Source: a virus | Taxonomy: Duplodnaviria; Caudoviricetes | Direction: 5' to 3' (one strand) | DNA length: 64,000 nucleotides | Virus record (IMG/VR): IMGVR_UViG_3300037501_000255 | Part shown: in pieces, positions 1 through 64,000 of the stretch | Layout of the letters: every line of letters starts with the position of its first letter | Numbering within the stretch: position 1 is the first letter of the stretch | Translations under genes and position numbers: made by a program | The notes under the pieces: generated by a model | Told to the model about the DNA's origin: nothing | The model's database searches: none | Seen by the model: the letters and a program-made list of their open reading frames with translations, nothing else

Positions 1-63
1 GATTCGAACCCGCGATGCCCTGAGTCACAGTCAAGTGCCTTAAGCCGCTCGGCCACGGCCACC
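1..63 (-). tRNA. tRNA-His(GUG), 3' end outside the window
   Basis: Reverse complement gives G-1 GTGGCCG, D arm GCCGAGCGGCTTAAGGC, anticodon arm CTTGA-CT GTG AC-TCAGG and T arm GCGGGTTCGAATC. Confidence 0.9.
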
Positions 64-66
64 ATA

Positions 67-804
67 TCAGATAACTACTGTTACCGCCTCGCCGCGTTCT
101 TTGAGCAGACGACCTAAATCATCAAATGATATGCAGAACCGACCACATTTTCCCCAGAATCTTCCCCAAGAATTTATGCCCCATACCAATTTCTTCTCAA
201 CATCTATTCCCAGCAATTCAAAGGCATGACCCCCTCGACGCTCCCCGGTTATCCTAACTCTGCCGGACAGGTCAGGCTTATCGAAACCGGCATACCAGTT
301 TACACCTACAGCGACGGGGCCAACATACGCAAGCGTACGCAAAACGTCCTCAATACCGAAACACCAGCGATATTCTTTAATCAACATCGCTTCCTTGGCG
401 GCCTTCATAGCCGAAAGTACGCTTGAGCCGGTATCTGTGGGAGGATATTGCCCGCTAAATTGATCAAGCTCTGTAGCGCGCGAATAAAGATCGATGGCCA
501 GGTTTTGTGAAAAATCCACATCATCACCCAACCCATCCAGATTGTTTGGGTTGGTTGCCAGCAGCCCGACGATAGCATTCCCCGTACAGGAACCTAGTTT
601 GCCCTGATTTAGGGGCGGAGTGTGGCGCTCCCACATCTTACTGCGTAGCTCAACAGGATGCCCGTCTAAAATGACACGGTAATCCTTGCTGCGCTCATCG
701 AACTTTACGTGACGACCGAGGCGTCGACTGAATACTCCTAGCCACCCTATCAGTCGCCCCCACCACGTCTGCAGCTCCGGAATTATTTCTACCACTAAGG
801 ACAT
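67..804 (-). CDS. Papain-like (C1A) cysteine peptidase
   Basis: QGKLGSCTGNA (oxyanion Gln and catalytic Cys), GGHAF (His) and INSWGRFWGKCG (Asn) motifs. Confidence 0.85.
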   Translation of the reverse strand: MSLVVEIIPELQTWWGRLIGWLGVFSRRLGRHVKFDERSKDYRVILDGHPVELRSKMWERHTPPLNQGKLGSCTGNAIVGLLATNPNNLDGLGDDVDFSQNLAIDLYSRATELDQFSGQYPPTDTGSSVLSAMKAAKEAMLIKEYRWCFGIEDVLRTLAYVGPVAVGVNWYAGFDKPDLSGRVRITGERRGGHAFELLGIDVEKKLVWGINSWGRFWGKCGRFCISFDDLGRLLKERGEAVTVVI

Positions 805-958
805 CGCTTACCTCAAAATACCGATTAACTCTGGCATTGCACCTGTCACAGTGTAACGTGCCGTCCCGGTCATCCGTAATGAATCGCCCAATATACCTGC
901 CATTCTTACATGCCGTACATTGAGCATTGGTTAAGTCTATACTGTCAGACATGATATT

Positions 959-1034
959 TGGTGGAGCTGACAGGGATCGAACCTGCGACATCAAGCTTGC
1001 AAAGCTTGCGCTCTCCCAGCTGAGCTACAGCCCC
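959..1034 (-). tRNA. tRNA-Ala(UGC)
   Basis: GGGGCTG...CAAGC-TT TGC AA-GCTTG...GTTCGATCC...CAGCTCC A CCA; G3:U70 pair present. Confidence 0.95.
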
Positions 1035-1074
1035 GTACACACTAGCATCATATCTCTGCGTCAATAGACATTGA

Positions 1075-1383
1075 CTATATTACCCTACTCTTTTTAACTA
1101 CAAGATCTTCCCCGCAATCGGGACAGTATAGAAAATCTTCTCCTTTTAGAATCTTTCTAGCAAAGCTCTTAGCAGCATTCCCGAAGAACCTCTTCGACAA
1201 CTCTTCAGGCCACGGATGCTCACCTGATTCATAATGAACCTTTCCGTCCAGATCGATAGTCCACCAACCGCCTGGTAGGAGGAAGAGGTATTCACTGCGA
1301 GCTGGAAGAAAGAAATCGGCTCCAAAAGCCAGTTCTTCTGTTACATGTCCACAGGCGCACGTGAATGTATATTTCTTCCCCAT
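1075..1383 (-). CDS. Small Zn-ribbon-like hypothetical protein
   Basis: 102-aa ORF with CxC at the N-terminus and CPDCG at the C-terminus. Confidence 0.55.
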   Translation of the reverse strand: MGKKYTFTCACGHVTEELAFGADFFLPARSEYLFLLPGGWWTIDLDGKVHYESGEHPWPEELSKRFFGNAAKSFARKILKGEDFLYCPDCGEDLVVKKSRVI

Positions 1384-1640
1384 TATCTCACCTTCCGTAC
1401 ATAATCAGCTGCATAATGCCCGGTTCTTTCGAAGGACCCTCAAGCAGTAGCGTCTTGAGTGCGCTAACCTGCGCGGCACGTTTTGGATAGTCAACCCAAC
1501 CGGAGTCCCGGTCATATTCCTCTACCCTTTGGAAGGCGCGCTCAAGTTCTTCACGCTCGTAATCCCAGCCTAAATTAGCATGATATACAAGTGTGAGTGC
1601 AGCAAATGTCTCAGGAGCATCACCAAAAAGCACAGCATTT

Positions 1641-1946
1641 TTAATTGCTCCAGCCAACTTGCCATCGCGCCAATCGCACGCAGCGTCGTTCGAAAATGGT
1701 CGCGGCTGGCTTACACCAGCAGACTAAATCTTTGCCGGCCAGCTCTTTGCGCGCCGACTCAACCAATTCAGGCTGAGCCATGAGCCATTCCTCATATTTG
1801 AGTACAGCCTCTTCTCGGGAAGAAACCTTATATTGCGCAATTGTTCCATCTTTATGAGTAAAAGGGTTGCCCCATTTTGATGGCCGACCAATATACACCG
1901 CATCTGCTGCGGCCGTCTTGTGGTATTTATTATGTACCGTTGGCAT
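1641..1946 (-). CDS. DUF4326-like protein
   Basis: VYIGRPSKWGNPF and GKDLVCWCKP motifs; start trimmed to MPTVHNK. Confidence 0.75.
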   Translation of the reverse strand: MPTVHNKYHKTAAADAVYIGRPSKWGNPFTHKDGTIAQYKVSSREEAVLKYEEWLMAQPELVESARKELAGKDLVCWCKPAATIFERRCVRLARWQVGWSN

Positions 1947-2164
1947 AGACAAATACCTTTCCGCCCCTACACCTAGCTCGCCAACCCGCATCGCGACATA
2001 TTTTTAGCTAGTCGCGCAGCATTCTCCGGATCTTCGAAACCAAGAAAGCGAAATGTTGTGCGGTCACGGTCGCCGGATGGCCGCAGTAGAACCTTGCACG
2101 TATCCGCCTGTCGCTGCAAAAACTCTTTACTCAATAGGATCGACATCAAATATCTCGTAAGAAA

Positions 2165-2237
2165 TTAGGTCAAGGGGCGCGGTCAGCATTTTTTTCAAAG
2201 TGTTGGTTTGACGATAACTGAACCACATCGGACCTAA
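2165..2237 (-). ncRNA. Y-RNA-like small RNA 1 (canonical topology)
   Basis: TAGGTCCGA-TGTGGTTCAG-TTATC ... CTGACCGCG-CCC-CTTGACCTA. The ends pair into a helix with a bulged C, and the sequence is intergenic. Confidence 0.75.
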
Positions 2238-2244
2238 ATCAATT

Positions 2245-2610
2245 TCAGAGACTATTGTATTCTCTCAGGGCTCGGCGGAAGAGTGATTCGCGGTGAGGAT
2301 TCTTAATCTCGAACCGCTTGGATTCCATCTTGCCTGGGGCCGGATTGAGCGCGAGTACCGTATAGAAAAGATCCGTGTCGGGGTTGCGCTTCAGATAGTC
2401 CTCGGCCCAATCGACGAACTTCTGTTCATCCGTGAAAGCCGCAAAAACTTGATCGATTTTATCACCCTTCATCGTATGAAGGATCGCTGCGAACTGCTCT
2501 TCCATTTGTTCTCCTATAATTGGGCTCGGTGGAGTTGCTCCCGGCCGGCCTTCGTCTGGGTCTACAAGCATAGCTGAACTATACAATCTAGAGCCTGGAT
2601 TTCTCGACAT
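2245..2610 (-). CDS. Hypothetical protein
   Basis: 121-aa ORF, co-oriented with its neighbours. Confidence 0.5.
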   Translation of the reverse strand: MSRNPGSRLYSSAMLVDPDEGRPGATPPSPIIGEQMEEQFAAILHTMKGDKIDQVFAAFTDEQKFVDWAEDYLKRNPDTDLFYTVLALNPAPGKMESKRFEIKNPHRESLFRRALREYNSL

Positions 2611-2888
2611 GTAAGAGAGCGCCCAGGCGGCTGCCTTTTCGAAGTCAGTAAAGATTTGAAATTCGCTGTCTTCTATAGTTAGAGAATTGTCAAATATACA
2701 GATTATACTATCTCAGGACTGGAGATCTAGTTCTAGGTCGAAGGTGAATACATGCGGCTCAGCCACCCAATTCTCAAGATACTGCTCTAGCCATCCAGAA
2801 TCCCCGTTGACGAATAGCCCGGCGGGCACAGTTAAACACCCACTCTCATATGCTACTAGGTATACTTGAGTCATGAAATCCTTTAATT

Positions 2889-2964
2889 TGGCTCCGGGAG
2901 CAGGGTTCGAACCTGCGACCACCTGGTTAACAGCCAGACGCTCCACCAACTGAGCTATCCCGGA
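2889..2964 (-). tRNA. tRNA-Asn(GUU)
   Basis: TCCGGGA...CTGGC-T GTT AA-CCAGG...GGTTCGAACC...CCCGGA G CCA. Confidence 0.95.
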
Positions 2965-3144
2965 CCACTAAAATCGTAAGCGTTTATGTACTCGATATCC
3001 TCTGGCGTTAGGCACTTCCGCCACAGATATTCTAAATGATCGGCGATCAAATCCTCGAGTGCCTCTGGAAACTCAGGCACCCTGCTGCGCATCAGCAGCA
3101 GAGCCTTCGTAATCGCTATATACTTTTCCCTGTAGTTTTCCATA

Positions 3145-3318
3145 AGAAGAGTTGGTCGGCATAGCGTTCACCCTACGACCATCAGGCTCAATATACCAGC
3201 AAGTATGCGTTGCCGGTGCCAGCCCTGTGATATGGGCTTTTCGCTAGCACAGAGTTATCCTAGGTTCTCTGTATTCGCTAGGCACTCACCGCCTTCCGGG
3301 GGTGGTAATGAAAACACC
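3145..3318 (-). ncRNA. Unassigned multi-hairpin structured RNA
   Basis: No ORF. A TGCC/GGCA closing stem encloses TAGC/GCTA, CAGAG/CTCTG and AGCCC/GGGCT stems, followed by CCGGCAA/TTGCTGG and GGTCG/CGACC hairpins. Confidence 0.45.
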
Positions 3319-3404
3319 GTACACTAGAAGGATTTGAACCTCCGACCTCGGGCTCCAACAGCATGACGCAATGCCTGCGCTCTCCCAGGCTGAGCTATAG
3401 GTAC
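3319..3404 (-). pseudogene. tRNA-Pro-like gene with a 19-nt anticodon loop (12-nt insertion)
   Basis: D arm TAGCTCAGCCTGGGAGAGC and T arm GGAGGTTCAAATCCTTC are intact; loop is ATTGCGTCATGCTGTTGGA; acceptor stem has a bulge; no encoded CCA. Confidence 0.6.
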
Positions 3405-3674
3405 GGGCTGCTAGCGGTAATTGAAACTACTTCATCGTAAACATCATGATGTGATCGCAGCTGGTTTATTCGGAGAACCTGTCGGGCCCCTCCCCGCTCT
3501 AGGTTTTTGTCGTGCGACATGCTGTGTTATTTCCAAGTAAAATCAGATGTTCTGCATCCTTATTTGTATATGCTTCCGTAACCGTTTCCCAGTTGCAGAA
3601 TGACTCCACCAAAAAAACATCATCCCTATCGATACGCCTAGTTAAAGATGAGAATACTGATGCTTTTTCGTGGA

Positions 3675-3753
3675 TGGTTGCGGGAGCTGGATTCGAACCA
3701 GCGATATCGAGCATATGAAACTCGCGAGGACGACCAGACTCCTCTATCCCGCA
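3675..3753 (-). tRNA. tRNA-Met(CAU), initiator-like
   Basis: TGCGGGA...CGAGT-TT CAT AT-GCTCG...TCCCGCA A CCA; fMet-like acceptor stem and D arm. Confidence 0.88.
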
Positions 3754-3760
3754 TCTCTTT

Positions 3761-3836
3761 TGGTGGTGACAGCATGAGTCGAACATGCATAGGCCGGCGT
3801 ATGAAACCAGTGCACTGCCAATTGTGCTATGTCACC
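3761..3836 (-). tRNA. tRNA-Met/Ile2(CAU)
   Basis: GGTGACA...CTGGT-TT CAT AC-GCCGG...TGTCACC A CCA. Confidence 0.88.
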
Positions 3837-4074
3837 TCATCATATGGTAATCTTCATTTTCTTCATCTTGCGACCATTGGGACATATACAATGTGCTTTA
3901 ATGCCACAATCAGCATTGCCTAAAGGGTCTTGCGTATAACCGATTGTATTCACCACCCCAGAATGGGGCAAGGCCCGCACATGGGGACTTTAATACCTGG
4001 CAGATGGGGAAACAGTAAATTCCTTCCATAAAGAGGAAGATCTCACATTACTCCTGTAATCTGACCGTGTAGAA

Positions 4075-4150
4075 TGGAGAGAGTAGAGGGGTTCAAACCC
4101 TCGGCCTCCGACTTGGAAGGATGGCGCTCTATCAGCTGAGCTATACTCTC
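4075..4150 (-). tRNA. tRNA-Gly(UCC), non-canonical
   Basis: GAGAGTA acceptor and loop CT TCC AA; anticodon stem CCATC/GTCGG has two mismatches; T loop reads TTTGAAC; CCA encoded. Confidence 0.75.
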
Positions 4151-4156
4151 ATAAGA

Positions 4157-4542
4157 TTACAGTTCGTACCTAACTTGCCCGCCGTCTGTGAATAACCCTA
4201 CTCGGGCATATACCTCGAAGGGGATAATTGACTCGTAACCCTTAGCAAGAAGTTCATTGGAATAGACAGTAGACTTTTTATCTACCGATATCGTAATGTG
4301 CGGAATTGCATGATTACTCACAACTCCCATTGGCTCTACCGCAACAGCTTGCCCGTATTCATCGTCCGTACGCGTAGCCTGATTAGCTGTCCAAGCGGCA
4401 GCCCTTCAATCTCCTCATCCTAGGGATTAAAGTTGATGGTCATGTGGTGAGCAAAAACCTTGGGGTGCTTAGGGGGAAGGGCGCTAAGTATCGCTGCTCG
4501 ACTCTCCTCCGGAAGAAATGCCCCTGCGTAAATTACCGCCAT
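4157..4542 (-). pseudogene. 2H phosphoesterase (tRNA-ligase cyclic phosphodiesterase-like), interrupted
   Basis: Absent from the ORF track. Manual translation: MAVIYAGAFLPEE...AHHMTINFNP*DEE...LRV~DDEYGQAVAV...SNHAIPHITISV...SNELL. Two HxT motifs, an in-frame TAG at 4420-4422 and one frameshift near 4370. Confidence 0.7.
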
Positions 4543-5571
4543 CTACCCACTCCATAAGAATATCGAAGCAATCTTCGCAAAGATCTAGGTCAAACACCTG
4601 TTCATCCCTGCGCGACTCGTATCCCCAATATGCAGTTAAATTGGCATGTTCGTAATTCATCTGACGCCTGCATGACTGTCCGCATCGATCACAAATAATA
4701 TCCGCTAGGGCTTCAACTACGGTCTCGACTCTGGTCATCCTCCTCATCTACGGGCTCCCGGATATCTCTAAAATGAGCAGTTAGAGCATTTAGTGCAAAA
4801 GTACGTATCTTCTGTGGCCAATTATTTTGGCTAAGTGCGATAGGTAGATTTGCCTTCCATAGTAGGAGCGCATAGGTGCGCGAGGCCGGCAAACCTGTCA
4901 TATTAAAACTACGCAAGTGTTTTAGTTGTGTGGAAAAGACTCTCTGAACTTTTCCAATCAGTTTGGGGTCTAAACTCTTTCTTAGCTCGGATTATAAGAT
5001 CTGGGCCGCCTCAGAGGCTCCAAAAAGATTCAATTCACTCATGTGCGATAGAGTTTTGTAGCCACCGGAATTACCCGTGTGGTTCTGTGAAATAGGAATA
5101 CGCTGCCTGTATGTAGATTTACTACAGTGTAACTTTCTTCGGAAGCTTGAGCGGTCAGAGGCCACAGATCAGTTTCTGAAATAGACTTCCCGAGATTTTT
5201 TACTGCAAACTCTGGCACAAAGGTACCGCAGGTCGGAAGATTTTCCAATTCAATGGCGGGCACTTCTGCTGTATCCGTTCGCAAAATCATCATACGTAGT
5301 TCCTGCGCGAGCAACAAATTCCGATAAGTAAAACCACCCCATCCGATCTGGGCTGTATCCGGGTGGCATCTGCGGTCGGTCAAGATCTATGCCATAGTAA
5401 TCGCGTCTTATATTTCCGGAATATAATCGATTATTTTCCCATAGTAGATCTATGCGGCGCTGAATCTCGGCAGAGATTACTTCAGCTATCTCGGGCACTT
5501 CTCTATTATAAACTTTAATTCTAGCCATTAGGTAGGCAAGCGTCTCTTTACTATAGCACTTCATAGTTAAT

Positions 5572-5701
5572 TGGTGGGGACGGAGGGACTCGAACCCTCA
5601 TGCTGTTTAGGCGCAGGAATCTTGGCGATTGGTGTCGGAGTCGAACCAACATATACCTTACCAATCAAATCCTGTGTGTCTACCAGTTCCACCACGTCCC
5701 C
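5572..5701 (-). tRNA. tRNA-Leu(UAG) interrupted by a 44-nt minihelix insert (5623-5666) between anticodon positions 34 and 35
   Basis: GGGGACG/CGTCCCC acceptor stem, Leu-type D arm and long variable arm. Removing 5623-5666 restores CAGGA-TT TAG AT-TCCTG. Confidence 0.85.
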
Positions 5702-5734
5702 ATACTAATTATTTACGATACATGCGGAGGGCTT

Positions 5735-6166
5735 ATGGACCTATACTTTGAAGATGTTGACTGCTATATTAGCGTAGAGCCGGAAGATTTCAGCGAAACT
5801 TTTGTTGTTGATGCCGAGATTTCCGATGCAGCCGCTGACCTACTCATTACTGCAAATGAACTTGATGAGGTGGGATTTTCCTCCTTAGCCAATACTATGG
5901 ACTCCATCCTGATGAAGTTAGCGGCAAAGTATCATGGCCGTACAGTTACACTTAACAAGCCATTTAGGACGCCGAAGGGCCCTAAGAAATTCAGCGTATA
6001 CACTAAAAATGAGAAGGGTAACGTAGTCAAGGTTAATTTCGGAGACCCAAACATGGAGATTAAACGCGATATACCGGCTCGCCGTAAATCATTTAGAGCA
6101 CGTCACAAGTGCGATAATCCCGGCCCCAAGTGGAAGGCGCGCTACTGGTCATGCAGAATGTGGTGA
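5735..6166 (+). CDS. Conserved viral protein with a basic C-terminal domain
   Basis: GGAGG RBS before ATG 5735. C-terminus KVNFGDPNM...RRKSFRARHKCDNPGPKWKARYWSCRMW resembles a domain recalled from large dsDNA viruses. N-half has an ANELD..G motif. Confidence 0.7.
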   Translation: MDLYFEDVDCYISVEPEDFSETFVVDAEISDAAADLLITANELDEVGFSSLANTMDSILMKLAAKYHGRTVTLNKPFRTPKGPKKFSVYTKNEKGNVVKVNFGDPNMEIKRDIPARRKSFRARHKCDNPGPKWKARYWSCRMW

Positions 6167-6361
6167 GCTTGTCACTTAAATTCATCGCTCAAATCGTATA
6201 CCCCCGAAAAACGAATCAGCTCACGTTTCGCGGAAATCCCCGCGCGACTCATTCGTAGTTAAAACTTTCTGAGCAGACTCTGGACGAAGCCTCGTTTCAA
6301 TATGGCGGCCTGCACTGGAGTAATCATCTCCTTCTCTGTAAATGTCACGGCCATTTTATAC

Positions 6362-7072
6362 TTACTCCTTTACGAGTATAACCTGATGCTGCTCCAGCCA
6401 TGCATCTGGTAGATGCCGAGGTCGCGCATTGTCCAAGAAGTGTTTGCGCCAAAAAGCAGTTACCCTCTCCTCCCCCAGATCAGCAACAACCTTGTCTGCC
6501 CAACAGTCCATATCCTCGCGAATTCTCGTCTGCTCTTCAATAAAACCAGCAAGAGCTGCTGTGTTATTGTGCAGATGCGAGGGTAGCTTCGCCCACATTT
6601 TTGGGAGGGCATTTGGATGAAGCATCTCAGCTCTTTCATACAAAGCCTTGGCGATGCGAAGCGACTCGACTACCCGGTTCCATTTCTGCTTATCAATCAG
6701 CGCATTTTTGAGAATGGTCTTTTCTGCCTCTGCAGTGCGCTCATAAGTATCATGGCAGGATACGCAAAGTGCCAGAACGTCGTATCCATTGTGGCGCTTG
6801 TACTTTTCCCTGAATGACCTGCGAAAACAGTACGGCACTACGTGATGGCGCTCTAGATTTTTCTCTGTGCCACACACCACGCATTTACTTGCGCGCGGCA
6901 GTAGCTCCACATCGTAACTGACGCCTCGGCCAGCATGTTCGAAATTGAGCTTGAACTCCCTATCTGAAATACGAGATGCTAAATTGCGGCCTACATACCA
7001 CTCCATGCGCTTGCGATCTACATAGGCGAGTGTCTCGCCTGTATGTGAAATCATTTTGCAGTTGTCGTACAT
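6362..7072 (-). CDS. HNH nuclease (EXD2 C-terminal-like)
   Basis: WYVGRNLA, CVVCG, RHHVVPYCFRR and HNGYDVLALCVSCH motifs. Confidence 0.75.
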   Translation of the reverse strand: MYDNCKMISHTGETLAYVDRKRMEWYVGRNLASRISDREFKLNFEHAGRGVSYDVELLPRASKCVVCGTEKNLERHHVVPYCFRRSFREKYKRHNGYDVLALCVSCHDTYERTAEAEKTILKNALIDKQKWNRVVESLRIAKALYERAEMLHPNALPKMWAKLPSHLHNNTAALAGFIEEQTRIREDMDCWADKVVADLGEERVTAFWRKHFLDNARPRHLPDAWLEQHQVILVKE

Positions 7073-7091
7073 GGCATCGTCTTTTTGAAAA

Positions 7092-7167
7092 TGGAGCCGG
7101 CAACCAGAATTGAACTGGTGACCTCCTGCTTACAAGGCAGATGCTCTACCTGCTGAGCTATACCGGC
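7092..7167 (-). tRNA. tRNA-Thr(UGU)
   Basis: GCCGGTA...TCTGC-CT TGT AA-GCAGG...TGCCGGC T CCA. Confidence 0.95.
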
Positions 7168-7400
7168 GTAAACCTTACCTCTCTATACTACAGCGCCTAA
7201 GGTCGGAGGGCTGCTCCTAAATCCTAGAGAGTGAGATCCCAAATCATTATTTTTGCCGTACGTCAGATTGGGAATTGAGTACGAGCAGAGTAGGGCCCGC
7301 ATTCATTACATAAGTAATAGAGCGGGTTCACCATCTCATGTTTCCATGTGGCAACTAATCTCTAATCGTAGCCGAAGCCTTAGATTGCATCGAGATTATG

Positions 7401-7531
7401 TGGTGGCCTGAGAGGGACTCGAACCCTCATGCCTGTGAAGGCGGTTGATTTTTGGTGGAGGATATTGGAGTTGCACCAATCACACCTACGTCCCCCGAGT
7501 CAACTGTGTCTACCAGTTCCACCATCAGGCC
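7401..7531 (-). tRNA. tRNA-Leu(CAA) interrupted by a 44-nt minihelix insert (7453-7496) between anticodon positions 34 and 35
   Basis: GGCCTGA/TCAGGCC acceptor stem, Leu-type D arm and long variable arm. Removing 7453-7496 restores GTTGA-CT CAA AA-TCAAC. Confidence 0.88.
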
Positions 7532-7991
7532 AAAAAATCAATCTTTCAACGTCACCTCTGGTTTGCAGAATCTAAGAAAATCCTCTTTCATATATTTCCT
7601 GTGCATCTTTCCCAAGTCCGTTCTGCATACTCGTCGTTTCGGATTCTTCTCAAACCATTCGCACAAACCGGCCCACATTTAATTGGCGTCGCGCTGACCT
7701 AGAAGTCCATATACGATAAACATGTTATTCACCAATTGTCGTAGTCGGTCACATTCTTTTATTTATCAAAACATCGTACGCTGACGCCCGTGCCAATTGA
7801 CGTTGGGGCAAAGAGTAGCTACCCCCCCCCCATGGCTCCAGTATAGGGCCACTTGCCGCCGCCGGTAAGATGCTCAAAATCTTCCGGACTCATTTCCGCC
7901 CGCTGTTTTTCGATCAACTCCTGCTTACACTCTTCGATGAAAGCTTTGGCGGCTTCCAATTCCTTGCCGGAGATGGTGAATGTGCGACTGT

Positions 7992-8240
7992 TCATATGCA
8001 TTTCCTTGCTACTCCCAGCATTTCGGTCCGAGCCACGTCCCCATCCTCATTCAGATAGTAGAGCCAGCCGGGTTCGAATGTTATTCCGGTTTTAACGATA
8101 TCTTCGACTTTAGTGCGGGGTCTCTTTTTCGAGACGGTCCGACACCGCTTAACTGCTCCGTCACGGGTGATCCAATAGATGTATCCTTTTTCGCGCTTGA
8201 TTCCGATTTGGAAAAGCACTTCGGTACGACCGGGAGGCAC
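7992..8240 (-). CDS. Small basic protein, possibly Cc1-like DNA-binding
   Basis: Internal duplication GIKREKGYIYWITRDG / GITFEPGWLYYLNEDGDVAR resembles recalled crenarchaeal Cc1-type proteins. Confidence 0.4.
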   Translation of the reverse strand: MPPGRTEVLFQIGIKREKGYIYWITRDGAVKRCRTVSKKRPRTKVEDIVKTGITFEPGWLYYLNEDGDVARTEMLGVARKCI

Positions 8241-8627
8241 TCACGCCGCCGCCGAAGGAGCATTCTCCACGGTGAATCCACTCACTTCCGCAACGTCTTC
8301 GACCAAAAAGCGTCGACCGAATCCATCCTGCTCCACGCGAACGCGGGCGCCCTTAGCAAAAAGCACATCAATCTTGTCATTGATGAGTACCTGGGTGCCA
8401 TCCTGCATGAATACAACGGTCACGTCTGATACGACCTGAGATGCGGAGAGTGTGCCTCCTGCATACGAGGGCATGCTGCTGTGCTTAGTGGTGTACTCAA
8501 TCTTTTCGAGGACACCACTATGAATAACCGTTCTTACTGCGCTAAGCTTAGTGGCAAAGCTCTTCGCAGCAAAGAGGCCGGCCACGGCAAGTCCGAGAAG
8601 TGCTGAAATCTTAATGACACTATTCAT
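8241..8627 (-). CDS. Hypothetical membrane-anchored protein
   Basis: 128-aa ORF with a hydrophobic N-terminal helix. Confidence 0.55.
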   Translation of the reverse strand: MNSVIKISALLGLAVAGLFAAKSFATKLSAVRTVIHSGVLEKIEYTTKHSSMPSYAGGTLSASQVVSDVTVVFMQDGTQVLINDKIDVLFAKGARVRVEQDGFGRRFLVEDVAEVSGFTVENAPSAAA

Positions 8628-8653
8628 TGCTATCCTCTTTTCTATACTAGAAA

Positions 8654-8719
8654 TCGGTCAAGTGGGTACTGTGGACTGGTTCATTTTTGAGTAAAGATAA
8701 TCCACAGAAGTCGGACCGA
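8654..8719 (-). ncRNA. Y-RNA-like small RNA 2 (canonical topology)
   Basis: TCGGTCCGA-CTTCTGTGGA-TTATC-...-TCCACAG-TACCCA-CTTGACCGA; the upper stem CTGTGGA/TCCACAG pairs perfectly. Confidence 0.8.
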
Positions 8720-8721
8720 AA

Positions 8722-8773
8722 TGGTGGGGGGTGGATTCGAACCACCGACGCGGCCAATCTCCGCCTGCTCCCA
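8722..8773 (-). ncRNA. Free-standing mini-tRNA (one internal hairpin, T arm, CCA)
   Basis: TGGGAG-CAG-GCGG AGATTGG CCGC-GTC-GGTGG TTCGAAT CCACC-CCCC-A-CCA. Confidence 0.55.
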
Positions 8774-8781
8774 TAAATAAA

Positions 8782-8860
8782 TTAGGTCTAGTTGATGGCT
8801 AGAGTGCCCTGGTGGGCGGTTCATTTTGGGTAAACGATAATCTAACCAATTCGGACCTAA
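8782..8860 (-). ncRNA. Y-RNA-like small RNA 3 (canonical topology)
   Basis: TAGGTCCGA-ATTGGTTAGA-TTATC-...-CTCTAGCCAT-CAA-CTAGACCTA; shares the loop motif TTTACxCAAAATGAACC with RNA 2. Confidence 0.78.
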
Positions 8861-8865
8861 AGTAG

Positions 8866-8940
8866 TGGTAGCCCCTGCCGGATTTGAACCGACGACCTTA
8901 TCCGTGTAAAGGATCTGCTCTACCGCTGAGCTAAGGGGCT
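8866..8940 (-). tRNA. tRNA-Val(UAC)
   Basis: AGCCCCT...GATCC-TT TAC AC-GGATA...AGGGGCT A CCA. Confidence 0.93.
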
Positions 8941-8977
8941 GCGGTGCCTTACGTATGCCTTGAACTGCTATATGCTG

Positions 8978-8987
8978 TAATTAATTA
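8978..8987. promoter_or_regulatory. Palindromic TAATTAATTA intergenic motif (1 of 7 copies)
   Basis: Exact copies start at 8978, 28294, 31276, 42395, 51346, 51628 and 55863, almost all at gene boundaries. Confidence 0.5.
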
Positions 8988-8993
8988 CTTATT

Positions 8994-9063
8994 TGGCAGG
9001 GGGGCTCGAACCCCCATCAACTATTTTGGAGACAGCCATTTTAGCTATTAAACTACACCACTA
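8994..9063 (-). tRNA. tRNA-Trp(CCA), 3' acceptor strand shortened
   Basis: GCTGT-CT CCA AA-ATAGT anticodon arm. The T arm is followed directly by TGCCA; the missing bases lie beside a C/G run, so assembly collapse is possible. Confidence 0.65.
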
Positions 9064-9078
9064 TCTTGAAGAATGATT

Positions 9079-9205
9079 TAGTGGGCCCGGTGGGACTCGA
9101 ACCCACACCGCTTTTATTCCAAAAAATGATAACGATTCTCTGTCGTACCCAAAGGGTCAGGTGGTGAGAACCACTAGTTTTGTGCTACCGTTACAACACG
9201 GGCCC
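9079..9205 (-). ncRNA. tRNA scaffold carrying a permuted Y-RNA-like helix instead of an anticodon arm
   Basis: GGGCCCG/CGGGCCC acceptor stem, D arm and T arm GTGGGTTCGAGTCCCAC; centre GGTTCTC-ACCA-CCTGACCC-TTT-GGGTACGA-CA-GAGAATCG-TTATC; 3' end ACTA. Confidence 0.65.
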
Positions 9206-9233
9206 GTGTATCAATATTAAACCATACTTCTTG

Positions 9234-9917
9234 ATGTCTAAAGTCAAGCTCCTCAGCCTAATTCTCGGCTGCCTCTTTCTCCTATTTGCTGGATGTAGAT
9301 CCAACCTAACTCACGAAGAGTTGCTTGCCTCGCGCATTGCCGAAGCAAGGCCGGCGATTGTTCATCTACTTGCGGAAGGTAGTAGTTGCTCCGCGTTTCA
9401 TGTTGGACACGAGCTTTTTATTACCGCAAGTCACTGTATCCGTCCCGATACGGAGTACATTATCGTAGATTCTGAGGATAATCCGTATGGGGTTCGCCCG
9501 ATACTTATTGATAGGGACCGGGATGTGACAGTGTTTGAGAGTAACGGATTTGAGGGCCAGCCCATGCAATTGTGGAATGAGCAGCTATACGGCTCTCCAA
9601 AGATAGGCTCTACGATAGTCAGTATGGGATTTCCAGGATATTATCTGCAAAACTTTGTTTTCGAAGAGGGTACCGTTCTAGACAAGAGAACTGATAATGG
9701 GGTGCGCCTTATCGTTAGTCGCGGAGTAAGTTATCCCGGAGAATCTGGTGGCCCAGTCATTTCATTGCAGAATGGTCAGGTGGTGGGGTTAGTACATGCA
9801 TTAGCGGAGCGTATTACCCACATAAATGACGATGTTCAAGTTCACAACACTTTAAGTCTGTTAGTTGCTTGGTCTGAAATAAGGACAGTCTTAGAGCAAG
9901 CTCGTAAGGTTAGATAA
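9234..9917 (+). CDS. Trypsin-like (S1) serine protease, predicted lipoprotein
   Basis: LLFAGC lipobox, TASHC, DRDVT and GESGGP motifs; start trimmed to ATG 9234. Confidence 0.85.
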   Translation: MSKVKLLSLILGCLFLLFAGCRSNLTHEELLASRIAEARPAIVHLLAEGSSCSAFHVGHELFITASHCIRPDTEYIIVDSEDNPYGVRPILIDRDRDVTVFESNGFEGQPMQLWNEQLYGSPKIGSTIVSMGFPGYYLQNFVFEEGTVLDKRTDNGVRLIVSRGVSYPGESGGPVISLQNGQVVGLVHALAERITHINDDVQVHNTLSLLVAWSEIRTVLEQARKVR

Positions 9918-9932
9918 CTTTAGGAGTTAACA

Positions 9933-10601
9933 ATGCTAATACGTAATATTCTAGCAGCTTTCATGCTGCTTGTAGTCAGCTCTTGCGCTATTTTCCGGCC
10001 GGCGCCAGTACAGGCTACGGTACAAGAATCGCGGGGTGCGGTGACGCACATCCTCTATGGGCAGCGTTCCTGCACAGCATTTCATATTGGGGATGGAAGA
10101 TTCATAACTGCCGCACATTGTTTCGGAGAGGATCTTGGAGGACCCATGGATGAGGTCCGCATGGTCAATGAACGCAATTTTCAATACTTCCCGAAAGTAG
10201 CGAAATTTAATAAGGCAAAAGATCTGGTGCTTTTGCTGGCCCCTGACTTTAAAGGGCCAGCGCTGTCCTTGTGGGATGGTGGATGGGACGGTCACATTCC
10301 GCGCGGAATGGAGCTCGTGGCTCTAGGATATCCTGGGTACTATGGTCTAGATTTCATCTTCGAGCATGGATTTATCAAAGATATAGTTAACTTTGAAGGG
10401 GTCGAGATGGTTGTCTCTGAGGAGGCGTCTTACTCCGGCGAGTCTGGTGGCCCCGTACTTTCTACTGCAAATGGAAAGGTTATCGGTATGGTAGATGCTG
10501 GTATAGAGCTTATTAATTGGCGTCGCTTTCCAATGCATGAGCATGTAAGCATTTCACTATTTGTGAGTGCCATGGAAATACGTGCTTTTCTAGCAAAGTA
10601 A
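9933..10601 (+). CDS. Trypsin-like (S1) serine protease paralogue, predicted lipoprotein
   Basis: VVSSC lipobox, TAAHC, KDLVLL and GESGGP motifs; tandem paralogue of the upstream gene. Confidence 0.85.
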   Translation: MLIRNILAAFMLLVVSSCAIFRPAPVQATVQESRGAVTHILYGQRSCTAFHIGDGRFITAAHCFGEDLGGPMDEVRMVNERNFQYFPKVAKFNKAKDLVLLLAPDFKGPALSLWDGGWDGHIPRGMELVALGYPGYYGLDFIFEHGFIKDIVNFEGVEMVVSEEASYSGESGGPVLSTANGKVIGMVDAGIELINWRRFPMHEHVSISLFVSAMEIRAFLAK

Positions 10602-10623
10602 ACTGCATCATCTACGCGGACGT

Positions 10624-10650
10624 GAGCGCCGGGATTTCTCGGCGCTTTTC
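10624..10650 (+). terminator. Intrinsic terminator after the protease pair
   Basis: GAGCGCC...GGCGCT hairpin followed by TTTT. Confidence 0.55.
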
Positions 10651-10798
10651 GTTTGCTCGGAAGCGGCACGCAGCTTTTCTTTAAGACTATCCAGTGCCCA
10701 CTTGACAGCGACAACACCATCATGACCTATATCGTAGGCTGATTGCTCTAGGCGCACTTCCTCTATCAGTTCTTCGATTTGTTTTATTTTCATATAAG

Positions 10799-10875
10799 TG
10801 GTTGGGGCGGCAGGACTCGAACCTGCAATAACTGGAATCAAAATCCAGGGTCCTAGCCAATTAGACGACGCCCCA
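10799..10875 (-). tRNA. tRNA-Gln(UUG)
   Basis: TGGGGCG...CTGGA-TT TTG AT-TCCAG...CGCCCCA A CCA. Confidence 0.95.
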
Positions 10876-10879
10876 GCGA

Positions 10880-11205
10880 AGTTTCCCCGCTATGATTGAG
10901 TCGATGCGCGGGGTGTGCATCTGCCATCCGATCAAATGGCGTTGCTTAAAATGATCGCCCGACGCTAATTTAAGAATAGGCGGTAGCGCAACCATACGCT
11001 ACTTTGCCTCCGAGTTTATAAGGCTCGGTGTCGGCAGTTATTTAGTGACCACCTGATGGCTTAATGGATCCATCACCCAAGTGGTGGTGCCTAACGGGCA
11101 CCAGTCGGTCTTTAGGCGACGGCCTTCCAGTAGCCTAAGCTTCACAGTATCTGGCAATACTTTTCTGCTGCGCACCGTCCGAGGTTTGAGATCTTAGGTG
11201 CCGTG
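10880..11205 (-). ncRNA. Unassigned ~325-nt multi-hairpin RNA
   Basis: No credible ORF and about eight consecutive hairpins, e.g. GTAGCG/CGCTAC, CCGAG/CTCGG, TGATGG/CCATCA, GGTGCC/GGCACC, GCCAT/ATGGC. Strand inferred from the flanking tRNAs. Confidence 0.5.
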
Positions 11206-11208
11206 AGA

Positions 11209-11304
11209 TGGTGGGAGGGGTTGGATTTGAACCAACTTTAACCAGATAACCTTCTTCTATCGGACAATTCAGTCTAGTAGTTGAAGACGGATTTGTCACT
11301 TCCC
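11209..11304 (-). ncRNA. Minihelix (acceptor stem, T arm, CCA) carrying a permuted Y-RNA-like helix
   Basis: GGGAAGT...CCGTCTTC-AACTA-CTAGAC-TGAATT-GTCCGA-TA-GAAGAAGG-TTATC...GTTGG TTCAAAT CCAAC-CCCTCCC-A-CCA; no D arm. Confidence 0.7.
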
Positions 11305-11307
11305 AAG

Positions 11308-11436
11308 TGGTGGAGGGGGCTGGACTCGAACCAGCGACACAGGGCATTTCATGCGATAACCGATTTCTGTCGGAACAGGAGTTCAAAAAGTTGAAATCGA
11401 ATTTGTTCCCTGCTCTACCAACTAAGCTACTCCTCC
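11308..11436 (-). ncRNA. tRNA scaffold (Phe-like) with a permuted Y-RNA-like helix in the anticodon region
   Basis: GGAGGAG/CCCCTCC-A-CCA with canonical D and T arms; centre TCGATTTC...TTTGAAC-TCCT-GTTCCGA-CA-GAAATCGG-TTATC. Confidence 0.75.
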
Positions 11437-11443
11437 AAAAAAA

Positions 11444-11728
11444 TCACTCCAGAGTCATGCAGCTAGTCGGAGGGCTATCGCAAGAAGCGGTGGCCAAATC
11501 AACTTCGCATGTCTTAATTTCCTTGACTGAAGACTTGATATCGTGATCGCATACTCGCTCCGACGCGAGTACTTCAAGACACTCCTCTACAGGCTGACCT
11601 GTGCACTCCGACGCCTTGCTACAATATGCTGCCATCATGGTACGACATGCACCTTGTTTTTCTTCTTGCGATTCCTTGCAGGCAGAAATCGAGAGGAGTA
11701 CAAATACATAAAGCAGGATCTTTTTCAT
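11444..11728 (-). CDS. Cys-rich lipoprotein
   Basis: LSISAC lipobox and eight further Cys in 94 aa. Confidence 0.7.
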   Translation of the reverse strand: MKKILLYVFVLLSISACKESQEEKQGACRTMMAAYCSKASECTGQPVEECLEVLASERVCDHDIKSSVKEIKTCEVDLATASCDSPPTSCMTLE

Positions 11729-11746
11729 TTTCTATTTCCTTTGTTA

Positions 11747-11869
11747 TGGCGGCGACATCCCGAATCGAACGGGAAACGCGCGTTTAACAGACGAGAATAA
11801 TCTTCAATCGGACCTCGGGTCGAGTGGCGAAGATCACTTTTTCGTGTGATACCATTTCACCATATCGCC
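11747..11869 (-). ncRNA. tRNA scaffold with a permuted Y-RNA-like helix
   Basis: GGCGATA/TGTCGCC-G-CCA, D arm GTGAAATGGTATCAC and a T arm; centre GATCTTC-GCCA-CTCGACC-CGA-GGTCCGA-TT-GAAGATT-ATTC. Confidence 0.75.
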
Positions 11870-11950
11870 ACATGAGGGTGCTTTTTGGTTTTCAGAAGTT
11901 TCCCCCTACGCCTCAGGCAGCTGATAGTTTTCTAACCGCCACCTCAAAAT

Positions 11951-12083
11951 ACTTCCTAGCAGGACTCGAACCCGCACAGATCATATCGATAATTCATACC
12001 ATCGGACAGAGTCAATAACCGGTATGGTCGGCTGGTCACCAGATTTCTCTGGTCGTACTTACCAATTAGTACGATATAGGAAG
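11951..12083 (-). ncRNA. tRNA scaffold with an extra hairpin and a permuted Y-RNA-like helix
   Basis: CTTCCTA/TAGGAAG acceptor stem, D-like GTACTAATTGGTAAGTAC, hairpin CCAGA-GAAA-TCTGG, then CCATACC...TTGAC-TCT-GTCCGA-TGGTATGAA-TTATC and a T arm; no encoded CCA. Confidence 0.65.
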
Positions 12084-12085
12084 GT

Positions 12086-12164
12086 TGGTCAGAGTGGTGG
12101 GATTCGAACCCACACGGTATCCAGTTCCCAAAACTGGCGGCCTACCTCGTGGCCCTCACTCTGA
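12086..12164 (-). tRNA. tRNA-Pro(UGG)
   Basis: CAGAGTG...CCAGT-TT TGG GA-ACTGG...CACTCTG A CCA. Confidence 0.9.
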
Positions 12165-12702
12165 TAAACTCGTACACTCTTTCTTCTATGAGATTCCTAT
12201 ATCTCGAATGCCAGTATTGGTGATGTGTTGGGCATAGCGGCACCAAATTATCTGGATTATTGTTGTCCCTATCCTCATCCATATGGTGGACTTCTACGAT
12301 TAGGCTCTCTTCGCAGACGGCACACTTCTTTTTATTATTAGCGAAACACACTGTCCTGTAATTCTTAGGAGATCTGACTTCCGGCCCCTTCCTAAAGAAT
12401 TTATTTGCACATGCATAGGAGCATGTAGCTTTGCTCTTAGCGGGAGACGCTGGAGTAACAAATTCTTTATTGCAAACGGGGCAATTCTTATTAAGACGTT
12501 CGCATTTATACCTTGGCTTACCGAAATGAGTCGTTGAGAACCCTGTACACATCTGCTTTGCTTTTCTTATACCAGAACCGTTATTCGGAAAACCTAATCC
12601 GGTAGCCACATCAGAAAAAGAATTTGATCTTTTAATCAGATCAACCAAGAAAACGTCCGGCATGCGCCATTTATAGGCTTGGCGCATGCTATTGGACGAC
12701 AA
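12142..12702 (-). CDS. Free-standing HNH (homing-type) endonuclease with Zn fingers
   Basis: CPVC..CSYAC, CAVC and EVHHMDEDRDNNNPDNLVPLCPTHH motifs. Confidence 0.8.
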   Translation of the reverse strand: MSSNSMRQAYKWRMPDVFLVDLIKRSNSFSDVATGLGFPNNGSGIRKAKQMCTGFSTTHFGKPRYKCERLNKNCPVCNKEFVTPASPAKSKATCSYACANKFFRKGPEVRSPKNYRTVCFANNKKKCAVCEESLIVEVHHMDEDRDNNNPDNLVPLCPTHHQYWHSRYRNLIEERVYEFIRVRATR

Positions 12703-13499
12703 TTTATTTATTCACATGTCGTACGTCTCAAGCACATCGACGATAGTAGGACGAGACGTATCAACCTCGACCGGGCCATTTACTTCGATGCGATCCCACT
12801 CATCATCATCAATGCCGTCCTCGCCAAAGTAACGAGCTACAAATTCAGGCTCATCATCGATATGCATAACAAACGTGTGGTCTGCACTCTGATACACAAC
12901 CAAGGTCATCATATCTATACCCAGCTTTCCTTTAAAAAGTTTATTGTTCTGTGTTGACGGTCAAATGCCTTTTGGCGACGAAACTCCCTTACACGTACTC
13001 TGAACAGGAGATATGCTAAAATGCCCTCAGACAAAGATAGGGTAAAGTCCGGTGCATCACTCAGGTATAGTCTGAACATATGTCCGCCATACCTGTTGGG
13101 CACATACTGCGGCGCGTACGCAATGCTTTTACGGCCTGTATCAAACTCGCGCACCAGGGAATAGGTGTCATCATGGTCAACAACCCTCCACATACTTGGC
13201 TCGCGCATGCTTCACACTAGCCGTCGAATGTATGGTGTTTCGTCGAGCTTGATTATGTTACTCATAGACATTGCTGAGCAGGATGTTTGTGGTATTTGCG
13301 CTTCAGCCGGTAGCCTGGTCACTGGGCGAGTCCTCCGGCACGGTGACGACAAGCGCCGCAAACTAACTCATAAATTCGGCCCATGATTGAAATGCGGCAT
13401 CTTTTGCTCTGCCATCCTGTTGGTATTGGACAAAGATCGCGCCATTGCCCAGCTGACGCGCGTTAATATTCGCTACGCTCATGGAACCTCCTGTAAAAT

Positions 13500-13574
13500 T
13501 GGTGACCCGTGAGGGAATCGAACCCTCGTTACAGGAATGAAAATCCTGCGTCCTTGCCGCTAGACGAACGGGCC
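13500..13574 (-). tRNA. tRNA-Glu(UUC)
   Basis: GGCCCGT...CAGGA-TT TTC AT-TCCTG...ACGGGTC A CCA. Confidence 0.95.
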
Positions 13575-13650
13575 GTACCAGCGTAACGTGCTGGAGTCGC
13601 TGCATCTGGTTGTACTGCACAGTGACCGGCTTGTCCTAGCAGGAGGATGC

Positions 13651-13726
13651 TGGTGGGTCAGGTGGGAATCGAACCCACGACTTCCGGATTAAAAGTCCGT
13701 TACTCTTCCGGCTGAGTTACTGACCC
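13651..13726 (-). tRNA. tRNA-Lys(UUU)
   Basis: GGGTCAG...CGGA-CT TTT AA-TCCG...CTGACCC A CCA. Confidence 0.95.
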
Positions 13727-13790
13727 GGCGTGGCAATTCGAACTGCCGACCTTCACGTTCGTAGCGTAACGCTCACTGAGCTAATGGGGC
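13727..13790 (-). pseudogene. Degenerate tRNA-Arg(ACG)
   Basis: TTACG-CT ACG AA-CGTGA anticodon arm and T loop present; D loop collapsed to AGT; acceptor strands do not pair. Confidence 0.55.
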
Positions 13791-13864
13791 TCGGTGACGC
13801 CGAGTGTGTGGGCTTATGCCCGCCGAGCGGGCCCCTAGACAATTAATTTTTTATCTGCTACAAT

Positions 13865-14530
13865 CTACAGCATTTGATCATTATCTTTGTGGGAATGTCT
13901 GAGAAGAAGACTTACGCCAAAGATTAGGATTGCGATTGGAAGCATCCCGTGCAACTTGGCGGTTGCAATAATTACCAGCGCGGCGCTTAATATGACGGAT
14001 GTGTTAAGAGCCATTTTCGTCGCCCGAGCATGACCGAATTTCAGTTGCAATGCGGCCCTAAGAATACGACCTCCGTCCATTGGAAATATGGGCAACATAT
14101 TGAAAATTACTATGGCAATATTTGTCACTCCTAGAGTAGTCAGTATTGTAACTCCCGAAATGAGCATCCTGCCTGACGCCACGCTGGCAACGGCGGCATC
14201 CAGAAGGAGTGCAGCAGCGGCAATTGCCGCACTTAGCGCCGGACCCGCAAATGCAATTATGACCTCCTGCTTTGGAGTAACTCCAGTTAAATCTAATGAT
14301 GCAGCTCCGCCAAAGTAGTGCAGTACAATCTTCGTAGATGGTAATCCGTACTTGCGGGCAGCAAGTACATGCGCATATTCGTGAGCTAGTATCGAAGCAA
14401 AGAGCATGATTGCCAATACGACTCCTGCTGCGCCCAAAGAGAATATCATTCCGCCAACAGCGAGGAGTATGCTCCAATGTAGGAAGACTGGCACACCCAA
14501 AGCAGAGCCTAATTTAAGAGACGATCTCAT
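13865..14530 (-). CDS. Site-2 protease (peptidase M50)
   Basis: LGVPVFLHWS, HEYAH, FAGP and NMLPIFPMDGGR motifs; own ATG at 14530. Confidence 0.85.
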   Translation of the reverse strand: MRSSLKLGSALGVPVFLHWSILLAVGGMIFSLGAAGVVLAIMLFASILAHEYAHVLAARKYGLPSTKIVLHYFGGAASLDLTGVTPKQEVIIAFAGPALSAAIAAAALLLDAAVASVASGRMLISGVTILTTLGVTNIAIVIFNMLPIFPMDGGRILRAALQLKFGHARATKMALNTSVILSAALVIIATAKLHGMLPIAILIFGVSLLLRHSHKDNDQML

Positions 14531-15010
14531 TCCCCCCCCCCATCGCGCAACCTCGTGAATAAATCTCTTTCTACCCGACATAAAAGTCCACCGTAAAACG
14601 GCACCATACCTACTATGACGGGAGTGCTGCACCCACCTTTGATCTATCTCGGGTATTGTAGCTAAGGTATCTAAATAGAATCCCCATCTGGCCTCCGGTA
14701 TTAATGCTCCGAAATACACGTGGTATGAGTTGCCGCTGCTATAGATGCAGTATGGTGCCCCCGCAGAATTCATATTTGCAATAGAGGAGCAGATGGTCCT
14801 AACTCGCTCTAGGCTTGGCCGGCCGATAAAATCTATCATTGGCAGATGCACTCTTCTACGCGAATCACTTAACAGCAGACCGGAGGCTATGCCAATCTCG
14901 TATCCCGGTCTTATGTTGAAACTGGCGAGCAGCGCGCCAAACTGAGATTCGTCCACCAACTTTCCTAGATCAATATCGACCAAGCTCTGGGTATTATTTG
15001 TAACGTACAC
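14527..15010 (-). CDS. Primase-polymerase (AEP)-like protein
   Basis: YSSGNSYHVY and IDQRWVQHS motifs. The ORF track fuses it to the M50 gene across a long G run, probably as an artefact. Confidence 0.45.
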
Positions 15011-15168
15011 GCCTGGATCAACTGCCGGATAATCGACGGGGAATAATGTGCATAGAGTTAATTTCCACTGCGACGCACATTCCCTAATAATTTTAGCTAC
15101 AAATCTGTAGGGGTGGTTGCTGCAAAGCGCTCATATTCCGAAGGCTGCGGGCGCATAAAATTCATGGT

Positions 15169-15840
15169 TCACCTCGCCTGTGACACTTGCTGCTCTTTAA
15201 CCTCTACCTTGGATGAGCTCTCCATATGTTTTTTGATTTTCGTCGCAGCAAAAGCCGCGGCGGCACCGAGAACTGCTGCCATCAGTACCCACGAACCTCT
15301 TTCCTCGACGCGAACTTCCTTGTCCAATTCTTCCAGGTTATACCCATATAAGTCTCCTGTCGTACGATCGCAGAGCGGCAGAATATTCGCTTCTGCACAA
15401 TTGATAAGGTGCTCTTCGTCGTTGAACGATAGGAAGTATTTATTCACATCAACATGATTGTGTACGCCGTGCAGATCAATGCCATTAGCATAAGCGAATG
15501 CCTCTACACGCAAGAAGTACTCTTTATACTTTTCAAAAGTCGATGGCTCTACCATTACTCCAAAGACGTACCACTCTCTATTACCATAGCATGTGAACGC
15601 TGGTCCCGATGTACGGTGCAGCTTACCTCTCCACATCCAGTGCTGTCTATTGTGCGCTTCGAGAAGGCAGGGGCGATCTGCTGTGGAATGTAGGAGGTGT
15701 ACCGTCTTATGCACCGGGTGAGTATACGTGTATGCTTCGATGCTCTCGTCGTACTCAATTTGAGTATCAGCAATCTCCTCGGGGAGGATAGCTATCTTGT
15801 ACTCGCCTCTATCATTAATATAGGATACAGTTGATTCCAT
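15169..15840 (-). CDS. Hypothetical protein with LHRxxGPA-type repeats and a C-terminal TM helix
   Basis: LHSTADRP and LHRTSGPA...REWY repeats typical of large-phage hypothetical proteins. Confidence 0.55.
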   Translation of the reverse strand: MESTVSYINDRGEYKIAILPEEIADTQIEYDESIEAYTYTHPVHKTVHLLHSTADRPCLLEAHNRQHWMWRGKLHRTSGPAFTCYGNREWYVFGVMVEPSTFEKYKEYFLRVEAFAYANGIDLHGVHNHVDVNKYFLSFNDEEHLINCAEANILPLCDRTTGDLYGYNLEELDKEVRVEERGSWVLMAAVLGAAAAFAATKIKKHMESSSKVEVKEQQVSQAR

Positions 15841-15864
15841 AAATTCCTTTCTTGAGGTACTAGA

Positions 15865-16221
15865 ATGATTTCTAAATTGGCGACCCTGGCCAACGAACTG
15901 GGTGCAGCCGGGCTATACACGGAGGCTGATTTGATCGATGAATTGCTTGTCAAAGAGGCTGTTGAGGTTAAGTCGCGCAACCGACCAAGTCCGGCTCTTG
16001 ACAGCACCCATCCCAAAGTTAAAGACAAGAAAGATCACTTTCCTCTAGGGAATATCTCTCAGGCGAGAAATGCTCTCGCCAGAGTTAATCAATTTGATTA
16101 GAAACCTGAGTGGTGGGATGGAACGCTGCAGGAGTTGGTGAACACAGTTGTTAAGGCCGTAAGAAAGCGTTACCCGTCTATTGAAATTAGTAAGGCTTCT
16201 AGAAAGCCTGGCAAGGACTAG
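15865..16221 (+). CDS. Hypothetical protein with an internal in-frame TAG (16099-16101)
   Basis: The frame continues plausibly after the TAG (NQFD*KPEWWDGTLQELVNTVVKAVRKRYPSIEISK) to a TAG at 16221, just before the next ATG; N-terminal LANELG..G motif. Confidence 0.55.
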
Positions 16222-16222
16222 T

Positions 16223-16568
16223 ATGCTACGCGCCCTAATTAGACTTGCAAATGACTTGGATGAAAGAGCTCGGTTCAGTGCGGCAGATGCCGTAGACCGG
16301 TCATCAAAGCATTTGTGGAAGATATATCCCCACCATTTAGCATTGAAGAAGCCGCTATAATAGCTGATGCTATAGGCATAGATTTTACAGAATCGGACTT
16401 CACTCTTAAGGATTTTCAAAAGGGTTTGGGTGTTGAGCTTGAGCACGGCGCGCGCGACCCAGAAACAGATGTGGTACACAAGAACTATCTTAGCGTAGGG
16501 CGTATAGCTTGGGCACATCTAAAAGAAGCCCTAAATACTATAGCAAGTTAGCCAAGATAGAATCCTAA
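16223..16568 (+). CDS. DUF5661-like protein, two apparent homopolymer frameshifts
   Basis: GLGVELEHG...IAWAHLKE motif. One extra G near 16298 and one extra C near 16530 would give a continuous MLRALIRLANDLD...YYSKLAKIES. Confidence 0.6.
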
Positions 16569-16571
16569 TTT

Positions 16572-16823
16572 CTAGGTGTCAGAACTGGGGCCTTTAAGGC
16601 TATCCTCGCTCTCCAGAGGTTCGGCTTTCTGGGCCTCAAGTTCTTTGCGTATGTAACGCATAAATAACATTGCGCGATCTTCCGGTAGGAAGGTAGCATC
16701 GCCGCAATCCTCTACTGGCACAGGGAAGATGAACCCCGATTCTGTGGCGTAGTATAGATTACCTTTACGGTAATATTTGAAATGTACCTTCTTATCACCT
16801 GACACCATATCTTTGATATTCAT
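16572..16823 (-). CDS. Small conserved phage protein
   Basis: FKYYRKGNLYY...FPVPVEDCGDATF...MRYIRK pattern recalled from jumbo phages. Confidence 0.6.
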   Translation of the reverse strand: MNIKDMVSGDKKVHFKYYRKGNLYYATESGFIFPVPVEDCGDATFLPEDRAMLFMRYIRKELEAQKAEPLESEDSLKGPSSDT

Positions 16824-17069
16824 TTAATGTAACTCCTTGCCACATTCAGCTGCCTACGCGCCTTCTCGGAATAGACGGCCTCCGACAGTAGTCACTCCAG
16901 TGAGAGCGGGGCTCTCGCTAAATCTTGGGCTGTAAACCATACAATTCCATGCCTTGAATAGTATTCACGGAGAATTGGGGGCGGCAGAGGGCGACGCAAG
17001 AATTTTCTCCACCACGACCGTTCCTTGCTCTCCTCGACAGGCACTAGCCAATCGCTTTCTCCATTTGAT

Positions 17070-18038
17070 TTAATCGATACAATTCTGATTTTCATAAGAA
17101 ATCCCTACGCGCGCAAGATTCGGAAGAACACCAAGGTTTTTACCTTTAAACTCCATTTCGACATCTACCAAACCAGAGTTCAGTATCTCTAGTTGAAAGT
17201 CTGGTATGTAGTGTAAATCATATGAATGCTGCCTGCGTTGCGTGAATGATCCGTTTACATTCATAGGATCAGTGTTAGAAAGGTGCTGAATGGGGGTAAT
17301 GTTGGTGGGCCATGTCAGCATTGATTCCTCGGCAGCTTCCTTGCCGCCCATCCCTTGGGGCCTAAAGGTATGGTGATGGCTGTCAAAGACAATTGGCACT
17401 TTAGTCTTTTGCGAAATTGGCAACAACTCTCTGACTGAATATGATGATTCATCGTTTTCAAGTGTTAGTCGAGATCTGGCAGACTCATTTAGACGATTGA
17501 TAGACTCAACCAGCCTATCGGCTCTATTTGATTTCCCGCCATGTATATTTATAGGAAATTGAACCGAACGGTCGAGTCCCATAGCATCAAACAGCCAACC
17601 TTGATTGTTGAGCTCGGCAATTGAATTCTCGATAACCTCATCTCTATCAGAGGATAGGACTGTGAATTGCCCGGGGTGAGTTGATATGCGGAACCGTAGC
17701 TGCGATATTTTATGTCCCAAATTCGCAAGGTGCGCTCTAACATTATCATTGTCCCATAAGCTACGTTCAACCTTATCCATGAGAGGAATGAGGTTGCTGC
17801 TAATCCTAAAATGTCGCACACTGGTTGTTTCGTATATCAGATCAAGTATCTTACTTACTTCGTTTATGTTATTGACGTAAGTGTCTACTATATGCTCTGA
17901 CGAGTAGGCTCCAGATAGATACTGGCCGAGTTGGAGTGTCCTCTCACCAACTATGTTTTCCATTGTAGATACAGCTGTGCCGTTTCGTTTAAGCACAGTG
18001 CGGGGGGCGAGCCACTGACAACAGATCCCTATTCCCAT
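17070..18038 (-). CDS. uvsE: UV damage endonuclease
   Basis: RISSNLIP, STHPGQFTVLSS, NIHGG, LTLENDE, PIVFDSHHH and EFKGKN motifs. Confidence 0.9.
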   Translation of the reverse strand: MGIGICCQWLAPRTVLKRNGTAVSTMENIVGERTLQLGQYLSGAYSSEHIVDTYVNNINEVSKILDLIYETTSVRHFRISSNLIPLMDKVERSLWDNDNVRAHLANLGHKISQLRFRISTHPGQFTVLSSDRDEVIENSIAELNNQGWLFDAMGLDRSVQFPINIHGGKSNRADRLVESINRLNESARSRLTLENDESSYSVRELLPISQKTKVPIVFDSHHHTFRPQGMGGKEAAEESMLTWPTNITPIQHLSNTDPMNVNGSFTQRRQHSYDLHYIPDFQLEILNSGLVDVEMEFKGKNLGVLPNLARVGISYENQNCID

Positions 18039-18800
18039 CTACTCTCCGTCCATAATGAAGTCTGATGCATCCTCTAACTCTTCTGTGTCCGCTGCGATGG
18101 TGATATCTTCTTTGGTTATATGCTCTGTTGGGGCATCACCTGCAACCCATACAAGGGGATAGCCGGGGATGGTACCATAAGCATACTCTTTTTGAAAGTC
18201 TCGCAGACTAGAGAATTTTTTGAGTTTTCGATCTTTTATCAATTCGCATGGTGCATTATACTCTTCAACTATAATGCGATCATTATCTACATATACAACA
18301 TGTACCCAAAATGCATAGAACTCGGTAAACCTGTCCCCCGCTCGTGGAGCGGCCATCCTCTCTTCTGTTATCTTGTTCCAATTGTAGTTAGCCATGAATG
18401 AATCCCTCGATAAGTTCCTGAGAGTATCCCAGAATTCTTCCCATCTCTTTGTGGTATAGCTCATCTCGATTTGAACTATTTAGAAGCTGCTCTATGATGT
18501 CTGCGTCAGACGCGTGTCCATCTGCCCACATGACAATATTGCGTGCGGTAGAGGGGGTGGCCCCATTCACAATAAAGCTTCTGAACCCTATTGGACGACT
18601 GCCTGGTGAGGCATTTAGTTCCCTGACATACTGAGCGAGATTAAGCCAAGCTGCCTCACTCCTTATGTCGAAGGCGCTAAACAGCGCAACATTACGAATG
18701 CCCTTGGCGATTGAGTAGGCTTGTGCGGAAAATTCACCGACCAACATACCAAGAAAGAATGGGTCTTCACCTGAGTCGGCAATAAGTTTCGTTGGGTCTA

Positions 18801-19232
18801 TCACTCTTGTGCTCCCTTATAGTGAAGATCGCAGACCGTGCTCAGCCACCCGTTGGAATTTCTAGTGGAACCTGGGGCACCGCACTCTTCGCAAACAGTG
18901 CGGCTACGCTCTTCAAAATGATTTATGATTTCATCGATAGTTGGATTTTGTCCGGTCACATATAGCCTGAGCGCCCCGAATTTCTCCTTGATCTGAAGGA
19001 TATTTCCACTCCATCCGGCTTGACGCAACTGTTCGAAACACTCGCTCAGCAGGCCCTTCCAACCTGGACCAACGGAGCCTTGACGAAAAGAGTGATAGGA
19101 TGGATCGATCTGGGCCACCCATTCCTGAAATTCGATGCTGTAATTACGTTCATCGGTCGACATATAGCTGGCTCCTTCGAAGACCGCGCTCAGTGAAATC
19201 CTGTACGGGCGCGAATGCCGGAGAGTCGTCAA
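18801..19232 (-). CDS. Conserved phage hypothetical protein with a Zn ribbon
   Basis: GPGW, QIKEKFGALRLYV and CEECGAPG motifs. Confidence 0.65.
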   Translation of the reverse strand: MTTLRHSRPYRISLSAVFEGASYMSTDERNYSIEFQEWVAQIDPSYHSFRQGSVGPGWKGLLSECFEQLRQAGWSGNILQIKEKFGALRLYVTGQNPTIDEIINHFEERSRTVCEECGAPGSTRNSNGWLSTVCDLHYKGAQE

Positions 19233-19828
19233 GCTTTATGGCAAATGGGATCAGCAGATCTGGAAGAGAGTCGTAGTTTACCGTATGCTCGGCATACATC
19301 CATTCGCCATATAATGTGAAGCCGGCTTCCAGCGCACGAGAGAGCTCTCTAAAAAGAACCCTGTTATCGTACAGCCAATTCCATATTGGCCGGAACTGCA
19401 ATTAGCTGTAGTTTCTCGCTTTACATATCCCTTAAGAAGGATGTGCTCACGATTTCCTACGATAATATCGCCGATGCCATCCCACTTAATGCGAACATTC
19501 GCACCATCAATCTTTTCTTCTACCAGAATATTTCGTGACGATAGGAATTTCCACCTGGAATGTTCGGGAAGGACTATATCATCCTTTGCTATCGCTCCTG
19601 ACCCCCGGCAGATGTGGTGTCTTCGGGTATCTTTGTAGATTCTTTCGCTGCATATTCGCTACTCTTTATGTAATGTAGTATGTGAGCCTGGGCAGCATCT
19701 TTAATGCAGGAAAAACACAGGCCAGTGTCGTGAAACTCTGGCCTTGAATATCTCGCACTACATTTGATACAATTAACCTCAGTATCTGCCAAAGGCATTT
19801 CCCAAACGTCTATATCTTTAATACTCAC
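19150..19828 (-). CDS. ATP-dependent RNA ligase (Rnl2-like family), frameshifted in the assembly
   Basis: Across frames: YPKTPHLPGS, VEEKIDGANV (KxDG), LYGEWMYAEHTVNYDSLP. Breaks occur at G runs or short runs. Confidence 0.75.
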
Positions 19829-20018
19829 TCTGAGTCTCCACTATCTGAGCATAGATCCGACTCCACAGAGCGCTCTTCTGTGCCAGCATCAACAAGTGAT
19901 GTATTGGTGTCTGGGGAGCCCCTGAGTAGGGCCAGTACTCCGGCGATGAGGCATGCGACTAATAAAAGTGCCCCGACTACCTTAAAACTTCCAAGAACTT
20001 CTTTCATCATATATAACC

Positions 20019-21167
20019 TCATATATCTATTCTTTTTGAGAGAATAGAAATACACAATTCCTCGATCCTTTTCATGTCAGGCTTATGCGGAATTGAGTAC
20101 TTTTTTGTGTTGTAAATTTCAGTACAAAGAGCGTCTTCTGTTAGGAAGAACTCCTCCAGCTTGTCATAGCTCCACGCACCGGCACGGATGGCCACTAATT
20201 CATCTGAGTCGATACCCACTCTATTTACGTTTACTTTGCCATCTACAAGGATCTCGCGACACATTCTCATCAGTCTAACTAGATGACTGGCGTGCTTTGT
20301 ATCGTACCCGTACTTTTCCTCCAGAGCCGCACGCGCTGGATTTCGCGCTTTTTTCCACTGATGATATCGGGACCAATCATCTTGGGCATGACGAAATCTC
20401 CTCTCCTTTTCCAGGAGATGAATAAAGTTCTCATCATATCCAATGCTCCGGGCAGCACTCTTCCATTTAGAATCTGTAGTAGACATGATTTCGGCCAGCA
20501 TCAAATTGATCTTGCCCAAAATAGATATACGGTCAGCCTCTGAGGTGACAGCACTTAGATCTGTCTCCCACTCATCAGTTTTCTTTTGAATAGATGCCAC
20601 GGCGGCCTCTAGCTGATTCTTTGGTATTAGACCAACAGCAGGAAGATCAAATTCCTCACGTGTAGGCGGCCCTTTTGGTGGATTAAGGAGATAGCTCCTG
20701 TGTGTCTTGATGCGCTTAAACTGCGCAGCGGAGTACCCTGAGAAGGTATGCTTTGCCTTGGCTGACAGGAAGAGGTTGCCATTATCTCTAAGCTCCCTTC
20801 CCTCTTTAGAGCAAACTCTCACATGCGCATCATCACAAAACAGAACATCTAGAATGTTAGGATTCGCGTCAGCCGCAAGACTCATGAATTTGCGCAATTC
20901 GTATACTGATCCCTCGAGTTTTTCCCTATGAGAGATTTCACGTTCCTCATCGGACAGTAGCGGGAGGAAGGCTGCAATATTGTCCGGCGAATCAGCCTGC
21001 TCGAATGCATGATTCAAACCCAGATATGTTTCCATTGGAGGTATCGCAATACCCTTCACATCCACATCTGAATCTGCGCGATGGATCCCATATGCTCTGG
21101 AGCCCGCCAATGTCAGTAAGATAGTGTGCTTAACGAGGTCAAAGTACATGTCATCATCCCATCTCAA
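20019..21167 (-). CDS. Pol-beta superfamily nucleotidyltransferase (RlaP-like)
   Basis: AGSRAYG...DSDVDVKG, ANPNILDVLF and YDTKHASHLVRLMRM motifs. Confidence 0.85.
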   Translation of the reverse strand: MRWDDDMYFDLVKHTILLTLAGSRAYGIHRADSDVDVKGIAIPPMETYLGLNHAFEQADSPDNIAAFLPLLSDEEREISHREKLEGSVYELRKFMSLAADANPNILDVLFCDDAHVRVCSKEGRELRDNGNLFLSAKAKHTFSGYSAAQFKRIKTHRSYLLNPPKGPPTREEFDLPAVGLIPKNQLEAAVASIQKKTDEWETDLSAVTSEADRISILGKINLMLAEIMSTTDSKWKSAARSIGYDENFIHLLEKERRFRHAQDDWSRYHQWKKARNPARAALEEKYGYDTKHASHLVRLMRMCREILVDGKVNVNRVGIDSDELVAIRAGAWSYDKLEEFFLTEDALCTEIYNTKKYSIPHKPDMKRIEELCISILSKRIDI

Positions 21168-21837
21168 GGTTAATCTAATTCATCATCATCAAAAATATCA
21201 TCTGACCACATATTGTCATCATTCTTGAGAAATAGGTAGGCTCCTGCTGCCAGGAAAGATATTACAAAAAGAACTGCCCCAATTGCAATTGCGCTCATAT
21301 AATTCCCCCATTGATTAAGTCAACTTCCATTCCCACCAGAACCTTGTACTCACGATCCTGTTTGGAAACCAACTCGGTTATCTTTTCCACAATTTCCCAT
21401 ACATATCTAAGCTCAGCCCGCGCACGAGCAGAGGGGGGTCCAGTGTCATCCCTCCTGCCATGTGCCTAGACCAGAATTCCATCCCCGAATCCTCTCAGGA
21501 CAGTAGCTGAATTCATGTCTGGCATCGGCTATGTGAGATGGAAAGTTGCCTACCAGATCGGTCAAGCTAGCGTTAAACCACTCCTCAACACCCTCATCTT
21601 CGAGCATTATCCGATAATTTATGTTGGCGTTGCTGGGGTCTAGGAATGGCCGAGAATATTCCTCATCAATATCGTCATCATCAGCAAATCCTATTCTGAT
21701 ATTATCATAAAATACCGGGGACCAAATTGATTTAAGAAACTCTCTAATCTCCTCCCTGCGCTGCTTTAACACTTCGACATGGGGGGCTAAACTCAGGATG
21801 TGCTCCGCCCTGTGGGCAGCGTCCAAGATTCCACTAT

Positions 21838-24426
21838 TCATCGCACAACTCCATCGACCCTAGTGAATGTCAGCCCTTCATCTGACTTTGAAGAGTTAAC
21901 ATCAACGAGAACACTATCCCCTTTAACGTAACCCCCTTCAAGAATGGCTAGTGAAAGCGGATCTTGTAGCCATCGCTGGATAGCCCTGCGTAGAGGCCGG
22001 GCTCCAAACTGCGGTTCAAACCCAGCATCAACAATGGCTTTAAATGCTTCTGGTGTTATCTCTAGGCTTAGTCGGCGAGCTGCAAGCATGCCGCTTACCT
22101 TCTTGAGTTGGATGTTGGCTATGTGCTCGATATTCTCTCTGGTGAGACCGTGAAACATGATCACATCATCGATTCTGCCGAGGAACTCGGGACGGAATGC
22201 TTTTCGTAGATCAGCGAACGCAGCCTCCTTAGCAGACTCTGGCAATGTGCCGTCTGCTGTAGTTGCTGCCAGTAGGTGCTGAGAGCCTACATTTGATGTC
22301 ATGATAATTACCGTGTTCTTGAAATCTACGAGGCGGCTTTGGCTGTCCGTAAGCCGTCCATCATCAAGCACTTGAAGTAGAATATTAAAAATGTCCGGAT
22401 GGGCTTTCTCGACCTCATCGAAAAGCACTACGGAGTATGGCTTAAGCCTTACAGCCTCAGTCAACTGTCCTCCTTCATCAGCACCCTTGTATCCGGGAGG
22501 GGCGCCGATAAGACGTGCGACTGTGTGTTTCTCTTGGAACTCACTCATGTCCAGGCGAATCATCGCACGTTCGTCATCGAACAGGAATTGGGTAAGTGCC
22601 TTGGCTAACTCCGTCTTGCCTACGCCGGTCGGGCCTAAGAAGAAGAAGCTGCCTACTGGACGGTTGGGGTCACTCAATCCCGAACGGCTACGGCGAATCG
22701 CCTTTGCAATGGCCTTGAGTGCTTCCTTCTGCCCAATAACGCGAGCCGAGATATGCTCCTCCATATGCAGAAGTTTCTCTCGCTCCGACTCTAACATAGA
22801 TGATACCGGAATTCCTGTCATATCCCCGACCACTCGGGCAATGTCTGCTGGTTCGACCTCCTCTTTGATTAGAGGCGTGCCGGCCTGAAGCTTTTGAAGT
22901 TCTTCAGTCGCAGAATCGAGATCTGCTTGGAGGCGCTGTAGCTGCCCATACTTTAGCTCAGATGCCTTGCTGATATTTCCACCGCGAGTAGCGGCCTCAA
23001 GCTTAGCATTCGTCTCTTCAATACCCTCTTTGATTGCGCGAATGGATTGAATCAATCCCACTTCGGCCTCCCAGCGAGACTTGAGAGCAGTTACAGTCTC
23101 CTCAACCGTCGCTATTTGGCGCTCCAGCTTAGCCTTATACTCTAGCGCATCACGATCCTTTTCTGCATGAATTGCGGAGAGCTCCATCTGCAACTGTGTG
23201 AGGTGCCTACTCTCGACATCAAGCGCGTCAGGCATCGAATCTATAGCCACTCTGATCCTAGACGCAGCTTCATCTACAAGATCAATTGCCTTGTCCGGCA
23301 GTTGCCGCCCAGAGATATACCTCTGGGAAAACTTGATTGCTGCGGTCAGCGCCGCATCTTGAATGCGGACGCCGTGATGAACTTCATATTTCGCTCTTAC
23401 ACCGCGCAAAATGCGAAGTGTTTCATCGTGAGACGGCTCTTCAATGAGGAGTGGCTGGAACCTGCGCTCCAGCGCTTTATCCTTTTCAATTGAGTTTCGG
23501 TATTCGTCCGGCGTGGTTGCGCCCAAAACCTGAATCTCGCCACGAGCAAGTGGCGGCTTGAGCATTTGACTAGCATCAGATGCCCCCTCACCTCCAGCGC
23601 CAACCAGAGTGTGAATCTCGTCGATAAATAGGATTGTGTTACCTTCTGCTTGATTTACCTCTGAGATTACAGCTTTGATACGCTCTTCAAACTGTCCTCG
23701 TAGTGAGGCTCCGGCCAAAAGCGCGCCCATGTCCAAGGCCATAATCCTACGGTCCTTCAGTGGTACTGGCACATCCCCAACAGCAATTCTTTGCGCAAGG
23801 CCATTGATAATGGCATTCTTGCCCACGCCGGGTTTACCAATCAAGATGGGGTTATTCTTTGAACGTCGGGATAGAACCTGGATAATTCTGCGGATCTCCT
23901 CGTCTCTACCCACAATGGGATCGATCCTGCCTTCCTTTACACGCTGCACTAGATCGATGGCGTATTTTGCAAGAGCGGAATCTGCTGTCTTCGGCGGCTG
24001 AGCCTTTGTTACCTTAACCAGGCCGCCCTCAAGGCGCTCTTTTGTAATGCCCGAATCGCGCAAAAGTCGGCCGCTTGCACCAGAATTAGTCTGAGCATCT
24101 GCCAGAGCGAGTAGAAAGTGTCCTGTGTCCACCTTTGCGTTTGCTTTTGTCGCAAAAACCTCTGCAGCTGATGTGATCTTTAGAAACCTAGGAGACAGGT
24201 AGTTTGATGCCTGAACCTTTGGAATCTTTAGGAGCTCAATATCGAGCCTGCGCTCAAGCTCTGCGGAGGGAGTATACTTGTCAAATACGGTTCGGATGGC
24301 GGGGTTCTGCAAAAGAACCTTGAGCATGTGCTCGGGCTCAATGGCTTGGTGTTGATTGGCCTTGGCGGCCTTCTGACTATCAACCATAAGAGTTTGTGCT
24401 TGCAAAGTGTACTTAGAAAGTTTCAT
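21838..24426 (-). CDS. clpB: ClpB AAA+ disaggregase
   Basis: Clp N-domain, IDPIVGRDEEIRR, GKPGVGK, LFIDEIH, middle coiled coil, GPTGVGKTELAK and FGARPLRR motifs; 862 aa. Confidence 0.95.
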   Translation of the reverse strand: MKLSKYTLQAQTLMVDSQKAAKANQHQAIEPEHMLKVLLQNPAIRTVFDKYTPSAELERRLDIELLKIPKVQASNYLSPRFLKITSAAEVFATKANAKVDTGHFLLALADAQTNSGASGRLLRDSGITKERLEGGLVKVTKAQPPKTADSALAKYAIDLVQRVKEGRIDPIVGRDEEIRRIIQVLSRRSKNNPILIGKPGVGKNAIINGLAQRIAVGDVPVPLKDRRIMALDMGALLAGASLRGQFEERIKAVISEVNQAEGNTILFIDEIHTLVGAGGEGASDASQMLKPPLARGEIQVLGATTPDEYRNSIEKDKALERRFQPLLIEEPSHDETLRILRGVRAKYEVHHGVRIQDAALTAAIKFSQRYISGRQLPDKAIDLVDEAASRIRVAIDSMPDALDVESRHLTQLQMELSAIHAEKDRDALEYKAKLERQIATVEETVTALKSRWEAEVGLIQSIRAIKEGIEETNAKLEAATRGGNISKASELKYGQLQRLQADLDSATEELQKLQAGTPLIKEEVEPADIARVVGDMTGIPVSSMLESEREKLLHMEEHISARVIGQKEALKAIAKAIRRSRSGLSDPNRPVGSFFFLGPTGVGKTELAKALTQFLFDDERAMIRLDMSEFQEKHTVARLIGAPPGYKGADEGGQLTEAVRLKPYSVVLFDEVEKAHPDIFNILLQVLDDGRLTDSQSRLVDFKNTVIIMTSNVGSQHLLAATTADGTLPESAKEAAFADLRKAFRPEFLGRIDDVIMFHGLTRENIEHIANIQLKKVSGMLAARRLSLEITPEAFKAIVDAGFEPQFGARPLRRAIQRWLQDPLSLAILEGGYVKGDSVLVDVNSSKSDEGLTFTRVDGVVR

Positions 24427-24439
24427 ATTTAATCGACCC

Positions 24440-24883
24440 TCATTCAGATGGATTATTCACTTCTGATATTACACTCTCATCCCATCCGCACGATATTTCA
24501 TGATCGCATGGGTCGTCACTAGTGTCCCATAGGTATAGATGCAGGAATTCATGGGCCGTCGCACCGTCCTCTACGGTAGGATATGTTTCCAAATCTGAGG
24601 CGATTTGAATCCTGGCTCTGGCCAGCCCCGAACCCGGCCAAAGGGCCGTCCCTGCCACCTTACGACCGTAGCTGTAAAAATACGACTCGTCCTTGCAAAA
24701 GATATCTGTCCGATTTAGTACTAGGAATGCATCAGGCAATAGATCTATGAACCTGAGGGCTACGGCCTCAAATTCAAAATCTGAATATGGGCAGTGCACT
24801 CCAACAACATTAACTTGCTTATTTGTACAAGCTACAGTGCACATCAGCATCAGTACTGTAAATAATTCGAGAATCCTCTTCAT
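24440..24883 (-). CDS. Putative lipoprotein with a zincin HExxH motif
   Basis: TVAC lipobox-like sequence and AHEFLH. Confidence 0.5.
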   Translation of the reverse strand: MKRILELFTVLMLMCTVACTNKQVNVVGVHCPYSDFEFEAVALRFIDLLPDAFLVLNRTDIFCKDESYFYSYGRKVAGTALWPGSGLARARIQIASDLETYPTVEDGATAHEFLHLYLWDTSDDPCDHEISCGWDESVISEVNNPSE

Positions 24884-24889
24884 ATATAA

Positions 24890-25381
24890 TTACTTTTCCG
24901 GAAGCTTGACTATGGAGACGGATGCGCGATCCTTAACATGCTCAGAGAAGCGTTCCAGTAAGAAGAGGTAGTCGTCCCACTTTCCTCCAGCCATTCCACA
25001 ACCAATGCCATATGGAAATGCTATACTGCTTAAGTCTGGCAGCAGTGATATCTTATGCAGACACCTGTAGAAATACCTGAGCCGCGCTTGAGCGCCATCT
25101 AGCTCGGATGCCGGATAGATGCGGTTACTACCAGGATAGTACTGTCCCATCATGTTGATAACAAATCGCTGCTGAATGCCGTCGCCGCACACTACTATAC
25201 TGCCCGGTTCATCGACCATTTTGGATGCAGCGCGAGCGCTATAGACATCGGCATAGGGAAAGCGCTGGAAGATTGCCTTGGCTAGTCCGGCAGCATGAGA
25301 TGTTAGGCAGTTAGTTTGGTGTGCTATGTATTGCGCATCCGAATCAATTATGTCACCATCAACAAAACTGAGATTTGTCAT
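24890..25381 (-). CDS. Macrodomain ADP-ribose-binding/hydrolase protein
   Basis: GDI..., AHQTNC, AGLAKAIF and IAFPYGIGCGMAGG motifs. Confidence 0.88.
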   Translation of the reverse strand: MTNLSFVDGDIIDSDAQYIAHQTNCLTSHAAGLAKAIFQRFPYADVYSARAASKMVDEPGSIVVCGDGIQQRFVINMMGQYYPGSNRIYPASELDGAQARLRYFYRCLHKISLLPDLSSIAFPYGIGCGMAGGKWDDYLFLLERFSEHVKDRASVSIVKLPEK

Positions 25382-25827
25382 TGTAGATCTAGCTCTATAC
25401 TTTCAATTACAAATTCACCAGTCGGAACAGGATCGGTGTACTTTATACCAACCGGCAGGTACTTAAGGGTGGCGTGTGGCACATATTCTTTCCACGCATG
25501 CTGGACGGGGATGCCTTCGGCCTCCAGCTTCTCCCAAAGTGATTTGTGTAATTTCTCCAGCGACGGGTCGGCATCTATTGCCACACACCACGGCACACCA
25601 TAATCACCTGCGGGAAAAGACCTGAGATTACCGAATCTACATTTAATTGGCGGACACTCACGCGTCTCTTTAGAAACAACCTCGCGAAGCCTGGGAATTG
25701 CCTCTTTCTCAATATCTCCAACAAAGAGTACTGTACAGTGGGGAACGCTATCGTCGTCCCCGCCCCTATCTTCTGGGAAGAACTTATGTACACTATCTGG
25801 AAGTGGGGCGCATATGTATGCCTTCAA
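25378..25827 (-). CDS. 2H phosphoesterase (2'-5' RNA ligase superfamily)
   Basis: Two HxT motifs: PHCTV and PHATL. Confidence 0.85.
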   Translation of the reverse strand: MKAYICAPLPDSVHKFFPEDRGGDDDSVPHCTVLFVGDIEKEAIPRLREVVSKETRECPPIKCRFGNLRSFPAGDYGVPWCVAIDADPSLEKLHKSLWEKLEAEGIPVQHAWKEYVPHATLKYLPVGIKYTDPVPTGEFVIESIELDLQ

Positions 25828-26047
25828 TTTACAGCTCCAGTGTCGCGCAGCTCCTTGTACTTTCCATGATATTCCACCACATCAAAGGCATTCATCAGAT
25901 CACCAGATACGACCGCAGCAAGCTCTGCGGTTAGAATCTTAACTGCTGCAGGGCAAAGTGCTTGGTACATCTGAATCTCGGATTCAAAGTGGCCAGAATT
26001 ATTGAGCGACTGCAGTAATTCGGCCCTCCTATTGTAACGAATAGGCA

Positions 26048-26623
26048 TCACTCACCTCTATAACCATGATGGTCGGCTGGCTTCCAGCTTTTCTTTGCCA
26101 TACGAGCAATCACTTCCTCTAGTGACACTGGGGCGTATGAGTTGGCATCTACTCCGACATCCATGCTCAGTGCGGTGCGATCATCGGGCAGCGAACCATG
26201 ACTATGTCCGTATAGGTGAATTGCGCCATGGTGTGATTTGTTCCACACGCGCATGGCATAGTGGCACATCACAATCTTTGTGCCGTGCCTAACGCCCTTT
26301 TCTGCCGGCAGGTCAAGTTCAAAAAGCTTATGAACGGCACGGAAAGCCGCGCGAAATTCCGGCGAATTGAGGCAACCCCTATCATGGTTTCCTTCAATCA
26401 AAACCTTATTGCCATTCAGTCGATTGAGAACTCGCACAGCGCAGTCGGGCTTGCTGAGCGCAAAGTCCCCTATTACATACACGCAATCGTCATAAGATAC
26501 TCTGCTGTTCCAATTGCGAATCAGAGCCTCATCCATCTCATCTACATTAGAGAATGGTCGATTACAGTATTTGATGATATTGGCGTGACCGAAGTGCAGA
26601 TCACTCGTGAACCATAGTGCCAT
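26048..26623 (-). CDS. Calcineurin-like metallophosphoesterase
   Basis: SDLHFGH, GDF, GNHD, CHY and GHSH motifs. Confidence 0.9.
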   Translation of the reverse strand: MALWFTSDLHFGHANIIKYCNRPFSNVDEMDEALIRNWNSRVSYDDCVYVIGDFALSKPDCAVRVLNRLNGNKVLIEGNHDRGCLNSPEFRAAFRAVHKLFELDLPAEKGVRHGTKIVMCHYAMRVWNKSHHGAIHLYGHSHGSLPDDRTALSMDVGVDANSYAPVSLEEVIARMAKKSWKPADHHGYRGE

Positions 26624-27158
26624 TCAGAAAATTCCTAATTTCCTCGATGTGAGATGTTGTGAGGCCAATGTCTGAGTCTGGGCAAATTGTGAGTAATCTA
26701 CCGTGCAGATCGAGGATTCTGCCGTTACGCGCCCATTCTTCATGAAATCCATTAGCGTCATCATCGATCCATACCACTTTTCCGCCGGGCTGGGACAGAA
26801 ATTGTTGCACAGCGCGAGGCTTCCATAAGAAGTCCTCTGCCGTTCGCCATCCATACATTCCCTCGTAGTGGGGCGGCGGCTTTTCTGCTAGAACTGGGTG
26901 CGAAATCCAGTCAAAGTGCAACCCAATGTTGGCATGAGCGTGATATCCCCACGTCGTAAGCCAGTGAGTTTTGCACCCTAATCTCTCCAGGGAGTCTCCC
27001 ATCTGGCGTGATAGATTCAACTTGTAACGACCAGATGCTTTTGTGGAGGTGAACTCTGGTTCAAATACCCAGTCTGGAGACCTCGACGGGGAAAACGGGC
27101 ACGGGTTTACAACTCCGTCTACGTCTAAGAGAATGTCACCTTTGGTTTGGTTTTCCAA
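26601..27158 (-). CDS. HAD phosphatase (Swiss-army-knife RNA-repair type)
   Basis: LLDVDGVVN, WLTTW and VWIDDD motifs. Confidence 0.8.
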   Translation of the reverse strand: MENQTKGDILLDVDGVVNPCPFSPSRSPDWVFEPEFTSTKASGRYKLNLSRQMGDSLERLGCKTHWLTTWGYHAHANIGLHFDWISHPVLAEKPPPHYEGMYGWRTAEDFLWKPRAVQQFLSQPGGKVVWIDDDANGFHEEWARNGRILDLHGRLLTICPDSDIGLTTSHIEEIRNFLNGTMVHE

Positions 27159-27269
27159 AACTCAATGTCCTATCTATAATGTTCTCAGCTACATTTGGTT
27201 AGCCGCTACAGAGAACATAGTTCTCTTACTTGATTCCGGAAATGAGAGGAGTCGCATTCCTCCGTGGAA

Positions 27270-28229
27270 CTAGCGGATAACTCCTCCGCCAATCAACTCA
27301 TCGTCTCTGTAAACTGCGACAACCTGCCCTGTGCTTACGATGGTGCCTTCTGCAAGAGCAATATGCCCGCTCCCAATCTCTGAGACTGCGTACTTTTTAC
27401 CATGATATGCCACCTGCGCTGTCAGCATTCCGGATGCTTGGGGCATGTTCCGCCAGAGCACACGAATTTCCCTCGTGACCGGAACCTCCTTGCCAACCAA
27501 GATGCGCTTGGTATCCACAGATACAACGGTATCTCCGCCAAAGCCCTTACGCTGACCAATGGCCGGGCGTCCAGTGTAACGACCAATCTGGATTAGATCG
27601 CTGCCGCTTGACCTGACAACTTCACGATCAAAGGACGGTAGGAGGTGGTTAAAACACAAGTTCTGTGAATCTGGAGTTGACGCTGTCGATAGTCCAACCT
27701 CAGATGCAACTGATCGCACATCGCTCTTATGCATGTGGCCTAGTGGAGTCAGCCAGAATTTTAGCATCGCTCTGTCAACGAGACTCACCATATATGACTG
27801 GTCTTTTTTAGGATCTCGCCCTCGGAAGACGCGCCCACTATCGTTAATGAAGTAGTGCCCGCTGGCAAAATAATCACATTGGAGAACTTGCCTATAGTAG
27901 TTGAATAGCGGAGCGCGCACATCTGCATTGCACGTTGTGCAGGGGGAAGGTACGCCGCCGGCGGACCATACCTGAATGCTTGGATCAATTACCTTCTTCG
28001 TAAAGAGTTGCCGAACATCTGGAGTGTGGAGTGTGATGCCCAGCTTATCGCACACACTACGCGCTCGACTGATTGCCGACTCAGCGCAGCATACATAGTC
28101 ATCACAGTCAGTAGGCTCATTTACTTGCTTGAGAAGCACGCCCTCCACAAGGAAGCCTTGCTGCTGTAGTAGGTAGGCGGTTACACTGGAATCCACGCCG
28201 CCGCTGATACCGACCAAGACTTTGCTCAT
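27270..28229 (-). CDS. mnmA: tRNA 2-thiouridylase
   Basis: SGGVDSSV PP-loop, PSPCTTCN, SGHY, KDQSYM, DSQNLCF, IGQRKG and GQVVAVY motifs. Confidence 0.92.
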   Translation of the reverse strand: MSKVLVGISGGVDSSVTAYLLQQQGFLVEGVLLKQVNEPTDCDDYVCCAESAISRARSVCDKLGITLHTPDVRQLFTKKVIDPSIQVWSAGGVPSPCTTCNADVRAPLFNYYRQVLQCDYFASGHYFINDSGRVFRGRDPKKDQSYMVSLVDRAMLKFWLTPLGHMHKSDVRSVASEVGLSTASTPDSQNLCFNHLLPSFDREVVRSSGSDLIQIGRYTGRPAIGQRKGFGGDTVVSVDTKRILVGKEVPVTREIRVLWRNMPQASGMLTAQVAYHGKKYAVSEIGSGHIALAEGTIVSTGQVVAVYRDDELIGGGVIR

Positions 28230-28633
28230 GCACGAATCCATTTCGGATAGAGTTGACTGGCTATGTGAGTATGAGTGGCGGCTGGTTCTGGAATAATTAA
28301 TTACTTATCATTTTTACAGAACAGGCAATTGCCGAAATAGGCAGTTATGTGCCGAGAGCACATGATTCCTATTCCTAGGATGTTTACTGCCCTCCCACCA
28401 TACAGTAGGGGCTCAGGTTGAAGAGTGTGGTCGACCACCGGGAGTCTAATATATGGCTTATCAAGATTCTTTATTGGTTTCTTCATCTTCTAAAGATTCA
28501 AAGTCTATATCTGAAAGATGTAGGACTTCCTCACATTGTTCATGTGGCATGGCGCAGCATTCAGGACAATGGTATGCGCGGGGGGTGGGGTATATACCAA
28601 CCTCGGCCAGTGCATGCCTGGCTATATGGTAGG

Positions 28634-29207
28634 TCAAAGCGCAATTCCTTTGATCTCAGCAAAGATCCTGTTGAATGGGCGCAGTGTGGCGTCATGCACT
28701 AAAGTAGTGCACAACTGAAACAGGGGGATATAATGTTCTTTTGTTTCCTTGAGCTGCTTTGTGCGAAAACCCTCGTCCTCAGGCGGGGATCGCAAATTAT
28801 CGAGCCTGTCCGCAGCCTTCACAATCATGAATCCAGGATATTGACTCTCAAACTTCAGATTGTCAATATAGCTATCTTTATCTGTCTTTGTGAGCGACCT
28901 CACCCATTCCGCCCGAAAAGTTCTTCTGTAAGTGACGACAGGAGCTCTACTTCCTCGGAGTCTTCGATTGAATCGTGCAGAAGTGCTGTGATTATGAGAT
29001 CGGGGCTGGTAAACCCGGCATCAATTAGAATCAGTGCCGTTCTGCGCAGATGTTCGAAATATCGGAGTGGTTTGCCATCTGGACCCAGTTCTTTGCGCAC
29101 CTGACCCTTGTGAAATTTTTAGCAAGAAGATATGCCTTCTCTACCTTTTGAGCATCAGGGTGAGACATGATACGGTACACTTTACACATGAATTCTGCGC
29201 GATTCAT
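28634..29207 (-). CDS. HD-domain (p)ppGpp hydrolase-like (Mesh1/SAH type), frameshifted
   Basis: AY.LAK..H.GQVRK, YFEH, ALLHDSIED and VKAADRLDNLRS in three frames; no synthetase domain. Confidence 0.75.
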
Positions 29208-31285
29208 ACATCCTCCTATGGCAGCGTAATGAGCACCACTTTATTGGTCAAGCGGCTCCTGCGTGGAGTGAATTGGCAAAATCCGTCAGAAGCTCAATTA
29301 CCGCATGGCGGTTTGCCGCTATATGCGTTTCGCCATTTGAAAGCAAAACCATGTAGTCCTGCCCTTGGTGTACTGCCGCAATGTCCTGCCCTCCGCATGT
29401 GACGACCCATACCGAGTTTGTGCGTTCACTAAATATCAAATCTTCTATAGAGAACATGTTGACTCCTAGCTCCGCACAATCAGATCTGCGGGTATGCGCG
29501 GTATTCGGGGTTGGCGTGGTTGGTCCGAAAGTGGCGGAAGAGAAATAAGAAGAAGGTGCAGAAGAAGCCAGAGGGCGACGCCGATGCAGCGTAGCTTCCG
29601 ACTGGAATCATGGCGCGGTTGGGACAGGTGCGTGGACCGAAGCGTGGCGGCGTTTGAGGTCGATTTCGGAAGTTTGCAGGTCGAGGCTACGAGCTTTGGC
29701 TGATAGAGGCCGATGAGATTGATGACCTGCTCATATCTTGGCTCGTACTCCGATTCGGCCGAGTCCACAAGGTCCGTAGCAAGCTGCCTTGCCCAGATGT
29801 CGACCGGCAGCTTGTTCGTCTCCTTAGAGACCTGCACTGCCTTTTCCAAGTCGGCTTCGTGCTCAGTCGCTAGGGCTCGGCAAATACGAGCGATGTCATC
29901 GATGATGTCTGACTGATGTCTGTCCTTGAACATCTGGCGTCTGGCGTCCGCAAGCCTCTGGAGCAAAAGCTCTGGGTCAGAGTCCCGGTTCTCGTCGTCC
30001 GGCAGGTAGTCGCGTATGGAGCTAGTCATGTGCGGTGTAGGCCTCACAGGCAACGTGCCGTTCAACCATAGGTTGCCCTTGCCACAAGGTGAACCTATCG
30101 TTTCAGAACCGTTGCAGCTTGGTCTTGAAGCCATCCCGTTCTGTATCCATTAGATCTTTGAGCCACTTTTCAGTGGCAAGTTCATTTTCTGATGGATGGA
30201 AGGTTTTTGGCATCGATCAGCAGCGGCGCAGACAGAGGGTCGTGGTTGAGCAGGTGCAGCTTGGCTTCTTGAATCCTGTTCTTCACCCAACCGATGTCGG
30301 CCTTGAGAATGTCCTTGTTCGGCTGCACGGGCAGCGGTGCCTCGTCGTTGACCCTCCTCTTACCTGGGGGCTCCTGCGCGCGGATCTCGTCGGCATGGTA
30401 CTTGGCGTTAACGACGATCTTCACCGCCTTATTTCTGGCTTCTTCCAGTATTTTGGCGCCCGCGCGTCGACAACGGTCACGTCTCTTCTCAAGGGAGGTC
30501 GCTAGCTGCTTCTTTTCCTTCTCTAGCTCTTCGCGTAGCTTCACGACCTCTGACAGCGAGGCAAGATCGGGAGGCCGAGCATAGAAGGTTGCGATGCAGA
30601 CGCCCATAGCAGCTAAACCCGCTCTTGGTGCGGTTGTCGCGCTGGACAAACCCGGCAGAAATCACCTTGCCGTGAACGGCCCTTGCTGCGTCGGCGTGCC
30701 TGACGGTTGGTGGGAAAATGATCATGGTTTCATTGCCGAAACCAGCCATCTCGATCAGAACGTATTTCGGGTCATTACCCACGTTGGTTCCGGTCCTGTC
30801 GGCTGTTTATGATACTCCGGCACTCCTGACACCAGGTCGGCATGGCGGCCCATCGAAGGGCGTCGGTCTTGGTCTTGTGCCCCACGCAGGTACCGTGCGT
30901 ATCGCAAACCGAGAACCACGGAAGCTCCTCAGCCTCAGACCCGGCACCAGCCTGTTCGGCCGTGCAGACCGTGATTCTGAGGCTGGATGCCCGGCACGTG
31001 CGCGTCACGGGCATTTCCCTGAGAAGGGACGCCGCGTGCTTTACGGCGGGATGCTCGGCCAGCCCACGAGCCGAGGCGTCCTTAATGAACTTTTTTACTG
31101 CCTTGATGTCGAGCTTGTCCATACCTTACCTATAGGCACCTCATCAGGGTCGTCAAGAGGAGCTTTACTTATTCCTGTTCTTTGGTACGCCTGCACTTTC
31201 TCAGCGACCCGCGCCGGCGGTTCCAGTGCTGACCAGGGTATGCGCGGTATGGTGATGGGAACAACGCAGCGCTGATAATTAATTA

Positions 31286-31489
31286 TCAGAAGTCTGCAGG
31301 GGGTCTGCTGCTGTATAAATCCTTATGCCACCCACCGCCTTTTAGTTGAAAGGTGGTTTTAGATATTATCTTGGCCATGGAATCCGCCGCCCCACACTTC
31401 TCGCAAATATGCGGTGGAGGGTCGGTAAGGCGCTGAAGTTGCTCAGAAATGTCGTGACACACCAGGCATTCATAATCGAATAGTGGCAT
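31286..31489 (-). CDS. FmdB-family zinc-ribbon protein
   Basis: MPLFDYECLVC...CEKCG...FQLKGGGWHKDLY motifs. Confidence 0.85.
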   Translation of the reverse strand: MPLFDYECLVCHDISEQLQRLTDPPPHICEKCGAADSMAKIISKTTFQLKGGGWHKDLYSSRPPADF

Positions 31490-31543
31490 AGTTACTCCTA
31501 TCAATAAAACTTGACACTTAAGAAACTTATTCTCGGAGGAATT

Positions 31544-31987
31544 ATGAGTAATCTGATCAGACTATTAGCCGAAAGTGCCGCAGCCCTGGATAGGGCTGGG
31601 ATGTTTAAAGAGGCTGATTTGGTTGACGACATGCTGCGCAGCCTCGCTGCTGATGCGGCTGCTGCCCCAAAAACCGCCAGAGCTTTGCTGGCCGACATGA
31701 CTCGTCTGGTTGATACATTAAAAGCGGCAGACGTGGGGGCGAGCGTTGCCATTAAAGCCGTCAAAGATTTACTGGCACAGTTAGATGCAGCCGTTGTCGC
31801 TTCTTTTCAGACAAAGAAGGGTGACTCGCGTGTCCGTATTATGGCTAAGGATGCTTTGAATCGATTCCTTGCTATTGCAAATAGCAATAATGATGCGGCT
31901 AATGAAATGTTTCGGCCGATAGTAAAACCTATGGTCGATGCGTTGCAGATGATGCTTCGGCTACCAGATAACCTAATCTGGTCCTGA
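31544..31987 (+). CDS. Helical hypothetical protein
   Basis: GGAGG RBS; N-terminal LAESAAALDRAGMFKEADLVDDML motif. Confidence 0.65.
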   Translation: MSNLIRLLAESAAALDRAGMFKEADLVDDMLRSLAADAAAAPKTARALLADMTRLVDTLKAADVGASVAIKAVKDLLAQLDAAVVASFQTKKGDSRVRIMAKDALNRFLAIANSNNDAANEMFRPIVKPMVDALQMMLRLPDNLIWS

Positions 31988-31990
31988 AGA

Positions 31991-32018
31991 GAGCCCGCCT
32001 TAGGCGGGCTTCTTATTT
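31991..32018. terminator. Intrinsic terminator between convergent genes
   Basis: AGCCCGCC-TTA-GGCGGGCT hairpin followed by TCTTATTT. Confidence 0.75.
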
Positions 32019-32590
32019 GCCGAGCCTTTTCTTTAAGCTGCTAAATTCAGCTTCATCTCGCTCGCGTTCTCTTTTGGCACGCATCTCATTGGCCTGTCCC
32101 TGCAATGCGTGCAGAATCTGATTCTCATCAAAATTCTATGGGTCAGTAATTTCATAGACTGGGCCGTGGCGAATACCATCCTCCGTAAGGGAGCGGGGTG
32201 CGGTCTCCGGATCGCCGTAATTACTAATGATTTCTGCGGTAAGTAGCTCGGCCAGCGTCGTGCCCTCTGGCACCGTAACAATTTCATAATCTAAACCACA
32301 TCGGATAGTATAGTCTCAGCCATTGCTTTGTTCTCTAAAGACGATATATTTTTTCCATTTGTATACCTTAACTGTTGCAGTTAAATGTAAGCTCTGACTC
32401 ATGCAACCAATATAAATGAGAAGCATCTTTTATTGAGACGTGAAGCCAAGTTCCGCCCAGGGGTGAGCCAAACCATGTATTCGCAACACTCTCCGTACAC
32501 GGCATTTTTTGCATAATAACGCACGGATACCCATTCCATTTCCATGCAGGATGATTCTCAGTTACATTTACCCAGCCAGATGTGTTTGTT

Positions 32591-33589
32591 TTAGACATCT
32601 GAAAGTCCAGCTATGGCGCGCGAGGCGGCGCCAAAAGTTTCGGTGTCGACCCCGAGACTCATCCTAAACCAGCCCGGCATACCACATGCCTCTCCGTCAA
32701 CAAGGCGTACTTTACTCTCCATCAGTGACCTCTCGAAAGCCGCCGCCCTCAGTGGCTTAAACCATGCAAACATCCCGGACTTGGCAACCCAACTTTCGCA
32801 CTGCGGCGCTATAAGATTCTCAAAAGTTAATCTATTTTGAGAGAGTGTGTCGGCAGCTGAGTTCAGAATTGCGTTGAATTCCATATTGCCCTGCGGTGTG
32901 TGAATATAATTGATTAGCTTGGTGCACTGATTCTGCGATGTTATTGACACTCCGCTGGTCGATATCTCTACATAGTAGGCCATCGACTCAGCCAAGTTAC
33001 CATCATTTGATGCGGCCAGACCAACTCTAAGTCCGGAGATCCCAAACAGCTTTGCGAAGGAGAGTACAACAACATCGCAGTCGGGAGTAGCGCCGTTGAA
33101 CCCATAGAGAGGGGAGGCGTATGCTGCATCCCATAAGTAGCACTTAGTATCAGCGAATTGAGTGCCATCGGGATTATTTGGACTGGTAATTGCTACAACG
33201 GTTGACTCGCCCTCCCCCTCAGAGGAAAATTGGAGACCGATTTGATATGCCAACGTAGGGTAACTGGGCCAGTACGGGGCTCTATGTACAAGTCTTTTTG
33301 CTCTGCGAACTTCGCCGGCCACATAAAGCGCAGCTAATATTGCCTGCTTAGCGCCGTTGGTAATTACTATATGTTTATATGACTTAACAAGATCGATCTG
33401 ACGAACGGCTTCTATAAGGCCGGGTACGCCCCCGAATGGAGGGTATTCTAGGTCTGTCAGCGGAGCTGTGCATGAAGAGAGGATTGAGCTTTTAAGCAGC
33501 TCCTCTTGAAGAAATCTCGGTTCACTAACGGCTAAATTGATTGCGTTGGGATCTGAAATCTTCGCCATCTGCCAGTCGCTAGTTGACAC
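32591..33589 (-). CDS. PLP-dependent aminotransferase class I/II
   Basis: TNGAKQA, SPNNPDG, DAAY and SFAKLFGISGLRVG motifs. Confidence 0.85.
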   Translation of the reverse strand: MSTSDWQMAKISDPNAINLAVSEPRFLQEELLKSSILSSCTAPLTDLEYPPFGGVPGLIEAVRQIDLVKSYKHIVITNGAKQAILAALYVAGEVRRAKRLVHRAPYWPSYPTLAYQIGLQFSSEGEGESTVVAITSPNNPDGTQFADTKCYLWDAAYASPLYGFNGATPDCDVVVLSFAKLFGISGLRVGLAASNDGNLAESMAYYVEISTSGVSITSQNQCTKLINYIHTPQGNMEFNAILNSAADTLSQNRLTFENLIAPQCESWVAKSGMFAWFKPLRAAAFERSLMESKVRLVDGEACGMPGWFRMSLGVDTETFGAASRAIAGLSDV

Positions 33590-33737
33590 ACTACCTCGTA
33601 CTAGTTTATTCTGCGATATTCTATTACTAGACCCGCAGCTCTCGCAGCATCGATGCCGTACTGCATGCCCTTTGAAATGCCAAAATCTTCATATACAACA
33701 CTAGCTTCAACTACCTTGCGCCAAGCCAAGCCGGCAT

Positions 33738-33932
33738 CTATACCCACTGACGTTCGGAAGGAACATTGTCATCCGGTATGCCTGGTTGGGTATACAGGAG
33801 GTGACTCGCTATCGGCGCTTCGCCACGAGCAGGGGAATCTCTTACGCGCCGGCGTGCATACTCAATATTTCGCTCTACGTCGCCAGCGTACGGGCTCTCG
33901 ATAATAACTAGCCCCACATTTATCTCCGACAT
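33738..33932 (-). CDS. Conserved phage protein (nucleoside deoxyribosyltransferase-like fold?), probably frameshifted
   Basis: VIIESPYAGDVERNIEYAR...PIASHLLYTQ motif. Confidence 0.5.
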   Translation of the reverse strand: MSEINVGLVIIESPYAGDVERNIEYARRRVRDSPARGEAPIASHLLYTQPGIPDDNVPSERQWV

Positions 33933-34557
33933 TGGGGATAAGCCAAATACTCGCCCGGAATGTATGCCATATCCAGCTTATTCTTGAATTTTATTAAATA
34001 GAATGTCTTTGCTTTACTTGGAATATTTACAGTATGTATTACTTCGCCTAATTTAAATATGTGTCCAATAATAAGATTATCTATGTCAGATCCTAAAGTT
34101 AATCTCTGAACTACTACACGTTCATCTTTAGTGAATCCAATATCGGGCAAGGCTCTCGGGCGGTCGGTTAGCGCTACGAATTGAGCATTAAGATTATCTT
34201 CTAGAATAGAGCGGGCTCCCATGTGTTCGTCTGGTATTGAGATTTTACGGCGGAGCTTCTCATTATTTCCGGCACGCCATCCCGCTCTCCACATGTCGTT
34301 GCAAAGCTGTGAAAGCTTTTTCGTATCCTCATCCTTGCCCCACACAAACGGTCCACCTGGATTTGAATTCCATCCCCATCGGTCCATCCACAAAAGGCCG
34401 GAGCAGAATCCCGACATATAGTTCTGGACTAGAGCAGACTCATTGCTAACCTCTCGCGCCGCGAGCGCTCTCTAGTAATCTGCGCCTGCAGTGCATCAAG
34501 CTCGGCGGATGATAATGTTTCAAGTGCTAAGGTCATACTGACTCCGTGCGCATAGAA

Positions 34558-34922
34558 TGGTGGAGGTGATGGGACTCGAACCCATGTCCATAAGATATAT
34601 TATCGAAAGACTTCTACACACTTAGCTCTCTGCTTGTACTGCCGGGGATCGAACAGGAGCATTCGATACTCGGAGGTGCTGACTATTACTACCAATCACC
34701 CTGTCAGCTAAATGATTGGAGGTATGGAATCTATCTCTACCAGCAGTCACCATACTTCCTACTGGCATCAGCTACCGCTAGGCGATCAGGCCGCGAGAGC
34801 TACTGGTGCAAACTCAACATTGTCGTTGGCGTTTGTATGTTGCCGCAGTTTTTAAAGAGGGCCGCGACTTCCCCTGTGTGCCGTCATCCAACTCAATCCC
34901 ATGTCGAAACCAAGACACCCCC
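34558..34922 (-). ncRNA. ssrA: tmRNA, tag peptide ANDNVEFAPVALAA*
   Basis: GGGGGTG 5' end with GGTTTCGAC, resume codon GCC then AAC GAC AAT..., 3' GGGTTCGAGTCCCATCACCTCCACCA with G3:U70. Confidence 0.95.
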
Positions 34923-34968
34923 GTAAAATACACTGGGCTACCGGCACATTAGACGCCGGGTTATTTTC

Positions 34969-36069
34969 CTATTCGTAATCTCGAATTGCAATTACATATG
35001 GAAATCGAGGTATACCATCAGGCGTAAGGTTGAAATACTTCACTGTCGCTAGTTTACCAAGCAAGTCTTGCCTTGACTTCAACAGCCCTCTGAGGTATTC
35101 TCTGTCGCCTTTGATATTAGAATTAAATTGCTGGCCGGCTACATTTCGAAGGAGCATCGAGGCGGCCATACCGCTCTTGTTGCCATCACCTTCAATCACA
35201 TCTAGAATAAGAAATTCTTCATCCTTAAACTCTTTGCGCTTAAGCAGCGCCTTACTGCGCTTGTTTTCGTAAACCCAATCCAGCCGAACCATCTGGCCTT
35301 CGTAGCCGGCTTCCATGTATGAATCATAAGCGGCGTCTAGCTGTTGGCGATTATGAATTGCCGTAGTTGGTACTATACGTATGCAGCTGGGCCGACCGCT
35401 GAGGATTTTTTTAAGGAATGCGTGACGCTCTGAAAATGTGGATCTGCCGGCGCCAGAAGCTATATCATATACCCAATACTGGATCGCGGCGGCGCTCTCC
35501 TTCAGGTCTTCATTTGAGGGTTTGCTTTTCTTTACCAAAGAGCATATGCGATTGAAGTCATTGGCAAACTTATCACAATATAATTCTCCATCCAATGCTA
35601 ATCCCGGCAATTCATCAAACAGGCTTTCTAGGGCTGCTGCAATATGCGGGACGCTAGAGAATGGCTTTCCTCCGCGACTTTTGAGGGCGCCCTGCGTAGC
35701 GATGCAACGAATCCCGTCGTACTTGGGCTGACTAAAGACTGGGTATTTGAGGTCGTCAGCGTAGTCTTCAAAGGATTTTGCTAGCATAGGCTCGATGAAT
35801 TCGATGTCGTCGATTTTGCCCAGATCTTCTTTGTAGCCGGAGTCGATCTTCTTCTTCCATTTGGACTTAGCCTCAAACGCAGCCTGATCTTCGGGGCTAG
35901 TTTCATTCGAACGGCCAACATTCTTGGCCTGACAGACTGTCCACTCCGAGACCACCTTTTGACCATCAATCTGGCCAGAGGTGACTCTGTGCCTATCTCC
36001 TTGGACTTCAATCTCCCAACTTTGCACTGCACCTGTAGATGTCCTAGAATATAGAATTGGCAGCTTCAT
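34969..36069 (-). CDS. ATP-dependent DNA ligase
   Basis: PMLA, SQPKYDGIRC, LDGELY, YEGQMVR, LLKRKEF and TVKYFNLTPDGIPRFP motifs. Confidence 0.93.
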   Translation of the reverse strand: MKLPILYSRTSTGAVQSWEIEVQGDRHRVTSGQIDGQKVVSEWTVCQAKNVGRSNETSPEDQAAFEAKSKWKKKIDSGYKEDLGKIDDIEFIEPMLAKSFEDYADDLKYPVFSQPKYDGIRCIATQGALKSRGGKPFSSVPHIAAALESLFDELPGLALDGELYCDKFANDFNRICSLVKKSKPSNEDLKESAAAIQYWVYDIASGAGRSTFSERHAFLKKILSGRPSCIRIVPTTAIHNRQQLDAAYDSYMEAGYEGQMVRLDWVYENKRSKALLKRKEFKDEEFLILDVIEGDGNKSGMAASMLLRNVAGQQFNSNIKGDREYLRGLLKSRQDLLGKLATVKYFNLTPDGIPRFPYVIAIRDYE

Positions 36070-36818
36070 ATCACTTGAGTCCTAAGATTCGGTTTTCTTC
36101 TTCAGATAGCTTCTTTAATGCTGCTACGCGAACAGCGTCGCTCTTTGTTTTTCTGCTGCCAGCCAGCTTCTCGCGTTCCGCCTTGGCTGCCATATCAGCA
36201 GCCAGATCCTGCTAGATGGCGCCTACAATGTCGCGCCTGGCCATAAAAAGGTATTCAGTTGGAAAGCTAGAATAGTAATCCCACTTAGATGTCTCTAGCT
36301 TTGGTTGGTTATTGTACATCTCTAAGCGGCAATCTTCCACTACATCTGACGATACACATGGGTCTCCCACCTCTCCCTCATCGGCGTTATTGAACCACCA
36401 TTTGTACTCCTTAGCTATACCAAAAGCCTCCATGATAGCCGAAAATACATCATCAATCTTATCGAAGAGTTTTTGCTCAAGGCAAGAAAGGCCGGATCTG
36501 GCTATGGTATATTTTTCCAAATCCTCCTTGGTATATGTGACTTCCTTAGCTTTTCTCATTCATCATCCTCTATAGAGACAGAAAACTGCCTCGGTAAGCA
36601 TCTGTAGAATTTTACTGCAGGATCACCATACCTAATCCAGTAGTGATCTTCGCGTACATAGGGTGTGTGCAGACCCCATAATGAGACTGTTCCATCAGAA
36701 TCCTCAGCCACGCCATCACTGAGTAGCTGCGCTCGGTCAGCGCATACCTGCACTAACTTCCCACAGCTAATGCCAGCAAGCCCCGCGAGGCTAGATGGCC
36801 CCCAGAATTCACAGAATG

Positions 36819-37094
36819 CTACTGCAGAATCATAACGCTCATTACGAAAGATATCACGCAGCGGTGCAGCAAGTGTGTTGTGGAAAGCTCAATGGCACTA
36901 CCGAAACCCGGATCGGTCGCGTCGAAAAGCCTGTGGCGAGTTCCGTATTTGTACCAGCCACCCTTACGCTTCCATTCGAAACGGAGATTGCTGCCGTCTA
37001 GCTTATCAAACACATACGCTTCAAATTCTGAAAATTCACGTGGAATTGAGGGTATGTCTTCACGTGGCGCCACCATTGTTAATCGACCCGGCAC
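36819..37094 (-). CDS. Truncated ligase-like nucleotidyltransferase
   Basis: FDKLDGSN (KxDG) motif; frame disrupted at both ends. Confidence 0.45.
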   Translation of the reverse strand: MPGRLTMVAPREDIPSIPREFSEFEAYVFDKLDGSNLRFEWKRKGGWYKYGTRHRLFDATDPGFGSAIELSTTHLLHRCVISFVMSVMILQ

Positions 37095-37108
37095 CTGCCT
37101 GCTATTTT

Positions 37109-37744
37109 TTATCTGGAAAATTTCCTACTTACATCCCGAAACATTTTTATTATTGTTTTTGGGATTTTAACTGATTCTAGCTCTGAACTGAGCCCGGTAG
37201 ATAGATAGGCTTGTGTTTCATCTGGAATTACAAATTTTGCATACCCTTGCTTAATCAGCGCTGACGATATCGCAGCTGCGGTCCTGGATGGAATTTGGTT
37301 TAGGCAGCGCTTCATTTCTCTGCGGTATTCTGAATTAAGTCCCCAAAGGGCATGCGCTTTTTCGTGCGCGAGCGAAGCGGTATCTCCACGCATGACACCT
37401 ATAAGGTAGAACATCCTGCTGCGCTCTCTGCATACCTTATAGATGCTGCGCATTGCGCGATCATATTTGCTGGGATCGGGAATACCTTTCCTAAAACAGG
37501 CACTTATTACTCTGCCGGGTAGATTAAACCCACTCCAGTCGTAGGGGTAGGTGAAGCCGCCCCGACCTTCTGTTTCAGAGTACCATTTCATGTAGTCAAT
37601 TAATGTAAATGGCTTGCCTCTAAAGGCGAGGTTGGGAGATTCGTAAAACTCCTGACATCTCCAAAATGTCATAGCTAAATCAAATTCATCTTCAAACTCA
37701 GCACAGAAAATACCCTCGCCAAGTGCTCGTATAGAATGTCTCAT
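37109..37744 (-). CDS. Conserved large-phage protein with a zincin-like HExxH motif
   Basis: QEFYESP, DWSGFNLP and LAHEKAH motifs. Confidence 0.55.
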   Translation of the reverse strand: MRHSIRALGEGIFCAEFEDEFDLAMTFWRCQEFYESPNLAFRGKPFTLIDYMKWYSETEGRGGFTYPYDWSGFNLPGRVISACFRKGIPDPSKYDRAMRSIYKVCRERSRMFYLIGVMRGDTASLAHEKAHALWGLNSEYRREMKRCLNQIPSRTAAAISSALIKQGYAKFVIPDETQAYLSTGLSSELESVKIPKTIIKMFRDVSRKFSR

Positions 37745-37966
37745 ACCTTCTCCGACAATCTTTTGGCAATATCGACTATTAGGTCGGTTCTCTGAACTTC
37801 GACCTGCAGCCTGTGTCCCAATTCTGCTGCCTTAGCTCGATTTTCTGGAGTATCGCCCCATAGAAAATCTGATAATGCAGATTGCTGAGATACCCATACG
37901 CATTTTATATGCAGAAGGTCATTGATATTTTCAATCACCATCTTCAATGCATCTTCATAAGACATA

Positions 37967-39475
37967 TCACTTACCGCCATCAATAGCTGGAATGCGGGCG
38001 TAGTCGTCCCAGATCGAATCTAATGTATATTTTGACATAAGAGCTGGCGCATAGCTGCAAGGCCCGGCCTCTTGTGTTACAGCATTAATATACATCGAGA
38101 AGGCCCCCTCGCTTGTGTGGAACGAGATTGGCGGAACTCCGACCTTCTTAAGTTCATTTTTGCACAAAGAAGCGAGAGTTGTGTCTATCGCTAGGTTCGG
38201 CATGTATTCCGGCTGAGGGCAGGGGTTCGCACTATCCCGCTGTTCTAACAAACGCTCGTGGCTGCCGCCACTCGCTTTCCAATATGAACCATCGCGGTCA
38301 AACAGATCCTTCTGCCTCTTTGCCTCCCATGCCTCCGCTCCCTCGCGGCAAGCCTGCACTCGCGCCGTCCACGGCGCAATCCACTCGGTTTGATTGGGGG
38401 CATTATGTACCGGCAGACCGCTCCTGGCAGCAGCACCACGACCCGTATCCTTATACCCTAGCAGCGTCAAGCGATGCCCTTCGGCTGCCTCCATCATTTG
38501 CTCAAACTCTGCCACTGATACCGTTCCGACAACTACCTGGAAGTGTACCTGGAATGGCGGATATTTGGCATGGAAACGCTCTAAGATGCCTCGAATCTGC
38601 TCGGCAGTATCTACCGAGAATGCCACAGCAGATACCGGCACCTCGGGGATCTCAGCCCAATAGGTTACGTTGCGACTGGTCACATTAACGGTCACGCCCG
38701 CGCTATGGAACGCCTCTACAATACGGGCGAAGTCGGGATGCAGGGTGGGCTCGCCACCACCAAGAGCCACTTCTAGTACGCCCGAGTCACAGAAGCGTTG
38801 AGCAAGCGCTTCCAGATGTGCAAGCGGTGCATGTCGGCCTTGCGGGGTCGAACCTTGGTAGCAGTATGAGCAACCGTATGGGCAATAATCGGTAATCTTG
38901 ATATCGACCAGTTCGGGCCATGTACCTTTGGCAGGAGGCTCTTCTCCGGTATGCGTCATGCGAAGTTTGGTCCCAGACCGGCGATCGAAGAGCACAAAGT
39001 GGCCTTTGGGATCACGGACTAGGGTCCATGAGTCACGGTGTGCGAGTGCTACAGCTCCCGCATCTTGAAATACCGACAGGAGTGGGTGACCATCAGAATT
39101 GTCGTTCCCGCCCAGAATAATCACACGATTCATACTGATTAGCTGATGGAGAAATGCCGCTACCTCGGGTGAGTTTGTGGGAGCGCCGGTTGTACGGTCG
39201 GTAATTGACAGACCCTCATCGCCCCAAACACTCTGGTGATCGATAGAGGGTTCGTCATTGCCATTGCCCCAAGATCCGGTAACATACCCCATCTGCGCCC
39301 GGTAGTACTCTTCTTTGTCGGAGAGCTCTGTGAGCGTAAAGTCATCCCACCCATAGTCGCCCCAGTTGCTACCATGGGAAGAGGGTGGCGGCGGAGTGCC
39401 TGGTGGCAGAATAAGGATGCTGTGCGAGGATGATGAATTCGTGGCGAAACCGTGGCGGATATTGTGAACTCTCAT
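37967..39475 (-). CDS. Radical SAM protein
   Basis: CPYGCSYC, LGGGEPTLHP; N-terminal GFATNSSSSHS domain. Confidence 0.88.
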   Translation of the reverse strand: MRVHNIRHGFATNSSSSHSILILPPGTPPPPSSHGSNWGDYGWDDFTLTELSDKEEYYRAQMGYVTGSWGNGNDEPSIDHQSVWGDEGLSITDRTTGAPTNSPEVAAFLHQLISMNRVIILGGNDNSDGHPLLSVFQDAGAVALAHRDSWTLVRDPKGHFVLFDRRSGTKLRMTHTGEEPPAKGTWPELVDIKITDYCPYGCSYCYQGSTPQGRHAPLAHLEALAQRFCDSGVLEVALGGGEPTLHPDFARIVEAFHSAGVTVNVTSRNVTYWAEIPEVPVSAVAFSVDTAEQIRGILERFHAKYPPFQVHFQVVVGTVSVAEFEQMMEAAEGHRLTLLGYKDTGRGAAARSGLPVHNAPNQTEWIAPWTARVQACREGAEAWEAKRQKDLFDRDGSYWKASGGSHERLLEQRDSANPCPQPEYMPNLAIDTTLASLCKNELKKVGVPPISFHTSEGAFSMYINAVTQEAGPCSYAPALMSKYTLDSIWDDYARIPAIDGGK

Positions 39476-42400
39476 GGAGTGCTCCTAAGTAGGTCTTTGA
39501 AGCGCCGCCATCGCGACGGCTTAGGCGGCGGAATCTCAGCAATGAAATCGTTTGATTCTATATGAAGAGTGATTGTCTCTGGCGTATTGGAAACTGAAAA
39601 GAAGTACGGGTAGTGTGCGGCGATTCTATAGTGCCGCTCGCCTTCTTGAGGGATGAAGTATAGCTGGTATTTGGCGCCGTCGATGGTGGCTGCGGCCTCC
39701 ATACCTCTTATAGGCGGGCTAAATTCCCACAGTTGGGGCGGTATTCCATCCGGATAGGCAGCCTCCCATTGTGGTCGATTGTATTGCTGCAAGTCCCATC
39801 CTGGTGGAAGTGCTACTGTGAGAGCGCCGGGATACTGACGATAGTCCACCGCATAGCGGGAGTTGGGCTTTATCAAAAGTAGCATAGTTGCAGCCGATAC
39901 ATTAAAGGAACTTCATACTCTCGGGATCGGTCACATCATCTGAATCTAGTCCCGGCAGCTCGTATAGGGCGCGGACGTAGTGTGCTCGGTCCAGTCGGTA
40001 TTCGTGGAGAGATACATCTCGGGGGAGAATTACGCGGTCGTATGTGGGGTTCCAAATCTGGTTGTAGCCGCCCGGCTCTCCATTGGGCCCATTCAAAAAG
40101 CCGGTGTAGAAAATCGCCTTATGAAGGACATTGTGTGGACTCCACGCCACATCAACGGCATAAATGTTCGCTGCTTCCAGCCACCGGCAGGTGATACAAT
40201 GGTACGCTTACATGGCGGGGTGAAGAATGTCATGGCGTACCTTCTTTGGTTTAGGGAAACCCAACTCACTGCCGGCGAATACGCGAATATCAACCTTGGC
40301 CTCTCTGGGGGGTACCCTTAGCGAAGTAGGCTCCGCGATAGTTTTTACCAGACTCGTCTGACTTGGCAAAGCTCAAAACGCTTGAATACCGGCCAGATTG
40401 ATGAATCATAAATCCAAGCACCTAGATGCTCGGCATGATCAGGGTGAAAGGCTGCGTCTTGCAGATCGTGCGGGGACCATGACTTATCGAAGTCCAAAAA
40501 TGTATCTGGCCGGCGGGCGACTGTCTGCAGTGAGGTACAGTTGCCTCTCTCGCAACTCTACCCAAAACTCTGGCGGCAATGCTTCTTGGAGAGTATTAAG
40601 TGTATGTGGCCTGTACATAAATTCACTTCTTTAGTTGCGGCGTGCCGTGTGCATCGCACATGATATCGGGGTGTTCCCATAGTTCTTTCTCAAGAGCTTC
40701 GATATTACGCTCGGCTTTATGGTAGGCATCCTGCATTGAACGCCAGAGTGCGGAGGGTAGCACCTGATTTCTCTTGATATCTTCAGGAGAAAGCGTGGCT
40801 AGATTTGTTCCGGCCTGACGCTTTGCCTCGCGAATTGGTCGCAGCAGATATTCTTTGAGAAGATCATAGCGCTCGGCAAGTATATTCCATCGATCAATCA
40901 ACTTCTGTGGGTCCTTCTTCTTGTGAATTGACATTCTTATACTCCTCGGGGTAAGCTCGCTTTTCTATCGGGCGCAGAACCCACAGTCTGTAGGCGTTGA
41001 GCGGTACCCAAAAATTGGTAGCCGCCCCCATAAGCAGAAGGGGTACTGCACCCATCAGCAGTGCAGTGTGTAGTGCTTTGTAGTTCACACATTAAATCCA
41101 ATCATTGTCACGCTCTATTCCCAACCCCACTGCATCAAACTCATCGGAATCTTCTCGATTAGCTCCGAGTGCGGCTAGTGCACGGCTGATTGGTGATGGG
41201 GCCGCGCAGCGCTCTTCATTACTACATATCGAGTATTTTACTCCGTTCTTCCACCATGTCACATCCTGTTCACCTAGCCCGCCGAAGTATGAGGCGAATG
41301 CATGAATGATGTCATGTTCTGGGGTGGCGCGCTCGCAATTTTGCGTGCTGATCGCAAAGCCTTGATTTAGAACTCGGTAATCTGCGCCGATGGCGCCCAT
41401 AACTTCCTGTTTAGCGATCCAAGCATTCAAATAGTACGCCATAGTACTCTTCCCTTTTCCTCTGCTCTTCTTCTGCGAGGTAGCGTCGAACTTCGGCCAT
41501 GCGTCTTGCCTCCTCGTCTCGCTCATCCCGTTTGCGCCTATAATTTGCAGCGGCGGTGCTTGGACAGTCGGTATAAAACTGGGACGAGAGCCCGCATCCC
41601 CACTCCCCGCAGGTACAGACGGGAATTTCTTGAGCGCACTCTGGACATGGGTGGGAGGGTTGTGTCATATGTAGATCTGTTCGTGCGTGTCGCTTCGGTA
41701 GTAGTGACGGTATGGGGAATAGTCATCGCTTTCCCATCCTGACCAGGACATCGCCACTCTAACATAAACACGCCAGCCGCCTTCGTGCTTCCAAGTATGA
41801 TCCTTGTGTACGTACCACCACTTGCCAGGGTAGTGGCGGCGCAGGAGGGTTATGACTCGCCGCCTATAATTGAATAGGGTTATTGGGAACCTTGGCATAT
41901 CTGCCATACTAGATACTCGCGTTCCACTTCTTGGATTACTATCAAATAATTGCCACTATCCCACAGTTCTTGCGTGGTAAGTGTTACCGTGTCGGACAGC
42001 GGGGGCTCCCACCGGTCATGGCCACCTAACTACGCTGGATACATCTCTTCGAGACGCCTGTCGATGAGGCGGCGTTGTAAATCCAGATTTTCTCTTATAG
42101 AACGCGCAGCATGCCTTGTCATCACAAAAAGCGGAAATAAACGATCGGCCCTAGCGGTGGAGCTGCCGCACATGTCCGACAACTCAGATGCGATTGCATC
42201 TAGCAAAGTAGAGTTGTATCATTTGCTGCGCAAAAGAATACAATCACCTAGGTAGGGTTGAGGCGAATGCGAATATGTCTGTAGTTGCCGAGCGGCACAT
42301 CTGCTTTGCCACTGCAGCCTCGGCATCTGTAGTTGATTGCTGCATACAGTTCTCCCCCAACACACCGCGTATGTACCGTAGTGCGAGTTTTGTATAATTA

Positions 42401-42992
42401 ATTACTACGGCTGTTCGGTAAATACTCTTACATCAATTACTTCCGCACCCACAGCAAAGACGCGCCTTACCTCGGCATACGGGGCATAGTTCTGCAGGTC
42501 CTCAATAACCTCCTTGACCGTTCGGTTAATCTCCACCTGCCCGTGGCGCGGTTTGGTGTGCCTCGCCATGCATACCTGCAATATCTCTTTAGGTGTGCCG
42601 GGTGACAGATTTGCAGCCAGATTCTCTAGGAACTTCTCTCCTGCATATTTTGTGGAGAGTTCCTTGGCGAACAGAAGAAATTCTTCTGTCCCTTCGTCGT
42701 CAGGATATTTGTCCTGCTCGGCATCTATCATGAGCTTGCGCAGTGACCTGCCGTGAAATGCCATGTCTACCATAGAGTCTATTAGAACGTTTAGCTGGGA
42801 AAATCTCTTGGCCCTCTCAGCCATGTTGTCACTTGACATGCGATTCCTTGATTTCGTTGGGCACCACCTGTTGTGTGCGCCAAAAGGCGTGCGTCTGTAC
42901 GTGTTCGGCCCTGACCCATTTTGCTACTGACTTTCGAAAATCACGGAAGTGAAATTGCTCGGCCAGTCGAAGTACATAGCCCTCGCACTCAT

Positions 42993-43610
42993 CTAGTCCT
43001 CCGACTGATTACGCCCGATAGCGGTGACCCAATCTTTAAATGACATTGAGCGACACTGTTCGAATGTGAATGACGCCTGCAGTTTTAGCGGGTAGTATTC
43101 TGGTAAACCCCCATCTCTGCCCGGTCGAACTTGTTCTTCTAGAAATTTGAAGCGCTCACAGGAGGGTAGCGGAGACTTGTTAAACCCCCTGTAAACCTCG
43201 AGGATTCCCATGTCCATGTCAAGGACATACGCCCATTCGCAGAACAGCGAGTGTGCTGCGAATCCAAGATCCAGCGCGACTTCAGGTTCGGGCGTAGCTT
43301 GAATATAATTCAGTATCTTCGCACCAAAATCTCTATTGAATTGCGGGTGCTTCTTAGCAAACTTGTCAGCGATATCCATTGGTACAAACTTACCTGTTGC
43401 CCCCACATCTTTTCACAGAGCCTCGATATATTCGGGGGAGCGAATCTTGATAGCGTCAAGGTGGTCGCAGAATGCTTCTGTATTCATTTCGGACTTGATA
43501 AATTCGAAGACTGTCTTTCCCTGCCCTTCCGGATAGACGTCCCACTGACAGACTGTGCTACGACAAACTTCCCATTTCGAACTACACATGTAAGATTTCT
43601 AGTTCCCATA
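42993..43610 (-). CDS. Conserved phage hypothetical protein, frameshifted
   Basis: MGTRNLT...QWDVYPEG N-terminus and FCEWAYVLDMD...LEVYRG C-terminus in different frames. Confidence 0.5.
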
Positions 43611-46600
43611 CTTCTCCCTGTTTAGTTTTCAAAACTCGAATTGCATACGCTCGCGCTGGCCTCTGCCTGCTCGCGAGTCTTGAATGTAGCAACTACAAGC
43701 CCAGATGGATTGAGGAGTTCGAATCGAAGCGGACCGCTATCCTTTTCGACGACTTTGTATTCAGTATTTTTGATTGACATTATTTGCTCCTAATTTAGAG
43801 GTTGTTGATCTTGCATAACATATGCTCTCCGTTTAACCTTTCGCTGCTCCAATCATGGAGTCGGAAGGTGAGGCGGCAGGGGCAGATGCTCAGAAGAGCG
43901 TGTACCGGCAGAACCAATGAAAGGCATGTCTTAGGCGTGGAAAGTGGAGTGTGGTGTTGGGCGGCTCAGCCGGCCGGCCCCTTGCATATGTCTTCCAGAT
44001 TTGAATGCATTCGTAGAACCCTTCCTCGGTAGTGCGAGCGACCTCGTGGGCGACGAGGTTTCTCTGTTAGCAAATCTTTTCTAGATAACATTTTTCAACT
44101 CCGAATTGCGCTTTTCAGCAAACTGCCGAATCTGCTGCACAGACACATCTGTTAGCTTCCAGTTTTTATCACCAGCCTTCGTGCCAGATGGTATGTGCCA
44201 CATATTGTAGCAGTTTTCATACAGCGTAACAGCAATACATCCGTCTGTGTAGATCAGTGCATGCACCTCGTGTGTCTGCATGTATAGGGACGTGGGGCTG
44301 CATTTTACTGTGCCTCCGTCATCGTCTGGAAGATCGAAGATACTTATGTCTCCAATATACTCTGCATCAACCGGAAATTTATAGTCTTGATGATCTCCGC
44401 ATTCAACTTCCAGCATTAGCCCATCATGACGAATACATCGGATTGGCAAGCCATTTGGTGTATGTTCTCGGCCACCGTTCTTTTTTGCAAAATCTATAGT
44501 ACAATCCCAGCTACAGTAATTGCGCGAGCGAGGAGCTTCTTTTCTACAATTAATACACTGTGCCGTCTACGGGCCTCACTTAACAAATTGGATTCTATCA
44601 AAGAATGGATCTGCCGGAATATCTACCGTTCGAACTTTGGGTCCGGCTCCAAACCAGTCTTTGCAGGTATATCGCATGCGCATGGTGCGCTTATTAAAGT
44701 GAACGGGCAGTACCTCCACTTCAAAAACTTCGTTATGAGGTGAGCTGATGATGAACGCTGTAGTGACCTCAGCAAATACTCGAGGGCATCCCACTTCTCT
44801 TTATGCTAGATTTTCTTTAACGGGAGTGCCTGACAGCCAAATCTTAAATCGCGCATGTGCCTCTATAAGATCATCTATGATCTGTTCAGCCAAAGCATCT
44901 TCTACTTCTTGGGCCCAATCCAAATCATTAATTGACATATTACTTCCTAAGTGCTTCGAATTCTGGAATATCTGATGGTTCAAATGAGTCCAACCAGCGC
45001 TCGTTAAATGAATCAATTGCAGCTGGGTCAGCGCGATTTCTAGATAGGAATGGGCTAGCTCCGGCAGGTGGTGCGCTATATCGGACTTAGTGTACCGTTG
45101 CAGGTTATCGATTGTGGCACGACTTTCGGCCACATTTCCGATTGAGTCAATAAATACAACGATGTCGCAATCTCTGCTGTCTTGCGATCCGAATATCTGG
45201 TACTCAATTGATTACATATTAGTGACCATGTTCCTCTATGTCTTTTTTAGCCTTACGTCGCTGACGCTTTACCGCATTACGCTTAGCTGTGCGACGCCCT
45301 TTTGAGGAGCGTGGCCCGTCAAACACGTTGCTGGTCATATCCCCGTAGTCCAATCACTTATGGACTCCTTTAACATCTGTTATCCGAGTGAATTGAGCGG
45401 GCCTCCGTCATATGTGCCTTTCTCTAGACCACAGCGTTTTACAGCCGGACTTTACGCGGCAGAATGTAGTGGCCAATGTGGCCTCTGTATTCATTATCAT
45501 TATGGTGGCAGAAAAGTGTTGCACTCACACTCCAAACAGGCGTGGGCATTGCCGATGTGTACCGACTGTGGATCTCCGCAGTTACGACAGCGGTGCAGTT
45601 CTATTCCCTCTGATTCAAAAGCATCTTGTATGCCGTCACGCCACAACCTCTCTATCTCGGCTACTAACTGCTGGCGTTTAATGGACACTGTGTGTGCGCT
45701 GGTATCGCCCTCGCATGCCTGCATATAGCGATTAATCGCGTCCCACATCTTCACCTTTTTAAGTAGTGGTATTTCCATTTATCGGTGGCTCCTGTGCAAT
45801 GCATATTGCGTACCGCAGAAACTTGGGCGAGTGCGCATGCGACACTCAGAATGATGCGATCTGTAAAATAATATTATACTATTTATATTTACTCCGATGA
45901 GGGAAGCTTAATATTCCTGAGGGCCAACAGCTCTGCCTTAAACAATGCTAGGTGGTCTAACAGTTCACGAATGCGTTCATTTGCCTTAGACAACAGTGCT
46001 TGGTTTTTTCTATTCAAATCAACCAGACCTTTAAACCTAATCCTGTCGCCGGGTCGGCAGTCTCCGTACTTCATGCCCTCACCTATTGACTGAGCTGGGT
46101 TGGGCTTGCTGCCTTTTTATGGCTCTATCTAGACAACGTTCATATATATCGCAAGATCTATCTCGATGGGTAAATGAGCTGAACGGCGGCGGACGGTATG
46201 GCAGGCTGTGCTGCCAGCCATACTCGGTACAATACCCGTACCGCTCCTCTAAAGAGGAGCGCCTGTTCTCTTCTCCGCATTTGGGACATGCGGAATACTC
46301 ATAAGAGCGCAGCCTGTGTTTACACTAGATTGCCTCCCCATTTCTATCAAAATAGGTAATCTGCACATTCTTTGTGCGCGGGGAAAGTTGATTGCGCAAA
46401 TATTCCACCGCCTCGGGATAAGTTGAAAATCCCGCAGAGTATAGCCACATTCCCATCTTTCGCTTTTGTACATAGAATGAAAAGTATTCGTGTGGGTCAT
46501 GTACTATGCGCCAACGCGATCTTCGCCAGCATTCAAGTAGGCGAACCCACCAACCCGAGCGAGCGGGTGGCGATGACATTACAGCCACCGGTAAAGTTTG

Positions 46601-47422
46601 CTCTGGCATATGCTTACTTATCCTCCTTCGGTTGAAAACTTTGCAACTATCTTCCAACACAGCAATCTTACAATTGCTTTCGGCTTGGGAAGACTCTGCC
46701 TTGCCCTGCACTTCCTTGACTCACACATTGTGGGGCGGGCTTTCGGACACGACCTCCCTAATCTCGGGCTTGGTGTGGAGTTGGCGGGAGGCAATTGTTG
46801 TTTGTCGGCCTCAATTGTAAATTTGCTCCACACTTTACTTGCCGTTTCGGCAAAGCCGTTACGAAATGCTCTGCTCGCAGCAGCTACATGCCAATGTAGT
46901 CTCCCACCAAACACAATCAGGCTCGTGAGTAATGTGCTCTTTAATCCAAGCCTCTGCAGTATCTCTATCAGAGAAGATCTTATTTACCGTATCTGCACGG
47001 TCTGATACTGCCCAATTTCCAGTCAAGCGCGTGCAACTACCACACCTGCAACCATCATCCATCTCATAATCTTCTTCAAGATTATATCGATACCCAAGTC
47101 TCGTTTCCACTAACTGCATAGCGCTAATACGATCAGTGCTAATACCTGTATGAATCACATAGCCCTCTTTACTTATTTGCCACCTAAAAGCACTTGTGCT
47201 ACCCGGCTCAGATAATACCTCACCGCGCCATATACCGCGTTGTAGATGCCAAGTGCTACCTCGCTTATCCCAACCAGGGTTAGGTAGTTGAATCATAAAT
47301 ACTCCTATCTTACAGATTAACTATGCCAATGGCAGAGCCGCCAAAGTATGAGGTAAGTGCTTCTTGCGGGTGGACTTATCATGCCGCTAGGCGGTCTATA
47401 TCCAAGCCATAATTTAATTACT

Positions 47423-47845
47423 TTATTGTGCCGCTATATAGTCAGATGGAATAAACTTGAGATTGTCATCACCATCAGCTTTAGACAAGAACATGCTTGT
47501 CAATACTGCGGGATTCCCAACCAGCGTTATCATATCGCGGTTCTTCATGAATTCCACACGTCCTTCGTCATTAAGATAATATACTCGTGACACACCGGCA
47601 TTCTTCAACTCATGCTGACATAGCATACAAGGCTTCGCACTCTTCACCTCTCTTGCGTCCGCAGCACTAGAGTTGTTAAAACGATAAACATAAATCTTGC
47701 ACCCGCGAATACGTTTACCCATCTTTTTGATAAGATGGATTTCAGCATGCGTGCTGCAAAGAAATGTGGATTTGCCACGAATATAGCGGAGGCTATTCAC
47801 GCCGACACAAATCGGTTTGCCGCCTGAAATGGCCAAGGCGATCAC
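47423..47845 (-). CDS. Zn-dependent cytidine/dCMP-deaminase-fold protein
   Basis: HAE...KPCMLC motifs; the true start is probably slightly upstream. Confidence 0.8.
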   Translation of the reverse strand: MIALAISGGKPICVGVNSLRYIRGKSTFLCSTHAEIHLIKKMGKRIRGCKIYVYRFNNSSAADAREVKSAKPCMLCQHELKNAGVSRVYYLNDEGRVEFMKNRDMITLVGNPAVLTSMFLSKADGDDNLKFIPSDYIAAQ

Positions 47846-50800
47846 CTGATGCCGAAGATTATCATCTCTAAATTCAGAAGCGATACTCTCAGCGAGGTAC
47901 TACAAAACTCCGAAAACTCATAAATATACCCTTATTGTTTGCCACTTTTATCTAGCACACACAGCGCCTCTCTTTTGCGAGAGGTAGCTATCCGCCACAG
48001 CAGCGCATCTTTAGAGCACGCTCTCTTACGGCACAGATGCCAATAGGTTACATAAAAGAGCTGTTACATTATCCCGTTCTCCGTGGTTGTCAGCATTCAG
48101 CAACTCGAACATGTCATCGGCACGGCGCGGCATAATTTACCGGTCTTCTTTATTATTAAAGATAGACTTCATTAATAATATCAAATTCAGCTTGATAGTA
48201 TCCGAAAGATGCCTTAAGATCTTTGAGGAATTCATGACTCATCTTGACACGATCTTCCTCAGCACGCTGCTTGACCATTAATGCGTGCGCTACTTTGACA
48301 TCATGCAATTCCCTCGCCAAAGGGAGGCGCCTTATCATGTACGCCTGCCTCAGTACCAATGCTAATATGCCATTCTTCGGAGTAGGTTCGGAATATTGCC
48401 CACCCCCCAATGCGGATCACATGTCCCGCGCAGAGCTCCTGCGTAATAAATTATTTGTTTGTATCTTCTGATTCATCGGTTTGACGAAAATCATCATGCT
48501 GGCTAAGCATATACTTGATGGCAGAGATCACGTACTGCGTTGCTATCTCTGAGGTAAACTCTTCCGCATGCATTGTGGATTTGATTAGTTGCACAGCCTC
48601 ATCATCAAGCACCCGCACGCGTTTAGCGCATTACGTGGGCCCCAATCCGATTCATCTTGAGCTGGTGAGCCAACTCGATATCTGCAGTAGTCATGCGTTC
48701 CTTATTGCACAAAACTTGCTGTGTGATAGTAGTAAATTCCCGAGAGATTTCAAAGCCCTAACTGTGCCACGCAAGATACGGGAGGGCTTCTTATAGCATC
48801 AATCGTGCCGCCGCAGATACTTCTTCAGAGGAGGTATCACTGGGCGTTCGTCAGTGGAGCGGTCACGAGCGGCCTCCAACTGCATAAGGCGGGTAATCTC
48901 TTCCCGATGTTGCTCGTTGGGTTTAAATAGCGCAGCCATTTCTTTGATGGTATAGAAAAGACGGTGTGGTTTATCGCCAAATCTATATGCGTCGTTAAGT
49001 AGATGTCCTACCCATTTACGGAGTGTTTCGTCGTCCACAGCGGTTCCTTATCAGGCAATAGCCTTTTTAATCCTACCATTCTAGAATAGCCCAATATATC
49101 TTTGGGCTCAACCACCTGTGTTGTAAGGTACTCCGGCGAGTCAGTAGGACTCGGTATGCCGTAATACCGGTATATGCTCGGCCATTTGAAGTACAACACT
49201 ACCGTTTCACGCGTAACTGTATAGTGATTCTCTGCAAGACTAAACCACAGCCACGGTCTACCTTTCCAAATAAATTGCGGAATCAAATCGCGCGTTATGA
49301 TGTTCGGCAGGTTTTTTGACCTGAGTAAGGCGAGCGGCTATTCGTTGGTGCCTGGCAATCTCAATATCAGCCAGGTATCTAAAGAAGGGGCGCACTGTTA
49401 CTCCTGTCTTACAGAATTCCGGCAGTTTCTTATTGCACAAAAGTCCTAGAAAACTGGGGGAATTTTTTTCGGTAGGGTCGGATGTTGCACAAGGGTTGAA
49501 AAATTGAGCGGCAAATCGGGGTCCCTATAGCACTTTTAACCCCCTTTGGACGCTCAAATATTTTTTCAAAGACCCTGTTTTCTCACTTTTCGATCGACCC
49601 TTCCGGAAAAATCGCAACCTCTTCTGGAAAATTTTCGACCTCTTCGTGTTTTTCAGCAACCCCCTCCTCAGAAATTGGGGCGGCTTCCCCTTCCTGTTCG
49701 GCTTGTTCGCCCATTTCCAGTAGAGCATCAGGGTAGTATGGAAGTGTTCGGGTAGGCGTGGTCTCTCTAGCTGACCGTGTGACCCGGGGATACTTTCGGA
49801 ATGCAAATGCTGCTGTAACAAGTGTGCCTAGTGCAGCGGTCATGAGTAGTAGTTTTCTAATCATTCGGTTTTCCAGAATGGTTTACATGGTGTGGTTAGC
49901 TGGTCTTCGGGACTTGGCATTTGCTTTGTGGAGCGGCCAAGTGGGTCTATGACATAGCAGTAGGCATTCTTTCGGTGGTCGTAATTGGTGGCGACGATAT
50001 AACCTCGGGTGCCAGAGACATGTATGATTTCCTGGTCTTTTTATAGGCCGGTGGTTCGGGTAGGATGTGTGTGATTTCGAGTGGGGCAACTTGCAGATCG
50101 TGTGAGGGAGGGGGTCATCTACATTGCGCACATTGTAATAGCCGGTGTCTCGGCTATACTCAAGCACTCGATACACTCCTTCGCCGATGTAGCTTTGTAA
50201 GGTTACGAAGTCTTCGGGATTGGGGTACATATTTTCACCAGTTTCTCGTAGTGGGTGTCGGCAACCCAACCGGGTTTGTAATTCTCCCATAGCACAAAAA
50301 CTCGTTCTCAGAGGCGGGGAGGGTAGGAGTTGTCTATGTATTCTTCGTAAATTTCTGCAATGACACCTACTAGACACTCGTGTTCGCGGTTGGGGACATC
50401 AGCGCTATGGAACCAAGCTACTCGATCTCCGATTCGGAAGGGGTTTTTGTGGTGCAGCATTTGATTAACTCCAATTCATGAAACCAGTAGGGCCCATCGG
50501 GAATTTGGTTTCCTAAATAATCAAATAAATCAAGATAATAGGTCCAACCTGATGGTCCGCGCCACCCTTCGCCAGCTACATTAGCTGTATCGTCATCGCG
50601 CCACATTGGGTAGCTATAGACTATCCCGTAAGCAGCAGTTGTAAACAGCCAGTCCATACTGGTGTCGTAGAATTCTGTGGCGGTAATATATACCTTATCA
50701 CCCCGCTTCAGCGTAGGCCGTTGTGTTATTTCTGGCAGCATTCTATAAGCTCCAGTTCGTGGTAGTGGGCTTAATCGAAGAATTAGTTATTATCAATAAT

Positions 50801-52379
50801 TTCAAGATGATACCATCACTGTTACAACCAGACACTTCAGCGATTCCCTCATCGTCTTCGTATCCAGCCACCGAGTCTCATGCATTGCTCTGGCCCGATA
50901 ACCGGTTGCAGTTAGCATGGAGGGTTCAGTAAATTCGTTTTTAATTATATATACCCAGTTACCACGCTTGAAGCGGGGTGACTCACTCATTTGCTGGCCC
51001 ATCGATAGCTACCATCATTACCTGGTCATTACAAGGAACAAGGACAAAATTAGTTGCCCCAGCTATAGTTGCCGCAAAGTGACAAAGGTCAGTCCTAGTA
51101 TCATGAAAGTAGAAGCTTGCCTTAAAGCTCTCAGCCTCGTAGTAGTGGGCAGGGCGGGAGGTAGGCGAGGGTGGCCGTGGAGTGATCCCGCAGCCGATCA
51201 GCAGGGCCAGCATAGCCACCACGCCAACCATCATCAACACGCCCGTAAAGGTAGCAAAGAGAACTCGCTCAATATTAATGCTCATAGACACTCCTGGGTT
51301 CTCGGGCAGATTCGCTCCGAGTATGTAGCGGTGTACCTAGTGAGGTAATTAATTATTGGTCCTGTCTGTACGGCAAGGTATGTCCCGCGCACGCATACGC
51401 GCGATCGCGCACGATCAGTAGGTGTGAACGGATGTTCATAATGTAAGTTATTTATTAACTGCCAGATAGGGTATACACTGAGGGCAGTAGAGATCAGGTA
51501 GGAGGGCCGGAGTTCATGGAGTATATTCCCCCGGCGGCCCCGTGATCTTATAGATCGCTTTTTTCCCAAAAATATTTGAAACCGTGGACTCTAAACTATT
51601 ATTGCTACCAGCAGGAGTTAATGTTAGTAATTAATTAACCGAAAAAGTTTCGACACTACCCCCTTTTGCAAAACCATATGCCTATTACGAGGCATGCGTG
51701 GGCCCTAAGACGGCCTGTAATTTTTGCTAATGGGGTCAGCAAAGATCGGGTGAGAGGACCCTCATGCTCCCGCGTTTATTTGCGTGCTTTTTGACGCTCT
51801 CGCTTCTGGTTATTCTTAAGCGGAGGATGGCAGAGCCCGCAGTCTTGGTGGCCGGCGATGTTAGGGCGGCGAGTGCGTTTATATCCAGGCTTTTTCATGT
51901 GGACACACCTTGGCGGATAGCGAGGGCCTCATCTTGCGTGAGGCTCCTGGGTTGCGGCTCCACGATAGGCTCCTCAGGAGCCATATCAGCACGGGCATGG
52001 GCTTTGCCGCACTCAGGGTGGAAGCGAACGGTGTTAATCATACCGTCCTCCACATACCGCTGCTCGCGATATTTCTCACCCTTTTTGATATGGGCCCAGC
52101 ACCACATGCACTGCCAGATTGAAGATGTCCCAGGGCGGTGTGCGACGCGAGTGATATCAGCAAGTACAGTCATCTATTTATCCGCTGTTCCAATTTCTCT
52201 AGGAAAACCGTGTACCCAGGGAGGTGTTCACGGATAATGTCCTCAGCCTCGTCAAGCAGGAGCTCGACCTCGGTAAGTTCGGCTTTAAGACGATTGACGT
52301 AGTGAGAGCCTTTGGATTCTCCGGGATTTTAATGGGGTGTGCGCAGGGCCCATCATGTCCTTCCGCGCGCGTGTGGCTC

Positions 52380-53190
52380 AGACCGGATCGATCAGGCCGA
52401 CCAGGGTGCGCACGCCGAAGCCGACGCCGCCCTTGGCGATGTAGCCCCACTCCTTGTCGGTGTCCGCCGGACCCGCGGCCAACGAGAAACGGCTGCGCAC
52501 CGTCGGCCGTCCAGGTGCCACCTCCGCTCATGCCACCCAGATCGGGCACCGCTTCGACCTCGCCGGTACGCGGATCGATGGCCTCTGGCCCTAGCGTGAT
52601 GGGCAGGGCTGCGGGCCGTTGGTCGTCGACAGCCGCAGGGTCGTAAACACTCTCCGCGACGAGTCCGAGGTGACGGCGCATCCCGGGGAGCAGGTCGCTC
52701 CGCTGCGCCGCCGGGACCCCGCTGAGCAAGAACGGGAGTGGAACCTCCGGCAACTCCCGCGCGACGAAGACCGCCAAGGCGTCCGCGTCGACCGCCCGCC
52801 CCGACAGCGGCACGCTACCCATGGCAGTCGACTCGACCTCAGCGCGATCTATCTCGATCCGCGACGGCGCGCCCGCGGATCGCGCCGGCGTGAAGGCGCA
52901 GGACAAGATCGTGAAGATCGGCGAGGAGTCCACGGTCAACATGGGCCTCGACGAGGCCGTCGAGCGCCTGCGCGGCAAGCCCGGCACGCCCGTGGTGATC
53001 TGGATTCTGCGCAAGGGCTGGGAGGAGCCGCAGCGCTTCGAGATCGTGCGCGACATCATCAAGATCGACTCGGTGACGAGCCAGCTCCTCGCGATCGCGC
53101 CCGCGGTCCAGGGCAAGGACGCCAAGCCCGCGAAGGACGCCCGCGATCCCAAGGAGGCGCCGCGCGTCGGCTACGTGAATCTTCCGCTTT
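52380..53190. other. GC-rich bacterial-like DNA island with a carboxy-terminal protease (S41, PDZ region) fragment on the + strand and an unrelated gene fragment on the - strand
   Basis: Abrupt GC increase. 52850-53190 encodes RAGVKAQDKIVKIGEESTVNMGLDEAVERLRGKPGTPV...IVRDIIKIDSV...VGYV. Both fragments are partial. Confidence 0.75.
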
Positions 53191-53412
53191 GAGTTTGCGG
53201 CGGGCCCATCTGCGGAGCGCCGGCCTTCTCTTGTGGTGATAGCGATTGCAGCAGTCGCAGTGCATTCCGCCAGGACCACGCTTTCCATGCATGATTTTTG
53301 CCATCGGATCAGCCTGTGTCCTCCAAAAGAAAACCAGCGGGGTTGGCTACCCGCATCTCCCGGATACAATCCGGGGCTTTAATTAAGCTATGGTTAAGGG
53401 ATTGGTCTAAAA

Positions 53413-53736
53413 GGCGTCGGTGGGGCATTTGTTTTCAACCATAGAAAGATAACCCGCTAACTGTCGGACCAAAAGAGAGTCGGGTCAAAAGAGCGGCTAT
53501 GGGGATTGTCTGGTAAATATAGATAACCCATGTGCCTGCAGACCCAGAAAAGGTGCGATACGGTAGTTGCGGCGGCATCACAACCCCGTAATTTTTACGA
53601 TACATCTGTCTGGTATTCAACTTTCCGGCGTGTAGTGCGGCGCCTGGAACTTTACTCGTCAGAACAGATTATCCTTGCCCTTACCTCGCTACCGTATCGC
53701 AGGGGTAGTATGGGACGAGGTGGGTGGTTGGACGCC
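53413..53736 (-). ncRNA. ~325-nt structured RNA containing a permuted Y-RNA-like helix
   Basis: Terminal GGCGTC/GACGCC stem; perfect 13-bp long-range stem 53554-53566/53689-53701; TTGACC (53488-53483), GGTCCGA (53470-53464), TTATC (53452-53448). Confidence 0.6.
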
Positions 53737-53779
53737 AACTATTTAACTTGTTCAGCGTCAGCGACGGGGACCACGCCCG

Positions 53780-54094
53780 TCACGCGTAGTTGGTCTCCAT
53801 ATTCGGCGGGCTGTAAAGCCACTGGTGGTAGGTCAACTCCACCCTGCGTCCCGTGCGCATGGCCTCCTGTACCTGTGCCACTGCCTCAGGTTCGACCGTA
53901 AAGGTGAATTTCTCAGCCTGCACAGCCGACATACCAGCAGGAAGAGCCATCAACAACTCCCCCTCCCAGGACTTGAGGATCACACCTTTTTCTGAGAGCT
54001 TGGTGACCACACCCACACGGGTGCCAGTCGAGTAATTGGGAAAGCAGGCTGAGAGACCCGCCGCAAACAAAACTGCCAACATCATACGCTTCAT
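53780..54094 (-). CDS. Small OB-fold-like lipoprotein
   Basis: LSAC lipobox; GTRVGVVTKLSEKG...SWEGEL motif common in phage lipoproteins. Confidence 0.65.
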   Translation of the reverse strand: MKRMMLAVLFAAGLSACFPNYSTGTRVGVVTKLSEKGVILKSWEGELLMALPAGMSAVQAEKFTFTVEPEAVAQVQEAMRTGRRVELTYHQWLYSPPNMETNYA

Positions 54095-55010
54095 GTATTC
54101 TCCTATTCAAAATCGCTGTCATCCAGTGCCAACACCCGCTGCTCTTGCTGCTTTGCCGCCAGTTTGGCCGCCCGCTTCGCCTTGCGCTTTTTATTCTTGG
54201 GGCTATCCTCGGTACGGAAGCTCCACTTATCATATCCGTGTGCATGTGCTTTCAATTCATCAGTAGTCTTGGGGATAGGATTAACCTGCTGCGCAAGGTT
54301 ATTGCCCAGGAACATTGAAAGCTCCTGGTAAGCAGTGAATGGGTCCATAACCGTATGAAAATTAAGCAGACGCAAATTGGGATTGATGAGGAGAGTTTTC
54401 ACCGCAATCACGGGGCCTTTTCACGGATGAATGCCTCATCATCAATTTTACCGTGGGTTTTCATATGTTCGTGCCACGCTTCCCAGGTGGCGACATTCAA
54501 TGCCCCCAACCACCACCGTGGGGTCCAGGAGTGTGAGACTTCTTACCCGCCAGCGCAACCAGCATTTCCTTGAGTGGGTCGGTCAGATGCCGGTAGCCGG
54601 TCTCACCGTTGTAGCTCTTAATCTTTTTATTGAGTGCCGACACAATCTGGGCAAGAGTATAACAAACGGTATCGGAAACAATCCAGAACGGATACGCTCT
54701 GCCACAGAATGCTACACAACCCATCTCCGACCGGCCTCGGGGACTACCATAGCCCCATCGGCTGTCCCCGGGCATGTGCGGCTGCAGGAGAGGCATGACA
54801 TGATTGGCCGCCCAGCTCCTCTCCTTGGTTTCGTACTCGGCAGGCTGGCGCAAGTAGAAGGGGTGTGGGTCCCGGTCATTGGCCAGAACCACATCATAGT
54901 AGTCGCGGAAGGGGGGCTGGCGATTTTCATGACATCTTCCTCATCGTCATACGGCACCGCAGAATGTCATAGCCGTACTAACGCTCGGCCTCAACCCAAA
55001 ACACGTCCTG

Positions 55011-55404
55011 CTAGACCCAAGAGGCCCTAGAGGCCCCAGAGGCCCCAGAGGCCCCAGAGGCCCAAGAGGCCCTAGAGGCCCCAGAGGCCCCAGAGGCCCC
55101 AGAGGCCCAAGAGGCCCCAGAGGCCCAAGAGGCCCCAGAGGCCCCAGAGGCCCCAGAGGCCCAAGAGGCCCCAGAGGCCCCAGAGGCCCCAGAGGCCCTA
55201 GAGGCCCCGGAATAAAGAAGAGCAACAGGATTAATCATATATCACCCAGAGGCCCTAGAAGGCCCAGAGGCCCCAGAGGCCCCAGAGGCCCCAGAGGCCC
55301 CAGAGGCCCAAGAGGCCCAAGAGGCCCCAGAGGCCCAAGAGGCCCAAGAGGCCCCGGAATAAAGAAGAGCAACAGGATTAATCATATATCACCCAGAGGC
55401 CCTA
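55011..55404. repeat. 9-bp tandem repeat GAGGCCC[C/A/T]A in two blocks, plus a ~60-bp direct duplication
   Basis: About 20 units at 55020-55207 and about 10 at 55246-55355; GAGGCCCCGGAATAAAGAAGAGCAACAGGATTAATCATATATCACCCAGAGGCCCTA occurs twice. Confidence 0.95.
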
Positions 55405-55467
55405 AAATAATACAAAATGATTTATCATTAAAATGAAAGCCCTAGGAAGGTTATCCTCCTCATGTTG

Positions 55468-55794
55468 TCAGCGAACGGTCGTCGATGTGGGGATCGAGTG
55501 CAGAACAACATCAAACACAATTGTGTCTTTCTTTACTCGCAAAATGCTTTCATCCCCCATATACTCGACACTTTGTGGGGCATTCCTACCTTGCGCCTGG
55601 AAAAAGGCACCAAAGCGACCAACTTCCTGAACCCAAGACGGAGTACGGAAATAGACATGCGACTCAGTCACGCGAACACACTCTCCAGTAAAGATCCACA
55701 ACGTCGCGGTCTGAATGATATAATTCTCTCCCACAACAAAGTCAGCAGAATCTTCATCGCAAACTTCAAGCTCATCAACTTCATTTTCTTGCAT
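55468..55794 (-). CDS. Small Sm-like/beta-barrel hypothetical protein
   Basis: VGENYIIQTAT..FTGECVRV...SWVQEVGRF pattern. Confidence 0.55.
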   Translation of the reverse strand: MQENEVDELEVCDEDSADFVVGENYIIQTATLWIFTGECVRVTESHVYFRTPSWVQEVGRFGAFFQAQGRNAPQSVEYMGDESILRVKKDTIVFDVVLHSIPTSTTVR

Positions 55795-56019
55795 ATTATA
55801 CTCTACTTTTTTGTTTATAGGTCTTTGCCCTACACCAATATCTTGCTTTGTACTAGTGGCGGTAATTAATTACCACCCTTGCTCGACGATGCGCATGGTA
55901 TCCATATTGAGTGGAAGGTCAGGCAACTTTTGATTTGATTCCGAGCATCCTGTAGCTTGAGTTGCCATTTTGGTTTCTTCCTAATATCTCCCTTGTGAGT
56001 GCGGAAACTCCACTGAAGA

Positions 56020-57288
56020 TCAGAAAGCGCCGCCTGCAACATTCCCTACTCCACATTCTGACCCAAAGCGGTAGTCGAGGTCTTCCCTCATACGCTGTGG
56101 ATCATAGGACAGTGTTTCAAGCCAGCCATTACAGTTGTCGGTCATGAGGTGCCATGTGGCGTAGTCGCCAGCCACGAATCCGCCGACGCTGTAGTTATTA
56201 CTCGCGCAATCTTCAGTTACGAGGGCGATGTCCTCCGTTGGGCTGTAGTTGTAATTGTAACCCTGCACAGGCTCATCACTGAAGAAGATCACTCGCCGGC
56301 GCATGTGTTCAGGCCACTCGAGACGCAGATTATTCACGTTATTCACACTCCAAATACCATACGGGATGTATTCATCACCCCCAGGCGTGCCATTGTCGTT
56401 GTAGAAACTTTCAAGAGCATCGCACGCACCGGCAGGGCCGACAAAATCAATGACATTCACGATATGTGGTTCAGTTGTATAGTCTCCCGCAACAGCCTGA
56501 ATTGCGAACTTGCTGTTGGAGAAGATGTCTGCATCAGACCAATCACACAGTGCCTCAATCACCGCTTCAATGGTGCCGGCCATACTACCTGAGAAGTCAA
56601 TTGAGATGAGGAATGCATCAGCGATAGTGTCCCCATCATCCTCATCTGTAAAGCCATCACAATCGTCATCATCGCCGTTGCCGCAAATTTCTTCTGTAGG
56701 CTTAACCTCTCCGAAAAGATATTCCAAGCCATTTTCGCACCGCCTGATGCCCGCCCGACACTCCCCGACGTTGAGAGTTTCCTCTGGGCCTGTATACTCA
56801 AAATCATCTTCGTAGCTCAAATCAGGGTCTGCGGAATCGGTTAGACCATCACAGTCATTGTCTTCACCGTCGCACACCTCGTCACCATACAGTAGCGAGA
56901 CCGGATGACACAGTAGCTCGCCGTCCGGCTGGCACAACTGCATGGAGTAACGGCACTCACCCACCCCATTGCAGGTATTGCGGTAGTCATACCACTCGTA
57001 CGCGATGTCGTTGTGGAGACCATCGCAGTTCTCATCCACGTTATCGGGATCGCATACCTCTGCAGAGATAGGGGTGAAGTCCGGACACGTCAAGGTCACG
57101 GATCGATCCTCATTACGCTCGCAGACGGTTAGACCAACGTTGCAAGTAACGTCATACGCCTCATCTTCAAGACGAAGGATACCGTCCCTGTCCACAGCGC
57201 ATGGGACGTTGCATTGCGGGATAGGGACGAGAGCATCGTCTACAGCGCAGCCGCTCATCAGAAGAAGCGCAGGTGCAGCATATCTCAT
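56020..57288 (-). CDS. Lipoprotein with myxobacterial-type Cys-rich (MopE-related) repeats and a vWA domain
   Basis: LMSGC lipobox; EVCDGEDNDCDGLTD and EICGNGDDDDCDGFTDE repeats; MIDAS motif IDFSGSM. Confidence 0.82.
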   Translation of the reverse strand: MRYAAPALLLMSGCAVDDALVPIPQCNVPCAVDRDGILRLEDEAYDVTCNVGLTVCERNEDRSVTLTCPDFTPISAEVCDPDNVDENCDGLHNDIAYEWYDYRNTCNGVGECRYSMQLCQPDGELLCHPVSLLYGDEVCDGEDNDCDGLTDSADPDLSYEDDFEYTGPEETLNVGECRAGIRRCENGLEYLFGEVKPTEEICGNGDDDDCDGFTDEDDGDTIADAFLISIDFSGSMAGTIEAVIEALCDWSDADIFSNSKFAIQAVAGDYTTEPHIVNVIDFVGPAGACDALESFYNDNGTPGGDEYIPYGIWSVNNVNNLRLEWPEHMRRRVIFFSDEPVQGYNYNYSPTEDIALVTEDCASNNYSVGGFVAGDYATWHLMTDNCNGWLETLSYDPQRMREDLDYRFGSECGVGNVAGGAF

Positions 57289-59656
57289 AACTCACCCACC
57301 CACTACCCAGAGCATCATCTTGGCTTTCGAGGAAAATTCTACAGGAATCTTGGCACGCTTAAAGTGGCGCTCAAGAGGGAATTGGTATACACCAATGCCA
57401 AAGATAACATCCCCGCCATTACACTCGTCGCATGAAAGCGCATCGCTGTCCACCCTGTGGAACCCAGCATACCGCAACATCTTGCGATAGCCGGGGATGT
57501 ATTTATCGCATTCTGCTCGGAACGCGCGTGTCACAAAATCGCCCGGCTCACCTTCAAACTCATTCAAATCATACCGTGCGAGTACGGCTTTGTATCGCGG
57601 CTTGTAGACTGGTTCCTCGCTATCATGCTCGCGCCCTTCGACCAAATCCTCGTCATCGTAATTCTCGGCTGCGTTAAAAACAGCCGTGATTTCATCAGCC
57701 AGCTCCTTGGGAAACAGGTCTGCAACCTTGACTCCGAATACACCACACGGATACCAGTGCCAGCTCATAATTAACTCCCGGTTAGTAGTAAATCGTTAAC
57801 TCACTCGGCAATCGCACGAACCCAGTCCGGGGCCCGATTGAAAACGCCGGTAGCCACGTCAAGGTCGTAGTCACGACCCGCAATCACAATGCGACCCGTA
57901 GATGCGCTATAGAACGTGTTGACCTGCGGCAGTACACCCCCGTTGGGCCGCTTGCCGTTGCGGAGGTTGGACAGGTACACCTTGAGGCTGCCCATTGTCA
58001 GCCCCTTGAGGTGTCGGCCCACCGCTGTCGCGCAAGCGTCGACCAGTTGCGAAAGCCGCTCATCATCCATCACAATCACAGTACCGCCCTGTGACTCCTT
58101 GAGTTCCAGAACATAACTCATCGGGGCCACACCGGCAGGGAACAAATCTTTGCCGTTCACCAGATAGGCAAGCATAATGACAACGCCCATGATACCGTCA
58201 ACTCCCTTGATGGGCGAAGCCTCGGCCATCGAGCCGCTGCCAATGAAAGAACGTACAGTCATTCCGAGATCTCCTCTTGAATACGGAACGTCGCGTCAGG
58301 ATGCTCGCGTAGTAGATGCCAAGCAATCGCAGCACGGGCGAGGGGGAGTGATGTGTAGACCCCACACAAAAACTCCTCCTCGAACCCCGGCTTACTACCG
58401 ATGATCAGAAACACTAGGTGCATCGAATACCTTGGTCGACATACTAAGCCTCTCCCACTCAGCGCGATTGCGCTCAGCATCCTCGCTGAACTGCAGGCTA
58501 TCCGCCCCCATCTTCACCAGTTGCGCTGCAACAGAGTAGAAAATCGGGTGGCGAGTTGCAACCACAAGCCCAAGCCAGTCCTTAGCATTCTTTCGCAGAT
58601 GCTCTACCATCGGAGGCGGGGCACCACGAACAACGCCGCGAACCAGACCGGCCTGAATCGCCGCCGCCGATGCAACCTGCTGCGCTGCCTCCGCACTCAT
58701 ACCGTGGAATGCCGGCGCAAGCTTCCAAGTGCGCCGCCCAAAGTAGTTGGTCTTGATCACCAAAGAACGGCCAGTCAGGGCACAGCGGGTGCTGCGTCCC
58801 GGCAGCTTATCCTCCTCGGCAAGCTGCATCCATTCGGTCACAGCATCGTTCATACTGGGCTTAGCATAGAAACCCAGAGTTCCCATACGGTGTCCGCTTG
58901 GACGCTCGGGATCAACGTACATGGTACGCATTGCGAACCGCATAGGACTCGGAACACGGGGTTCGTGCAGCCTCACATTCAGATTCCATGCTAACACAGG
59001 ATCAGTGGATTCACGGCACCGGCGAGCAATCTCAAGAATCTGAGATGCTGGCAGCGCGTAGAGATTGCCGGACCAGTTCAGCTCTTGCGGAGCAGCCCGG
59101 ATAATCTCGGCAATGATGCGTTGCGTAGAGGAAGTCTGCCGCGCAGGGCGAACCTTTACAGCCTTCAACTCATCCAGTAGGGTCACGGGGTCGGAGGCAA
59201 GACGCTTGCGCGCGGCCTCATCACGGCGAGTCTTCTCGGCATCACGGCGAGCCGTAACACCGTCATCGTAGTTCGGTTGCCACGTCGTAGCCTTGCGGCC
59301 AAAACGAAGTTCCCGGTTCTCCCACCGCGCAGTCTCCTCTGCGGTAGGCATGGGAGGAAGTTCAACCTCGCGGTCACGGCGAGAGCGCACCGAAACGTGA
59401 CGGAGGGATTTATAGTCGAAATCTGCAGCAAATGTGATCGGCATCAAGAACTCCTCGGCAAGAGAATAGCGACGGACGCCCCCGCGTCAAGCCGCCGGAT
59501 CTGGCATAGCACAAAGTGGTGCGAGGTAAGATGAGAGCATCATCCACCGTGCAATGGGCATGATTGTGTACATGGTTGTAAGGTCATCTACACCCGTTCT
59601 TCCTTCGTACATGCCCTCAATCGCCACACAAGCAATGATCCAATCAGGATGCTCAA

Positions 59657-59998
59657 TCAGGTCTGGAATCTGATTGAGATTGCCGAAGCGTGACACAGTG
59701 GGCATTTTGCTTCACCACCTTCCATGATGGGACTCGCGGGGCCATTGAATTGCGTGTGCCAGGTACACCGCTCCTTCTGCACCCGTTTGATGTGTTTGCA
59801 GTAAGAGGCGGCCTCGCCACGCTTTCGGAATTGGAAATCGGGGCAAGTGCAATAGAAGTCGTGCTGCACTCCACGCTGACGCGGATTTTCTACACGTCCA
59901 AAAGAAACCACATAGGTTTCACCGCTGCGCGAATGAACTACCCGCGACCAGTTCGTATTGTTGCTGCACATCCATCCATGTTCAATCGTGCGGGCCAT
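59657..59998 (-). CDS. SWIM zinc-finger protein
   Basis: CTCPDF...CKH motif. Confidence 0.75.
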   Translation of the reverse strand: MARTIEHGWMCSNNTNWSRVVHSRSGETYVVSFGRVENPRQRGVQHDFYCTCPDFQFRKRGEAASYCKHIKRVQKERCTWHTQFNGPASPIMEGGEAKCPLCHASAISIRFQT

Positions 59999-60497
59999 AC
60001 GTTTGCACCCCTCGGCAACCCATGCCAGGTTCGTTGAAGTTGATAGAGAATCGCAGCTTGGGAAATTTGGACGATAGCTTCTCAATCACCTTAAGCGGCG
60101 GCCCCCATGCGGTATCAAATGTCAGAGTGACACCAGAACCATTCTTCCAATCCGTGCGGTACAGCTCGTTCTTGTGAACATCCCACTTTGTACCCCAATT
60201 ATTCACCGCCCAATCATACCAATTATCTGCACCAAATCGGCGGCGCAGTTCCTGCTGCATGCGGGCTGTGATGGGAATACCTCCAAAGGTCTTAATCTTG
60301 CCATCAAGATACTGCTGATGCTCTTCCTCAGAAACAATCCGAGTGGGACTCGCAATACCACGCAATTCCTCAGGCATCGGATAGATAGCCTGAAAGAAAC
60401 CGCTGTCGTCCTTCATGTTGTCAAGCATGGATAGGAATTCACGAACGTCATCTCGTCGTCCACGAACGGACAGCTCATTAAAACACCAGTTCGGCAT
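59982..60497 (-). CDS. DUF1281/Api92-like ferredoxin-fold protein
   Basis: MPNWCFN, WYDWAVNNWGTKWD and FDTAWGPP motifs. Confidence 0.85.
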   Translation of the reverse strand: MPNWCFNELSVRGRRDDVREFLSMLDNMKDDSGFFQAIYPMPEELRGIASPTRIVSEEEHQQYLDGKIKTFGGIPITARMQQELRRRFGADNWYDWAVNNWGTKWDVHKNELYRTDWKNGSGVTLTFDTAWGPPLKVIEKLSSKFPKLRFSINFNEPGMGCRGVQTYGPHD

Positions 60498-60706
60498 TAC
60501 TACTCCTGTAGGAAGAGGGGGGGGGAGAACTTATCGCTTCATCAGTACGCGTCCGTCACGATATGCGCGATATTAAATCGCTCGTGTTTGTGGCGCTGCG
60601 ACGGGTGCTTGACGTTATCGATGACTTCAATGGAGAGCGACCAAGGCCGCTCCGCATCTAGGTAGGACCGGAGGTTTGCACCTCCGGCGCCTGCCATGCA
60701 ACATGC

Positions 60707-61030
60707 TCAGGTGCCGATCGCCTCGGCAGCCTGAATGCCCTCGGCCAGCGACGCCTGCAGCGCCTCGAGCCGCTCGATCAGATCAGGCAGCTCACGAGCC
60801 GGGAGACGGCTCACCGCCGACAGGTCGAGGACAGCCCCACCAGCCCCGCGCGCCTTCTTGCCCTTGTTCGAGGCAACGAACGCACGGTAGTTCGCAATCA
60901 GGGCCACGCGACCGGCAGGCACCTTAGCCTCACCGTTGGCCTCGTTGCGGAGCACGACCGGGTGCGAGAACACAGTCTCGACAACCGAATCACCAGTCTG
61001 AATCACCTCTGCAGCAAACGCAATCGTCAT
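60707..61030 (-). CDS. Hypothetical protein, paralogue A of a tandem duplication
   Basis: Near-identical to the ORF at 61054-61467. Confidence 0.65.
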   Translation of the reverse strand: MTIAFAAEVIQTGDSVVETVFSHPVVLRNEANGEAKVPAGRVALIANYRAFVASNKGKKARGAGGAVLDLSAVSRLPARELPDLIERLEALQASLAEGIQAAEAIGT

Positions 61031-61053
61031 GTCTCACTCCTTGGTTGCGGGCT

Positions 61054-61467
61054 TCATGCCCGACGCGGAAAGAATAGCGAATAATTCTGCTCTGTCAAGG
61101 GAAGGGGGCTCGACCCGGATGAAACCAGATCAGGCCCCCTCCCCCTCCCCTCACAGGCCTCGGCCTGCTCGATACCCATCTCAAGGCTATCCTGAAGCTC
61201 GCGCAGCTTCGCAATCAGATCAGGCAGCTCACGAGCCGGGAGACGGCTCACCGCCGACAGGTCGAGGACAGCCTGACCGGCACCGCGAGCCTTCTTGCCC
61301 TTGCCGGACTGGTTGAAGGCGCGGTAGTTCGCAATCAGACCGATGACACCGGCGGGGATCGCCTTCGCCTCGGCGGTCGCCTCGTTGCGGAGTGCAACGG
61401 GACGAGCGAACACGCTCTCAACAACGGACTCGGACGCGGTAGCGGTCTCAGACGTGAACATCACCAT
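61054..61467 (-). CDS. Hypothetical protein, paralogue B of a tandem duplication
   Basis: Shares LIANYRAF...GKKARGAG.AVLDLSAVSRLPARELPDLI with paralogue A. Confidence 0.65.
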   Translation of the reverse strand: MVMFTSETATASESVVESVFARPVALRNEATAEAKAIPAGVIGLIANYRAFNQSGKGKKARGAGQAVLDLSAVSRLPARELPDLIAKLRELQDSLEMGIEQAEACEGRGRGPDLVSSGSSPLPLTEQNYSLFFPRRA

Positions 61468-62466
61468 ACGTTTCTCTCTCTTTCTGGCCCATCGGGCCGG
61501 GGTCACTTCCAACTGGTCAGGACCACCCTGCCAGCCACGCAAACAGAATAGCGACCAACCCAGATCTGTCAAGCAGGTCGCTTGTGTTTCTTGGATCTGA
61601 TCCGTGCATTAACTGGCACAGATCCTGCAGGGGGTGCAAGCCCCGTGCCAAGATTTATGCGACTTCCTCCTCATTTGGATCTGTGCAAATGTGCGCAGGA
61701 TGCGAAAGTCCTGCAGCGTCTGCAAGATCCAAAGATATCGAGCGTTAACTACTGCCAGGTCGGATAGCAAGTGCTTCATCACTCACAGCAAATCTCCATG
61801 ATTTCCGCAAGTGTGCGGTCTAGAGCATTTAATCGACTGTCGATTAAATGCAGGCGAGACAGCGCCCACGGGATGTGGGCACTCTATGCGGTCTGTTTCT
61901 CGAGCCATGCTTGGAAGTCGTGGACATAGGGCCGCGAGTGATCATCCCCACCGATGTTCAACTCAATCGGCTGAGTATCATGCACGCTCCACATATTGTG
62001 TCCATACTTCCAGTCATACAGAGTGAAGCGCGAACCTTCTGGTCCGGTGAAGTAGAATTCTCCAGTGGTTTTGTAGCCATCGCCGGGCTGTGGATTACCA
62101 AAAGCACGCATCACACGGGCCGGAGATAGTGTGGTGCGAGCAAGAAGAAAAGTGCCGTTGATATCAAGGTCTTGGGTAAGTCGAAACATACTCACTCCGT
62201 GATGATGTTGTAGTCGACGATAGCAGGATTGCTTTCGGCGATGCTTGCGATGTACTCCGCGACACCCGCATCAATCGGGCCCGCCTGCTCGTTCATCACA
62301 TCCGTATTCTCGAATTCCAGAGTAATTGTGATTGTCAGCTTTTCCACATTAACCTCCCTTGGGCCTCATAGGTCCCAATGCTTGACTGCTACAACGCGGG
62401 CAAGTCGTCGTAAATGCGCGCCGCCCGAAAGCATGCTTACAATCGTGGCAGCGATACCAAATCATG

Positions 62467-63540
62467 CTACTCTCCAATCTTCAATAGGAATGCGTTGTTG
62501 ATTGCCTTGAATGATGTGCGAGCGGCGCCGCCACCATTGAATGCAGTCAGCACAGGAGAGCGGCACTCCGTGGTAGGACGAATGACGATGCCTTCACGAG
62601 GATGTCCGTTTGCGTACTTACCCTCCGCACGTTTGAGAATCGACTCCAGTGTCTCATCCAGCGGCCCTACCCATTCAATCGGAACCGTAGGAATACCGGC
62701 CATGTCACAGAAGTGCAGGAAGTCTCGGAAGTCGAGAAAATCCTGACGCTCAATCGAGTATACCTGAAAGGCGTAGAATTCTTTCTGCTTCAATCCAATG
62801 CGATTCGCCTGAATACCTGGACCACAGAACTCTCCCTGCACTGCGAATCCCTGCGGAATTCGCTCGAAAATGCGCAACTGTCGGGCCATTTGCCAGTGCG
62901 GAGAATCTGGCAAATCCTTGACCGCGTAGTTGCGCATGCAGACTTTATGAGTGTCGACCCCGCCGTCGTTGTACCGGGCAAACGTCAAACTCTGCCCGTC
63001 CATCTTGACTGCGATGTAGCACTCCGCACCACGCAATTCATCTAGAATTTCCGGCACAGCCTGTACGCGCGTCTCGTCAGTCTTTGGGAATAGGTGCGTG
63101 GGAAAGGCGCCCCCGACTTCGCGGGCAGATGCATGAATCGGCGGCTTCCATTTGGTAACACCCAGAGCCTCGGTTACATCAAGGCCCTCAGTAGGGGTGA
63201 TGCCCGCAGGGAGAATAGATACAGGTAGGGCAAGACCCTGTGAAAGCACTCCGCGCAGACGCTTCGAACGAAGCTTGAAGTTGTCAGGCCGAGGTACTCG
63301 GGGCTGAGGGATAGCGGTGCCATGTTCATCCACCTTGGGTGAGGGCTGCCAGAGGAAGTCGAACGTTGCAGTGTCGGGAGGAACACTGTCAATCTCGAGG
63401 AATACGCAAAGGTCATCGGGTCGGAAGTTGCCTTTGCCCGACACCAACTGCCAGCCTAGTACCTTCAACCGTTCGATCTTGTCCGCGCCCCCGATAGGAT
63501 CGACGGATCGCACACGCTGCACAGAGGCGAGTTTACGCAT
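62467..63540 (-). CDS. RNA ligase (DRB0094/Rnl5-like) with an N-terminal OB domain
   Basis: MRKLASVQ, CVFLEIDS, FPKTDETRVQ, AVKMDGQS (KxDG), QGEFCGPGIQ, EGIVIR and SFKAINN motifs. Confidence 0.92.
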   Translation of the reverse strand: MRKLASVQRVRSVDPIGGADKIERLKVLGWQLVSGKGNFRPDDLCVFLEIDSVPPDTATFDFLWQPSPKVDEHGTAIPQPRVPRPDNFKLRSKRLRGVLSQGLALPVSILPAGITPTEGLDVTEALGVTKWKPPIHASAREVGGAFPTHLFPKTDETRVQAVPEILDELRGAECYIAVKMDGQSLTFARYNDGGVDTHKVCMRNYAVKDLPDSPHWQMARQLRIFERIPQGFAVQGEFCGPGIQANRIGLKQKEFYAFQVYSIERQDFLDFRDFLHFCDMAGIPTVPIEWVGPLDETLESILKRAEGKYANGHPREGIVIRPTTECRSPVLTAFNGGGAARTSFKAINNAFLLKIGE

Positions 63541-63723
63541 TTACTTTCCCTAGATATTGACGGGTTTTCCGTCTGCCGTCTGAAAGAACATGGCGCCGGG
63601 ACCGTTACCCTCTGCGTCACATTGGATAACAACGCACACGCCATTGTCAAGGATCAGGATTGGACTCCCACGATCCTGTGCCCATTGAGCGCCTTGGCAA
63701 CTGCAGCTTCGTACTTACTCATA

Positions 63724-64000
63724 TCACCACCACGATGTGTAATAGACCGCGCGACCCTGCGCAATCAGTTTTCGCGCCTCTGCAACAAATTCCAAATCTT
63801 CAGCGGCCTCATCTTCAGTACCCTGCGAACGACCGAAGAAAGACCCCGTGGTTTCCGGAAGCGCGCCACTCTTGATGTCTGCCTCCAAACGATCGAGATC
63901 CTCCGGCAGAAGCCGTACCGGAATGCAGTTGAAGCTCTCAGCCGTACCACCCTTCTCGCGGTATAGTTCCTCCATCCAACCATGAAGATTAGGGTGTTTG
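63724..64000 (-). CDS. Conserved phage hypothetical protein (5' end outside the window)
   Basis: HPNLHGWMEELY...FNC...EDLDRLE...TTGSFFG...YYTSWW pattern. Confidence 0.65.
   Translation of the reverse strand, partial: KHPNLHGWMEELYREKGGTAESFNCIPVRLLPEDLDRLEADIKSGALPETTGSFFGRSQGTEDEAAEDLEFVAEARKLIAQGRAVYYTSWW

What the first reader, a model, noticed from the sequence alone, without database searches (positions are those of the whole stretch)
2165..8860. Three free-standing Y-RNA-like RNAs with the metazoan-type Ro60-binding signature
Seen: 2165-2237, 8654-8719 and 8782-8860 each read GGTCCGA-N10-TTATC...CT(T/A)GACC with paired ends, a bulged C and a second stem whose sequence differs between copies but still pairs. 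Established (recalled from memory): human Y1 begins GGCUGGUCCGAAGGUAGUGAGUUAUC and ends near CUUGACU, the bulged-C helix is the Ro60 binding site, and UUAUC is conserved in Y RNAs and nematode sbRNAs. In bacteria, Ro60 (Rsr) and Y RNAs act with PNPase and are often encoded with the RtcB RNA-repair operon. Inference: the phage makes several Y RNAs to bind, sequester or retarget a Ro60 protein. No Ro60/TROVE ORF is visible in this window.
Basis: partly seen in the sequence, partly recalled or inferred. Interest (0 to 1): 0.85.

Follow-up and report, generated by a model that had tools for sequence, protein, structure and literature searches.

The report
Phage Y RNAs partnering phage Ro60
The three small RNAs are genuine Y RNAs, the docking RNAs of the ring-shaped RNA-surveillance protein Ro60. 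This giant freshwater phage encodes its own Ro60 about 25 kb away, and the RNAs carry almost the same docking sequence as human Y RNAs, but phage Ro60/Y-RNA pairs are already known, so this is a well-supported new example with some unusual features.

Summary
Observation confirmed. On the minus strand, 8862-8781 (A), 8722-8652 (B) and 2239-2164 (C) read UUU-N-GGUCCGA-N10-UUAUC ... (U/A)GACC. They have a conserved C-bulged lower helix and a 7-bp upper stem that covaries. Two further open copies lie at 53475-53400 (D) and 53549-53479 (E).

The same docking module also occurs loop-closed inside five tRNA-shaped RNAs (T1-T5, 12.1-9.1 kb). The genome encodes a full-length Ro60 (TROVE+vWA, 535 aa) on the same strand, 26.8 kb beyond C and outside the window.

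A covariance model built only from A-D finds 46 relatives in 71 other Ro60-bearing viral contigs. All are on the Ro60 strand, and 45 lie within 1.8 kb of the gene. Covariation is strong. Orthologues and synteny exist in related jumbo-phage contigs.

Best reading: these are Y RNAs that dock on the phage's own Ro60, and they are probably released from tRNA-punctuated transcripts.

No expression or binding data exist.

Phage Ro60/Y-RNA pairs are published (Chen 2014; phiLo 2025), and this scan has reported similar arrays and tRNA-shaped Y RNAs on other DNA. It is therefore a new member of a known kind. The unusual points are a near-exact animal-type handle, genes unlinked from Ro60, and ten modules.

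The parts
8781..8862 (-). Open Y RNA A: UUUAGGUCCGA-AUU-GGUUAGA-UUAUC ... UCUAGCC-AUCAA-CUAGACCUAA. It starts 4-5 nt after the CCA end of tRNA-Val.
   Evidence: z -4.55; E 1.5e-6 with the model from B alone; 68.2 bits; sbRNA RF01656, 22 bits. Orthologues are L096 and L101.
8652..8722 (-). Open Y RNA B: UUUCGGUCCGA-CUU-CUGUGGA-UUAUC ... UCCACAG-UACCCAC-UUGACCGA. It starts directly after the ACCA end of the tRNA-like spacer and is followed by the ribosome-binding site and ATG of ORF 8627-8241.
   Evidence: z -3.63; 72.1 bits; RF01656 32.6 bits against a gathering score of 38; RF00019 20.6 bits.
2164..2239 (-). Open Y RNA C: UUUAGGUCCGA-UGU-GGUUCAG-UUAUC ... CUGACC-GCGCCCC-UUGACCUAA. It fills the 95-nt gap between ORFs 2610-2245 and 2149-1973.
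   Evidence: z -3.20; E 0.0098; 77.1 bits. The orthologue is L108. L088 carries a Y RNA just downstream of tRNA-Asn(gtt) and tRNA-Gly(tcc), as in the window.
53400..53475 (-). Open Y RNA D, a weaker copy: GGUCCGA-CAG-UUAGCGGG-UUAUC ... UUUUAGACC. Its upper stem is imperfect. Its 5' half can alternatively pair with the 3' half of E.
   Evidence: z +0.34; E 0.17; hybrid pairing 53448-53496, E 0.6.
53479..53549 (-). Open Y-like RNA E with a diverged handle (GGGUCUGC ... UUUUGACCC) and GGGUUAUC. It lies in tandem upstream of D. A terminator-like hairpin plus a U run follows D at about 53352-53325.
   Evidence: (E 0.053).
8722..8776 (-). tRNA-like spacer without a D arm, lying between A and B. It has a short acceptor-like stem, a hairpin, a GGUGG-UUCGAAU-CCACC T arm and an ACCA end. 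It is a candidate RNase P / 3'-end processing signal.
   Evidence: (weak tmRNA/T-arm hits). Whether it has a processing role is inference.
8866..8940 (-). tRNA-Val(UAC) with an encoded CCA, immediately upstream of A.
11951..12083 (-). T1: a tRNA-shaped RNA. It has a 7-bp acceptor stem CUUCCUA/UAGGAAG, a D arm and a T arm. A loop-closed Y module (11988-12026: CAUACCG-GUUA-UUGAC-UCU-GUCCGA-UGGUAUG-AA-UUAUC) sits in the anticodon-arm position.
   Evidence: Parsed by hand and not recovered by model R3. A syntenic counterpart is in L094.
11747..11869 (-). T2: a tRNA-shaped RNA. It has the acceptor stem GGCGAUA/UGUCGCC, D and T arms and a GCCA end. The closed Y module is at 11793-11836 (GAUCUUC-GCCAC-UCGACC-CGA-GGUCCGA-UU-GAAGAUU-AUUC).
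   Evidence: R3 E 0.0078; T2 was not in the model. A syntenic counterpart is at L094 2644-2689.
11311..11436 (-). T3: a complete tRNA body with a CCA end, in which 64 nt replace the inner anticodon arm. The closed Y module is at 11355-11400 (UCGAUUU-CAACUUU-UUGAAC-UCCU-GUUCCGA-CAG-AAAUCGG-UUAUC).
   Evidence: (Rfam tRNA 39.8 bits with a 64-nt insert). The orthologue is at L094 2315-2360 (E 7.7e-6).
11209..11304 (-). T4: a tRNA-like RNA without a D arm, with a T arm and a CCA end. The closed Y module is at 11245-11290 (CCGUCUU-CAACUA-CUAGAC-UGAAUU-GUCCGA-UAG-AAGAAGG-UUAUC).
9082..9205 (-). T5: a tRNA-shaped RNA with the acceptor stem GGGCCCG/CGGGCCC and D and T arms. The closed module at 9128-9173 is diverged: the handle reads GGGUACGA, so the bulge is A or the register is shifted.
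   Evidence: (weak tmRNA and YrlA hits).

Best explanation
A, B and C, with D and E, are Y RNAs: small non-coding RNAs whose paired 5' and 3' ends form the Ro60 docking site. That site is a 6-7-bp helix, a bulged C, a G.U/A-U step and an asymmetric internal loop. They are encoded by a jumbo phage of at least 368 kb that also encodes its own full-length Ro60 on the same strand. The proposed mechanism has three steps. (1) The RNAs are transcribed within the minus-strand tRNA and small-ORF array and are cut out by the enzymes that mature the flanking tRNAs and tRNA-like spacer. A begins 4-5 nt after the tRNA-Val CCA, and B begins directly after the ACCA of the spacer. (2) The GGUCCGA strand and bulged helix bind the outer surface of the phage Ro60 ring, as in animal Ro60-Y RNA complexes. 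(3) The variable, A-rich apical loops (AAAUGAAC-type in A and B), and in T1-T5 a whole tRNA body, act as the effector end. This end would tether or gate partners such as an exoribonuclease (host PNPase, as in Deinococcus and phage phiLo) or tRNA-handling and repair enzymes. The complex would then serve RNA quality control or repair in the infected cell, alongside the phage's tRNAs, tmRNA, RlaP and RNA ligase. Shown here: the sequence and structure family, its covariation, its conservation in related phages, a Ro60 gene on the same molecule, and tight Ro60 linkage of homologous RNAs elsewhere. Inferred: transcription, processing, binding, partners and biological role.
For: Motif excess is 4 found against 0.04 expected. 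The folds have z scores of -3.2 to -4.6. Within the window, the lower helix is conserved and the upper helix covaries. Rfam Y_RNA and sbRNA are the only non-tRNA families that align end to end, and the handle, UUAU(C) and ACUUGAC(C) all match their consensus. Ro60 lies on the same molecule: the window is 100% identical to contig SRR12686701_20811 over 10,804 nt, and that contig carries a TROVE+vWA_Ro60 gene of 535 aa. This protein matches animal Ro60 9nen (E 6.5e-135), Xenopus 1yvp (E 9e-131) and D. radiodurans Rsr 2nvo (E 1e-112), and NCBIfam Rsr at 506 bits. Model R2, built only from A-D, gives 46 hits in 1.31 Mb around 71 other viral Ro60 genes. All are on the Ro60 strand and 45 lie within 1.8 kb of the gene. 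That alignment has 95.5% of cells paired, 14 of 15 pairs with double-sided changes, and 0 of 500 shuffles as good. A metagenome pattern scan found orthologues of A and C and syntenic arrays in related jumbo-phage contigs, and three tandem exact-handle copies directly upstream of another Ro60. In the 301-nt context, tRNA-Val, A and B each fold as separate modules. Published precedent: Chen 2014 (PMC4201824) and phiLo (PMC12135203).
Against: There are no transcript, end-mapping or binding data: only DNA metagenome runs hold the sequence. The Y genes lie 26.8-78 kb from Ro60, whereas in nearly all other loci they are adjacent. No module occurs within about 13 kb of the Ro60 gene here or in the locus of the 80% relative. 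Rfam scores are below the gathering thresholds. The promoter and terminator scans are no better than shuffles. D folds no better than shuffles, and E has a diverged handle. A and D have G.A in place of the G.U of the animal site. The partner or effector is unknown, and neither RtcB nor PNPase was seen in the 103 kb examined.
Confidence: 0.8

Rival explanations
1. The RNAs are decoys or adaptors aimed mainly at a host Ro60 (Rsr). They would sequester or retarget the host surveillance protein instead of serving the phage's own Ro60.
For: The genes are unlinked from the phage Ro60. The closest cellular relatives of the phage Ro60 are about 48% identical proteins from Polyangiaceae and other Myxococcota genomes, so a plausible host group may have its own Ro60. 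The handle is generic enough to bind divergent Ro60s.
Against: The phage keeps an intact, full-length Ro60. In 30 other viral contigs the same RNA family is adjacent to, and co-oriented with, the viral Ro60, which points to a cognate pair. The host is unknown. The two roles are not mutually exclusive.
Confidence: 0.08
2. The elements are Ro60-independent structured RNA. They could be processing or punctuation hairpins, 5'-UTR regulators of the downstream small ORFs (B lies before ORF 8627-8241 and C before 2149-1973), or ligands of another protein.
For: B and C lie immediately upstream of ORFs. No expression or binding data exist. The genes are distant from Ro60.
Against: The conserved part is exactly the published Ro60-contact sequence, and the variable part covaries. 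The family tracks Ro60 genes in other phages with complete strand bias. The downstream genes differ between copies.
Confidence: 0.08
3. The elements are decayed remnants of tRNA-derived repeats or chance hairpins with no function.
For: D and E are imperfect. The region is full of tRNA-like debris and HNH endonuclease genes.
Against: Compensatory changes maintain both helices within the window and across 45 and 16 distinct relatives. Orthologues are kept in related phages. The motif excess is about 100-fold.
Confidence: 0.02

Closest known systems
Vertebrate Y RNAs (Rfam RF00019) and nematode stem-bulge RNAs (RF01656)
   Same: The 5' and 3' ends pair. GGUCCGA lies on the 5' strand with a bulged C, and (AC)UUGAC(C) lies on the 3' strand. 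An asymmetric internal loop, a 7-8-bp upper stem and UUAU(C) exactly 10 nt after GGUCCGA follow, then a variable loop (alignments; site definition in PMC4726728).
   Different: Scores are below the Rfam gathering thresholds (20.6 and 32.6 against 38). The RNAs are shorter (66-82 nt). They are not Pol III genes and have no La-type U tail by design. A and D have UAGACC. They are encoded by a phage in a tRNA array. Homology versus convergence with the animal RNAs is unresolved.
Bacterial and phage YrlA/YrlB and D. radiodurans Yrn1/Yrn2 (Chen et al. 2014, PMC4201824; Rfam RF02553)
   Same: They are Ro60 (Rsr) partners with a handle related to GGUCCGA (GNCGAAN0-1G). A conserved YUAY follows the stem. 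Several Y RNAs occur per genome, one class small and rod-like (YrlB, Yrn2) and one class tRNA-like (YrlA). They were reported in 22 phages.
   Different: A-C have no T or D arm, so they resemble the YrlB/Yrn2 rod class. Here the handle is the exact animal heptamer with a fully paired 3' strand. T1-T5 carry the tRNA body in native order, with free acceptor ends and a loop-closed handle. That is a circular permutation of YrlA, which has free handle ends and a loop-closed acceptor. The genes are not within 2-4 kb of Ro60.
Thermus phage phiLo phiRo60 with Yrl1/Yrl2 and host PNPase (PMC12135203; PDB 9KOP, 9L5Y)
   Same: A phage-encoded Ro60 has phage-encoded Y-like RNAs. The CGA(A) core of the handle is needed for binding. 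A RYPER-like complex with host PNPase was shown in vitro.
   Different: The phiLo Ro60 is only remotely related to this protein (23 bits). The phiLo Yrl genes lie directly upstream of the Ro60 gene. There are two RNAs there and ten modules here.
Multi-copy Y RNA arrays and tRNA-shaped Y RNAs reported earlier in this scan on other DNA (e1-3278832, e1-3287561, e1-3458872, e1-4977532)
   Same: The same kind of animal-type handle, arrays of several Y RNAs beside Ro60 inside tRNA clusters, and tRNA hybrids with the handle in the anticodon-arm position. I re-derived the same picture independently in L071, L014, L019, L020, L053 and L094.
   Different: In this genome the array is detached from Ro60 by 27-78 kb and is interleaved with ORFs and true tRNAs.

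Membership tests
Y RNA (functional class: Ro60-bound small RNA) | The 5' and 3' ends pair into a terminal helix that carries the Ro60 site: the GGUCCGA strand, a bulged C and a bulge or internal loop on the opposite strand. | tested here: met
   The heptamer is exact in A-D. The 3' strand reads UUGACC in B and C, and UAGACC in A and D.
Y RNA (functional class: Ro60-bound small RNA) | The same organism encodes a Ro60/TROVE protein. | tested here: met
   A 535-aa TROVE+vWA_Ro60 gene lies on the same contig. It matches animal Ro60 at E 6.5e-135 and NCBIfam Rsr at 506 bits.
Y RNA (functional class: Ro60-bound small RNA) | The gene is encoded close to Ro60 and on the same strand, the criterion used for bacterial and phage candidates in Chen 2014. 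| tested here: not met
   The strand is the same, but the distance is 26.8-78 kb. No module lies within about 13 kb of Ro60. Homologous RNAs in 30 other viral contigs do meet the criterion.
Y RNA (functional class: Ro60-bound small RNA) | Physical binding to Ro60 and Ro60-dependent accumulation. | not testable with these tools
Rfam RF00019 Y_RNA | Score at or above the gathering threshold (38 bits). | tested here: not met
   20.6 bits for B. A and C have no listed hit.
Rfam RF01656 nematode sbRNA (ceN72-3_ceN74-2) | Score at or above the gathering threshold (38 bits). | tested here: not met
   32.6 bits for B and 22.0 bits for A. One homologue beside another phage Ro60 reaches 38.5 bits (L053 9765-9828).
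Rfam RF02553 YrlA | A tRNA-like domain (T arm, D arm, loop-closed acceptor-like stem) between the two strands of the Ro60-binding stem. | tested here: not met
   A-C have no T or D arm. The only YrlA hit in 15 kb scores 19.1 bits against a gathering score of 69, at 9008-9132. T1-T5 have T and D arms but in the permuted (native tRNA) order.
Phage small Y RNA family defined here (model R2) | A significant match to the covariance model and covariation that supports both helices. | tested here: met
   A-D were used to build the model, so their match is by construction. Independent members are 46 hits beside viral Ro60 genes and 20 hits in metagenome contigs. Covariation is shown.

The most novel reading that the evidence does not exclude
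This phage lineage keeps a graded series on one strand: full tRNA bodies with the Ro60 handle in place of the anticodon loop (T1-T3, T5), D-armless minihelix forms (T4 and the A/B spacer), and bare hairpins (A-E). All of them share the same handle-N10-UUAUC register, in which UUAUC occupies the place of the tRNA variable loop. This fits the idea that Y RNAs in general descend from such tRNA-handle chimeras. That would include animal Y RNAs and nematode sbRNAs, which share GGUCCGA-N10-UUAUC and ACUUGAC. On this view the Ro60/Y-RNA pair moved between viruses, bacteria and animals as a unit, and the shared features are not convergent. A further possibility is that the CCA-ended chimeras are recognised by tRNA enzymes and deliver Ro60 to damaged tRNAs.
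Probability: 0.2. Interest if true: 0.75.

Novelty: new member of a known kind. Interest (0 to 1): 0.5.

Why it matters
Ro60 and Y RNAs are best known from human autoimmunity and from bacterial stress responses. Phage versions have only begun to be studied, with one biochemical paper in 2025.

This case shows that a giant phage can carry ten Ro60-docking modules scattered through its tRNA, tmRNA and RNA-repair island. It also shows that small Y RNA genes need not lie next to Ro60, so searches restricted to the neighbourhood of Ro60 will miss them. [quoted passage not shown]

The covariance models built here pick up many unannotated relatives beside phage Ro60 genes. Rfam has no family for them, so a curated family would improve annotation.

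The RNAs are short and the protein is close to solved structures. The proposed binding is therefore easy to test.

Tried and rejected
- **Rfam at gathering thresholds:** no Y RNA family hit. Only sub-threshold hits appeared in the E-value scan.
- **Strict handle pattern in viral contigs:** two hits, both chance matches inside coding-looking DNA with no closing strand.
- **Own genome search:** no genome is held for the window. I walked along an identical public contig instead.
- **Protein-based search of metagenome contigs with ORF 6362-7072:** nothing found.
- **Full-signature pattern in 185,579 representative prokaryote genomes:** five hits that fold poorly and look like chance. This exact signature with its UUU flank is therefore not common in cellular genomes. 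The pattern was deliberately strict, so this is weak negative evidence.
- **Expression:** only DNA metagenome runs hold the stretch.
- **Promoter and terminator scans of 1-14 kb:** no more sites than in shuffles.
- **Plain MFE folding of T1-T5:** it does not return the closed module on its own. That parse rests on comparison between copies and on model R3. T1 is not recovered by R3.
- **Search for Y modules next to the phage's Ro60:** none found.
- **Ro60 residues that contact the Y RNA:** I looked in the available papers and found no list, so I made no residue-level check.
- **Introns reading of T1-T5:** I considered that they are intron-containing tRNAs. I could neither confirm nor exclude it. 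No splicing endonuclease was seen, and the inserts are far too short for group I introns.

Full report
**1. What is there**

Read 5' to 3' they are:

- **A (8862-8781):** UUUAGGUCCGA-AUU-GGUUAGA-UUAUC...UCUAGCC-AUCAA-CUAGACCUAA
- **B (8722-8652):** UUUCGGUCCGA-CUU-CUGUGGA-UUAUC...UCCACAG-UACCCAC-UUGACCGA
- **C (2239-2164):** UUUAGGUCCGA-UGU-GGUUCAG-UUAUC...CUGACC-GCGCCCC-UUGACCUAA

Evidence that this is more than chance:

- The motif GGTCCGA-N8-14-TTATC occurs four times in 64 kb, always on the minus strand, against 0.04 expected.
- A, B and C fold better than shuffled versions, with z scores of -4.6, -3.6 and -3.2.
- A covariance model made from B alone finds A (E 1.5e-6), C (E 0.01) and a fourth copy D at 53475-53400 (E 0.17).
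- A model of the four copies adds a fifth, E, at 53549-53479. It lies in tandem with D, upstream of a terminator-like hairpin.
- In the four-copy alignment the lower helix is nearly invariant. Six of the seven upper-helix pairs change on both sides while staying paired. Overall 94.9% of cells are paired, against 14-48% when the partner strand is slid.

This pattern is what a protein-binding handle joined to a purely structural stem should look like.

**2. Likeness to animal Y RNAs**

At Rfam's gathering thresholds only tRNAs and a tmRNA are found. In the permissive scan, the only other families that align end to end with these elements are the nematode stem-bulge RNA family RF01656 and Y_RNA RF00019. 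RF01656 scores 32.6 bits on B and 22.0 on A, and RF00019 scores 20.6 bits on B. All three are below the threshold of 38.

The printed alignments show what is shared:

- the GGUCCG(A) strand;
- (G)UUAU(C) directly after the upper stem;
- (C)ACUUGAC(C) on the 3' strand.

[quoted passage not shown] These RNAs meet that definition, except that A and D have a G.A opposition where B, C and animal Y RNAs have G.U.

**3. The Ro60 gene**

The window has no TROVE gene. A note from another window of the same genome (e1-5339956) said that one lies to the left, and I checked this.

- Window 1-10804 is identical, base for base, to two public metagenome contigs.
- Walking along one of them, SRR12686701_20811, reaches a 535-aa gene with Pfam TROVE and vWA_Ro60 domains. 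It is on the same strand as the RNAs and lies 24.7-26.3 kb beyond the left end of the window.
- The protein aligns over its full length with animal Ro60 (9nen, 454 bits), Xenopus Ro60 (1yvp, 440 bits) and D. radiodurans Rsr (2nvo, 381 bits).
- It keeps the DxSxS metal-site motif and matches NCBIfam Rsr and the phage family phrog_850.
- The same protein is recorded on a 367,953-bp contig. Its nearest relatives are 55-80% identical proteins on other large metagenome contigs, followed by proteins about 48% identical from Myxococcota genomes.

C therefore lies 26.8 kb from Ro60, A and B lie about 33 kb away, and D and E lie about 78 kb away. No module lies within about 13 kb of the Ro60 gene, either here or in the locus of the 80% relative.

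**4. Association with Ro60 elsewhere**

I fetched 71 viral contigs that encode 36-46% identical Ro60 proteins, with 10-kb flanks. I searched them with the model built only from this window's A-D.

- There are 46 hits with E up to 1 in 1.31 Mb, in 30 of the loci.
- All 46 are on the Ro60 strand, and 45 lie within 1.8 kb of the gene. Most are in tandem arrays in the last 800 nt before the start codon.
- The rest of those loci act as an internal control and give nothing.
- In that alignment 95.5% of cells pair, and 14 of 15 pairs show changes on both sides. No shuffle out of 500 reaches the observed values.
- Most relatives read GGGCCGA...CUUGCCC. The U-A pair of this phage's (and the animal) handle is replaced there by G-C, which is itself a compensatory change inside the handle.
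- One relative (L053) passes the Rfam sbRNA threshold.

This co-occurrence is the strongest available evidence that the family is a Ro60 partner.

**5. Orthologues**

A pattern scan of metagenome contigs for the full signature returned 21 loci. Twenty hits in them match the model at E of 0.004 or better.

- L096 and L101 are clear orthologues of A, and L108 is an orthologue of C.
- L088 has its copy just downstream of tRNA-Asn(gtt) and tRNA-Gly(tcc), as in the window.
- L089 has three tandem exact-handle copies directly upstream of another Ro60, among eight tRNAs.
- L094 comes from a 228,945-bp contig, the same length as the contig that carries the 55% Ro60 relative. It is syntenic with window 12.1-11.2 kb.
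- The upper helix covaries in all seven pairs.

**6. The same module inside tRNA-shaped RNAs**

A relaxed motif scan and close reading show five more handles between 12.1 and 9.1 kb. They are arranged the other way round:

upper-stem 3' strand, C/A-rich loop, U(U/C/A)GAC(C), a 3-6-nt closing loop, (G)GUC-C-GA, 0-3 nt, upper-stem 5' strand, UUAU(C/U).

Points about these five (T1-T5):

- Each upper stem has a different sequence, yet each pairs.
- Each module lies between a D arm and a T arm, within an RNA closed by a 6-7-bp acceptor stem. T4 lacks the D arm. Three of the five have an encoded CCA.
- Rfam's tRNA model aligns T3 fully, with 64 nt replacing the inner anticodon arm.
- A model built from T3, T4 and T5 recovers T2 independently (E 0.008), but not T1.
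- The same model finds closed modules beside Ro60 in other phages, again only on the Ro60 strand. The upper helix covaries in 7 of 7 pairs.
- In L071 three such tRNA-shaped RNAs alternate with open Y RNAs just before Ro60. There UUAUC is exactly the variable loop.

Chen et al. describe YrlA as a handle, then a conserved YUAY that opens the V loop, then a T arm, a loop-closed acceptor-like stem and a D arm. T1-T5 are the same design with the break moved from the handle to the acceptor end. Earlier agents of this scan reported this layout on other DNA (e1-3287561, e1-3458872). I reached it independently here.

**7. How it probably works**

*Shown:* a conserved, covarying RNA family with the Ro60 contact sequence; a Ro60 gene on the same molecule; and tight linkage of the family to Ro60 genes in other phages.

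*Inferred:*

- The RNAs are made from the minus-strand tRNA and small-ORF transcripts.
- A starts 4-5 nt after the CCA of tRNA-Val. A 55-nt tRNA-like element without a D arm and ending in ACCA separates A from B, and B starts right after that ACCA. RNase P and tRNA 3'-end processing could therefore release both.
- The handle docks on the outer face of the phage Ro60 ring, as in the Xenopus complex summarised in PMC4201824 and PMC4726728.
- The loops are variable and A-rich, and share an AAAUGAAC-type stretch in A, B and several orthologues. They would be the effector end.

By analogy, the complex would recruit or gate an exoribonuclease. In Deinococcus, Y RNA tethers Rsr to PNPase. In phage phiLo, Ro60 with Yrl RNAs binds host PNPase and attenuates it.

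Context around the array:

- The array lies in an island with at least 17 tRNA-type genes and a tmRNA.
- The island also encodes ClpB, an RlaP nucleotidyltransferase, a DraRnl-type RNA ligase and an MnmA-like enzyme.
- The flank holds PTH2, IF3, an IF1-like protein and an SspB-like protein.
- A DHH/DHHA1 (NrnA-like) gene lies two genes before Ro60, both here and in the 80% relative.

The literature on jumbo phages reads such islands as a counter-measure to host attacks on tRNA, with TROVE proteins as an RNA-repair platform alongside a tRNA-like partner (PMC7824862). I therefore favour a role in surveillance, decay or repair of damaged or misfolded RNAs during infection. No data here test this.

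**8. Rivals**

- **Decoy for a host Ro60.** This is possible and not exclusive. The intact phage Ro60 and the cognate pairing in other phages make it the lesser reading.
- **Ro60-independent element** (processing hairpin or 5'-UTR element). This does not explain why the conserved part is the Ro60 contact sequence, or why the family tracks Ro60 genes.
- **Decay products.** These are excluded by the compensatory changes and the orthologues.

**9. Novelty and score**

Phage Ro60 genes with Y-like RNAs are published: 22 phages in Chen 2014, and biochemistry for phiLo in 2025. This scan has already reported multi-copy arrays, animal-type handles and tRNA-shaped Y RNAs on other DNA. The three RNAs are therefore new members of a known kind.

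Four points go beyond the ordinary:

- the near-exact animal handle with the same 10-nt spacing to UUAUC;
- the detachment of all ten modules from the Ro60 gene, which a neighbourhood-based search would miss;
- the tRNA-punctuated arrangement;
- the coexistence of bare, minihelix-linked and full tRNA-embedded forms.

Rfam has no family that captures them. I score interest at 0.5. The bolder evolutionary reading, that Y RNAs descend from tRNA-handle chimeras and were transferred together with Ro60, is not excluded, but nothing here demonstrates it.

**10. Limits**

- There is no expression evidence.
- Only about 103 kb of a genome of at least 368 kb was searched.
- The phage identity of the molecule rests on PHROG matches, HNH endonucleases and the tRNA/tmRNA island, and on unverified notes of virion genes elsewhere in the genome.
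- The host is unknown.
- D and E are weak members with alternative pairings.
- T1 and T5 have diverged handles.

Noticed in passing
window 9082-9205, 11209-11304, 11311-11436, 11747-11869, 11951-12083 (minus strand): Five tRNA-shaped RNAs (T1-T5) carry a loop-closed copy of the Ro60 handle in the anticodon-arm position. This is YrlA wired in native tRNA order. The same design lies beside Ro60 in other phage contigs (L071, L014, L019, L020, L053) and in the syntenic relative L094.
   Followed up: yes
window 53400-53549 (minus strand), terminator-like hairpin about 53325-53352: A tandem pair of weaker Y-like RNAs (E then D) lies 78 kb from Ro60, ahead of an intrinsic-terminator-like hairpin. The 3' strand of E and the 5' strand of D can also pair with each other as a closed module. 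The 200 nt upstream (53550-53760) has no ORF and was not analysed.
   Followed up: partly
window 8722-8776 (minus strand): A tRNA-like minihelix without a D arm, with a perfect T arm and an ACCA end, lies exactly between Y RNAs A and B. It may be a processing signal or a small tRNA mimic in its own right.
   Followed up: partly
window 5575-5701 and 7404-7531 (minus strand): Two tRNA genes of about 127 nt (Rfam tRNA 45.3 and 42.0 bits) have inserts of about 55 nt that contain a second T-arm-like element. Other notes on this genome (e1-5339953, e1-5339968) call them tRNA-Leu genes with minihelix introns. No Ro60 handle was seen in them.
   Followed up: no
window 34558-34922 (tmRNA), 21838-24426 (ClpB), 20019-21167 (RlaP), 62467-63540 (RNA ligase), 27270-28241 (MnmA-like); flank L008/L080: A large translation-rescue and RNA-repair island. 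It holds a phage tmRNA (tag ANDNVEFAPVALAA), ClpB, an RlaP nucleotidyltransferase, a DraRnl-type ATP RNA ligase (TIGR02306, just above its cut-off) and a tRNA thiolase-like enzyme. Left of the window it also holds PTH2, IF3, an IF1/eIF-1A-like protein, an SspB-like protein, YqeY and HSP20.
   Followed up: partly
L008:14827-15675 (own genome, left of the window) and L082:582-1430 (80% relative): A DHH/DHHA1 phosphoesterase (a weak NrnA-like match) lies two genes upstream of Ro60 in both genomes. It is a candidate nuclease partner of the Ro60 complex.
   Followed up: partly
window 929-983 (minus strand): A weak model hit (E about 1): the T arm and 3' acceptor strand of tRNA-Ala (GGUUCGAUCCCUGUCAG) can pair with a sequence just downstream (CUGACAG...CUUAACC). 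This gives a handle-like hairpin that overlaps the tRNA. It is probably chance.
   Followed up: no
L053:9765-9828: A small RNA just upstream of another phage's Ro60 gene passes the gathering threshold of the nematode sbRNA family RF01656 (38.5 against 38 bits). Automatic annotation could therefore label phage Y RNAs as nematode RNAs.
   Followed up: no
L008:17920-18003 and 19150-19761: More tRNA and tRNA-like genes, including long-variable-arm types with weak tRNA-Sec-model hits, flank the Ro60 gene itself. The tRNA-rich region therefore spans at least 40 kb.
   Followed up: no

Follow-up and report, generated by a model that had tools for sequence, protein, structure and literature searches.

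Interrupted tRNA-Leu genes in a phage tRNA island

The window, the whole 64,000-nt stretch that we analysed, belongs to a Caudoviricetes phage (IMG/VR record IMGVR_UViG_3300037501_000255). It carries two tRNA-Leu genes, each with a 44-nt insert within an otherwise perfect 7-nt anticodon loop (Table 1). The Rfam tRNA model covers both genes over their full length, insert included, and ARAGORN in intron mode recovers a 44-nt insert in each. The insertion site is U34|A35 in tRNA-Leu(UAG) and C34|A35 in tRNA-Leu(CAA). With the inserts deleted, ARAGORN without intron mode returned a canonical tRNA-Leu(TAG) of 86 nt and a canonical tRNA-Leu(CAA) of 87 nt, and no other choice of borders yields the same spliced product. 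The exons retain perfect stems, U33, A37, and A73, and both 3' exons encode A73 followed by CCA. We found no further tRNA-Leu gene in the window, where CUA and UUG make up 29% of the Leu codons (25 window ORFs).

Table 1. Coordinates of the features in the window
Feature	Position	Strand	Evidence or content
tRNA-Leu(UAG), interrupted	5572-5701	minus	Rfam tRNA 45.3 bits across insert; ARAGORN intron mode
3' exon of tRNA-Leu(UAG)	5572-5622	minus	51 nt
Intron 1	5623-5666	minus	44 nt; GATTGGT / AAGGTATAT / GTTGG-TTCGACT-CCGAC / ACCAATC / G / CCA
5' exon of tRNA-Leu(UAG)	5667-5701	minus	35 nt
HNH-endonuclease-like ORF, between tRNA-Thr and tRNA-Leu(UAG)	6362-7072	minus	Weak PHROG HNH matches
tRNA-Thr(UGU), uninterrupted	7092-7167	minus	"Empty site" allele of L233 gene 9959-10079, which has a 45-nt minihelix intron
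tRNA-Leu(CAA), interrupted	7401-7531	minus	Rfam tRNA 42.0 bits across insert; ARAGORN intron mode
3' exon of tRNA-Leu(CAA)	7401-7452	minus	52 nt
Intron 2	7453-7496	minus	44 nt; GGGGGAC / GTAGGTGTG / ATTGG-TGCAACT-CCAAT / ATCCTCC / A / CCA
5' exon of tRNA-Leu(CAA)	7497-7531	minus	35 nt
Fragmentary RNA-ligase-like ORF, adjoins RlaP	19150-19401	minus	PF09414 fragment, 23 bits, below cut-off
RlaP (RNA-repair-pathway pol-beta nucleotidyltransferase)	20019-21167	minus	Pfam PF10127, 3e-20
RNA end-healing gene run	24890-27158	minus	Pfam
Macro	24890-25381	minus	Pfam
2H/LigT-like phosphoesterase	25378-25827	minus	Pfam
Metallophosphoesterase	26048-26623	minus	Pfam
HAD domain of "Swiss Army Knife" RNA repair proteins	26601-27158	minus	Pfam
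Rnl5 (NgrRnl/DraRnl)-type ATP-dependent RNA ligase	62467-63540	minus	Pfam PF09414 (5e-25) and PF21189

A syntenic relative, L233, has both tRNA-Leu genes uninterrupted. Its Leu(UAG) orthologue (10813-10895) aligns to the window gene with one clean 44-column gap between ..GATTT and AGA.. (alignment A1), and its Leu(CAA) orthologue (9673-9758) has the anticodon loop CTCAAAA where the window has CTC, 44 nt, and AAAA. Exon divergence is about 27%, and the split loops TTT+AGAT and CTC+AAAA both still spell the loop and the anticodon of the orthologue. The situation is reversed in two other genes: tRNA-Thr(UGU) and tRNA-Ala(UGC) of L233 carry the same kind of insert, and their window orthologues are intact. 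The original prediction had placed the inserts between nucleotides 34 and 35 and divided each into helix strands, loop, and tail. On rereading both genes, we found its sequences and segmentation to be exactly right and its positions base-exact, with the borders fixed independently by the intronless L233 orthologues. It had also proposed running ARAGORN on the insert-free genes, and the canonical Leu(TAG) and Leu(CAA) cloverleaves agree with its reading. These data support the view that the inserts genuinely interrupt tRNA genes that are otherwise intact and conserved.

The HNH-like ORF beside these genes is syntenic in L233, and its homologues, 52 to 59% identical, adjoin tRNA clusters. It may be a DNA-level mobility factor. 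This island and other phages are rich in tRNA-Y-RNA chimeras and in tRNA-Leu look-alikes that lack an anticodon arm.

The assembly was checked against independent data. A Logan contig of the source run shows 0 differences across positions 5000-12500, and a second freshwater run from another study (X2) contains an identical 151-nt piece (5582-5732) that covers insert 1. The original prediction had allowed that the inserts might be assembly chimeras; the independent contig and the second study's run agree that they are not. All the sequencing runs found with the window's sequence are DNA runs.

A family of tRNA-shaped introns

From 5' to 3', each insert runs through a 7-nt strand, a linker of 9 nt, a 5-bp stem capped by a T-like loop of 7 nt, a complementary 7-nt strand, a purine, and CCA. 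The claim that the two share an identical geometry held in part. The architecture is common to both, but the innermost acceptor-like pair of intron 2 (7:66 equivalent) is a C.A mismatch, so that this helix has 6 bp plus a mismatch, and the AGGT of the linker is not conserved among relatives. The loop of intron 2, TGCAACT, has G in place of U at the equivalent of position 55. These deviations of insert 2 aside, we found in both inserts the features of a tRNA acceptor/T-arm minihelix, a substrate class of RNase P and the CCA enzyme (12-bp coaxial stack of 7+5, 7-nt loop, G53-C61, C56/R57, purine, and CCA). Intron 2 also carries G3.U70 and A73.

The minimum free energy (MFE) fold of intron 1 is the proposed minihelix. 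The MFE fold of intron 2 is an alternative structure, and the minihelix there thus rests on comparative support. Covariance model R1 scores the two introns at 54 and 48.6 bits, respectively. Their folding-energy z-scores (-1.6 and -0.4) are unremarkable, as is usual for tRNAs. The support for the predicted minihelix structure is covariation, not folding energy. Among random 44-mers of window composition, about 1e-4 have both helices in register and about 1.5e-6 also end in CCA.

We compared 14 elements, drawn from the window and from eight further phage contigs. All 14 share one register counted from the 3' end, 5-7-5-7-N-C(C/A)A. Pairing is present in 94 of 98 cells of the acceptor-like stem and in 70 of 70 cells of the T-like stem, with three to six pair types per pair; covariation is heavy. 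Without exception, the last T-like pair is G-C and the loop has C at position 3 and a purine at position 4, matching G53-C61, C56, and R57 of tRNA. The discriminator is a purine throughout, and CCA is encoded in 12 elements, with CAA instead in the tRNA-Thr gene of L233 and the tRNA-Ala gene of L236. Intron lengths range from 44 to 76 nt; L166-type introns have a 5' leader before the tRNA-like unit, as in the Lak type. Acceptor sequences are unrelated among the elements, and G3.U70 is absent from most.

The elements interrupt their host tRNAs at 32|33, 34|35, or 35|36. U precedes the cut in 12 of the 14, and 9 introns begin with G. Whatever the host tRNA or loop site, the borders are the first base of the acceptor-like stem and the A of N-CCA in 14 of 14 elements. 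The data support reading this rule as the pattern expected if the intron's tRNA-like shape directs its own excision. In the window, the intron covariance model finds these two introns only, and its next-best matches are mostly T-arm/acceptor/CCA ends of genuine tRNAs. The original prediction had named conserved structure among homologues as a test, and the 14 covarying elements in one register bear it out. The two inserts thus appear, from sequence comparison, to be members of a family of tRNA-shaped introns in phage tRNA genes. Given the intronless orthologues and the one-register covarying family, we infer that they are real introns, polymorphic for gain and loss, whose borders are set by their own tRNA-like ends.

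Other searches returned little. The region and the interrupted genes had no match in 50,697 GenBank phage records (megablast and blastn), and the exact exon pattern with a 55- to 85-nt gap found nothing in IMG/VR. Mostly uninterrupted tRNA-Leu genes came back from a D-arm pattern scan, and chance matches dominated a scan for GGGGCAGYACC..ACCA (3 true elements in 120). The M50 peptidase gene, used to seek relatives, led to a single distant locus in IMG/VR and to a few short contigs from metagenomes, none with the Leu genes. The interrupted genes of L214 and L175 gave exon-sized matches only against isolate phages by blastn, with no tractable model phage among them.

Comparison with known introns and tRNA-like modules

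The original prediction knew of no description of this arrangement, which is not fully correct. Searches of the literature for a described mechanism led to one report only, in which "enigmatic" tRNA-like introns, longer and without CCA, were found in tRNA genes of Lak megaphages and their mechanism was left unexplained (Devoto et al. 2019, Nat Microbiol; PMC6784885, Fig. 4, Table S6). Like the window introns, those of Lak phages are short non-self-splicing inserts in the tRNA anticodon loops of huge phages, have no Rfam match, and are polymorphic for presence and absence between related phages (PMC6784885). Their 3' part is likewise a tRNA-like unit, with a 7- to 8-bp acceptor-like stem and, directly against the 3' strand, a T arm of the TTCGAAT type. 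Lak introns end a few nucleotides beyond the 3' acceptor-like strand, and in the window introns too the unit lies at or near the 3' splice site. Unlike the window introns, those of Lak phages are 79 to 114 nt long, place a 5' leader containing a small hairpin ahead of the tRNA-like unit, include more of a middle that resembles a D arm or anticodon arm, and end in CA or CTA rather than N-CCA. The window introns are bare 44-nt minihelices whose first base is the 5' splice site, and their phage is an unrelated freshwater phage of 50% GC.

Bacterial and phage group I introns, such as that of cyanobacterial tRNA-Leu(UAA), which also lies in the tRNA-Leu anticodon loop at U34|A35, are likewise mobile or polymorphic (review, PMC3984707). 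In contrast to the window introns, which have no conserved core, they are at least 200 nt long, self-splicing, and Rfam-detectable, with a P1-P9 core and a guanosine cofactor. We rejected a group I intron on the length of 44 nt and on an Rfam scan of positions 1-16000, which gave tRNA only over both loci. Group II introns are ribozymes of six domains and more than 400 nt that usually carry a reverse-transcriptase ORF; this candidate was rejected on length and on the lack of an Rfam match. A small self-cleaving ribozyme was rejected as well, since the inserts share no sequence and two cuts are needed.

Archaeal and eukaryal bulge-helix-bulge (BHB) introns, processed by EndA/TSEN and RtcB/Trl1, resemble the window introns in being short and in the anticodon loop; theirs are cut by proteins and joined by a ligase while the tRNA body holds the exons. 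Unlike the window introns, they are defined either by the BHB motif or by a distance measured from the mature domain, lie at 37|38 as a rule, and yield 2',3'-cyclic phosphate and 5'-OH ends; here, the cuts fall at 34|35 and are marked by the tRNA-like ends of the intron itself. The BHB motif has two 3-nt bulges with the splice sites and a 4-bp helix between them, formed by the 5' exon and the 3' nucleotides of the intron. A BHB intron was rejected, since exon AUUU/ACUC just ahead of the 5' site cannot pair with the intron 3' GCCA/ACCA and the splice sites flank a 7-bp intron-intron stem. A Pfam scan of 49 window ORFs (of a genome of more than 340 kb) had no match to an EndA-family splicing endonuclease. 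We also rejected a Y-RNA module: the Ro60-binding motif (GGUCCGA with a UUGACC-type strand and a bulged C) is absent from both introns. The neighbouring chimeras, a separate class, do contain it.

MALAT1 mascRNA, mitochondrial tRNA punctuation, and engineered tRNA-gRNA arrays share with the window introns an embedded tRNA-like module, which in those cases is cut by RNase P and RNase Z. Their flanks are released with 3'-OH and 5'-P ends and separate without being rejoined, whereas the window flanks are halves of another tRNA and need ligation. The window module also encodes CCA, unlike the mascRNA-type cases. In phage T4, the ligase of the Pnkp/Rnl1 pair seals a break in an anticodon loop, and the window encodes a full-length NgrRnl homologue as a putative sealer. 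T4, however, repairs host PrrC damage (33|34) and does no programmed intron splicing.

How the introns may be removed

The original prediction invoked an Rnl2/Rnl5-type phage ligase in the window, and a nick-sealing RNA ligase of the Rnl5 type is present. It has an N-terminal OB fold and a nucleotidyltransferase domain and matches Naegleria gruberi RNA ligase 5COT over nearly its full length (E=1e-43). It is a candidate exon sealer for 3'-OH/5'-P ends. Ligases with PF09414 over cut-off occurred in 3 of the 4 records with introns but also in 6 of the 10 phage contigs used as controls, which gives no separation, and weak RlaP matches, in 3 of 5 of each, were not discriminating either.

We propose that the minihelix introns are cut out by RNase P and a CCA-measuring 3' endonuclease and that a ligase seals the exons, and judging from the sequences, we see an even chance that this is so. 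The tRNA cluster would be transcribed first. RNase P takes minihelix substrates and reads an RCCA tail, U(-1), and G(+1); acting on these acceptor/T-arm minihelices, it would cut at intron base 1 and leave a 3'-OH on U34 or C34. A 3'-processing endonuclease of the RNase Z/BN type, measuring to the CCA end, would cut after the terminal A and leave a 5'-phosphate on A35. These are the ends that the two enzymes are known to make, a 3'-OH on the upstream piece from RNase P and a 5'-P on the downstream piece from RNase Z. The tRNA body would keep both exons together after the cuts, and an ATP-dependent RNA ligase, of which the phage encodes at least one (Rnl5-like), would seal the 3'-OH/5'-P nick left in the anticodon loop. 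Related phages gain and lose the introns at the DNA level.

There is precedent for the 3' cut. Precise cleavage after A76 of precursors that contain CCA is known for Thermotoga maritima tRNase Z (PMC1540738), and methanomicrobial RNase Z enzymes also cut after A76 and tolerate the loss of the D, T, or anticodon arm from a pre-tRNA (PMC7479834). CCA strongly inhibits typical bacterial RNase Z, about 1,500-fold under Mg2+ for the Bacillus subtilis enzyme (PMC7479834). This inhibition makes the 3' cut the weak step of the route. In E. coli-type hosts, moreover, exonucleases make most tRNA 3' ends and would destroy the 3' exon, and a suitable host 3' endonuclease is therefore an assumption. The substrates on which Rnl5 enzymes have been characterised are duplex nicks rather than anticodon loops. 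Further points against the route are that the 5' leader of Lak- and L166-type introns is not precisely removable by RNase P alone and that two family members end in CAA. Finally, the 2H, Macro, metallophosphoesterase, and HAD genes of the window fit 2',3'-cyclic phosphate and 5'-OH ends, which neither RNase P nor RNase Z makes.

These genes suggest another possibility, that a dedicated endonuclease of the phage, or an anticodon-nuclease-like one of the host, reads the minihelix and leaves such ends for the phage to heal and its ligase to seal, as in T4 Pnkp/Rnl1 repair and fungal Trl1 splicing. The contiguous toolkit, with the RlaP and ligase genes, would suit this chemistry and be superfluous for RNase P/Z ends, inhibition by CCA would be sidestepped, and 32|33, 34|35, and 35|36 are sites where known anticodon nucleases cut. 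We nevertheless consider it unlikely. Neither Pfam nor PHROGs gave a candidate endonuclease among about 58 window ORFs, and the toolkit is explained equally well as counter-defence against host anticodon nucleases. In addition, the strict register, G53-C61, C56/R57, and the purine-CCA tail are what tRNA end-processing enzymes read, and to our knowledge no other nuclease reads a tRNA-like register with such a tail.

The inserts might instead never be removed, the 130-nt RNAs serving as permanent tRNA-like scaffolds or decoys, for example as bait for anticodon nucleases or tRNA-binding proteins. In this they would be akin to the chimeras and tRNA-Leu look-alikes mentioned above. At least three tRNA-like genes of the island have a Y-RNA-like anticodon-arm module (9081-9205, 11308-11436, and 11747-11869), and many viral contigs have tRNA-Leu-like genes with large fillings that are not introns. 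The inserts of the class described here (class A) differ from these, lying in loops whose halves still spell the orthologue's anticodon. They come and go between relatives. The Y-type chimera, by contrast, persists in both phages and is conserved more than the tRNA-Leu genes (mean column identity, 93% versus 73 to 74%). A scaffold needs no 3' CCA exactly at the border, and the window has no other tRNA-Leu gene. We regard permanent retention as rather improbable.

We give still less credence to the idea that the excised CCA-ended minihelix is the product (a mini-tRNA, an acceptor-end toxin decoy, or a primer) and the tRNA gene its carrier. Such a mini-tRNA could be aminoacylatable or bind CCA enzymes, and rejoining of the exons would be optional. 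The prevalence of CCA and the constant purine discriminator fit this idea, as do the G3.U70 and A73 of insert 2, which are AlaRS minihelix determinants, and a free-standing mini-tRNA-like element with ACCA between Y-like RNAs (about 8722-8773). However, the unrelated acceptors, mostly without G3.U70, give the elements no common identity, the element is freely lost in related phages, and a stand-alone gene would be simpler. The remaining reading, that the inserts are assembly artefacts or selfish insertions leaving pseudogenes, has in its favour the nonsignificant z-scores and otherwise its generality, and it is largely refuted and very improbable given the recurrence of the sequence in an independent assembly and a second study's run, the one architecture of two unrelated sequences (a chance of about 1.5e-6 each), the intact exons, and the covarying family in other phages.

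In textbooks, the tRNA introns of bacteria are self-splicing ribozymes, and splicing of tRNAs by proteins is held to be archaeal and eukaryal. We know of no tRNA intron for which the RNase P/Z-plus-ligase route has so far been demonstrated. It is possible, if a little short of probable, that the introns described here represent a new mode of tRNA splicing by maturation enzymes and a phage ligase, with mobile introns hopping among phage anticodon loops. With the introns in place, maturation of phage tRNAs may require the phage's own ligase. For experiments, the two related phages supply natural controls in their reciprocal alleles with and without an intron. Phage tRNA annotation would be affected, since default bacterial tRNA finders miss such genes or misname the anticodon. 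If the proposed route is true, it would be a third splicing logic, in which introns of 44 to 76 nt carry tRNA processing signals and general maturation enzymes and a repair ligase splice them. It would also offer a compact, portable excision module for RNA engineering, explain the Lak megaphage introns, and give the RNA ligases and repair genes of large phages a physiological substrate.

The two interrupted tRNA-Leu genes and their uninterrupted relatives

Every tRNA gene within the first 14 kb of the window lies on the minus strand. Default ARAGORN called neither gene 1, tRNA-Leu(UAG), nor gene 2, tRNA-Leu(CAA). The Rfam tRNA model tolerated a large insertion and aligned end to end with 5575-5701 (45.3 bits) and 7404-7531 (42.0 bits). 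ARAGORN in intron mode found 44-nt inserts in both genes but placed them 2 to 4 nt off and therefore miscalled the anticodons as Pro. Reading the minus strand directly, we found type II tRNAs with a long variable arm, A73, and an encoded CCA; the insert sequences were identical to those of the original prediction. Once the inserts were deleted, ARAGORN without intron mode returned tRNA-Leu(TAG) and tRNA-Leu(CAA) with canonical cloverleaves.

The inserts are not assembly chimeras, as an independent Logan contig of the source run (95 kb) had 0 differences over 5000-12500. A freshwater metagenome of a separate study also contained an identical 151-nt piece (5582-5732) that includes intron 1. All runs containing the window sequence were DNA runs. 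Among random 44-mers of the window's composition, both helices occurred in the intron register at ~1e-4, and together with a terminal CCA at ~1.5e-6.

We found no tRNA-Leu genes in the window besides genes 1 and 2. Their exons are flawless, with the same anticodons as the orthologues despite an overall identity of ~73%, and 29% of the Leu codons in 25 window ORFs are CUA or UUG. These observations indirectly support the use of both tRNAs. Intron 2 has the AlaRS minihelix determinants G3.U70, A73, and CCA, which may be a coincidence; the majority of other family members lack G3.U70.

An HNH-like ORF (6362-7072) between genes 1 and 2 has a 52%-identical homologue on L233, a 115-kb metagenomic contig syntenic with the window (RlaP, M50 peptidase, tRNA-Lys and tRNA-Glu, and two trypsin-like genes, followed by Leu(CAA), Thr, HNH, and Leu(TAG)). 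Both L233 Leu genes are uninterrupted. Alignment of the window and L233 Leu(UAG) genes gave one clean 44-column gap flanked by ..GATTT and AGA.., and the Leu(CAA) anticodon loop is CTCAAAA in L233 versus CTC[44]AAAA in the window; that pair, which MAFFT misaligned, was compared by reading the sequences directly. In neither intron 1 nor intron 2 can the borders slide: the base ahead of each insert is not the same as its last base, and the base behind it is not the same as its first.

The L233 tRNA-Thr(UGU) gene is interrupted between nt 34 and 35 by an insert built in the same way (CTCAGAT, 10-nt linker, GTCGG-TTCGATT-CCGAC, ATCTGGG, G, CAA). The Ala introns of L233 and of another contig, L236, share the loop GTCATA(C/T), and their stems covary fully. 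The Thr(UGU) and Ala(UGC) genes of the window (7092-7167 and 959-1034) are uninterrupted. Together with the intact L233 Leu genes, this indicates that related phages gain or lose the introns precisely and one gene at a time.

Interrupted tRNA genes, introns, and tRNA-like chimeras (window positions unless a contig is named)
Feature	Position	Strand	Details
Gene 1, tRNA-Leu(UAG)	5572-5701	minus	anticodon stem CAGGA/TCCTG enclosing TTT + 44 nt + AGAT
Intron 1	5623-5666	minus	inside gene 1
Gene 2, tRNA-Leu(CAA)	7401-7531	minus	anticodon stem GTTGA/TCAAC enclosing CTC + 44 nt + AAAA
Intron 2	7453-7496	minus	inside gene 2
tRNA-Thr(UGU) with intron	L233:9959-10079		45-nt intron, tail G-CAA
tRNA-Ala(UGC) with intron	L233:14731-14853		48-nt intron, tail A-CCA
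tRNA-Ala(UGC) with intron	L236:3802-3928		50-nt intron, tail A-CAA
L214 introns			four genes: Leu(UAA), Gln(UUG), Ile(UAU), Lys(UUU)
L175/L190; L137/L167/L170/L176/L200; L269; L292; L305			one intron each
tRNA-like chimeras	9081-9205, 11308-11436, 11747-11869; also 11209-11304, ~11951-12083	minus	acceptor stem, D arm, T arm, often CCA

A recurrent family of tRNA-shaped phage introns

In an alignment of introns 1 and 2 and the Thr intron of L233, 35 of 36 cells were paired and both sides had changed in 7 of 12 pairs; 500 shuffles gave nothing comparable, and neither did any shifted register. A covariance model of these three sequences gave introns 1 and 2 as its only intron hits in the 64-kb window (54 and 48.6 bits). 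Its third-ranked match (23.8 bits) was the T-arm/acceptor end of a tRNA-like chimera (11209-11255), and later matches were mostly T-arm/acceptor/CCA ends of genuine tRNAs, which shows that the introns are strongly tRNA-like.

Further members came from an IMG/VR pattern scan for type II tRNAs with 60 to 90 nt from the D arm to the T loop, followed by ARAGORN and a descriptor search. All 14 distinct elements fit one register counted from the 3' end (5-bp stem, 7-nt loop, 5, 7-nt strand, N, C(C/A)A); the partner of the 7-nt strand forms the extreme 5' end. The acceptor-like stem was paired in 94 of 98 cells, with every mismatch at the innermost pair and 3 to 6 pair types per position, and the T-like stem in 70 of 70. 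The last T-like pair was always G-C, like G53-C61 of tRNA; loop positions 3 and 4 were always C and a purine, like C56 and R57; and the discriminator was always A or G. Tails were CCA (12 elements) or CAA (2), and linkers were 9 to 49 nt long. Insertion fell between nt 34 and 35 in 11 elements, 35 and 36 in 2, and 32 and 33 in 1, with U preceding the cut in 12/14 and G as the first intron nucleotide in 9/14. At every insertion site, the intron began exactly with the acceptor-like stem and ended with the final base of its tail. The cuts appear to be defined by the intron, not by the host tRNA. We conclude that the inserts at 5623-5666 and 7453-7496 are confirmed as genuine tRNA-shaped introns and members of a recurrent phage family.

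A subfamily in L214, L175, L137, L269, L292, and L305 has a 5-bp stem of invariant shape, the loop GGCAG(C/T/G)A in place of the T loop, and a CA(A)GTG linker motif; its host tRNAs are Leu(UAA), Gln(UUG), Ile(UAU), and Lys(UUU). L214 is a 155-kb complete IMG/VR contig with four interrupted tRNAs. The tRNA-Leu anticodon loops of L022/L216, L182, L123/L146, L157/L215, and L178 hold short inserts (26 to 41 nt) that are non-minihelix hairpins with no CCA and may be additional intron kinds.

Group I and group II introns were ruled out by insert size and the lack of an Rfam match, a BHB intron because the inserts cannot form a BHB, and a Y RNA because its motif is missing from introns 1 and 2. The closest description is that of 'enigmatic' introns in Lak megaphage tRNAs, which are highly conserved and presence/absence-polymorphic and one of which 'itself may encode a tRNA' (Devoto et al. 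2019, PMC6784885). At their 3' end, the Lak introns have an acceptor-like stem and a TTCGAAT-type T arm; unlike the window introns, they have a 26-30-nt 5' leader hairpin, are 79-114 nt long, and end in CA/CTA rather than N-CCA (Table S6, PMC6784885). An IMG/VR contig, L166, looks intermediate between the two layouts. Its tRNA-Leu-like gene (L166:3435-3592) has a composite insert resembling the Lak layout, a leader hairpin and then an acceptor/T-arm minihelix (ACTGCAT ... ATTGG-TTCGATT-CCAAT-ATGCAGT-T-CAA). In the literature searched, a mechanism for tRNA-like phage introns was neither proposed nor tested. We conclude that the window introns belong with the poorly understood Lak-type phage tRNA introns, as a new and minimal variant that ends in CCA.

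Other RNAs and genes of the window

The anticodon arm of the chimeras carries a hairpin in which the order of the UUGACC-type and GGUCCGA-type strands is reversed, and then a UUAUC-like motif; this arrangement corresponds to a circularly permuted Ro60-binding Y-RNA helix. The chimera at 11747-11869 is kept in L233 (5687-5809) at a mean column identity of 93%, versus 73-74% for the tRNA-Leu genes, and is thus a stable RNA, not an intron. At ~8650-8860 (minus strand), immediately downstream of tRNA-Val, are two free-standing Y-RNA-like hairpins (GGUCCGA ... UCAAC/UUGACC), and between them is a ~52-nt mini-tRNA-like element with one hairpin, the T arm GGTGG-TTCGAAT-CCACC, and ACCA. At many IMG/VR loci (e.g., L124, L133, L203, L224, L132, L164, L127, L131, and L154), large phage RNA families keep the tRNA-Leu acceptor stem, D arm, and T arm, with 40-70 nt of unrelated structured sequence replacing the anticodon and variable arms.

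A degenerate tRNA-Arg(ACG)-like remnant (13728-13790, minus) has a truncated D arm and lacks a proper acceptor 3' strand; a relative, L243, has an intact tRNA-Arg(ACG) (725-802). The window also encodes a tmRNA (34558-34922, minus; tag peptide ANDNVEFAPVALAA) adjoining an ATP-dependent DNA-ligase-like gene (34969-36069). An ORF at 13865-15010 (minus) fuses an N-terminal AEP-like domain (archaeo-eukaryotic primase 1D-like) to an M50 site-2-protease domain; its L233 orthologue has the M50 part only.

A candidate splicing route and its rivals

The conserved intron shape, in which a T-type loop caps a 12-bp acceptor/T stack with a purine-CCA tail, is the minimal substrate of bacterial RNase P, an enzyme that pairs with RCCA and favours U(-1) and G(+1). 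tRNA 3'-end enzymes read the same acceptor/T-arm shape, and ATP-dependent RNA ligases join 3'-OH/5'-P ends with no need for end healing. RNase P would cut at the intron 5' border, leaving a 3'-OH on nt 34, and an RNase Z-type cut following A76 of the intron CCA would leave a 5'-phosphate on nt 35. The product would be a 3'-OH/5'-P nick in the anticodon loop, kept closed by the tRNA body, that an ATP-dependent RNA ligase could seal. This route of RNase P, a CCA-end endonuclease, and a ligase, which we infer throughout, is the best-supported mechanism, and we give it an even chance of being correct.

The 3' cut is its weakest step. In B. subtilis, CCA inhibits RNase Z ~1500-fold (PMC7479834), and the two family members with a CAA tail count against a CCA-based route. 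In CCA-containing precursors, the cut made by T. maritima tRNase Z falls exactly after A76 (PMC1540738). Methanomicrobial RNase Z also cuts after A76, requires a matured 5' end, and accepts precursors without the D, T, or anticodon arm (PMC7479834). The window ligase (62467-63540) is a full-length homologue of Naegleria NgrRnl, of the Rnl5 family (PF09414 plus an N-terminal OB fold; 5COT, E=1e-43), and the window also codes for RlaP and a ligase-like fragment. Co-occurrence of PF09414 ligase/RlaP with intron-bearing contigs was not above that with control contigs. In the near-complete intron-bearing records of L214 and L305 (G001 and G004), a PF09414 RNA ligase gene adjoins a weak RlaP-like gene, which parallels the ligase-fragment/RlaP pair of the window (19150-21167).

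A rival reading is excision by a dedicated nuclease, with exons joined by a heal-and-seal pathway. Macro, 2H, metallophosphoesterase, and HAD(SAK) genes in the window point to cyclic-phosphate/5'-OH chemistry, which fits this rival, although they could equally serve counter-defence against anticodon nucleases. The reading in which the inserts stay unspliced and the RNAs act as a scaffold or decoy deserves weight, as the tRNA island is crowded with non-decoding tRNA-like chimeras. However, the chimera modules sit in the anticodon stem, whereas the minihelix introns leave a perfect split anticodon loop, and at least one chimera is kept in both the window and L233 with higher conservation than the tRNA-Leu genes, while the minihelix introns are polymorphic. 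If the RNase P, CCA-end endonuclease, and ligase mechanism holds, tRNA-shaped phage introns would represent a categorically new splicing route.

What the first reader, a model, noticed from the sequence alone, without database searches (positions are those of the whole stretch)
8722..8773. Free-standing 52-nt mini-tRNA sandwiched between two Y-like RNAs
Seen: acceptor-like ends, a single GCGG/CCGC hairpin, a perfect T arm and ACCA, but no D arm. It resembles the minihelix introns and the minihelix-Y fusion at 11209-11304. Inference: the phage reuses the minihelix as a modular processing signal. Here it could act as an RNase P/CCA punctuation mark that releases the flanking Y RNAs from a polycistron, as tRNAs do in mitochondria.
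Basis: partly seen in the sequence, partly recalled or inferred. Interest (0 to 1): 0.6.

Follow-up and report, generated by a model that had tools for sequence, protein, structure and literature searches.

The report
Phage anticodon-less mini-tRNA behind Y RNA
A 51-base RNA shaped like a tRNA without its anticodon arm sits between two Y-like RNA genes of a giant freshwater phage; related phages keep it at the same spot, so it is a real conserved element, probably a cutting mark for the host's tRNA-trimming enzymes, although this phage's copy has a shortened stem.

Summary
The element is real (minus strand, G+1 at 8772 to 8722) and not an assembly collapse: the same letters stand in three assemblies from three samples. 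Five related phage lineages carry a counterpart at the same slot. It is 92% identical to the L193 copy while fourfold-degenerate sites of flanking genes are 24-38% identical, with compensatory changes in the hairpin and T stem. Two corrections: the hairpin loop (AGAUUGG) matches D loops (219/449) and no anticodon loop (0/449), so the anticodon arm is what is missing; and this copy's acceptor stem is only 3 bp, three bases shorter on the 3' side than L193's, against 5-7 bp in relatives. All copies keep a terminal helix starting at G, five behind a UUUA(U/C) leader; two have lost the T arm. Best reading (0.5): a t-element-like mark at which RNase P makes the 3' end of the upstream Y RNA and CCA-side processing frees the next RNA. 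No RNA data test this, and some Y RNAs here have no such spacer. No Rfam family or paper found; the scan noted similar top-half tRNA mimics in other phages.

The parts
8722..8772 (-). Anticodon-less mini-tRNA, 51 nt from G+1 to CCA
   Evidence: counterparts in L193, L227, L218, L228, L191, L211
8768..8772 (-). 5' acceptor strand GGGAG; only GGG can pair in this copy (all five pair in L193/L227)
8750..8764 (-). 4-bp hairpin with loop AGAUUGG: D-loop-like (A14, G15, G18G19) but without residues 20-21
8747..8749 (-). Variable-loop-like GUC; last base is C48, partner of G15 in the commonest Levitt pair (217/449)
   Evidence: the contact itself is inferred
8730..8746 (-). Canonical T arm, 5 Watson-Crick pairs, loop UUCGAAU
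8722..8729 (-). Short 3' acceptor strand CCCC plus ACCA; three bases fewer than in L193/L227
8773..8781 (-). U/A-rich leader ending UUUAU; would stay on Y1 as its 3' tail after a cut at G+1
   Evidence: UUUA(U/C) in five lineages
8782..8860 (-). Upstream Y-like RNA (Y1), GGUCCGA ... UAGACC closing stem
   Evidence: z -5.3; 85% identical to L193 Y1
8654..8719 (-). Downstream Y-like RNA (Y2); first paired base lies 2 nt behind the CCA
   Evidence: z -3.3
8866..8940 (-). tRNA-Val(UAC); its CCA ends 5 nt before the Y1 stem

Best explanation
It is a tRNA-derived, non-decoding 'top half' element (acceptor helix, D-like hairpin, T arm, CCA) that marks a cut site in the polycistronic tRNA-Val / Y1 / mini / Y2 transcript. 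Host RNase P cuts before G+1 and so makes the 3' end of Y1 (with a 9-13 nt U/A tail that exonucleases can trim); cleavage and trimming on the CCA side frees the 5' end of the next RNA, as tRNA-Val does for Y1. Shown: structure, synteny, conservation, compensatory changes, RNase P site features. Inferred: co-transcription, the D/T elbow contact, every cleavage. The window allele has a shorter acceptor and is probably a weaker substrate, cut (if at all) by RCCA guidance and not by the 12-bp ruler.
For: Same slot behind Y1 in window, L193/L227, L218, L228, L211 group; in L191 it starts 5 nt after the stop codon of an ORF lying between Y1 and it. 47/51 identity with L193 and 44/51 with L218 against 24-38% (L193) and 38-52% (L186/L218) at fourfold sites; spacers and tRNA-Val differ, which argues against recent block transfer. 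All 43 cells of hairpin and T stem pair, one hairpin pair shows G-C, U-A and A-U. What survives in every lineage is a terminal helix starting at G; L228 and L211, which lost the T arm, fold as long hairpins (z -3.4, -2.5), like the pre-SRP and C4 RNA substrates of RNase P (PMC10731613). Leader A(-2)U(-1)G(+1) is described as optimal there; UUUA(U/C) precedes five lineages, and 22/48 true tRNAs of the clade have A-pyrimidine at -2/-1. Short hairpin substrates with RCCA are cut by E. coli RNase P RNA in vitro (PMC3874170). CCA-to-Y-stem distance is 2-5 nt for both tRNA-Val/Y1 and mini/Y2 in the window. L200 lacks both Y RNA and mini at this spot (one event).
Against: No processing data. Window acceptor is 3 bp; acceptor plus T stem gives 8-9 bp, not 12; Chen et al. 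saw RNase P cleavage only for the YrlA with a 7-bp acceptor stem (PMC4201824). The three-arm fold is disfavoured in this copy. Y2 and Y3 stand in tandem without a tRNA-like spacer in L193/L227, and Y-like RNAs at 2234 and 53470 have no tRNA in front, so Y RNAs do not need it. In L218/L228 a degenerate tRNA follows, not a Y RNA. CCA is not encoded in L218, L228, L191 (nor in 13/48 true tRNAs of the clade). Sequence conservation of the hairpin loop is more than a cut mark obviously needs. Only six lineages.
Confidence: 0.5

Rival explanations
1. The released mini-tRNA is itself the product: a small elbow mimic that acts in trans, as decoy for tRNA-sensing or tRNA-cutting defence proteins, or as cargo or regulator of the Ro60-Y RNA particle. 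Processing is then only the way it is made.
For: Loop AGAYUGG and G15/C48 are kept in sequence across lineages with largely saturated silent sites. D/T elbow mimicry is the conserved feature of YrlA, tmRNA and TYMV TLS (bioRxiv 10.1101/312249). The window encodes RNA repair proteins: RlaP, RNA ligase, 2H phosphoesterase family, HAD-SAK.
Against: Two of six lineages lost the T arm, and the acceptor varies from 3 to 7 bp, which a specific ligand should not tolerate. It has no Ro-binding stem of its own. No conserved aminoacylation mark (no G3.U70, discriminator A or G).
Confidence: 0.25
2. The family was functional, but the window allele is a decaying copy: the 3-nt loss broke the acceptor stem and the RNA now misfolds, so it does nothing here.
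For: Different lesions in different lineages (short acceptor in window and L193, T arm lost in L228 and L211, insertion in L191); predicted misfold only in the window copy; other degenerate tRNAs in the cluster (8994-9060; L218/L228 downstream cloverleaf); L228 lost the T arm although 75% of fourfold sites still match L218.
Against: The shorter allele puts G+1-C72 directly before ACCA, and both predicted folds keep these end pairs; everything else is intact; lineages that lost the T arm regained a stable hairpin; the allele is the same in all three assemblies.
Confidence: 0.22
3. Assembly artefact: an ordinary tRNA gene collapsed at a G run.
For: A six-G run lies where the acceptor strand is short; only contigs, not raw reads, could be laid.
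Against: Same letters in a Logan and two JGI assemblies; relatives show the same arm-less build; the L193 difference includes a T, so it is not a run-length change; about 20 further bases would be needed for a tRNA.
Confidence: 0.03

Closest known systems
t-elements of plant mitochondria (Forner et al. 2007, PMC1920247)
   Same: Non-canonical tRNA-like fold with an intact T arm at the border of neighbouring RNAs; even bare acceptor-like stem-loops are proposed to direct RNase P or Z.
   Different: Phage, not organelle; separates non-coding RNAs; conserved as a family; ends not mapped here.
YrlA tRNA-like domain (Rfam RF02553; PMC4201824; bioRxiv 10.1101/312249)
   Same: D, T and acceptor elements without an anticodon loop, associated with Y RNAs; M. 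smegmatis YrlA is cut by RNase P, gets CCA, and comes with YrlB from one precursor.
   Different: YrlA is permuted and carries the Ro-binding stem in the same molecule; here the tRNA-like part is a separate, unpermuted unit with open ends; no Rfam match.
mascRNA / menRNA (RF01684); comparison from my own knowledge plus PMC4919913
   Same: About 60-nt tRNA mimic whose RNase P cut makes the 3' end of the upstream non-coding RNA.
   Different: Vertebrate, 7-bp acceptor, has a small third arm; no Rfam match or sequence relation.
[quoted passage not shown]
   Same: U-1/G+1 site, RCCA, helix with or without T loop.
   Different: Those have a stem of about 12 bp and are the functional RNA themselves; the window copy has 8-9 bp.
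Minihelix introns of this phage clade (tRNA-Leu 5575-5701, 7404-7531; tRNA-Val of relatives)
   Same: Acceptor helix, T arm and CCA in a short unit.
   Different: Introns sit inside an anticodon and lack the D-like hairpin; sequence likeness to intron 1 is mostly limited to the T arm.

Membership tests
canonical tRNA (RF00005) | 7-bp acceptor stem | tested here: not met
   3 bp in window, 5 in L193/L227, 7 in L218, L191, L211
canonical tRNA (RF00005) | Anticodon arm with Y32-U33 loop | tested here: not met
   Loop starts A-G; 0/449 anticodon loops do, 437/449 have U33
canonical tRNA (RF00005) | D arm with A14, R15, G18G19, A21 | tested here: inconclusive
   AG..GG pattern as in 219/449 D loops, but the loop ends at GG, as only 4/449 do
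canonical tRNA (RF00005) | 5-bp T stem, UUCRANY loop, 3' NCCA | tested here: met
canonical tRNA (RF00005) | Score above Rfam threshold or ARAGORN call | tested here: not met
YrlA (RF02553) | Ro-binding stem in the same RNA | tested here: not met
   The GUCCGA motif lies only in the flanking RNAs, whose stems close on themselves
YrlA (RF02553) | Permuted order T arm, closed acceptor, D arm | tested here: not met
   Order is acceptor, hairpin, T arm, acceptor, CCA; no Rfam hit
t-element | Non-canonical tRNA fold with GGTTCRANYCC T arm | tested here: met
t-element | Ends coincide with mapped termini of neighbouring RNAs | not testable with these tools
   Needs RNA end data
bacterial RNase P substrate | A(-2)U(-1), G(+1) paired to C72, 3' RCCA | tested here: met
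   8774 A, 8773 U, 8772 G, ACCA (consensus from PMC10731613)
bacterial RNase P substrate | 12-bp acceptor plus T stem stack | tested here: not met
   8-9 bp in window, 10 in L193/L227; 12 in L218 and L191
bacterial RNase P substrate | Cleavage at G+1 | not testable with these tools
   Needs an in vitro assay or end mapping
mascRNA/menRNA (RF01684) | Covariance-model match | tested here: not met
   No hit at E up to 10 in window or up to 5 in four related loci
minihelix intron of this clade | Inserted inside the anticodon of a host tRNA | tested here: not met
   Flanks are Y-like RNAs, not tRNA halves

The most novel reading that the evidence does not exclude
Jumbo phages use dedicated anticodon-less mini-tRNAs to punctuate Y RNA polycistrons, a viral counterpart of mitochondrial t-elements and mascRNA, and the released elbow mimic then works with the phage Ro60-Y particle or as a decoy against tRNA-targeting defence.
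Probability: 0.2. Interest if true: 0.7.

Novelty: new variant of a known kind. Interest (0 to 1): 0.42.

Why it matters
How bacterial and phage Y RNAs get their ends is barely known (one case, M. smegmatis YrlA/YrlB from a single precursor, PMC4201824). This locus offers a natural allelic series at one slot - 12-bp stack, 10-bp, 8-9-bp, and T-arm-less hairpins - that makes tRNA-style punctuation of Y RNAs directly testable in vitro and shows how far a tRNA can be pared down. It also shows that tRNA finders miss conserved RNA genes inside phage tRNA clusters. The importance is moderate: tRNA-like cut marks are a known principle, the family is so far confined to one small phage clade, and this copy may be failing.

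Tried and rejected
No whole genome held; related contigs not searchable by handle, so the Ro60 gene could not be checked. Sequencing runs: no RNA holder listed; X2 holds only small pieces, none listed across the element. Pattern scans: T arm-CCA-GGTCCGA in viral contigs gave ordinary tRNAs; a loose Y pattern gave noise; hairpin plus T arm patterns gave no ortholog in viral contigs, GTDB genomes or JGI metagenomes. These scans need exact motifs and did not return the known JGI copies either, so they do not show absence. BLAST against cultured phages hit only T arms, mostly tRNA-Phe or tRNA-Pro. Protein-guided scans of viral and metagenome contigs failed; all relatives came from homolog search plus contig look-up. 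A descriptor search over 1.88 Mb of fetched loci (850 perfect T arms) found the AG..GG mini build only in L193, L227, L218; it missed the window copy because of its weak acceptor, and gave four unrelated one-hairpin candidates. One search used a mistyped pattern; intron 2 was cut about 10 nt off, so that one comparison is approximate. Considered and set aside: 5'-truncated tRNA-Tyr or -Phe with GAGCA as positions 22-26 (relatives pair these bases as an acceptor stem); a specific parent tRNA (nearest T arms are Met and Phe, no clear donor); one long RNA joining Y1 and the mini (Y stems close independently). Promoter and terminator scan: no signal inside the array on the coding strand, weak evidence only. 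Paper searches found no description of this element.

Full report
What is there. The finding lies on the minus strand inside a tRNA cluster (11 tRNAs and a tmRNA by ARAGORN) of a large phage; the contig look-ups give a longest contig of 367,953 bases and run X1 is a freshwater metagenome. The order is tRNA-Val (8940-8866), Y-like RNA 1 (8860-8782), a U/A-rich leader, the element (8772-8722), Y-like RNA 2 (8719-8654), then a 128-aa gene. The element reads: GGGAG, linker CAG, hairpin GCGG/CCGC with loop AGAUUGG, GUC, a perfect T arm, CCCC, ACCA. A perfect T arm with CCA close behind is expected 0.005 times per shuffled window. Neither ARAGORN nor Rfam calls it. The flanking RNAs fold far better than shuffles (z -5.3, -3.3) and score below threshold on Y RNA and nematode sbRNA models; I treat them as Y-like, not proven Ro60 partners.

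Not an artefact. The Logan contig of X1 matches 11 kb without a difference (probably the source sample), and two JGI assemblies from other samples have the same 651 bases. Relatives show the same arm-less build, so it is not a collapsed tRNA.

Relatives. Homologs of neighbouring proteins led to syntenic contigs. L193 and its strain L227 have tRNA-Val, Y1, the element, Y2 and a third Y: hairpin GCUG/CAGC, same T arm, 5-bp acceptor GGGAG/CUCCC; a C-to-A change between the strains falls in the linker and fits this register. L218 has a perfect 7-bp acceptor, the window's hairpin, a T arm with two changes that keep pairing, and no encoded CCA. L228, close to L218, keeps acceptor and hairpin sequence but has lost the T arm and refolds as one long hairpin. 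L191 has a 7-bp acceptor, a longer middle arm and the L218 T arm, and starts 5 nt after the stop of an ORF lying behind Y1. The L211 group has, between two Y RNAs, a 7-bp helix plus ACCA around a different hairpin; its homology rests on position and ends, not on internal sequence. L200 has neither Y RNA nor element at this place.

Selection. Window versus L193: 47 of 51 aligned bases are identical (92%), Y1 85%, while fourfold-degenerate sites in three flanking genes are 24-38% identical; versus L218 44/51. Spacers and tRNA-Val differ, which argues against a recent block swap. On the six-row alignment all 43 cells of hairpin and T stem pair; one hairpin pair appears as G-C, U-A and A-U, one T-stem pair as U-A and A-U (2 of 500 shuffles, which is not a probability, and few sequences). 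The family is therefore under selection on structure.

Which arm is missing. Among 449 tRNAs parsed from the fetched loci, the pattern AG, 1-3 bases, GG fits 219 D loops and no anticodon loop; none of the anticodon loops starts AG. The element also has G15 and C48 equivalents, the commonest Levitt pair. The loop ends directly at GG, which only 4 of 449 D loops do, so an elbow contact is plausible but unproven.

The window allele is the weakest. It has three bases fewer in the 3' acceptor strand than L193, leaving 3 G-C pairs and an A.C gap. The three-arm fold has probability 0.90-1.00 in L193, L227, L218 and L191 but 0.04-0.08 here, where a long irregular hairpin is predicted 1.9-3.2 kcal/mol lower (no tertiary contacts or modifications in this model). 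Both folds keep GGG/CCC at the ends with the ACCA tail.

Mechanism. Bacterial RNase P reads a 12-bp acceptor/T stack, the T loop, 3' RCCA and an optimal A(-2)U(-1)/G(+1) site, and also cuts plain helices such as pre-SRP and phage C4 RNA (PMC10731613; PMC4919913). The window copy meets the site and RCCA features and fails the 12 bp; L218 and L191 meet the 12 bp and lack encoded CCA, as 13 of 48 true tRNAs of the clade do. Five lineages have UUUA(U/C) before G+1; 22 of 48 true tRNAs have A-pyrimidine there. What all lineages share is a G-started terminal helix close behind an upstream RNA or ORF. That fits a cut mark better than a specific ligand. I put this at 0.5. Against it: no RNA data; YrlA was cut only with a 7-bp stem (PMC4201824); Y2-Y3 in L193/L227 and the lone Y-like RNAs at 2234 and 53470 do without such a spacer; and the hairpin loop is conserved in sequence, which suits a trans-acting elbow mimic (0.25). 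The window allele may simply be decaying (0.22).

Comparison with what is known. It works like plant mitochondrial t-elements (PMC1920247) and mascRNA, and is built like the tRNA half of YrlA without permutation. It is not a member of tRNA, YrlA or mascRNA families by the tests listed. It is not a copy of the phage's minihelix introns or of 11209-11304. I found no Rfam family and no paper on it. Earlier notes of this scan report top-half tRNA mimics in other phages, some beside Ro60-like genes; these are unchecked leads, not support, and I did not show homology to them.

Verdict. Real, conserved, undescribed as far as I could search; a new variant of a known kind. Interest 0.42.

Noticed in passing
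L193 -4974..4883; L227 +2064-2182; L228 +57-165; L186 -155..46: The tRNA directly upstream of Y1 (tRNA-Val in L193, L227, L228) carries a roughly 44-nt minihelix insert in the anticodon in these relatives but not in the window, L191 or L200; the inserts differ in sequence between lineages, so these introns come and go at a third tRNA gene.
   Followed up: partly
L218 +97-170; L228 +305-385: A second degenerate cloverleaf follows the mini-tRNA directly, in place of Y2.
   Followed up: partly
window 53404-53470 (-): A further Y-like sequence (GGUCCGA, UUAUC, UAGACC) far outside the tRNA cluster, with no tRNA in front; folding with its flank is not better than shuffles.
   Followed up: partly
window 8994-9060 (-): Degenerate tRNA (Rfam 42 bits, missed by ARAGORN); relatives have a tRNA-Trp(CCA) with long variable arm at this slot (L186, L193).
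   Followed up: no
window 9079-9206, 11209-11436, 11750-11870, 11950-12080 (-): tRNA-shaped genes with a permuted Y module in the anticodon arm; orthologs stand at the same slots in L186, L187, L189, L191, L193, L200, L210, L217.
   Followed up: partly
window 9180-10601 (+): Two tandem trypsin-like peptidase genes on the opposite strand in the middle of the tRNA cluster, conserved across the clade.
   Followed up: no
L227 +1350-2060; L193 4981-5700 (-): A roughly 700-nt ORF with cysteine pairs, HNH-like by eye, inserted between tRNA-Trp and tRNA-Val; absent in the window.
   Followed up: no
window 20019-21167, 62467-63540, 27270-28241 (-) and smaller ORFs: RNA repair and modification genes: RlaP, RNA ligase, tRNA thiolase-type (tRNA_Me_trans), 2H phosphoesterase, HAD-SAK, Macro domain.
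   Followed up: no
L011 -1252..1150; L017 +7880-7950; L172 -5558; L133 +2546: In unrelated viral contigs: tRNAs followed within a few bases by Y-like hairpins (L011, L017) and other one-hairpin tRNA-like units (L172, L133).
   Followed up: no

Follow-up and report, generated by a model that had tools for sequence, protein, structure and literature searches.

A conserved structured RNA with tandem Y-RNA-type hairpins and a tRNA-Thr-like cloverleaf in an uncultured giant freshwater phage

What kind of RNA, if any, is encoded in an ORF-poor stretch of an uncultured giant freshwater phage genome, and does it hold a Ro60-type helix of unusual topology? The question was raised by an earlier note on the 64,000-nt window (the whole stretch of DNA that was analysed), which proposed a structured RNA of about 325 nt at positions 53736-53413, carrying a permuted Y helix and lying far from the tRNA island. 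The location was right, the locus being about 40 kb away from that island, but the proposed extent was too small and a tRNA-Thr-like cloverleaf at the 3' end had been missed. We found the locus to hold a gene for a structured non-coding RNA, about 420 nt in length and encoded on the minus strand from 53745 to about 53325. The evidence supports a conserved and covarying RNA in which Y-RNA-type (Ro60-type) helices are mounted on a larger scaffold that is conserved too. The element and its outermost parts were delimited as follows.

53325..53745, minus strand: whole conserved non-coding element (blastn, alignment, contig homology ends, no conserved ORF)
53727..53745, minus strand: 5' block, UAAAUAGUU-GGCGUC-CAAC (invariant columns in alignments A1 and A2)
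53325..53331, minus strand: U-rich tail after the cloverleaf (terminator scan, sequence, alignment)

The element was present in seven metagenomic relatives, thus at eight loci when the window is included, all of them behind the same small gene, and the window copy shared 68-75% DNA identity in blastn with the syntenic loci L002, L003, L004, L010 and L006. Homology ended abruptly at 53745 in two independent metagenome contigs, and at 53315 in one of them. The ORF-poor nature of the stretch was confirmed, with no reading frame common to the homologues, the longest stop-free frames of which had 45-82 codons in differing frames and strands, and a protein-coding frame was rejected. With eight loci and three contig fragments, the size of the family limits the power of covariation analysis for helices P4 and P5 and for the upper stems of the Y modules, and formal pair counts were made for P2, the lower helix of module A and the cloverleaf only. 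Single-sequence folding of the minus strand of the window was no better than that of shuffled sequences (z -0.71), single-sequence z-scores being uninformative here.

Searches for known families and further copies agreed with the scaffold lacking an Rfam family, a comparison that had been suggested before. Rfam at gathering thresholds gave nothing at the locus, and permissive Rfam searches of the locus gave sub-threshold matches only; a match to the skipping-rope family (18.6 vs 36.7 bits) was judged to be due to chance, as it spans the cloverleaf and was not seen in the relatives. In blastn, GenBank phages gave no match to the window element or to its L008 and L016 versions. Exact and degenerate pattern scans of viral contigs returned nothing or one coding chance match (L014), those of metagenome contigs revealed no further copy beyond an already known contig, and four pattern matches in genome contigs were rejected as chance with the covariance model R1 of the 5' core. 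Neither R1 nor R3, the model of the cloverleaf, detected a further copy in the window or at the loci that lack the element. In the literature we did not find this arrangement, with a 5' domain, two Ro60 hairpins and a tRNA-Thr look-alike, described.

The G-U pairs in P2, the orientation of the Y motifs and the strand of the flanking genes all point to transcription of the element on the minus strand. Its neighbours were a 104-aa lipoprotein-like gene (53780-54094, minus strand) and a small Cys-rich ORF (start at 53304, minus strand). Pfam and PHROGs gave nothing useful for the neighbouring genes, no related locus was found in a search with the 102-aa neighbour, and no conserved partner protein was seen beside the RNA, the downstream ORF differing between relatives. 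The 5' block may form a weak and variable 5' hairpin, P1, which is weak in the window and the pairing of which was read off folds by inspection. We also considered TAAATAGTT as a recurring phage promoter and rejected it, since it was not enriched in the window (12 matches vs 11.9 expected).

Placed between two genes of the same strand, the element could be a cis-acting part of an mRNA, either as a 3' UTR stabiliser or terminator of the upstream lipoprotein-like gene or as a leader of the downstream ORF, having no role in trans. The upstream gene has its stop codon inside the conserved 5' block (53727-53745) in most relatives, the T-like hairpin of the cloverleaf and the U-rich tail were scored as an intrinsic-terminator-like site in the terminator scan, and within about 10 nt of the cloverleaf, behind the tail, the next ORF has its ribosome-binding site, GGAGG. 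However, the upstream gene also occurs without the element, at L001, L009, L015 and L017-L020, the downstream gene is not constant among relatives, homologues of the modules stand free as Y hairpins at other places in the genome, and some 420 nt of covarying multi-domain structure exceeds what a terminator would need. We consider a purely cis-acting role to be very improbable.

The first half of the RNA, some 200 nt long, is a conserved 5' domain. It includes an invariant GGGUUGUGAUGCC block and an internal loop resembling loop E, and it had no match in Rfam. Its parts were the following.

53689..53701, minus strand: 5' arm of P2, UGCGAUACGGUAG, a 13-bp long-range stem (perfect inverted repeat, covariation)
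53554..53566, minus strand: 3' arm of P2, CUACCGUAUCGCA (perfect inverted repeat), followed by CC and a U-rich linker at 53546-53553
53604..53669, minus strand: P3, a long hairpin inside P2 (same minimum-energy fold in all eight homologues)
53571..53592, minus strand: P4, a hairpin (AUUA..UGAU) with the invariant block GGGUUGUGAUGCCGC (invariant columns, helix list)
53685-53683 (GGU) and 53679-53677 (GGC), minus strand: P5, an extension of P2 in which these pair with GCC-GCC (inspection)

The perfect 13-bp long-range stem of the earlier note, P2, was thus borne out and is kept with covariation at the eight loci, as had been asked of it there. Seven of its 12 modelled pairs were changed on both sides, which none of 500 shuffles equalled, and 97.9% of the cells were paired, compared with 25-55% in slid controls. 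Counting P2, the 64-kb window holds just three perfect, non-palindromic inverted repeats of at least 13 nt whose arms lie within 300 nt of each other; our own arithmetic gave an expected number of about 0.3. Within P2, the stems of P3 share almost no sequence among the eight homologues, yet they fold alike and their closing pairs covary. RNAalifold on plain MAFFT alignments predicted no pairs for P3 or for Y module B, bulges and insertions having misaligned the stems, and we substituted per-sequence folds together with a duplex test of cognate versus non-cognate arms. Cognate arms of P3 gave -8.2 and -8.3 kcal/mol vs -3.5 and -4.0 kcal/mol for non-cognate arms, and the cognate arm ranked first among the eight in 6/8 cases for the outer stem and in 5/8 for the apical stem. 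The internal loop of P3 was invariant, with GAnGAGUAA (53660-53652) opposite UUGAAUnCC (53620-53612), and by its sequence resembles an AGUA/GAA loop-E (sarcin-ricin)-like motif.

Other identities for this loop and domain were tried and rejected. A hammerhead, suggested by CUGAnGAGUAA...UUGAAU, would call for an unvarying C3 and U4 and a three-way junction, and did not fit as positions 3-4 vary (CU, UU, CC, AC) and P3 is a two-strand internal loop; a T-box, in which the GAA of the S-turn precedes a specifier codon and then a purine, did not fit either, as GAA here precedes UNC (N variable) and then C, and no Rfam match was found; and a 5S-like RNA, a retron or an intron remnant had no Rfam support. 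For P4 and P5, the registers of which were set by inspection, the alignments gave weak support, with one compensatory case in L016 (AGC/GCU) and otherwise invariant pairs; RNAalifold in addition returned a GGU/GCC hairpin of 3 bp.

The second half of the RNA begins with what the earlier note had read as a ninth Ro60-binding module, in permuted form, on a larger scaffold. Its module string GCCGCT..TTGACC..GGTCCGA-CAGTTAGCGGG-TTATC is exact on the minus strand at 53497-53448 and the scaffold is conserved, but the string spans the junction of two tandem hairpins, in that a linker of 11 nt lies between the 3' strand of the first hairpin and the 5' strand of the second. There are hence two modules, a ninth and a tenth, both in the canonical order 5'-GGUCCG...UUGACC-3'.

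53482..53545, minus strand: Y module A, canonical, GGGUC-U-G...GGG-UUAUC loop...CCCAU...UUGACCC (RNAalifold, RF01656 in relatives)
53472..53481, minus strand: pyrimidine-rich linker between the Y modules (length of about 11 nt kept, sequence not)
53403..53471, minus strand: Y module B, canonical, U-GGUCCGA (53471-53464)...GGG-UUAUC (53452-53448)...UU-A-GACC-A (53410-53403)

Sequence and pairing patterns support normal-orientation Y hairpins in tandem, each with a bulged GGUCCG/UUGACC helix and a UUAUC loop start, of the type found in animals. In the window the bulged helix is formed by UGGUCCGA / UUAGACCA in module B and by GGGUCUG / UUGACCC in module A, and in relatives the motif 5'-GGUCCGA...UUGACC-3' is exact, with a covarying outermost pair. 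RNAalifold gave five pairs for the lower helix of module A, with an outermost G-C in four sequences and U-A in two, and this helix was recovered in the full-length alignment too. The window carries an imperfect version of module A, where U replaces the bulged C and GC replaces GA; the bulge position 53540 is U in the window and C in all relatives, as well as in contigs X3 and X4. Module B of the window is likewise weakened in its upper stem and 3' strand, having UAGACC and two mismatches in the upper stem.

The Y-family models of Rfam aligned in the same canonical orientation. RF00019 and RF01656 gave full-length alignments in five places at 13.6-33.5 bits; RF01656 aligned to 53399-53473 (minus strand) over the full model length at 13.6 bits, and matched the module A homologue in L003 and L010. 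The module B homologues scored 33.5 bits in L004 (RF01656) and 23.3 bits in L010 (RF00019 Y_RNA), and RF00019 gave 25.4 and 23.3 bits against a gathering score of 38. That Y-family gathering score (38 bits) was not reached anywhere, with 13.6 bits in the window and 33.5 bits in the best relative. A profile of ten modules (R2), built as a sequence-only model since plain alignments put the stems out of register, retrieved Y modules of the tRNA island at 8656-8717 (E 1.8e-4) and 8814-8857 (E 0.0019). All eight occurrences of the pattern TCCGA-N5-14-TTAT[CT] in the window were on the minus strand; seven lay in the tRNA island and one at the locus studied here.

We weighed these results against the permuted reading, in which GGCGUC/GACGCC closes a scaffold of about 325 nt and a single circularly permuted Ro60 helix (UUGACC-loop-GGUCCGA) sits inside it. 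The window itself holds a perfect canonical bulged helix in that arrangement, and there the nested fold is slightly the more stable one, at -33.2 to -34.2 kcal/mol vs -30.7 kcal/mol for the tandem fold, an advantage of 2.5-3.5 kcal/mol. Two changes specific to the window, at 53540 (C to U) and 53456 (U to C), weaken the tandem pairing and would strengthen the nested one, and A at 53408, which differs from L004 with no X3 change among the rows listed, also favours nested over tandem. The relatives tell against it. The fifth pair of each Y lower helix was Watson-Crick in 10/10 cases with tandem pairing, and covarying (G-C/U-A and U-A/A-U; for module B, U-A in the window and L004 and A-U in L003 and L010), as compared with 0/8 for the nested alternative, and this covariation is compatible with the tandem pairing only. 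The tandem arrangement was the unconstrained minimum-energy fold in L003, L004 and L010 (3/4 relatives), by 3.7-4.7 kcal/mol, and the permuted upper stem, at -8.5 kcal/mol in the window, fell to -5.3, -2.8 and -1.5 kcal/mol in relatives, no better than non-cognate arms. As for the closing hexamers, both are present, GGCGTC at 53413-53418 and GACGCC at 53731-53736, but the helix is without a conserved partner in L003 and L010 and is impossible in L008 and L016, where the 5' domain is followed by one canonical module only and the region is missing altogether; it is a chance match. A permuted helix is therefore a highly unlikely explanation, and we kept to the two canonical hairpins in tandem.

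After module B follows the cloverleaf, which extends the RNA beyond the end proposed before.

53332..53395, minus strand: tRNA-Thr-like cloverleaf (RNAalifold consensus, minimum-energy folds, relaxed ARAGORN)
53395-53391 with 53336-53332, minus strand: acceptor-like stem of 5 bp, then UA
53388-53376, minus strand: D-like arm
53375-53359, minus strand: anticodon-like arm with the 7-nt loop AUUGUAU, triplet UGU at 53368-53366
53354-53337, minus strand: T-like arm with a non-canonical 8-nt loop, preceded by a variable region of 4 nt

The RNAalifold consensus was a cloverleaf, in which the closing and anticodon-like stems covary, and the window, L003 and L010 each take this shape as their minimum-energy fold; that of L004 retains the three hairpins but has a different closing helix. 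Folding z-scores ranged from -2.1 to -3.0. The shape has the four arms of a tRNA, an anticodon stem of 5 bp, a 7-nt loop, U33 and a purine at position 37, with A37 in the window, L003, L010 and contig X3 and absent from L004. The anticodon-like triplets were UGU, GGU, CGU and GGU, with UGU and a compensated stem in contig X3, and thus always those of threonine; the loop keeps G35 and U36, the threonine identity positions. ARAGORN at relaxed (85-90%) thresholds called a tRNA-Thr in L003, L004 and L010 and did not call the window cloverleaf even then, and neither ARAGORN at default settings nor the Rfam tRNA model (RF00005) called the cloverleaf. Canonical tRNA signatures are absent, the D-like loop being AAUUA, the 8-nt T-like loop UAGCCAAC, the acceptor-like stem only 5 bp and the end devoid of CCA. 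With no D/T-loop signature, 7-bp acceptor or CCA, and being missed by tRNA finders, the cloverleaf is an uncertain substrate for recognition by RNase P.

Taken together, the explanation that we prefer, at about an even chance of being right, is that the locus encodes one non-coding RNA cassette with a 5' domain, two canonical tandem Y hairpins and a cloverleaf mimicking tRNA-Thr, and that this RNA would dock Ro60 and engage tRNA-handling enzymes. The cassette would be transcribed with, or just behind, the upstream small gene. By their motifs the Y hairpins would be docking sites for Ro60 rings of the phage itself, with at most two per RNA; the GGUCCGA strand is the one contacted by Ro60 (PMC4201824). 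As regards the phage protein, no ORF of at least 250 aa with TROVE was found within window positions 1-20000. The cloverleaf would engage RNase P, and the ACC end 3'-end enzymes, and these tRNA-handling enzymes would either set the ends of the RNA or be brought next to Ro60, as with YrlA and with the Deinococcus complex of Ro60, Y RNA and PNPase, in which Ro60 is tethered to PNPase by the Y RNA (PMC4201824). By the modular logic of Deinococcus, the 5' domain could be a tether for a second protein.

Does the RNA stay whole or is it cut? The cassette RNA may be processed; our guess, leaning only slightly to one side, is that its 420 nt stay in one piece. A different and rather less likely possibility is a small RNA operon with a transcript that is cut into separate RNAs, namely the 5' domain (about 200 nt), the two Y hairpins (about 65 nt each) and the tRNA-like part; here the 5' domain would have a function of its own that does not involve Ro60, and the tRNA-like elements would be no more than 'punctuation' for RNase P and 3'-end enzymes. 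Several features resemble such an organization. Free Y hairpins in the tRNA island start 4-9 nt after the ACCA ends of tRNAs, and the P2 junction has the same form, for when read from its G-C pair P2 terminates like a tRNA acceptor end, A-C-C, and in 8/8 homologues A-C-C/U and then the U-rich linker precede GGUC; in L008 the junction is ACCA-UUUU-UGGUCCG, matching in form the tRNA-ACCA-UUUC-GGUCCGA at 8717 in the tRNA island. The single Y module of L016 moreover ends with a plain terminator, and in M. smegmatis YrlA and YrlB derive from one common precursor, with YrlA being cut by RNase P (PMC4201824). Weighing on the other side, the Y module begins 6-15 nt after the 5' domain at 8/8 loci and model R1 never found the domain alone, and a processing signal would need nothing like the complexity and conservation that the 5' domain shows. 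Bolder still, and unlikely in our estimate, would be an intact 'super-Y RNA' of about 420 nt, in which two Ro60 rings, a tRNA-Thr mimic and a loop-E domain recruiting a nuclease or RNA-repair enzyme would make up a RYPER-like machine for RNA surveillance or repair during infection.

Among known systems, the nearest relatives of the modules are the animal Y RNAs and nematode sbRNAs (RF00019, RF01656), with which they share hairpins of 60-78 nt, a bulged 5'-GGUCCG(A)/UUGACC-3' base and a loop starting with (G/A)UUAUC; human Y1 and Y4 have GGUCCGA-N9-10-GUUAUC. Unlike these, the modules are phage-encoded, stand one behind the other within a longer RNA (about 420 nt), downstream of a 200-nt domain, and have no free 5' ends of their own unless processed. 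The Y modules in the tRNA island of the same phage belong to the same sequence family (R2), with the same strand and the same junction to a preceding acceptor-like ACC(A) end, but the locus lies about 40 kb from them and has two tandem modules, with the 200-nt domain replacing a tRNA upstream and the cloverleaf downstream. MALAT1, with its mascRNA, is a longer eukaryotic lncRNA with 3'-end formation by a tRNA-like structure, and the thrS operator, in a bacterial mRNA leader, mimics the anticodon arm of tRNA-Thr. The present element resembles the former in having a tRNA-shaped element at the 3' end of a longer non-coding RNA, yet there is no homology to either. With YrlA, a Y RNA of bacteria and mycobacteriophages (RF02553; Chen et al. 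2014, PMC4201824), which joins a Ro60 site to a tRNA-like domain cleaved by RNase P, it has in common a Ro60-type helix and tRNA mimicry in one transcript, and interplay with tRNA-processing enzymes would be expected in both. In YrlA, however, the tRNA-like domain is nested in the Ro60 stem and has a canonical T arm, whereas here a separate 3' cloverleaf has non-canonical D and T loops; the YrlA motif GNCGAAN0-1G was absent from all eight homologues in a regex search, and searches with RF02553 gave nothing either in the window (E up to 10) or in the relatives (E up to 5). A further parallel is Yrn1 of D. radiodurans (the Rsr-Y RNA-PNPase machine, cited in PMC4201824), with separate modules for binding Ro60 and for tethering a second protein; the 5' domain has no similarity to it in sequence or structure.

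Y RNAs are thought to act as modular adaptors, linking the Ro60 ring with further enzymes. To our knowledge, their second modules and the partners of these are largely unknown outside Deinococcus and Salmonella. The phage locus offers a compact natural test case: two Ro60-type hairpins are joined to a conserved domain and a tRNA-Thr mimic, and the phages concerned have RNA-repair genes as well. It also illustrates a hazard of misreading, as in tandem arrays the 3' and 5' strands of adjacent Y hairpins mimic a 'permuted' Ro60 site. Should the RNA stay whole, it would be, to the extent of our search, the first Y RNA with several Ro60 sites and two other functional modules; should it be cut, these phages would make Y RNAs off tRNA arrays using tRNA-like 'punctuation'.

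The element is conserved, covarying, non-coding and multi-domain, lies on the minus strand, and combines a novel 5′ domain with two canonical Y-type hairpins and a tRNA-Thr-shaped 3′ module. From upstream to downstream, it and its neighbours are arranged as follows.

53780–54094, minus strand: lipoprotein-like gene (104 aa), upstream neighbour
53745–53550, minus strand: 5′ domain with helices P2, P3, P4 and P5
53545–53403, minus strand: Y modules, two hairpins in tandem
53395–53332, minus strand: cloverleaf, RNAalifold consensus
53059–53304, minus strand (start at 53304): small Cys-rich ORF, downstream neighbour

The source is an uncultured freshwater jumbo phage of ~368 kb (longest contig with the neighbouring protein), and the window also holds a tRNA island and a tmRNA, both on the minus strand. 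Pfam and PHROGs gave nothing useful on the genes adjoining the element; the upstream-gene protein, itself without a Pfam or PHROG family, has by eye a signal-peptide- or lipobox-like N-terminus. At 52370–53190 lies a GC-rich stretch (65–73% GC, against ~50% around it) that truncates the C-terminus of the Cys-rich ORF, which matches an intact 53-aa ORF of the relative locus L004 (4806–4967) over ~41 residues before diverging. Elsewhere, the 12-nt palindrome GTAATTAATTAC occurs twice, at 8977–8988 in the tRNA island and at 55862–55873, and could be a candidate protein-binding or recombination site.

As the single-sequence fold was uninformative (minus-strand z of −0.71), relatives were sought, and the contigs of 38 metagenomic homologues of the upstream-gene protein, a family of ~104–120 aa, were fetched to look for the element. 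A homologous non-coding stretch was found directly behind the gene in seven distinct loci (L002, L003, L004, L006, L008, L010 and L016), five of which align by blastn at 68–75% identity, with L008 and L016 recognised through conserved blocks and the L002 and L006 copies cut by contig ends. Only a subset of the homologues thus has the RNA behind the gene, the more distant loci L001, L009, L015 and L017–L020 having the gene and no element. Contigs of three further public runs covered the element at ~86–90% identity, and because similarity stopped sharply at 53745 in two of the three and at 53315 in one, the borders were set there. The observation in the earlier note is confirmed in part and its interpretation supported in part. 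The ~325-nt structured RNA that it had placed at 53413–53736 is a conserved structured element with other borders; the strings quoted for it are all present, and a conserved protein-coding frame, which would have spoken against it, was not found, the homologues having no reading frame in common.

P2 of the 5′ domain is a perfect 13-bp inverted repeat (53554–53566 with 53689–53701); the 64-kb window contains only two others of this kind. This long-range stem, already pointed out in the earlier note, covaries in the homologues: both sides had changed in seven of the 12 modelled pairs, 97.9% of cells were paired, none of 500 shuffles reached the observed values and slid controls gave 25–55%, so that for this stem the conservation in homologues named there as a check was borne out. 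The GGCGTC/GACGCC helix thought to close the region was, by contrast, not conserved in the relatives. The G-U pairs of P2 are compatible with the minus strand only. Another of the three repeats joins 50698–50710 with 50969–50981, with 258 nt between the arms.

Inside P2, each of the eight sequences has the long hairpin P3 as its minimum-energy fold, with stems that have almost no sequence in common. Cognate arms paired at −8.2 kcal/mol in its outer stem, versus −3.5 kcal/mol with the arms of other homologues, and at −8.3 versus −4.0 kcal/mol in its apical stem, ranking first in six and five of eight cases, respectively. The pairs adjoining the internal loop covary, and the loop itself is invariant (GAnGAGUAA opposite UUGAAUnCC), a pattern by which it is predicted to be an AGUA/GAA loop-E (sarcin-ricin) motif. 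The invariant GGGUUGUGAUGCCGC block may form part of the short hairpin P4 and of P5, a GCC/GGN extension of P2. After P2, every homologue has A-C-C/U and then a U-rich linker; in L008 this junction reads ACCA-UUUU-UGGUCCG, the same form as tRNA-ACCA-UUUC-GGUCCGA in the tRNA island of the window. Counted from its G-C pair, P2 is 12 bp long, a possible resemblance to an acceptor/T-stem stack, which has that length. The comparison with Rfam suggested in the earlier note gave no family for the 5′ domain in any homologue, and the covariance model of the 5′ core (R1) found it nowhere else.

In the Y modules, the Rfam Y_RNA and nematode sbRNA models aligned full length and in canonical orientation to five modules, with 13.6–33.5 bits, under the gathering score. 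Of the eight occurrences of TCCGA-N5-14-TTAT[CT] in the window, seven are in the tRNA island and one is at the element, all on the minus strand; the Y-type signature is therefore real and not due to chance. A profile of ten modules retrieved the free Y hairpins of the island (E of 1.8e-4 and 0.0019), which places both groups in one family. L008 and L016 have a single hairpin (5′-UGGUCCG, upper stem, AUUAUC, UUGACCA-3′), after which comes either the start of a gene or a simple terminator. Two such hairpins stand in tandem in the window (module A at 53545–53482, module B at 53471–53403), L003, L004 and L010.

The Ro60-binding-type module of the earlier note, read there as a permuted hairpin, is the junction of these two canonical hairpins: it begins with the 3′ strand of hairpin A, crosses a pyrimidine-rich linker of 11 nt and ends with the 5′ strand of hairpin B. 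In the window's own sequence that nested fold is more stable than the tandem by 2.5–3.5 kcal/mol. Three of its bases, 53540 (U), 53456 (C) and 53408 (A), weaken the tandem and favour the nested form; in X3, the closest relative contig, the first two of these positions still have the ancestral base. In the tandem, all 10 cases of the fifth pair of each lower helix are Watson-Crick, with covariation (G-C versus U-A in module A, U-A versus A-U in module B), against 0 of 8 in the nested alternative. Folded without constraints, L003, L004 and L010 adopt the tandem as their minimum-energy structure, by 3.7–4.7 kcal/mol, and the upper stem GCCGCU/AGCGG of the nested form, at −8.5 kcal/mol in the window, is in the relatives no better than random pairings. 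Together with the canonical Rfam alignments, these results favour the tandem pair, although the window copy may be drifting or switching folds.

Module B of L003 (3477–3554) and L010 (1049–1124) has an additional hairpin in its interior (GCCC..GGGC or GCUC..GAGC) and closely resembles the island module at 8857 (8814–8857), whereas that of the window resembles the single module of L008; these different likenesses suggest repeated exchange or acquisition of the second module. The free island hairpins (8717–8660, 8857–8800 and 2234–2168, minus strand) begin 4–9 nt past an encoded tRNA 3′ end (ACCA), a spacing suggesting that tRNA 3′-end processing may make their 5′ ends.

For the 3′ module, RNAalifold gave a four-arm cloverleaf in the four two-module loci, with D-like and T-like arms, a covarying closing helix (AACCA/UGGUU versus AAUCA/UGAUU) and a covarying 5-bp anticodon-like stem. 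Its 7-nt loop has U33 in all copies, A37 in most, and the triplets UGU, GGU, CGU and GGU, with UGU and a compensated stem in X3, all of them threonine anticodons. Minimum-energy folding returns the cloverleaf for the window, L003 and L010, and for L004 the three hairpins with a different closing helix; z-scores are −2.1 to −3.0. Neither ARAGORN at default settings nor the tRNA model of Rfam called the cloverleaf; with relaxed thresholds, ARAGORN called tRNA-Thr in L003, L004 and L010. With non-canonical D and T loops and an acceptor-like stem of 5 bp, it is either a tRNA mimic or a tRNA in advanced decay. Taken together, its final hairpin and the U-rich tail also score as terminator-like.

Published work supports the predictions made below: the GGUCCGA strand is contacted by Ro60, Y RNA acts as the tether between Ro60 and PNPase, in YrlA a Ro60 site is combined with a tRNA-like domain that RNase P cleaves, and one precursor can yield tandem Y RNAs (PMC4201824). 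A TROVE protein has been noted in jumbo phages (PMC7824862), and putative phage Y RNAs, highly transcribed and near an Rsr-like gene, have been discussed (PMC12282133). In our literature search, no account came up of an RNA that combines a 5′ domain, Y hairpins and a cloverleaf in this way. The element is a Y RNA with tRNA mimicry, of a known kind, in which the 5′ domain and the architecture are undescribed. It is predicted to be transcribed as one unit, in which the Y hairpins would bind the phage Ro60 and the tRNA-like ends would engage tRNA-processing enzymes.
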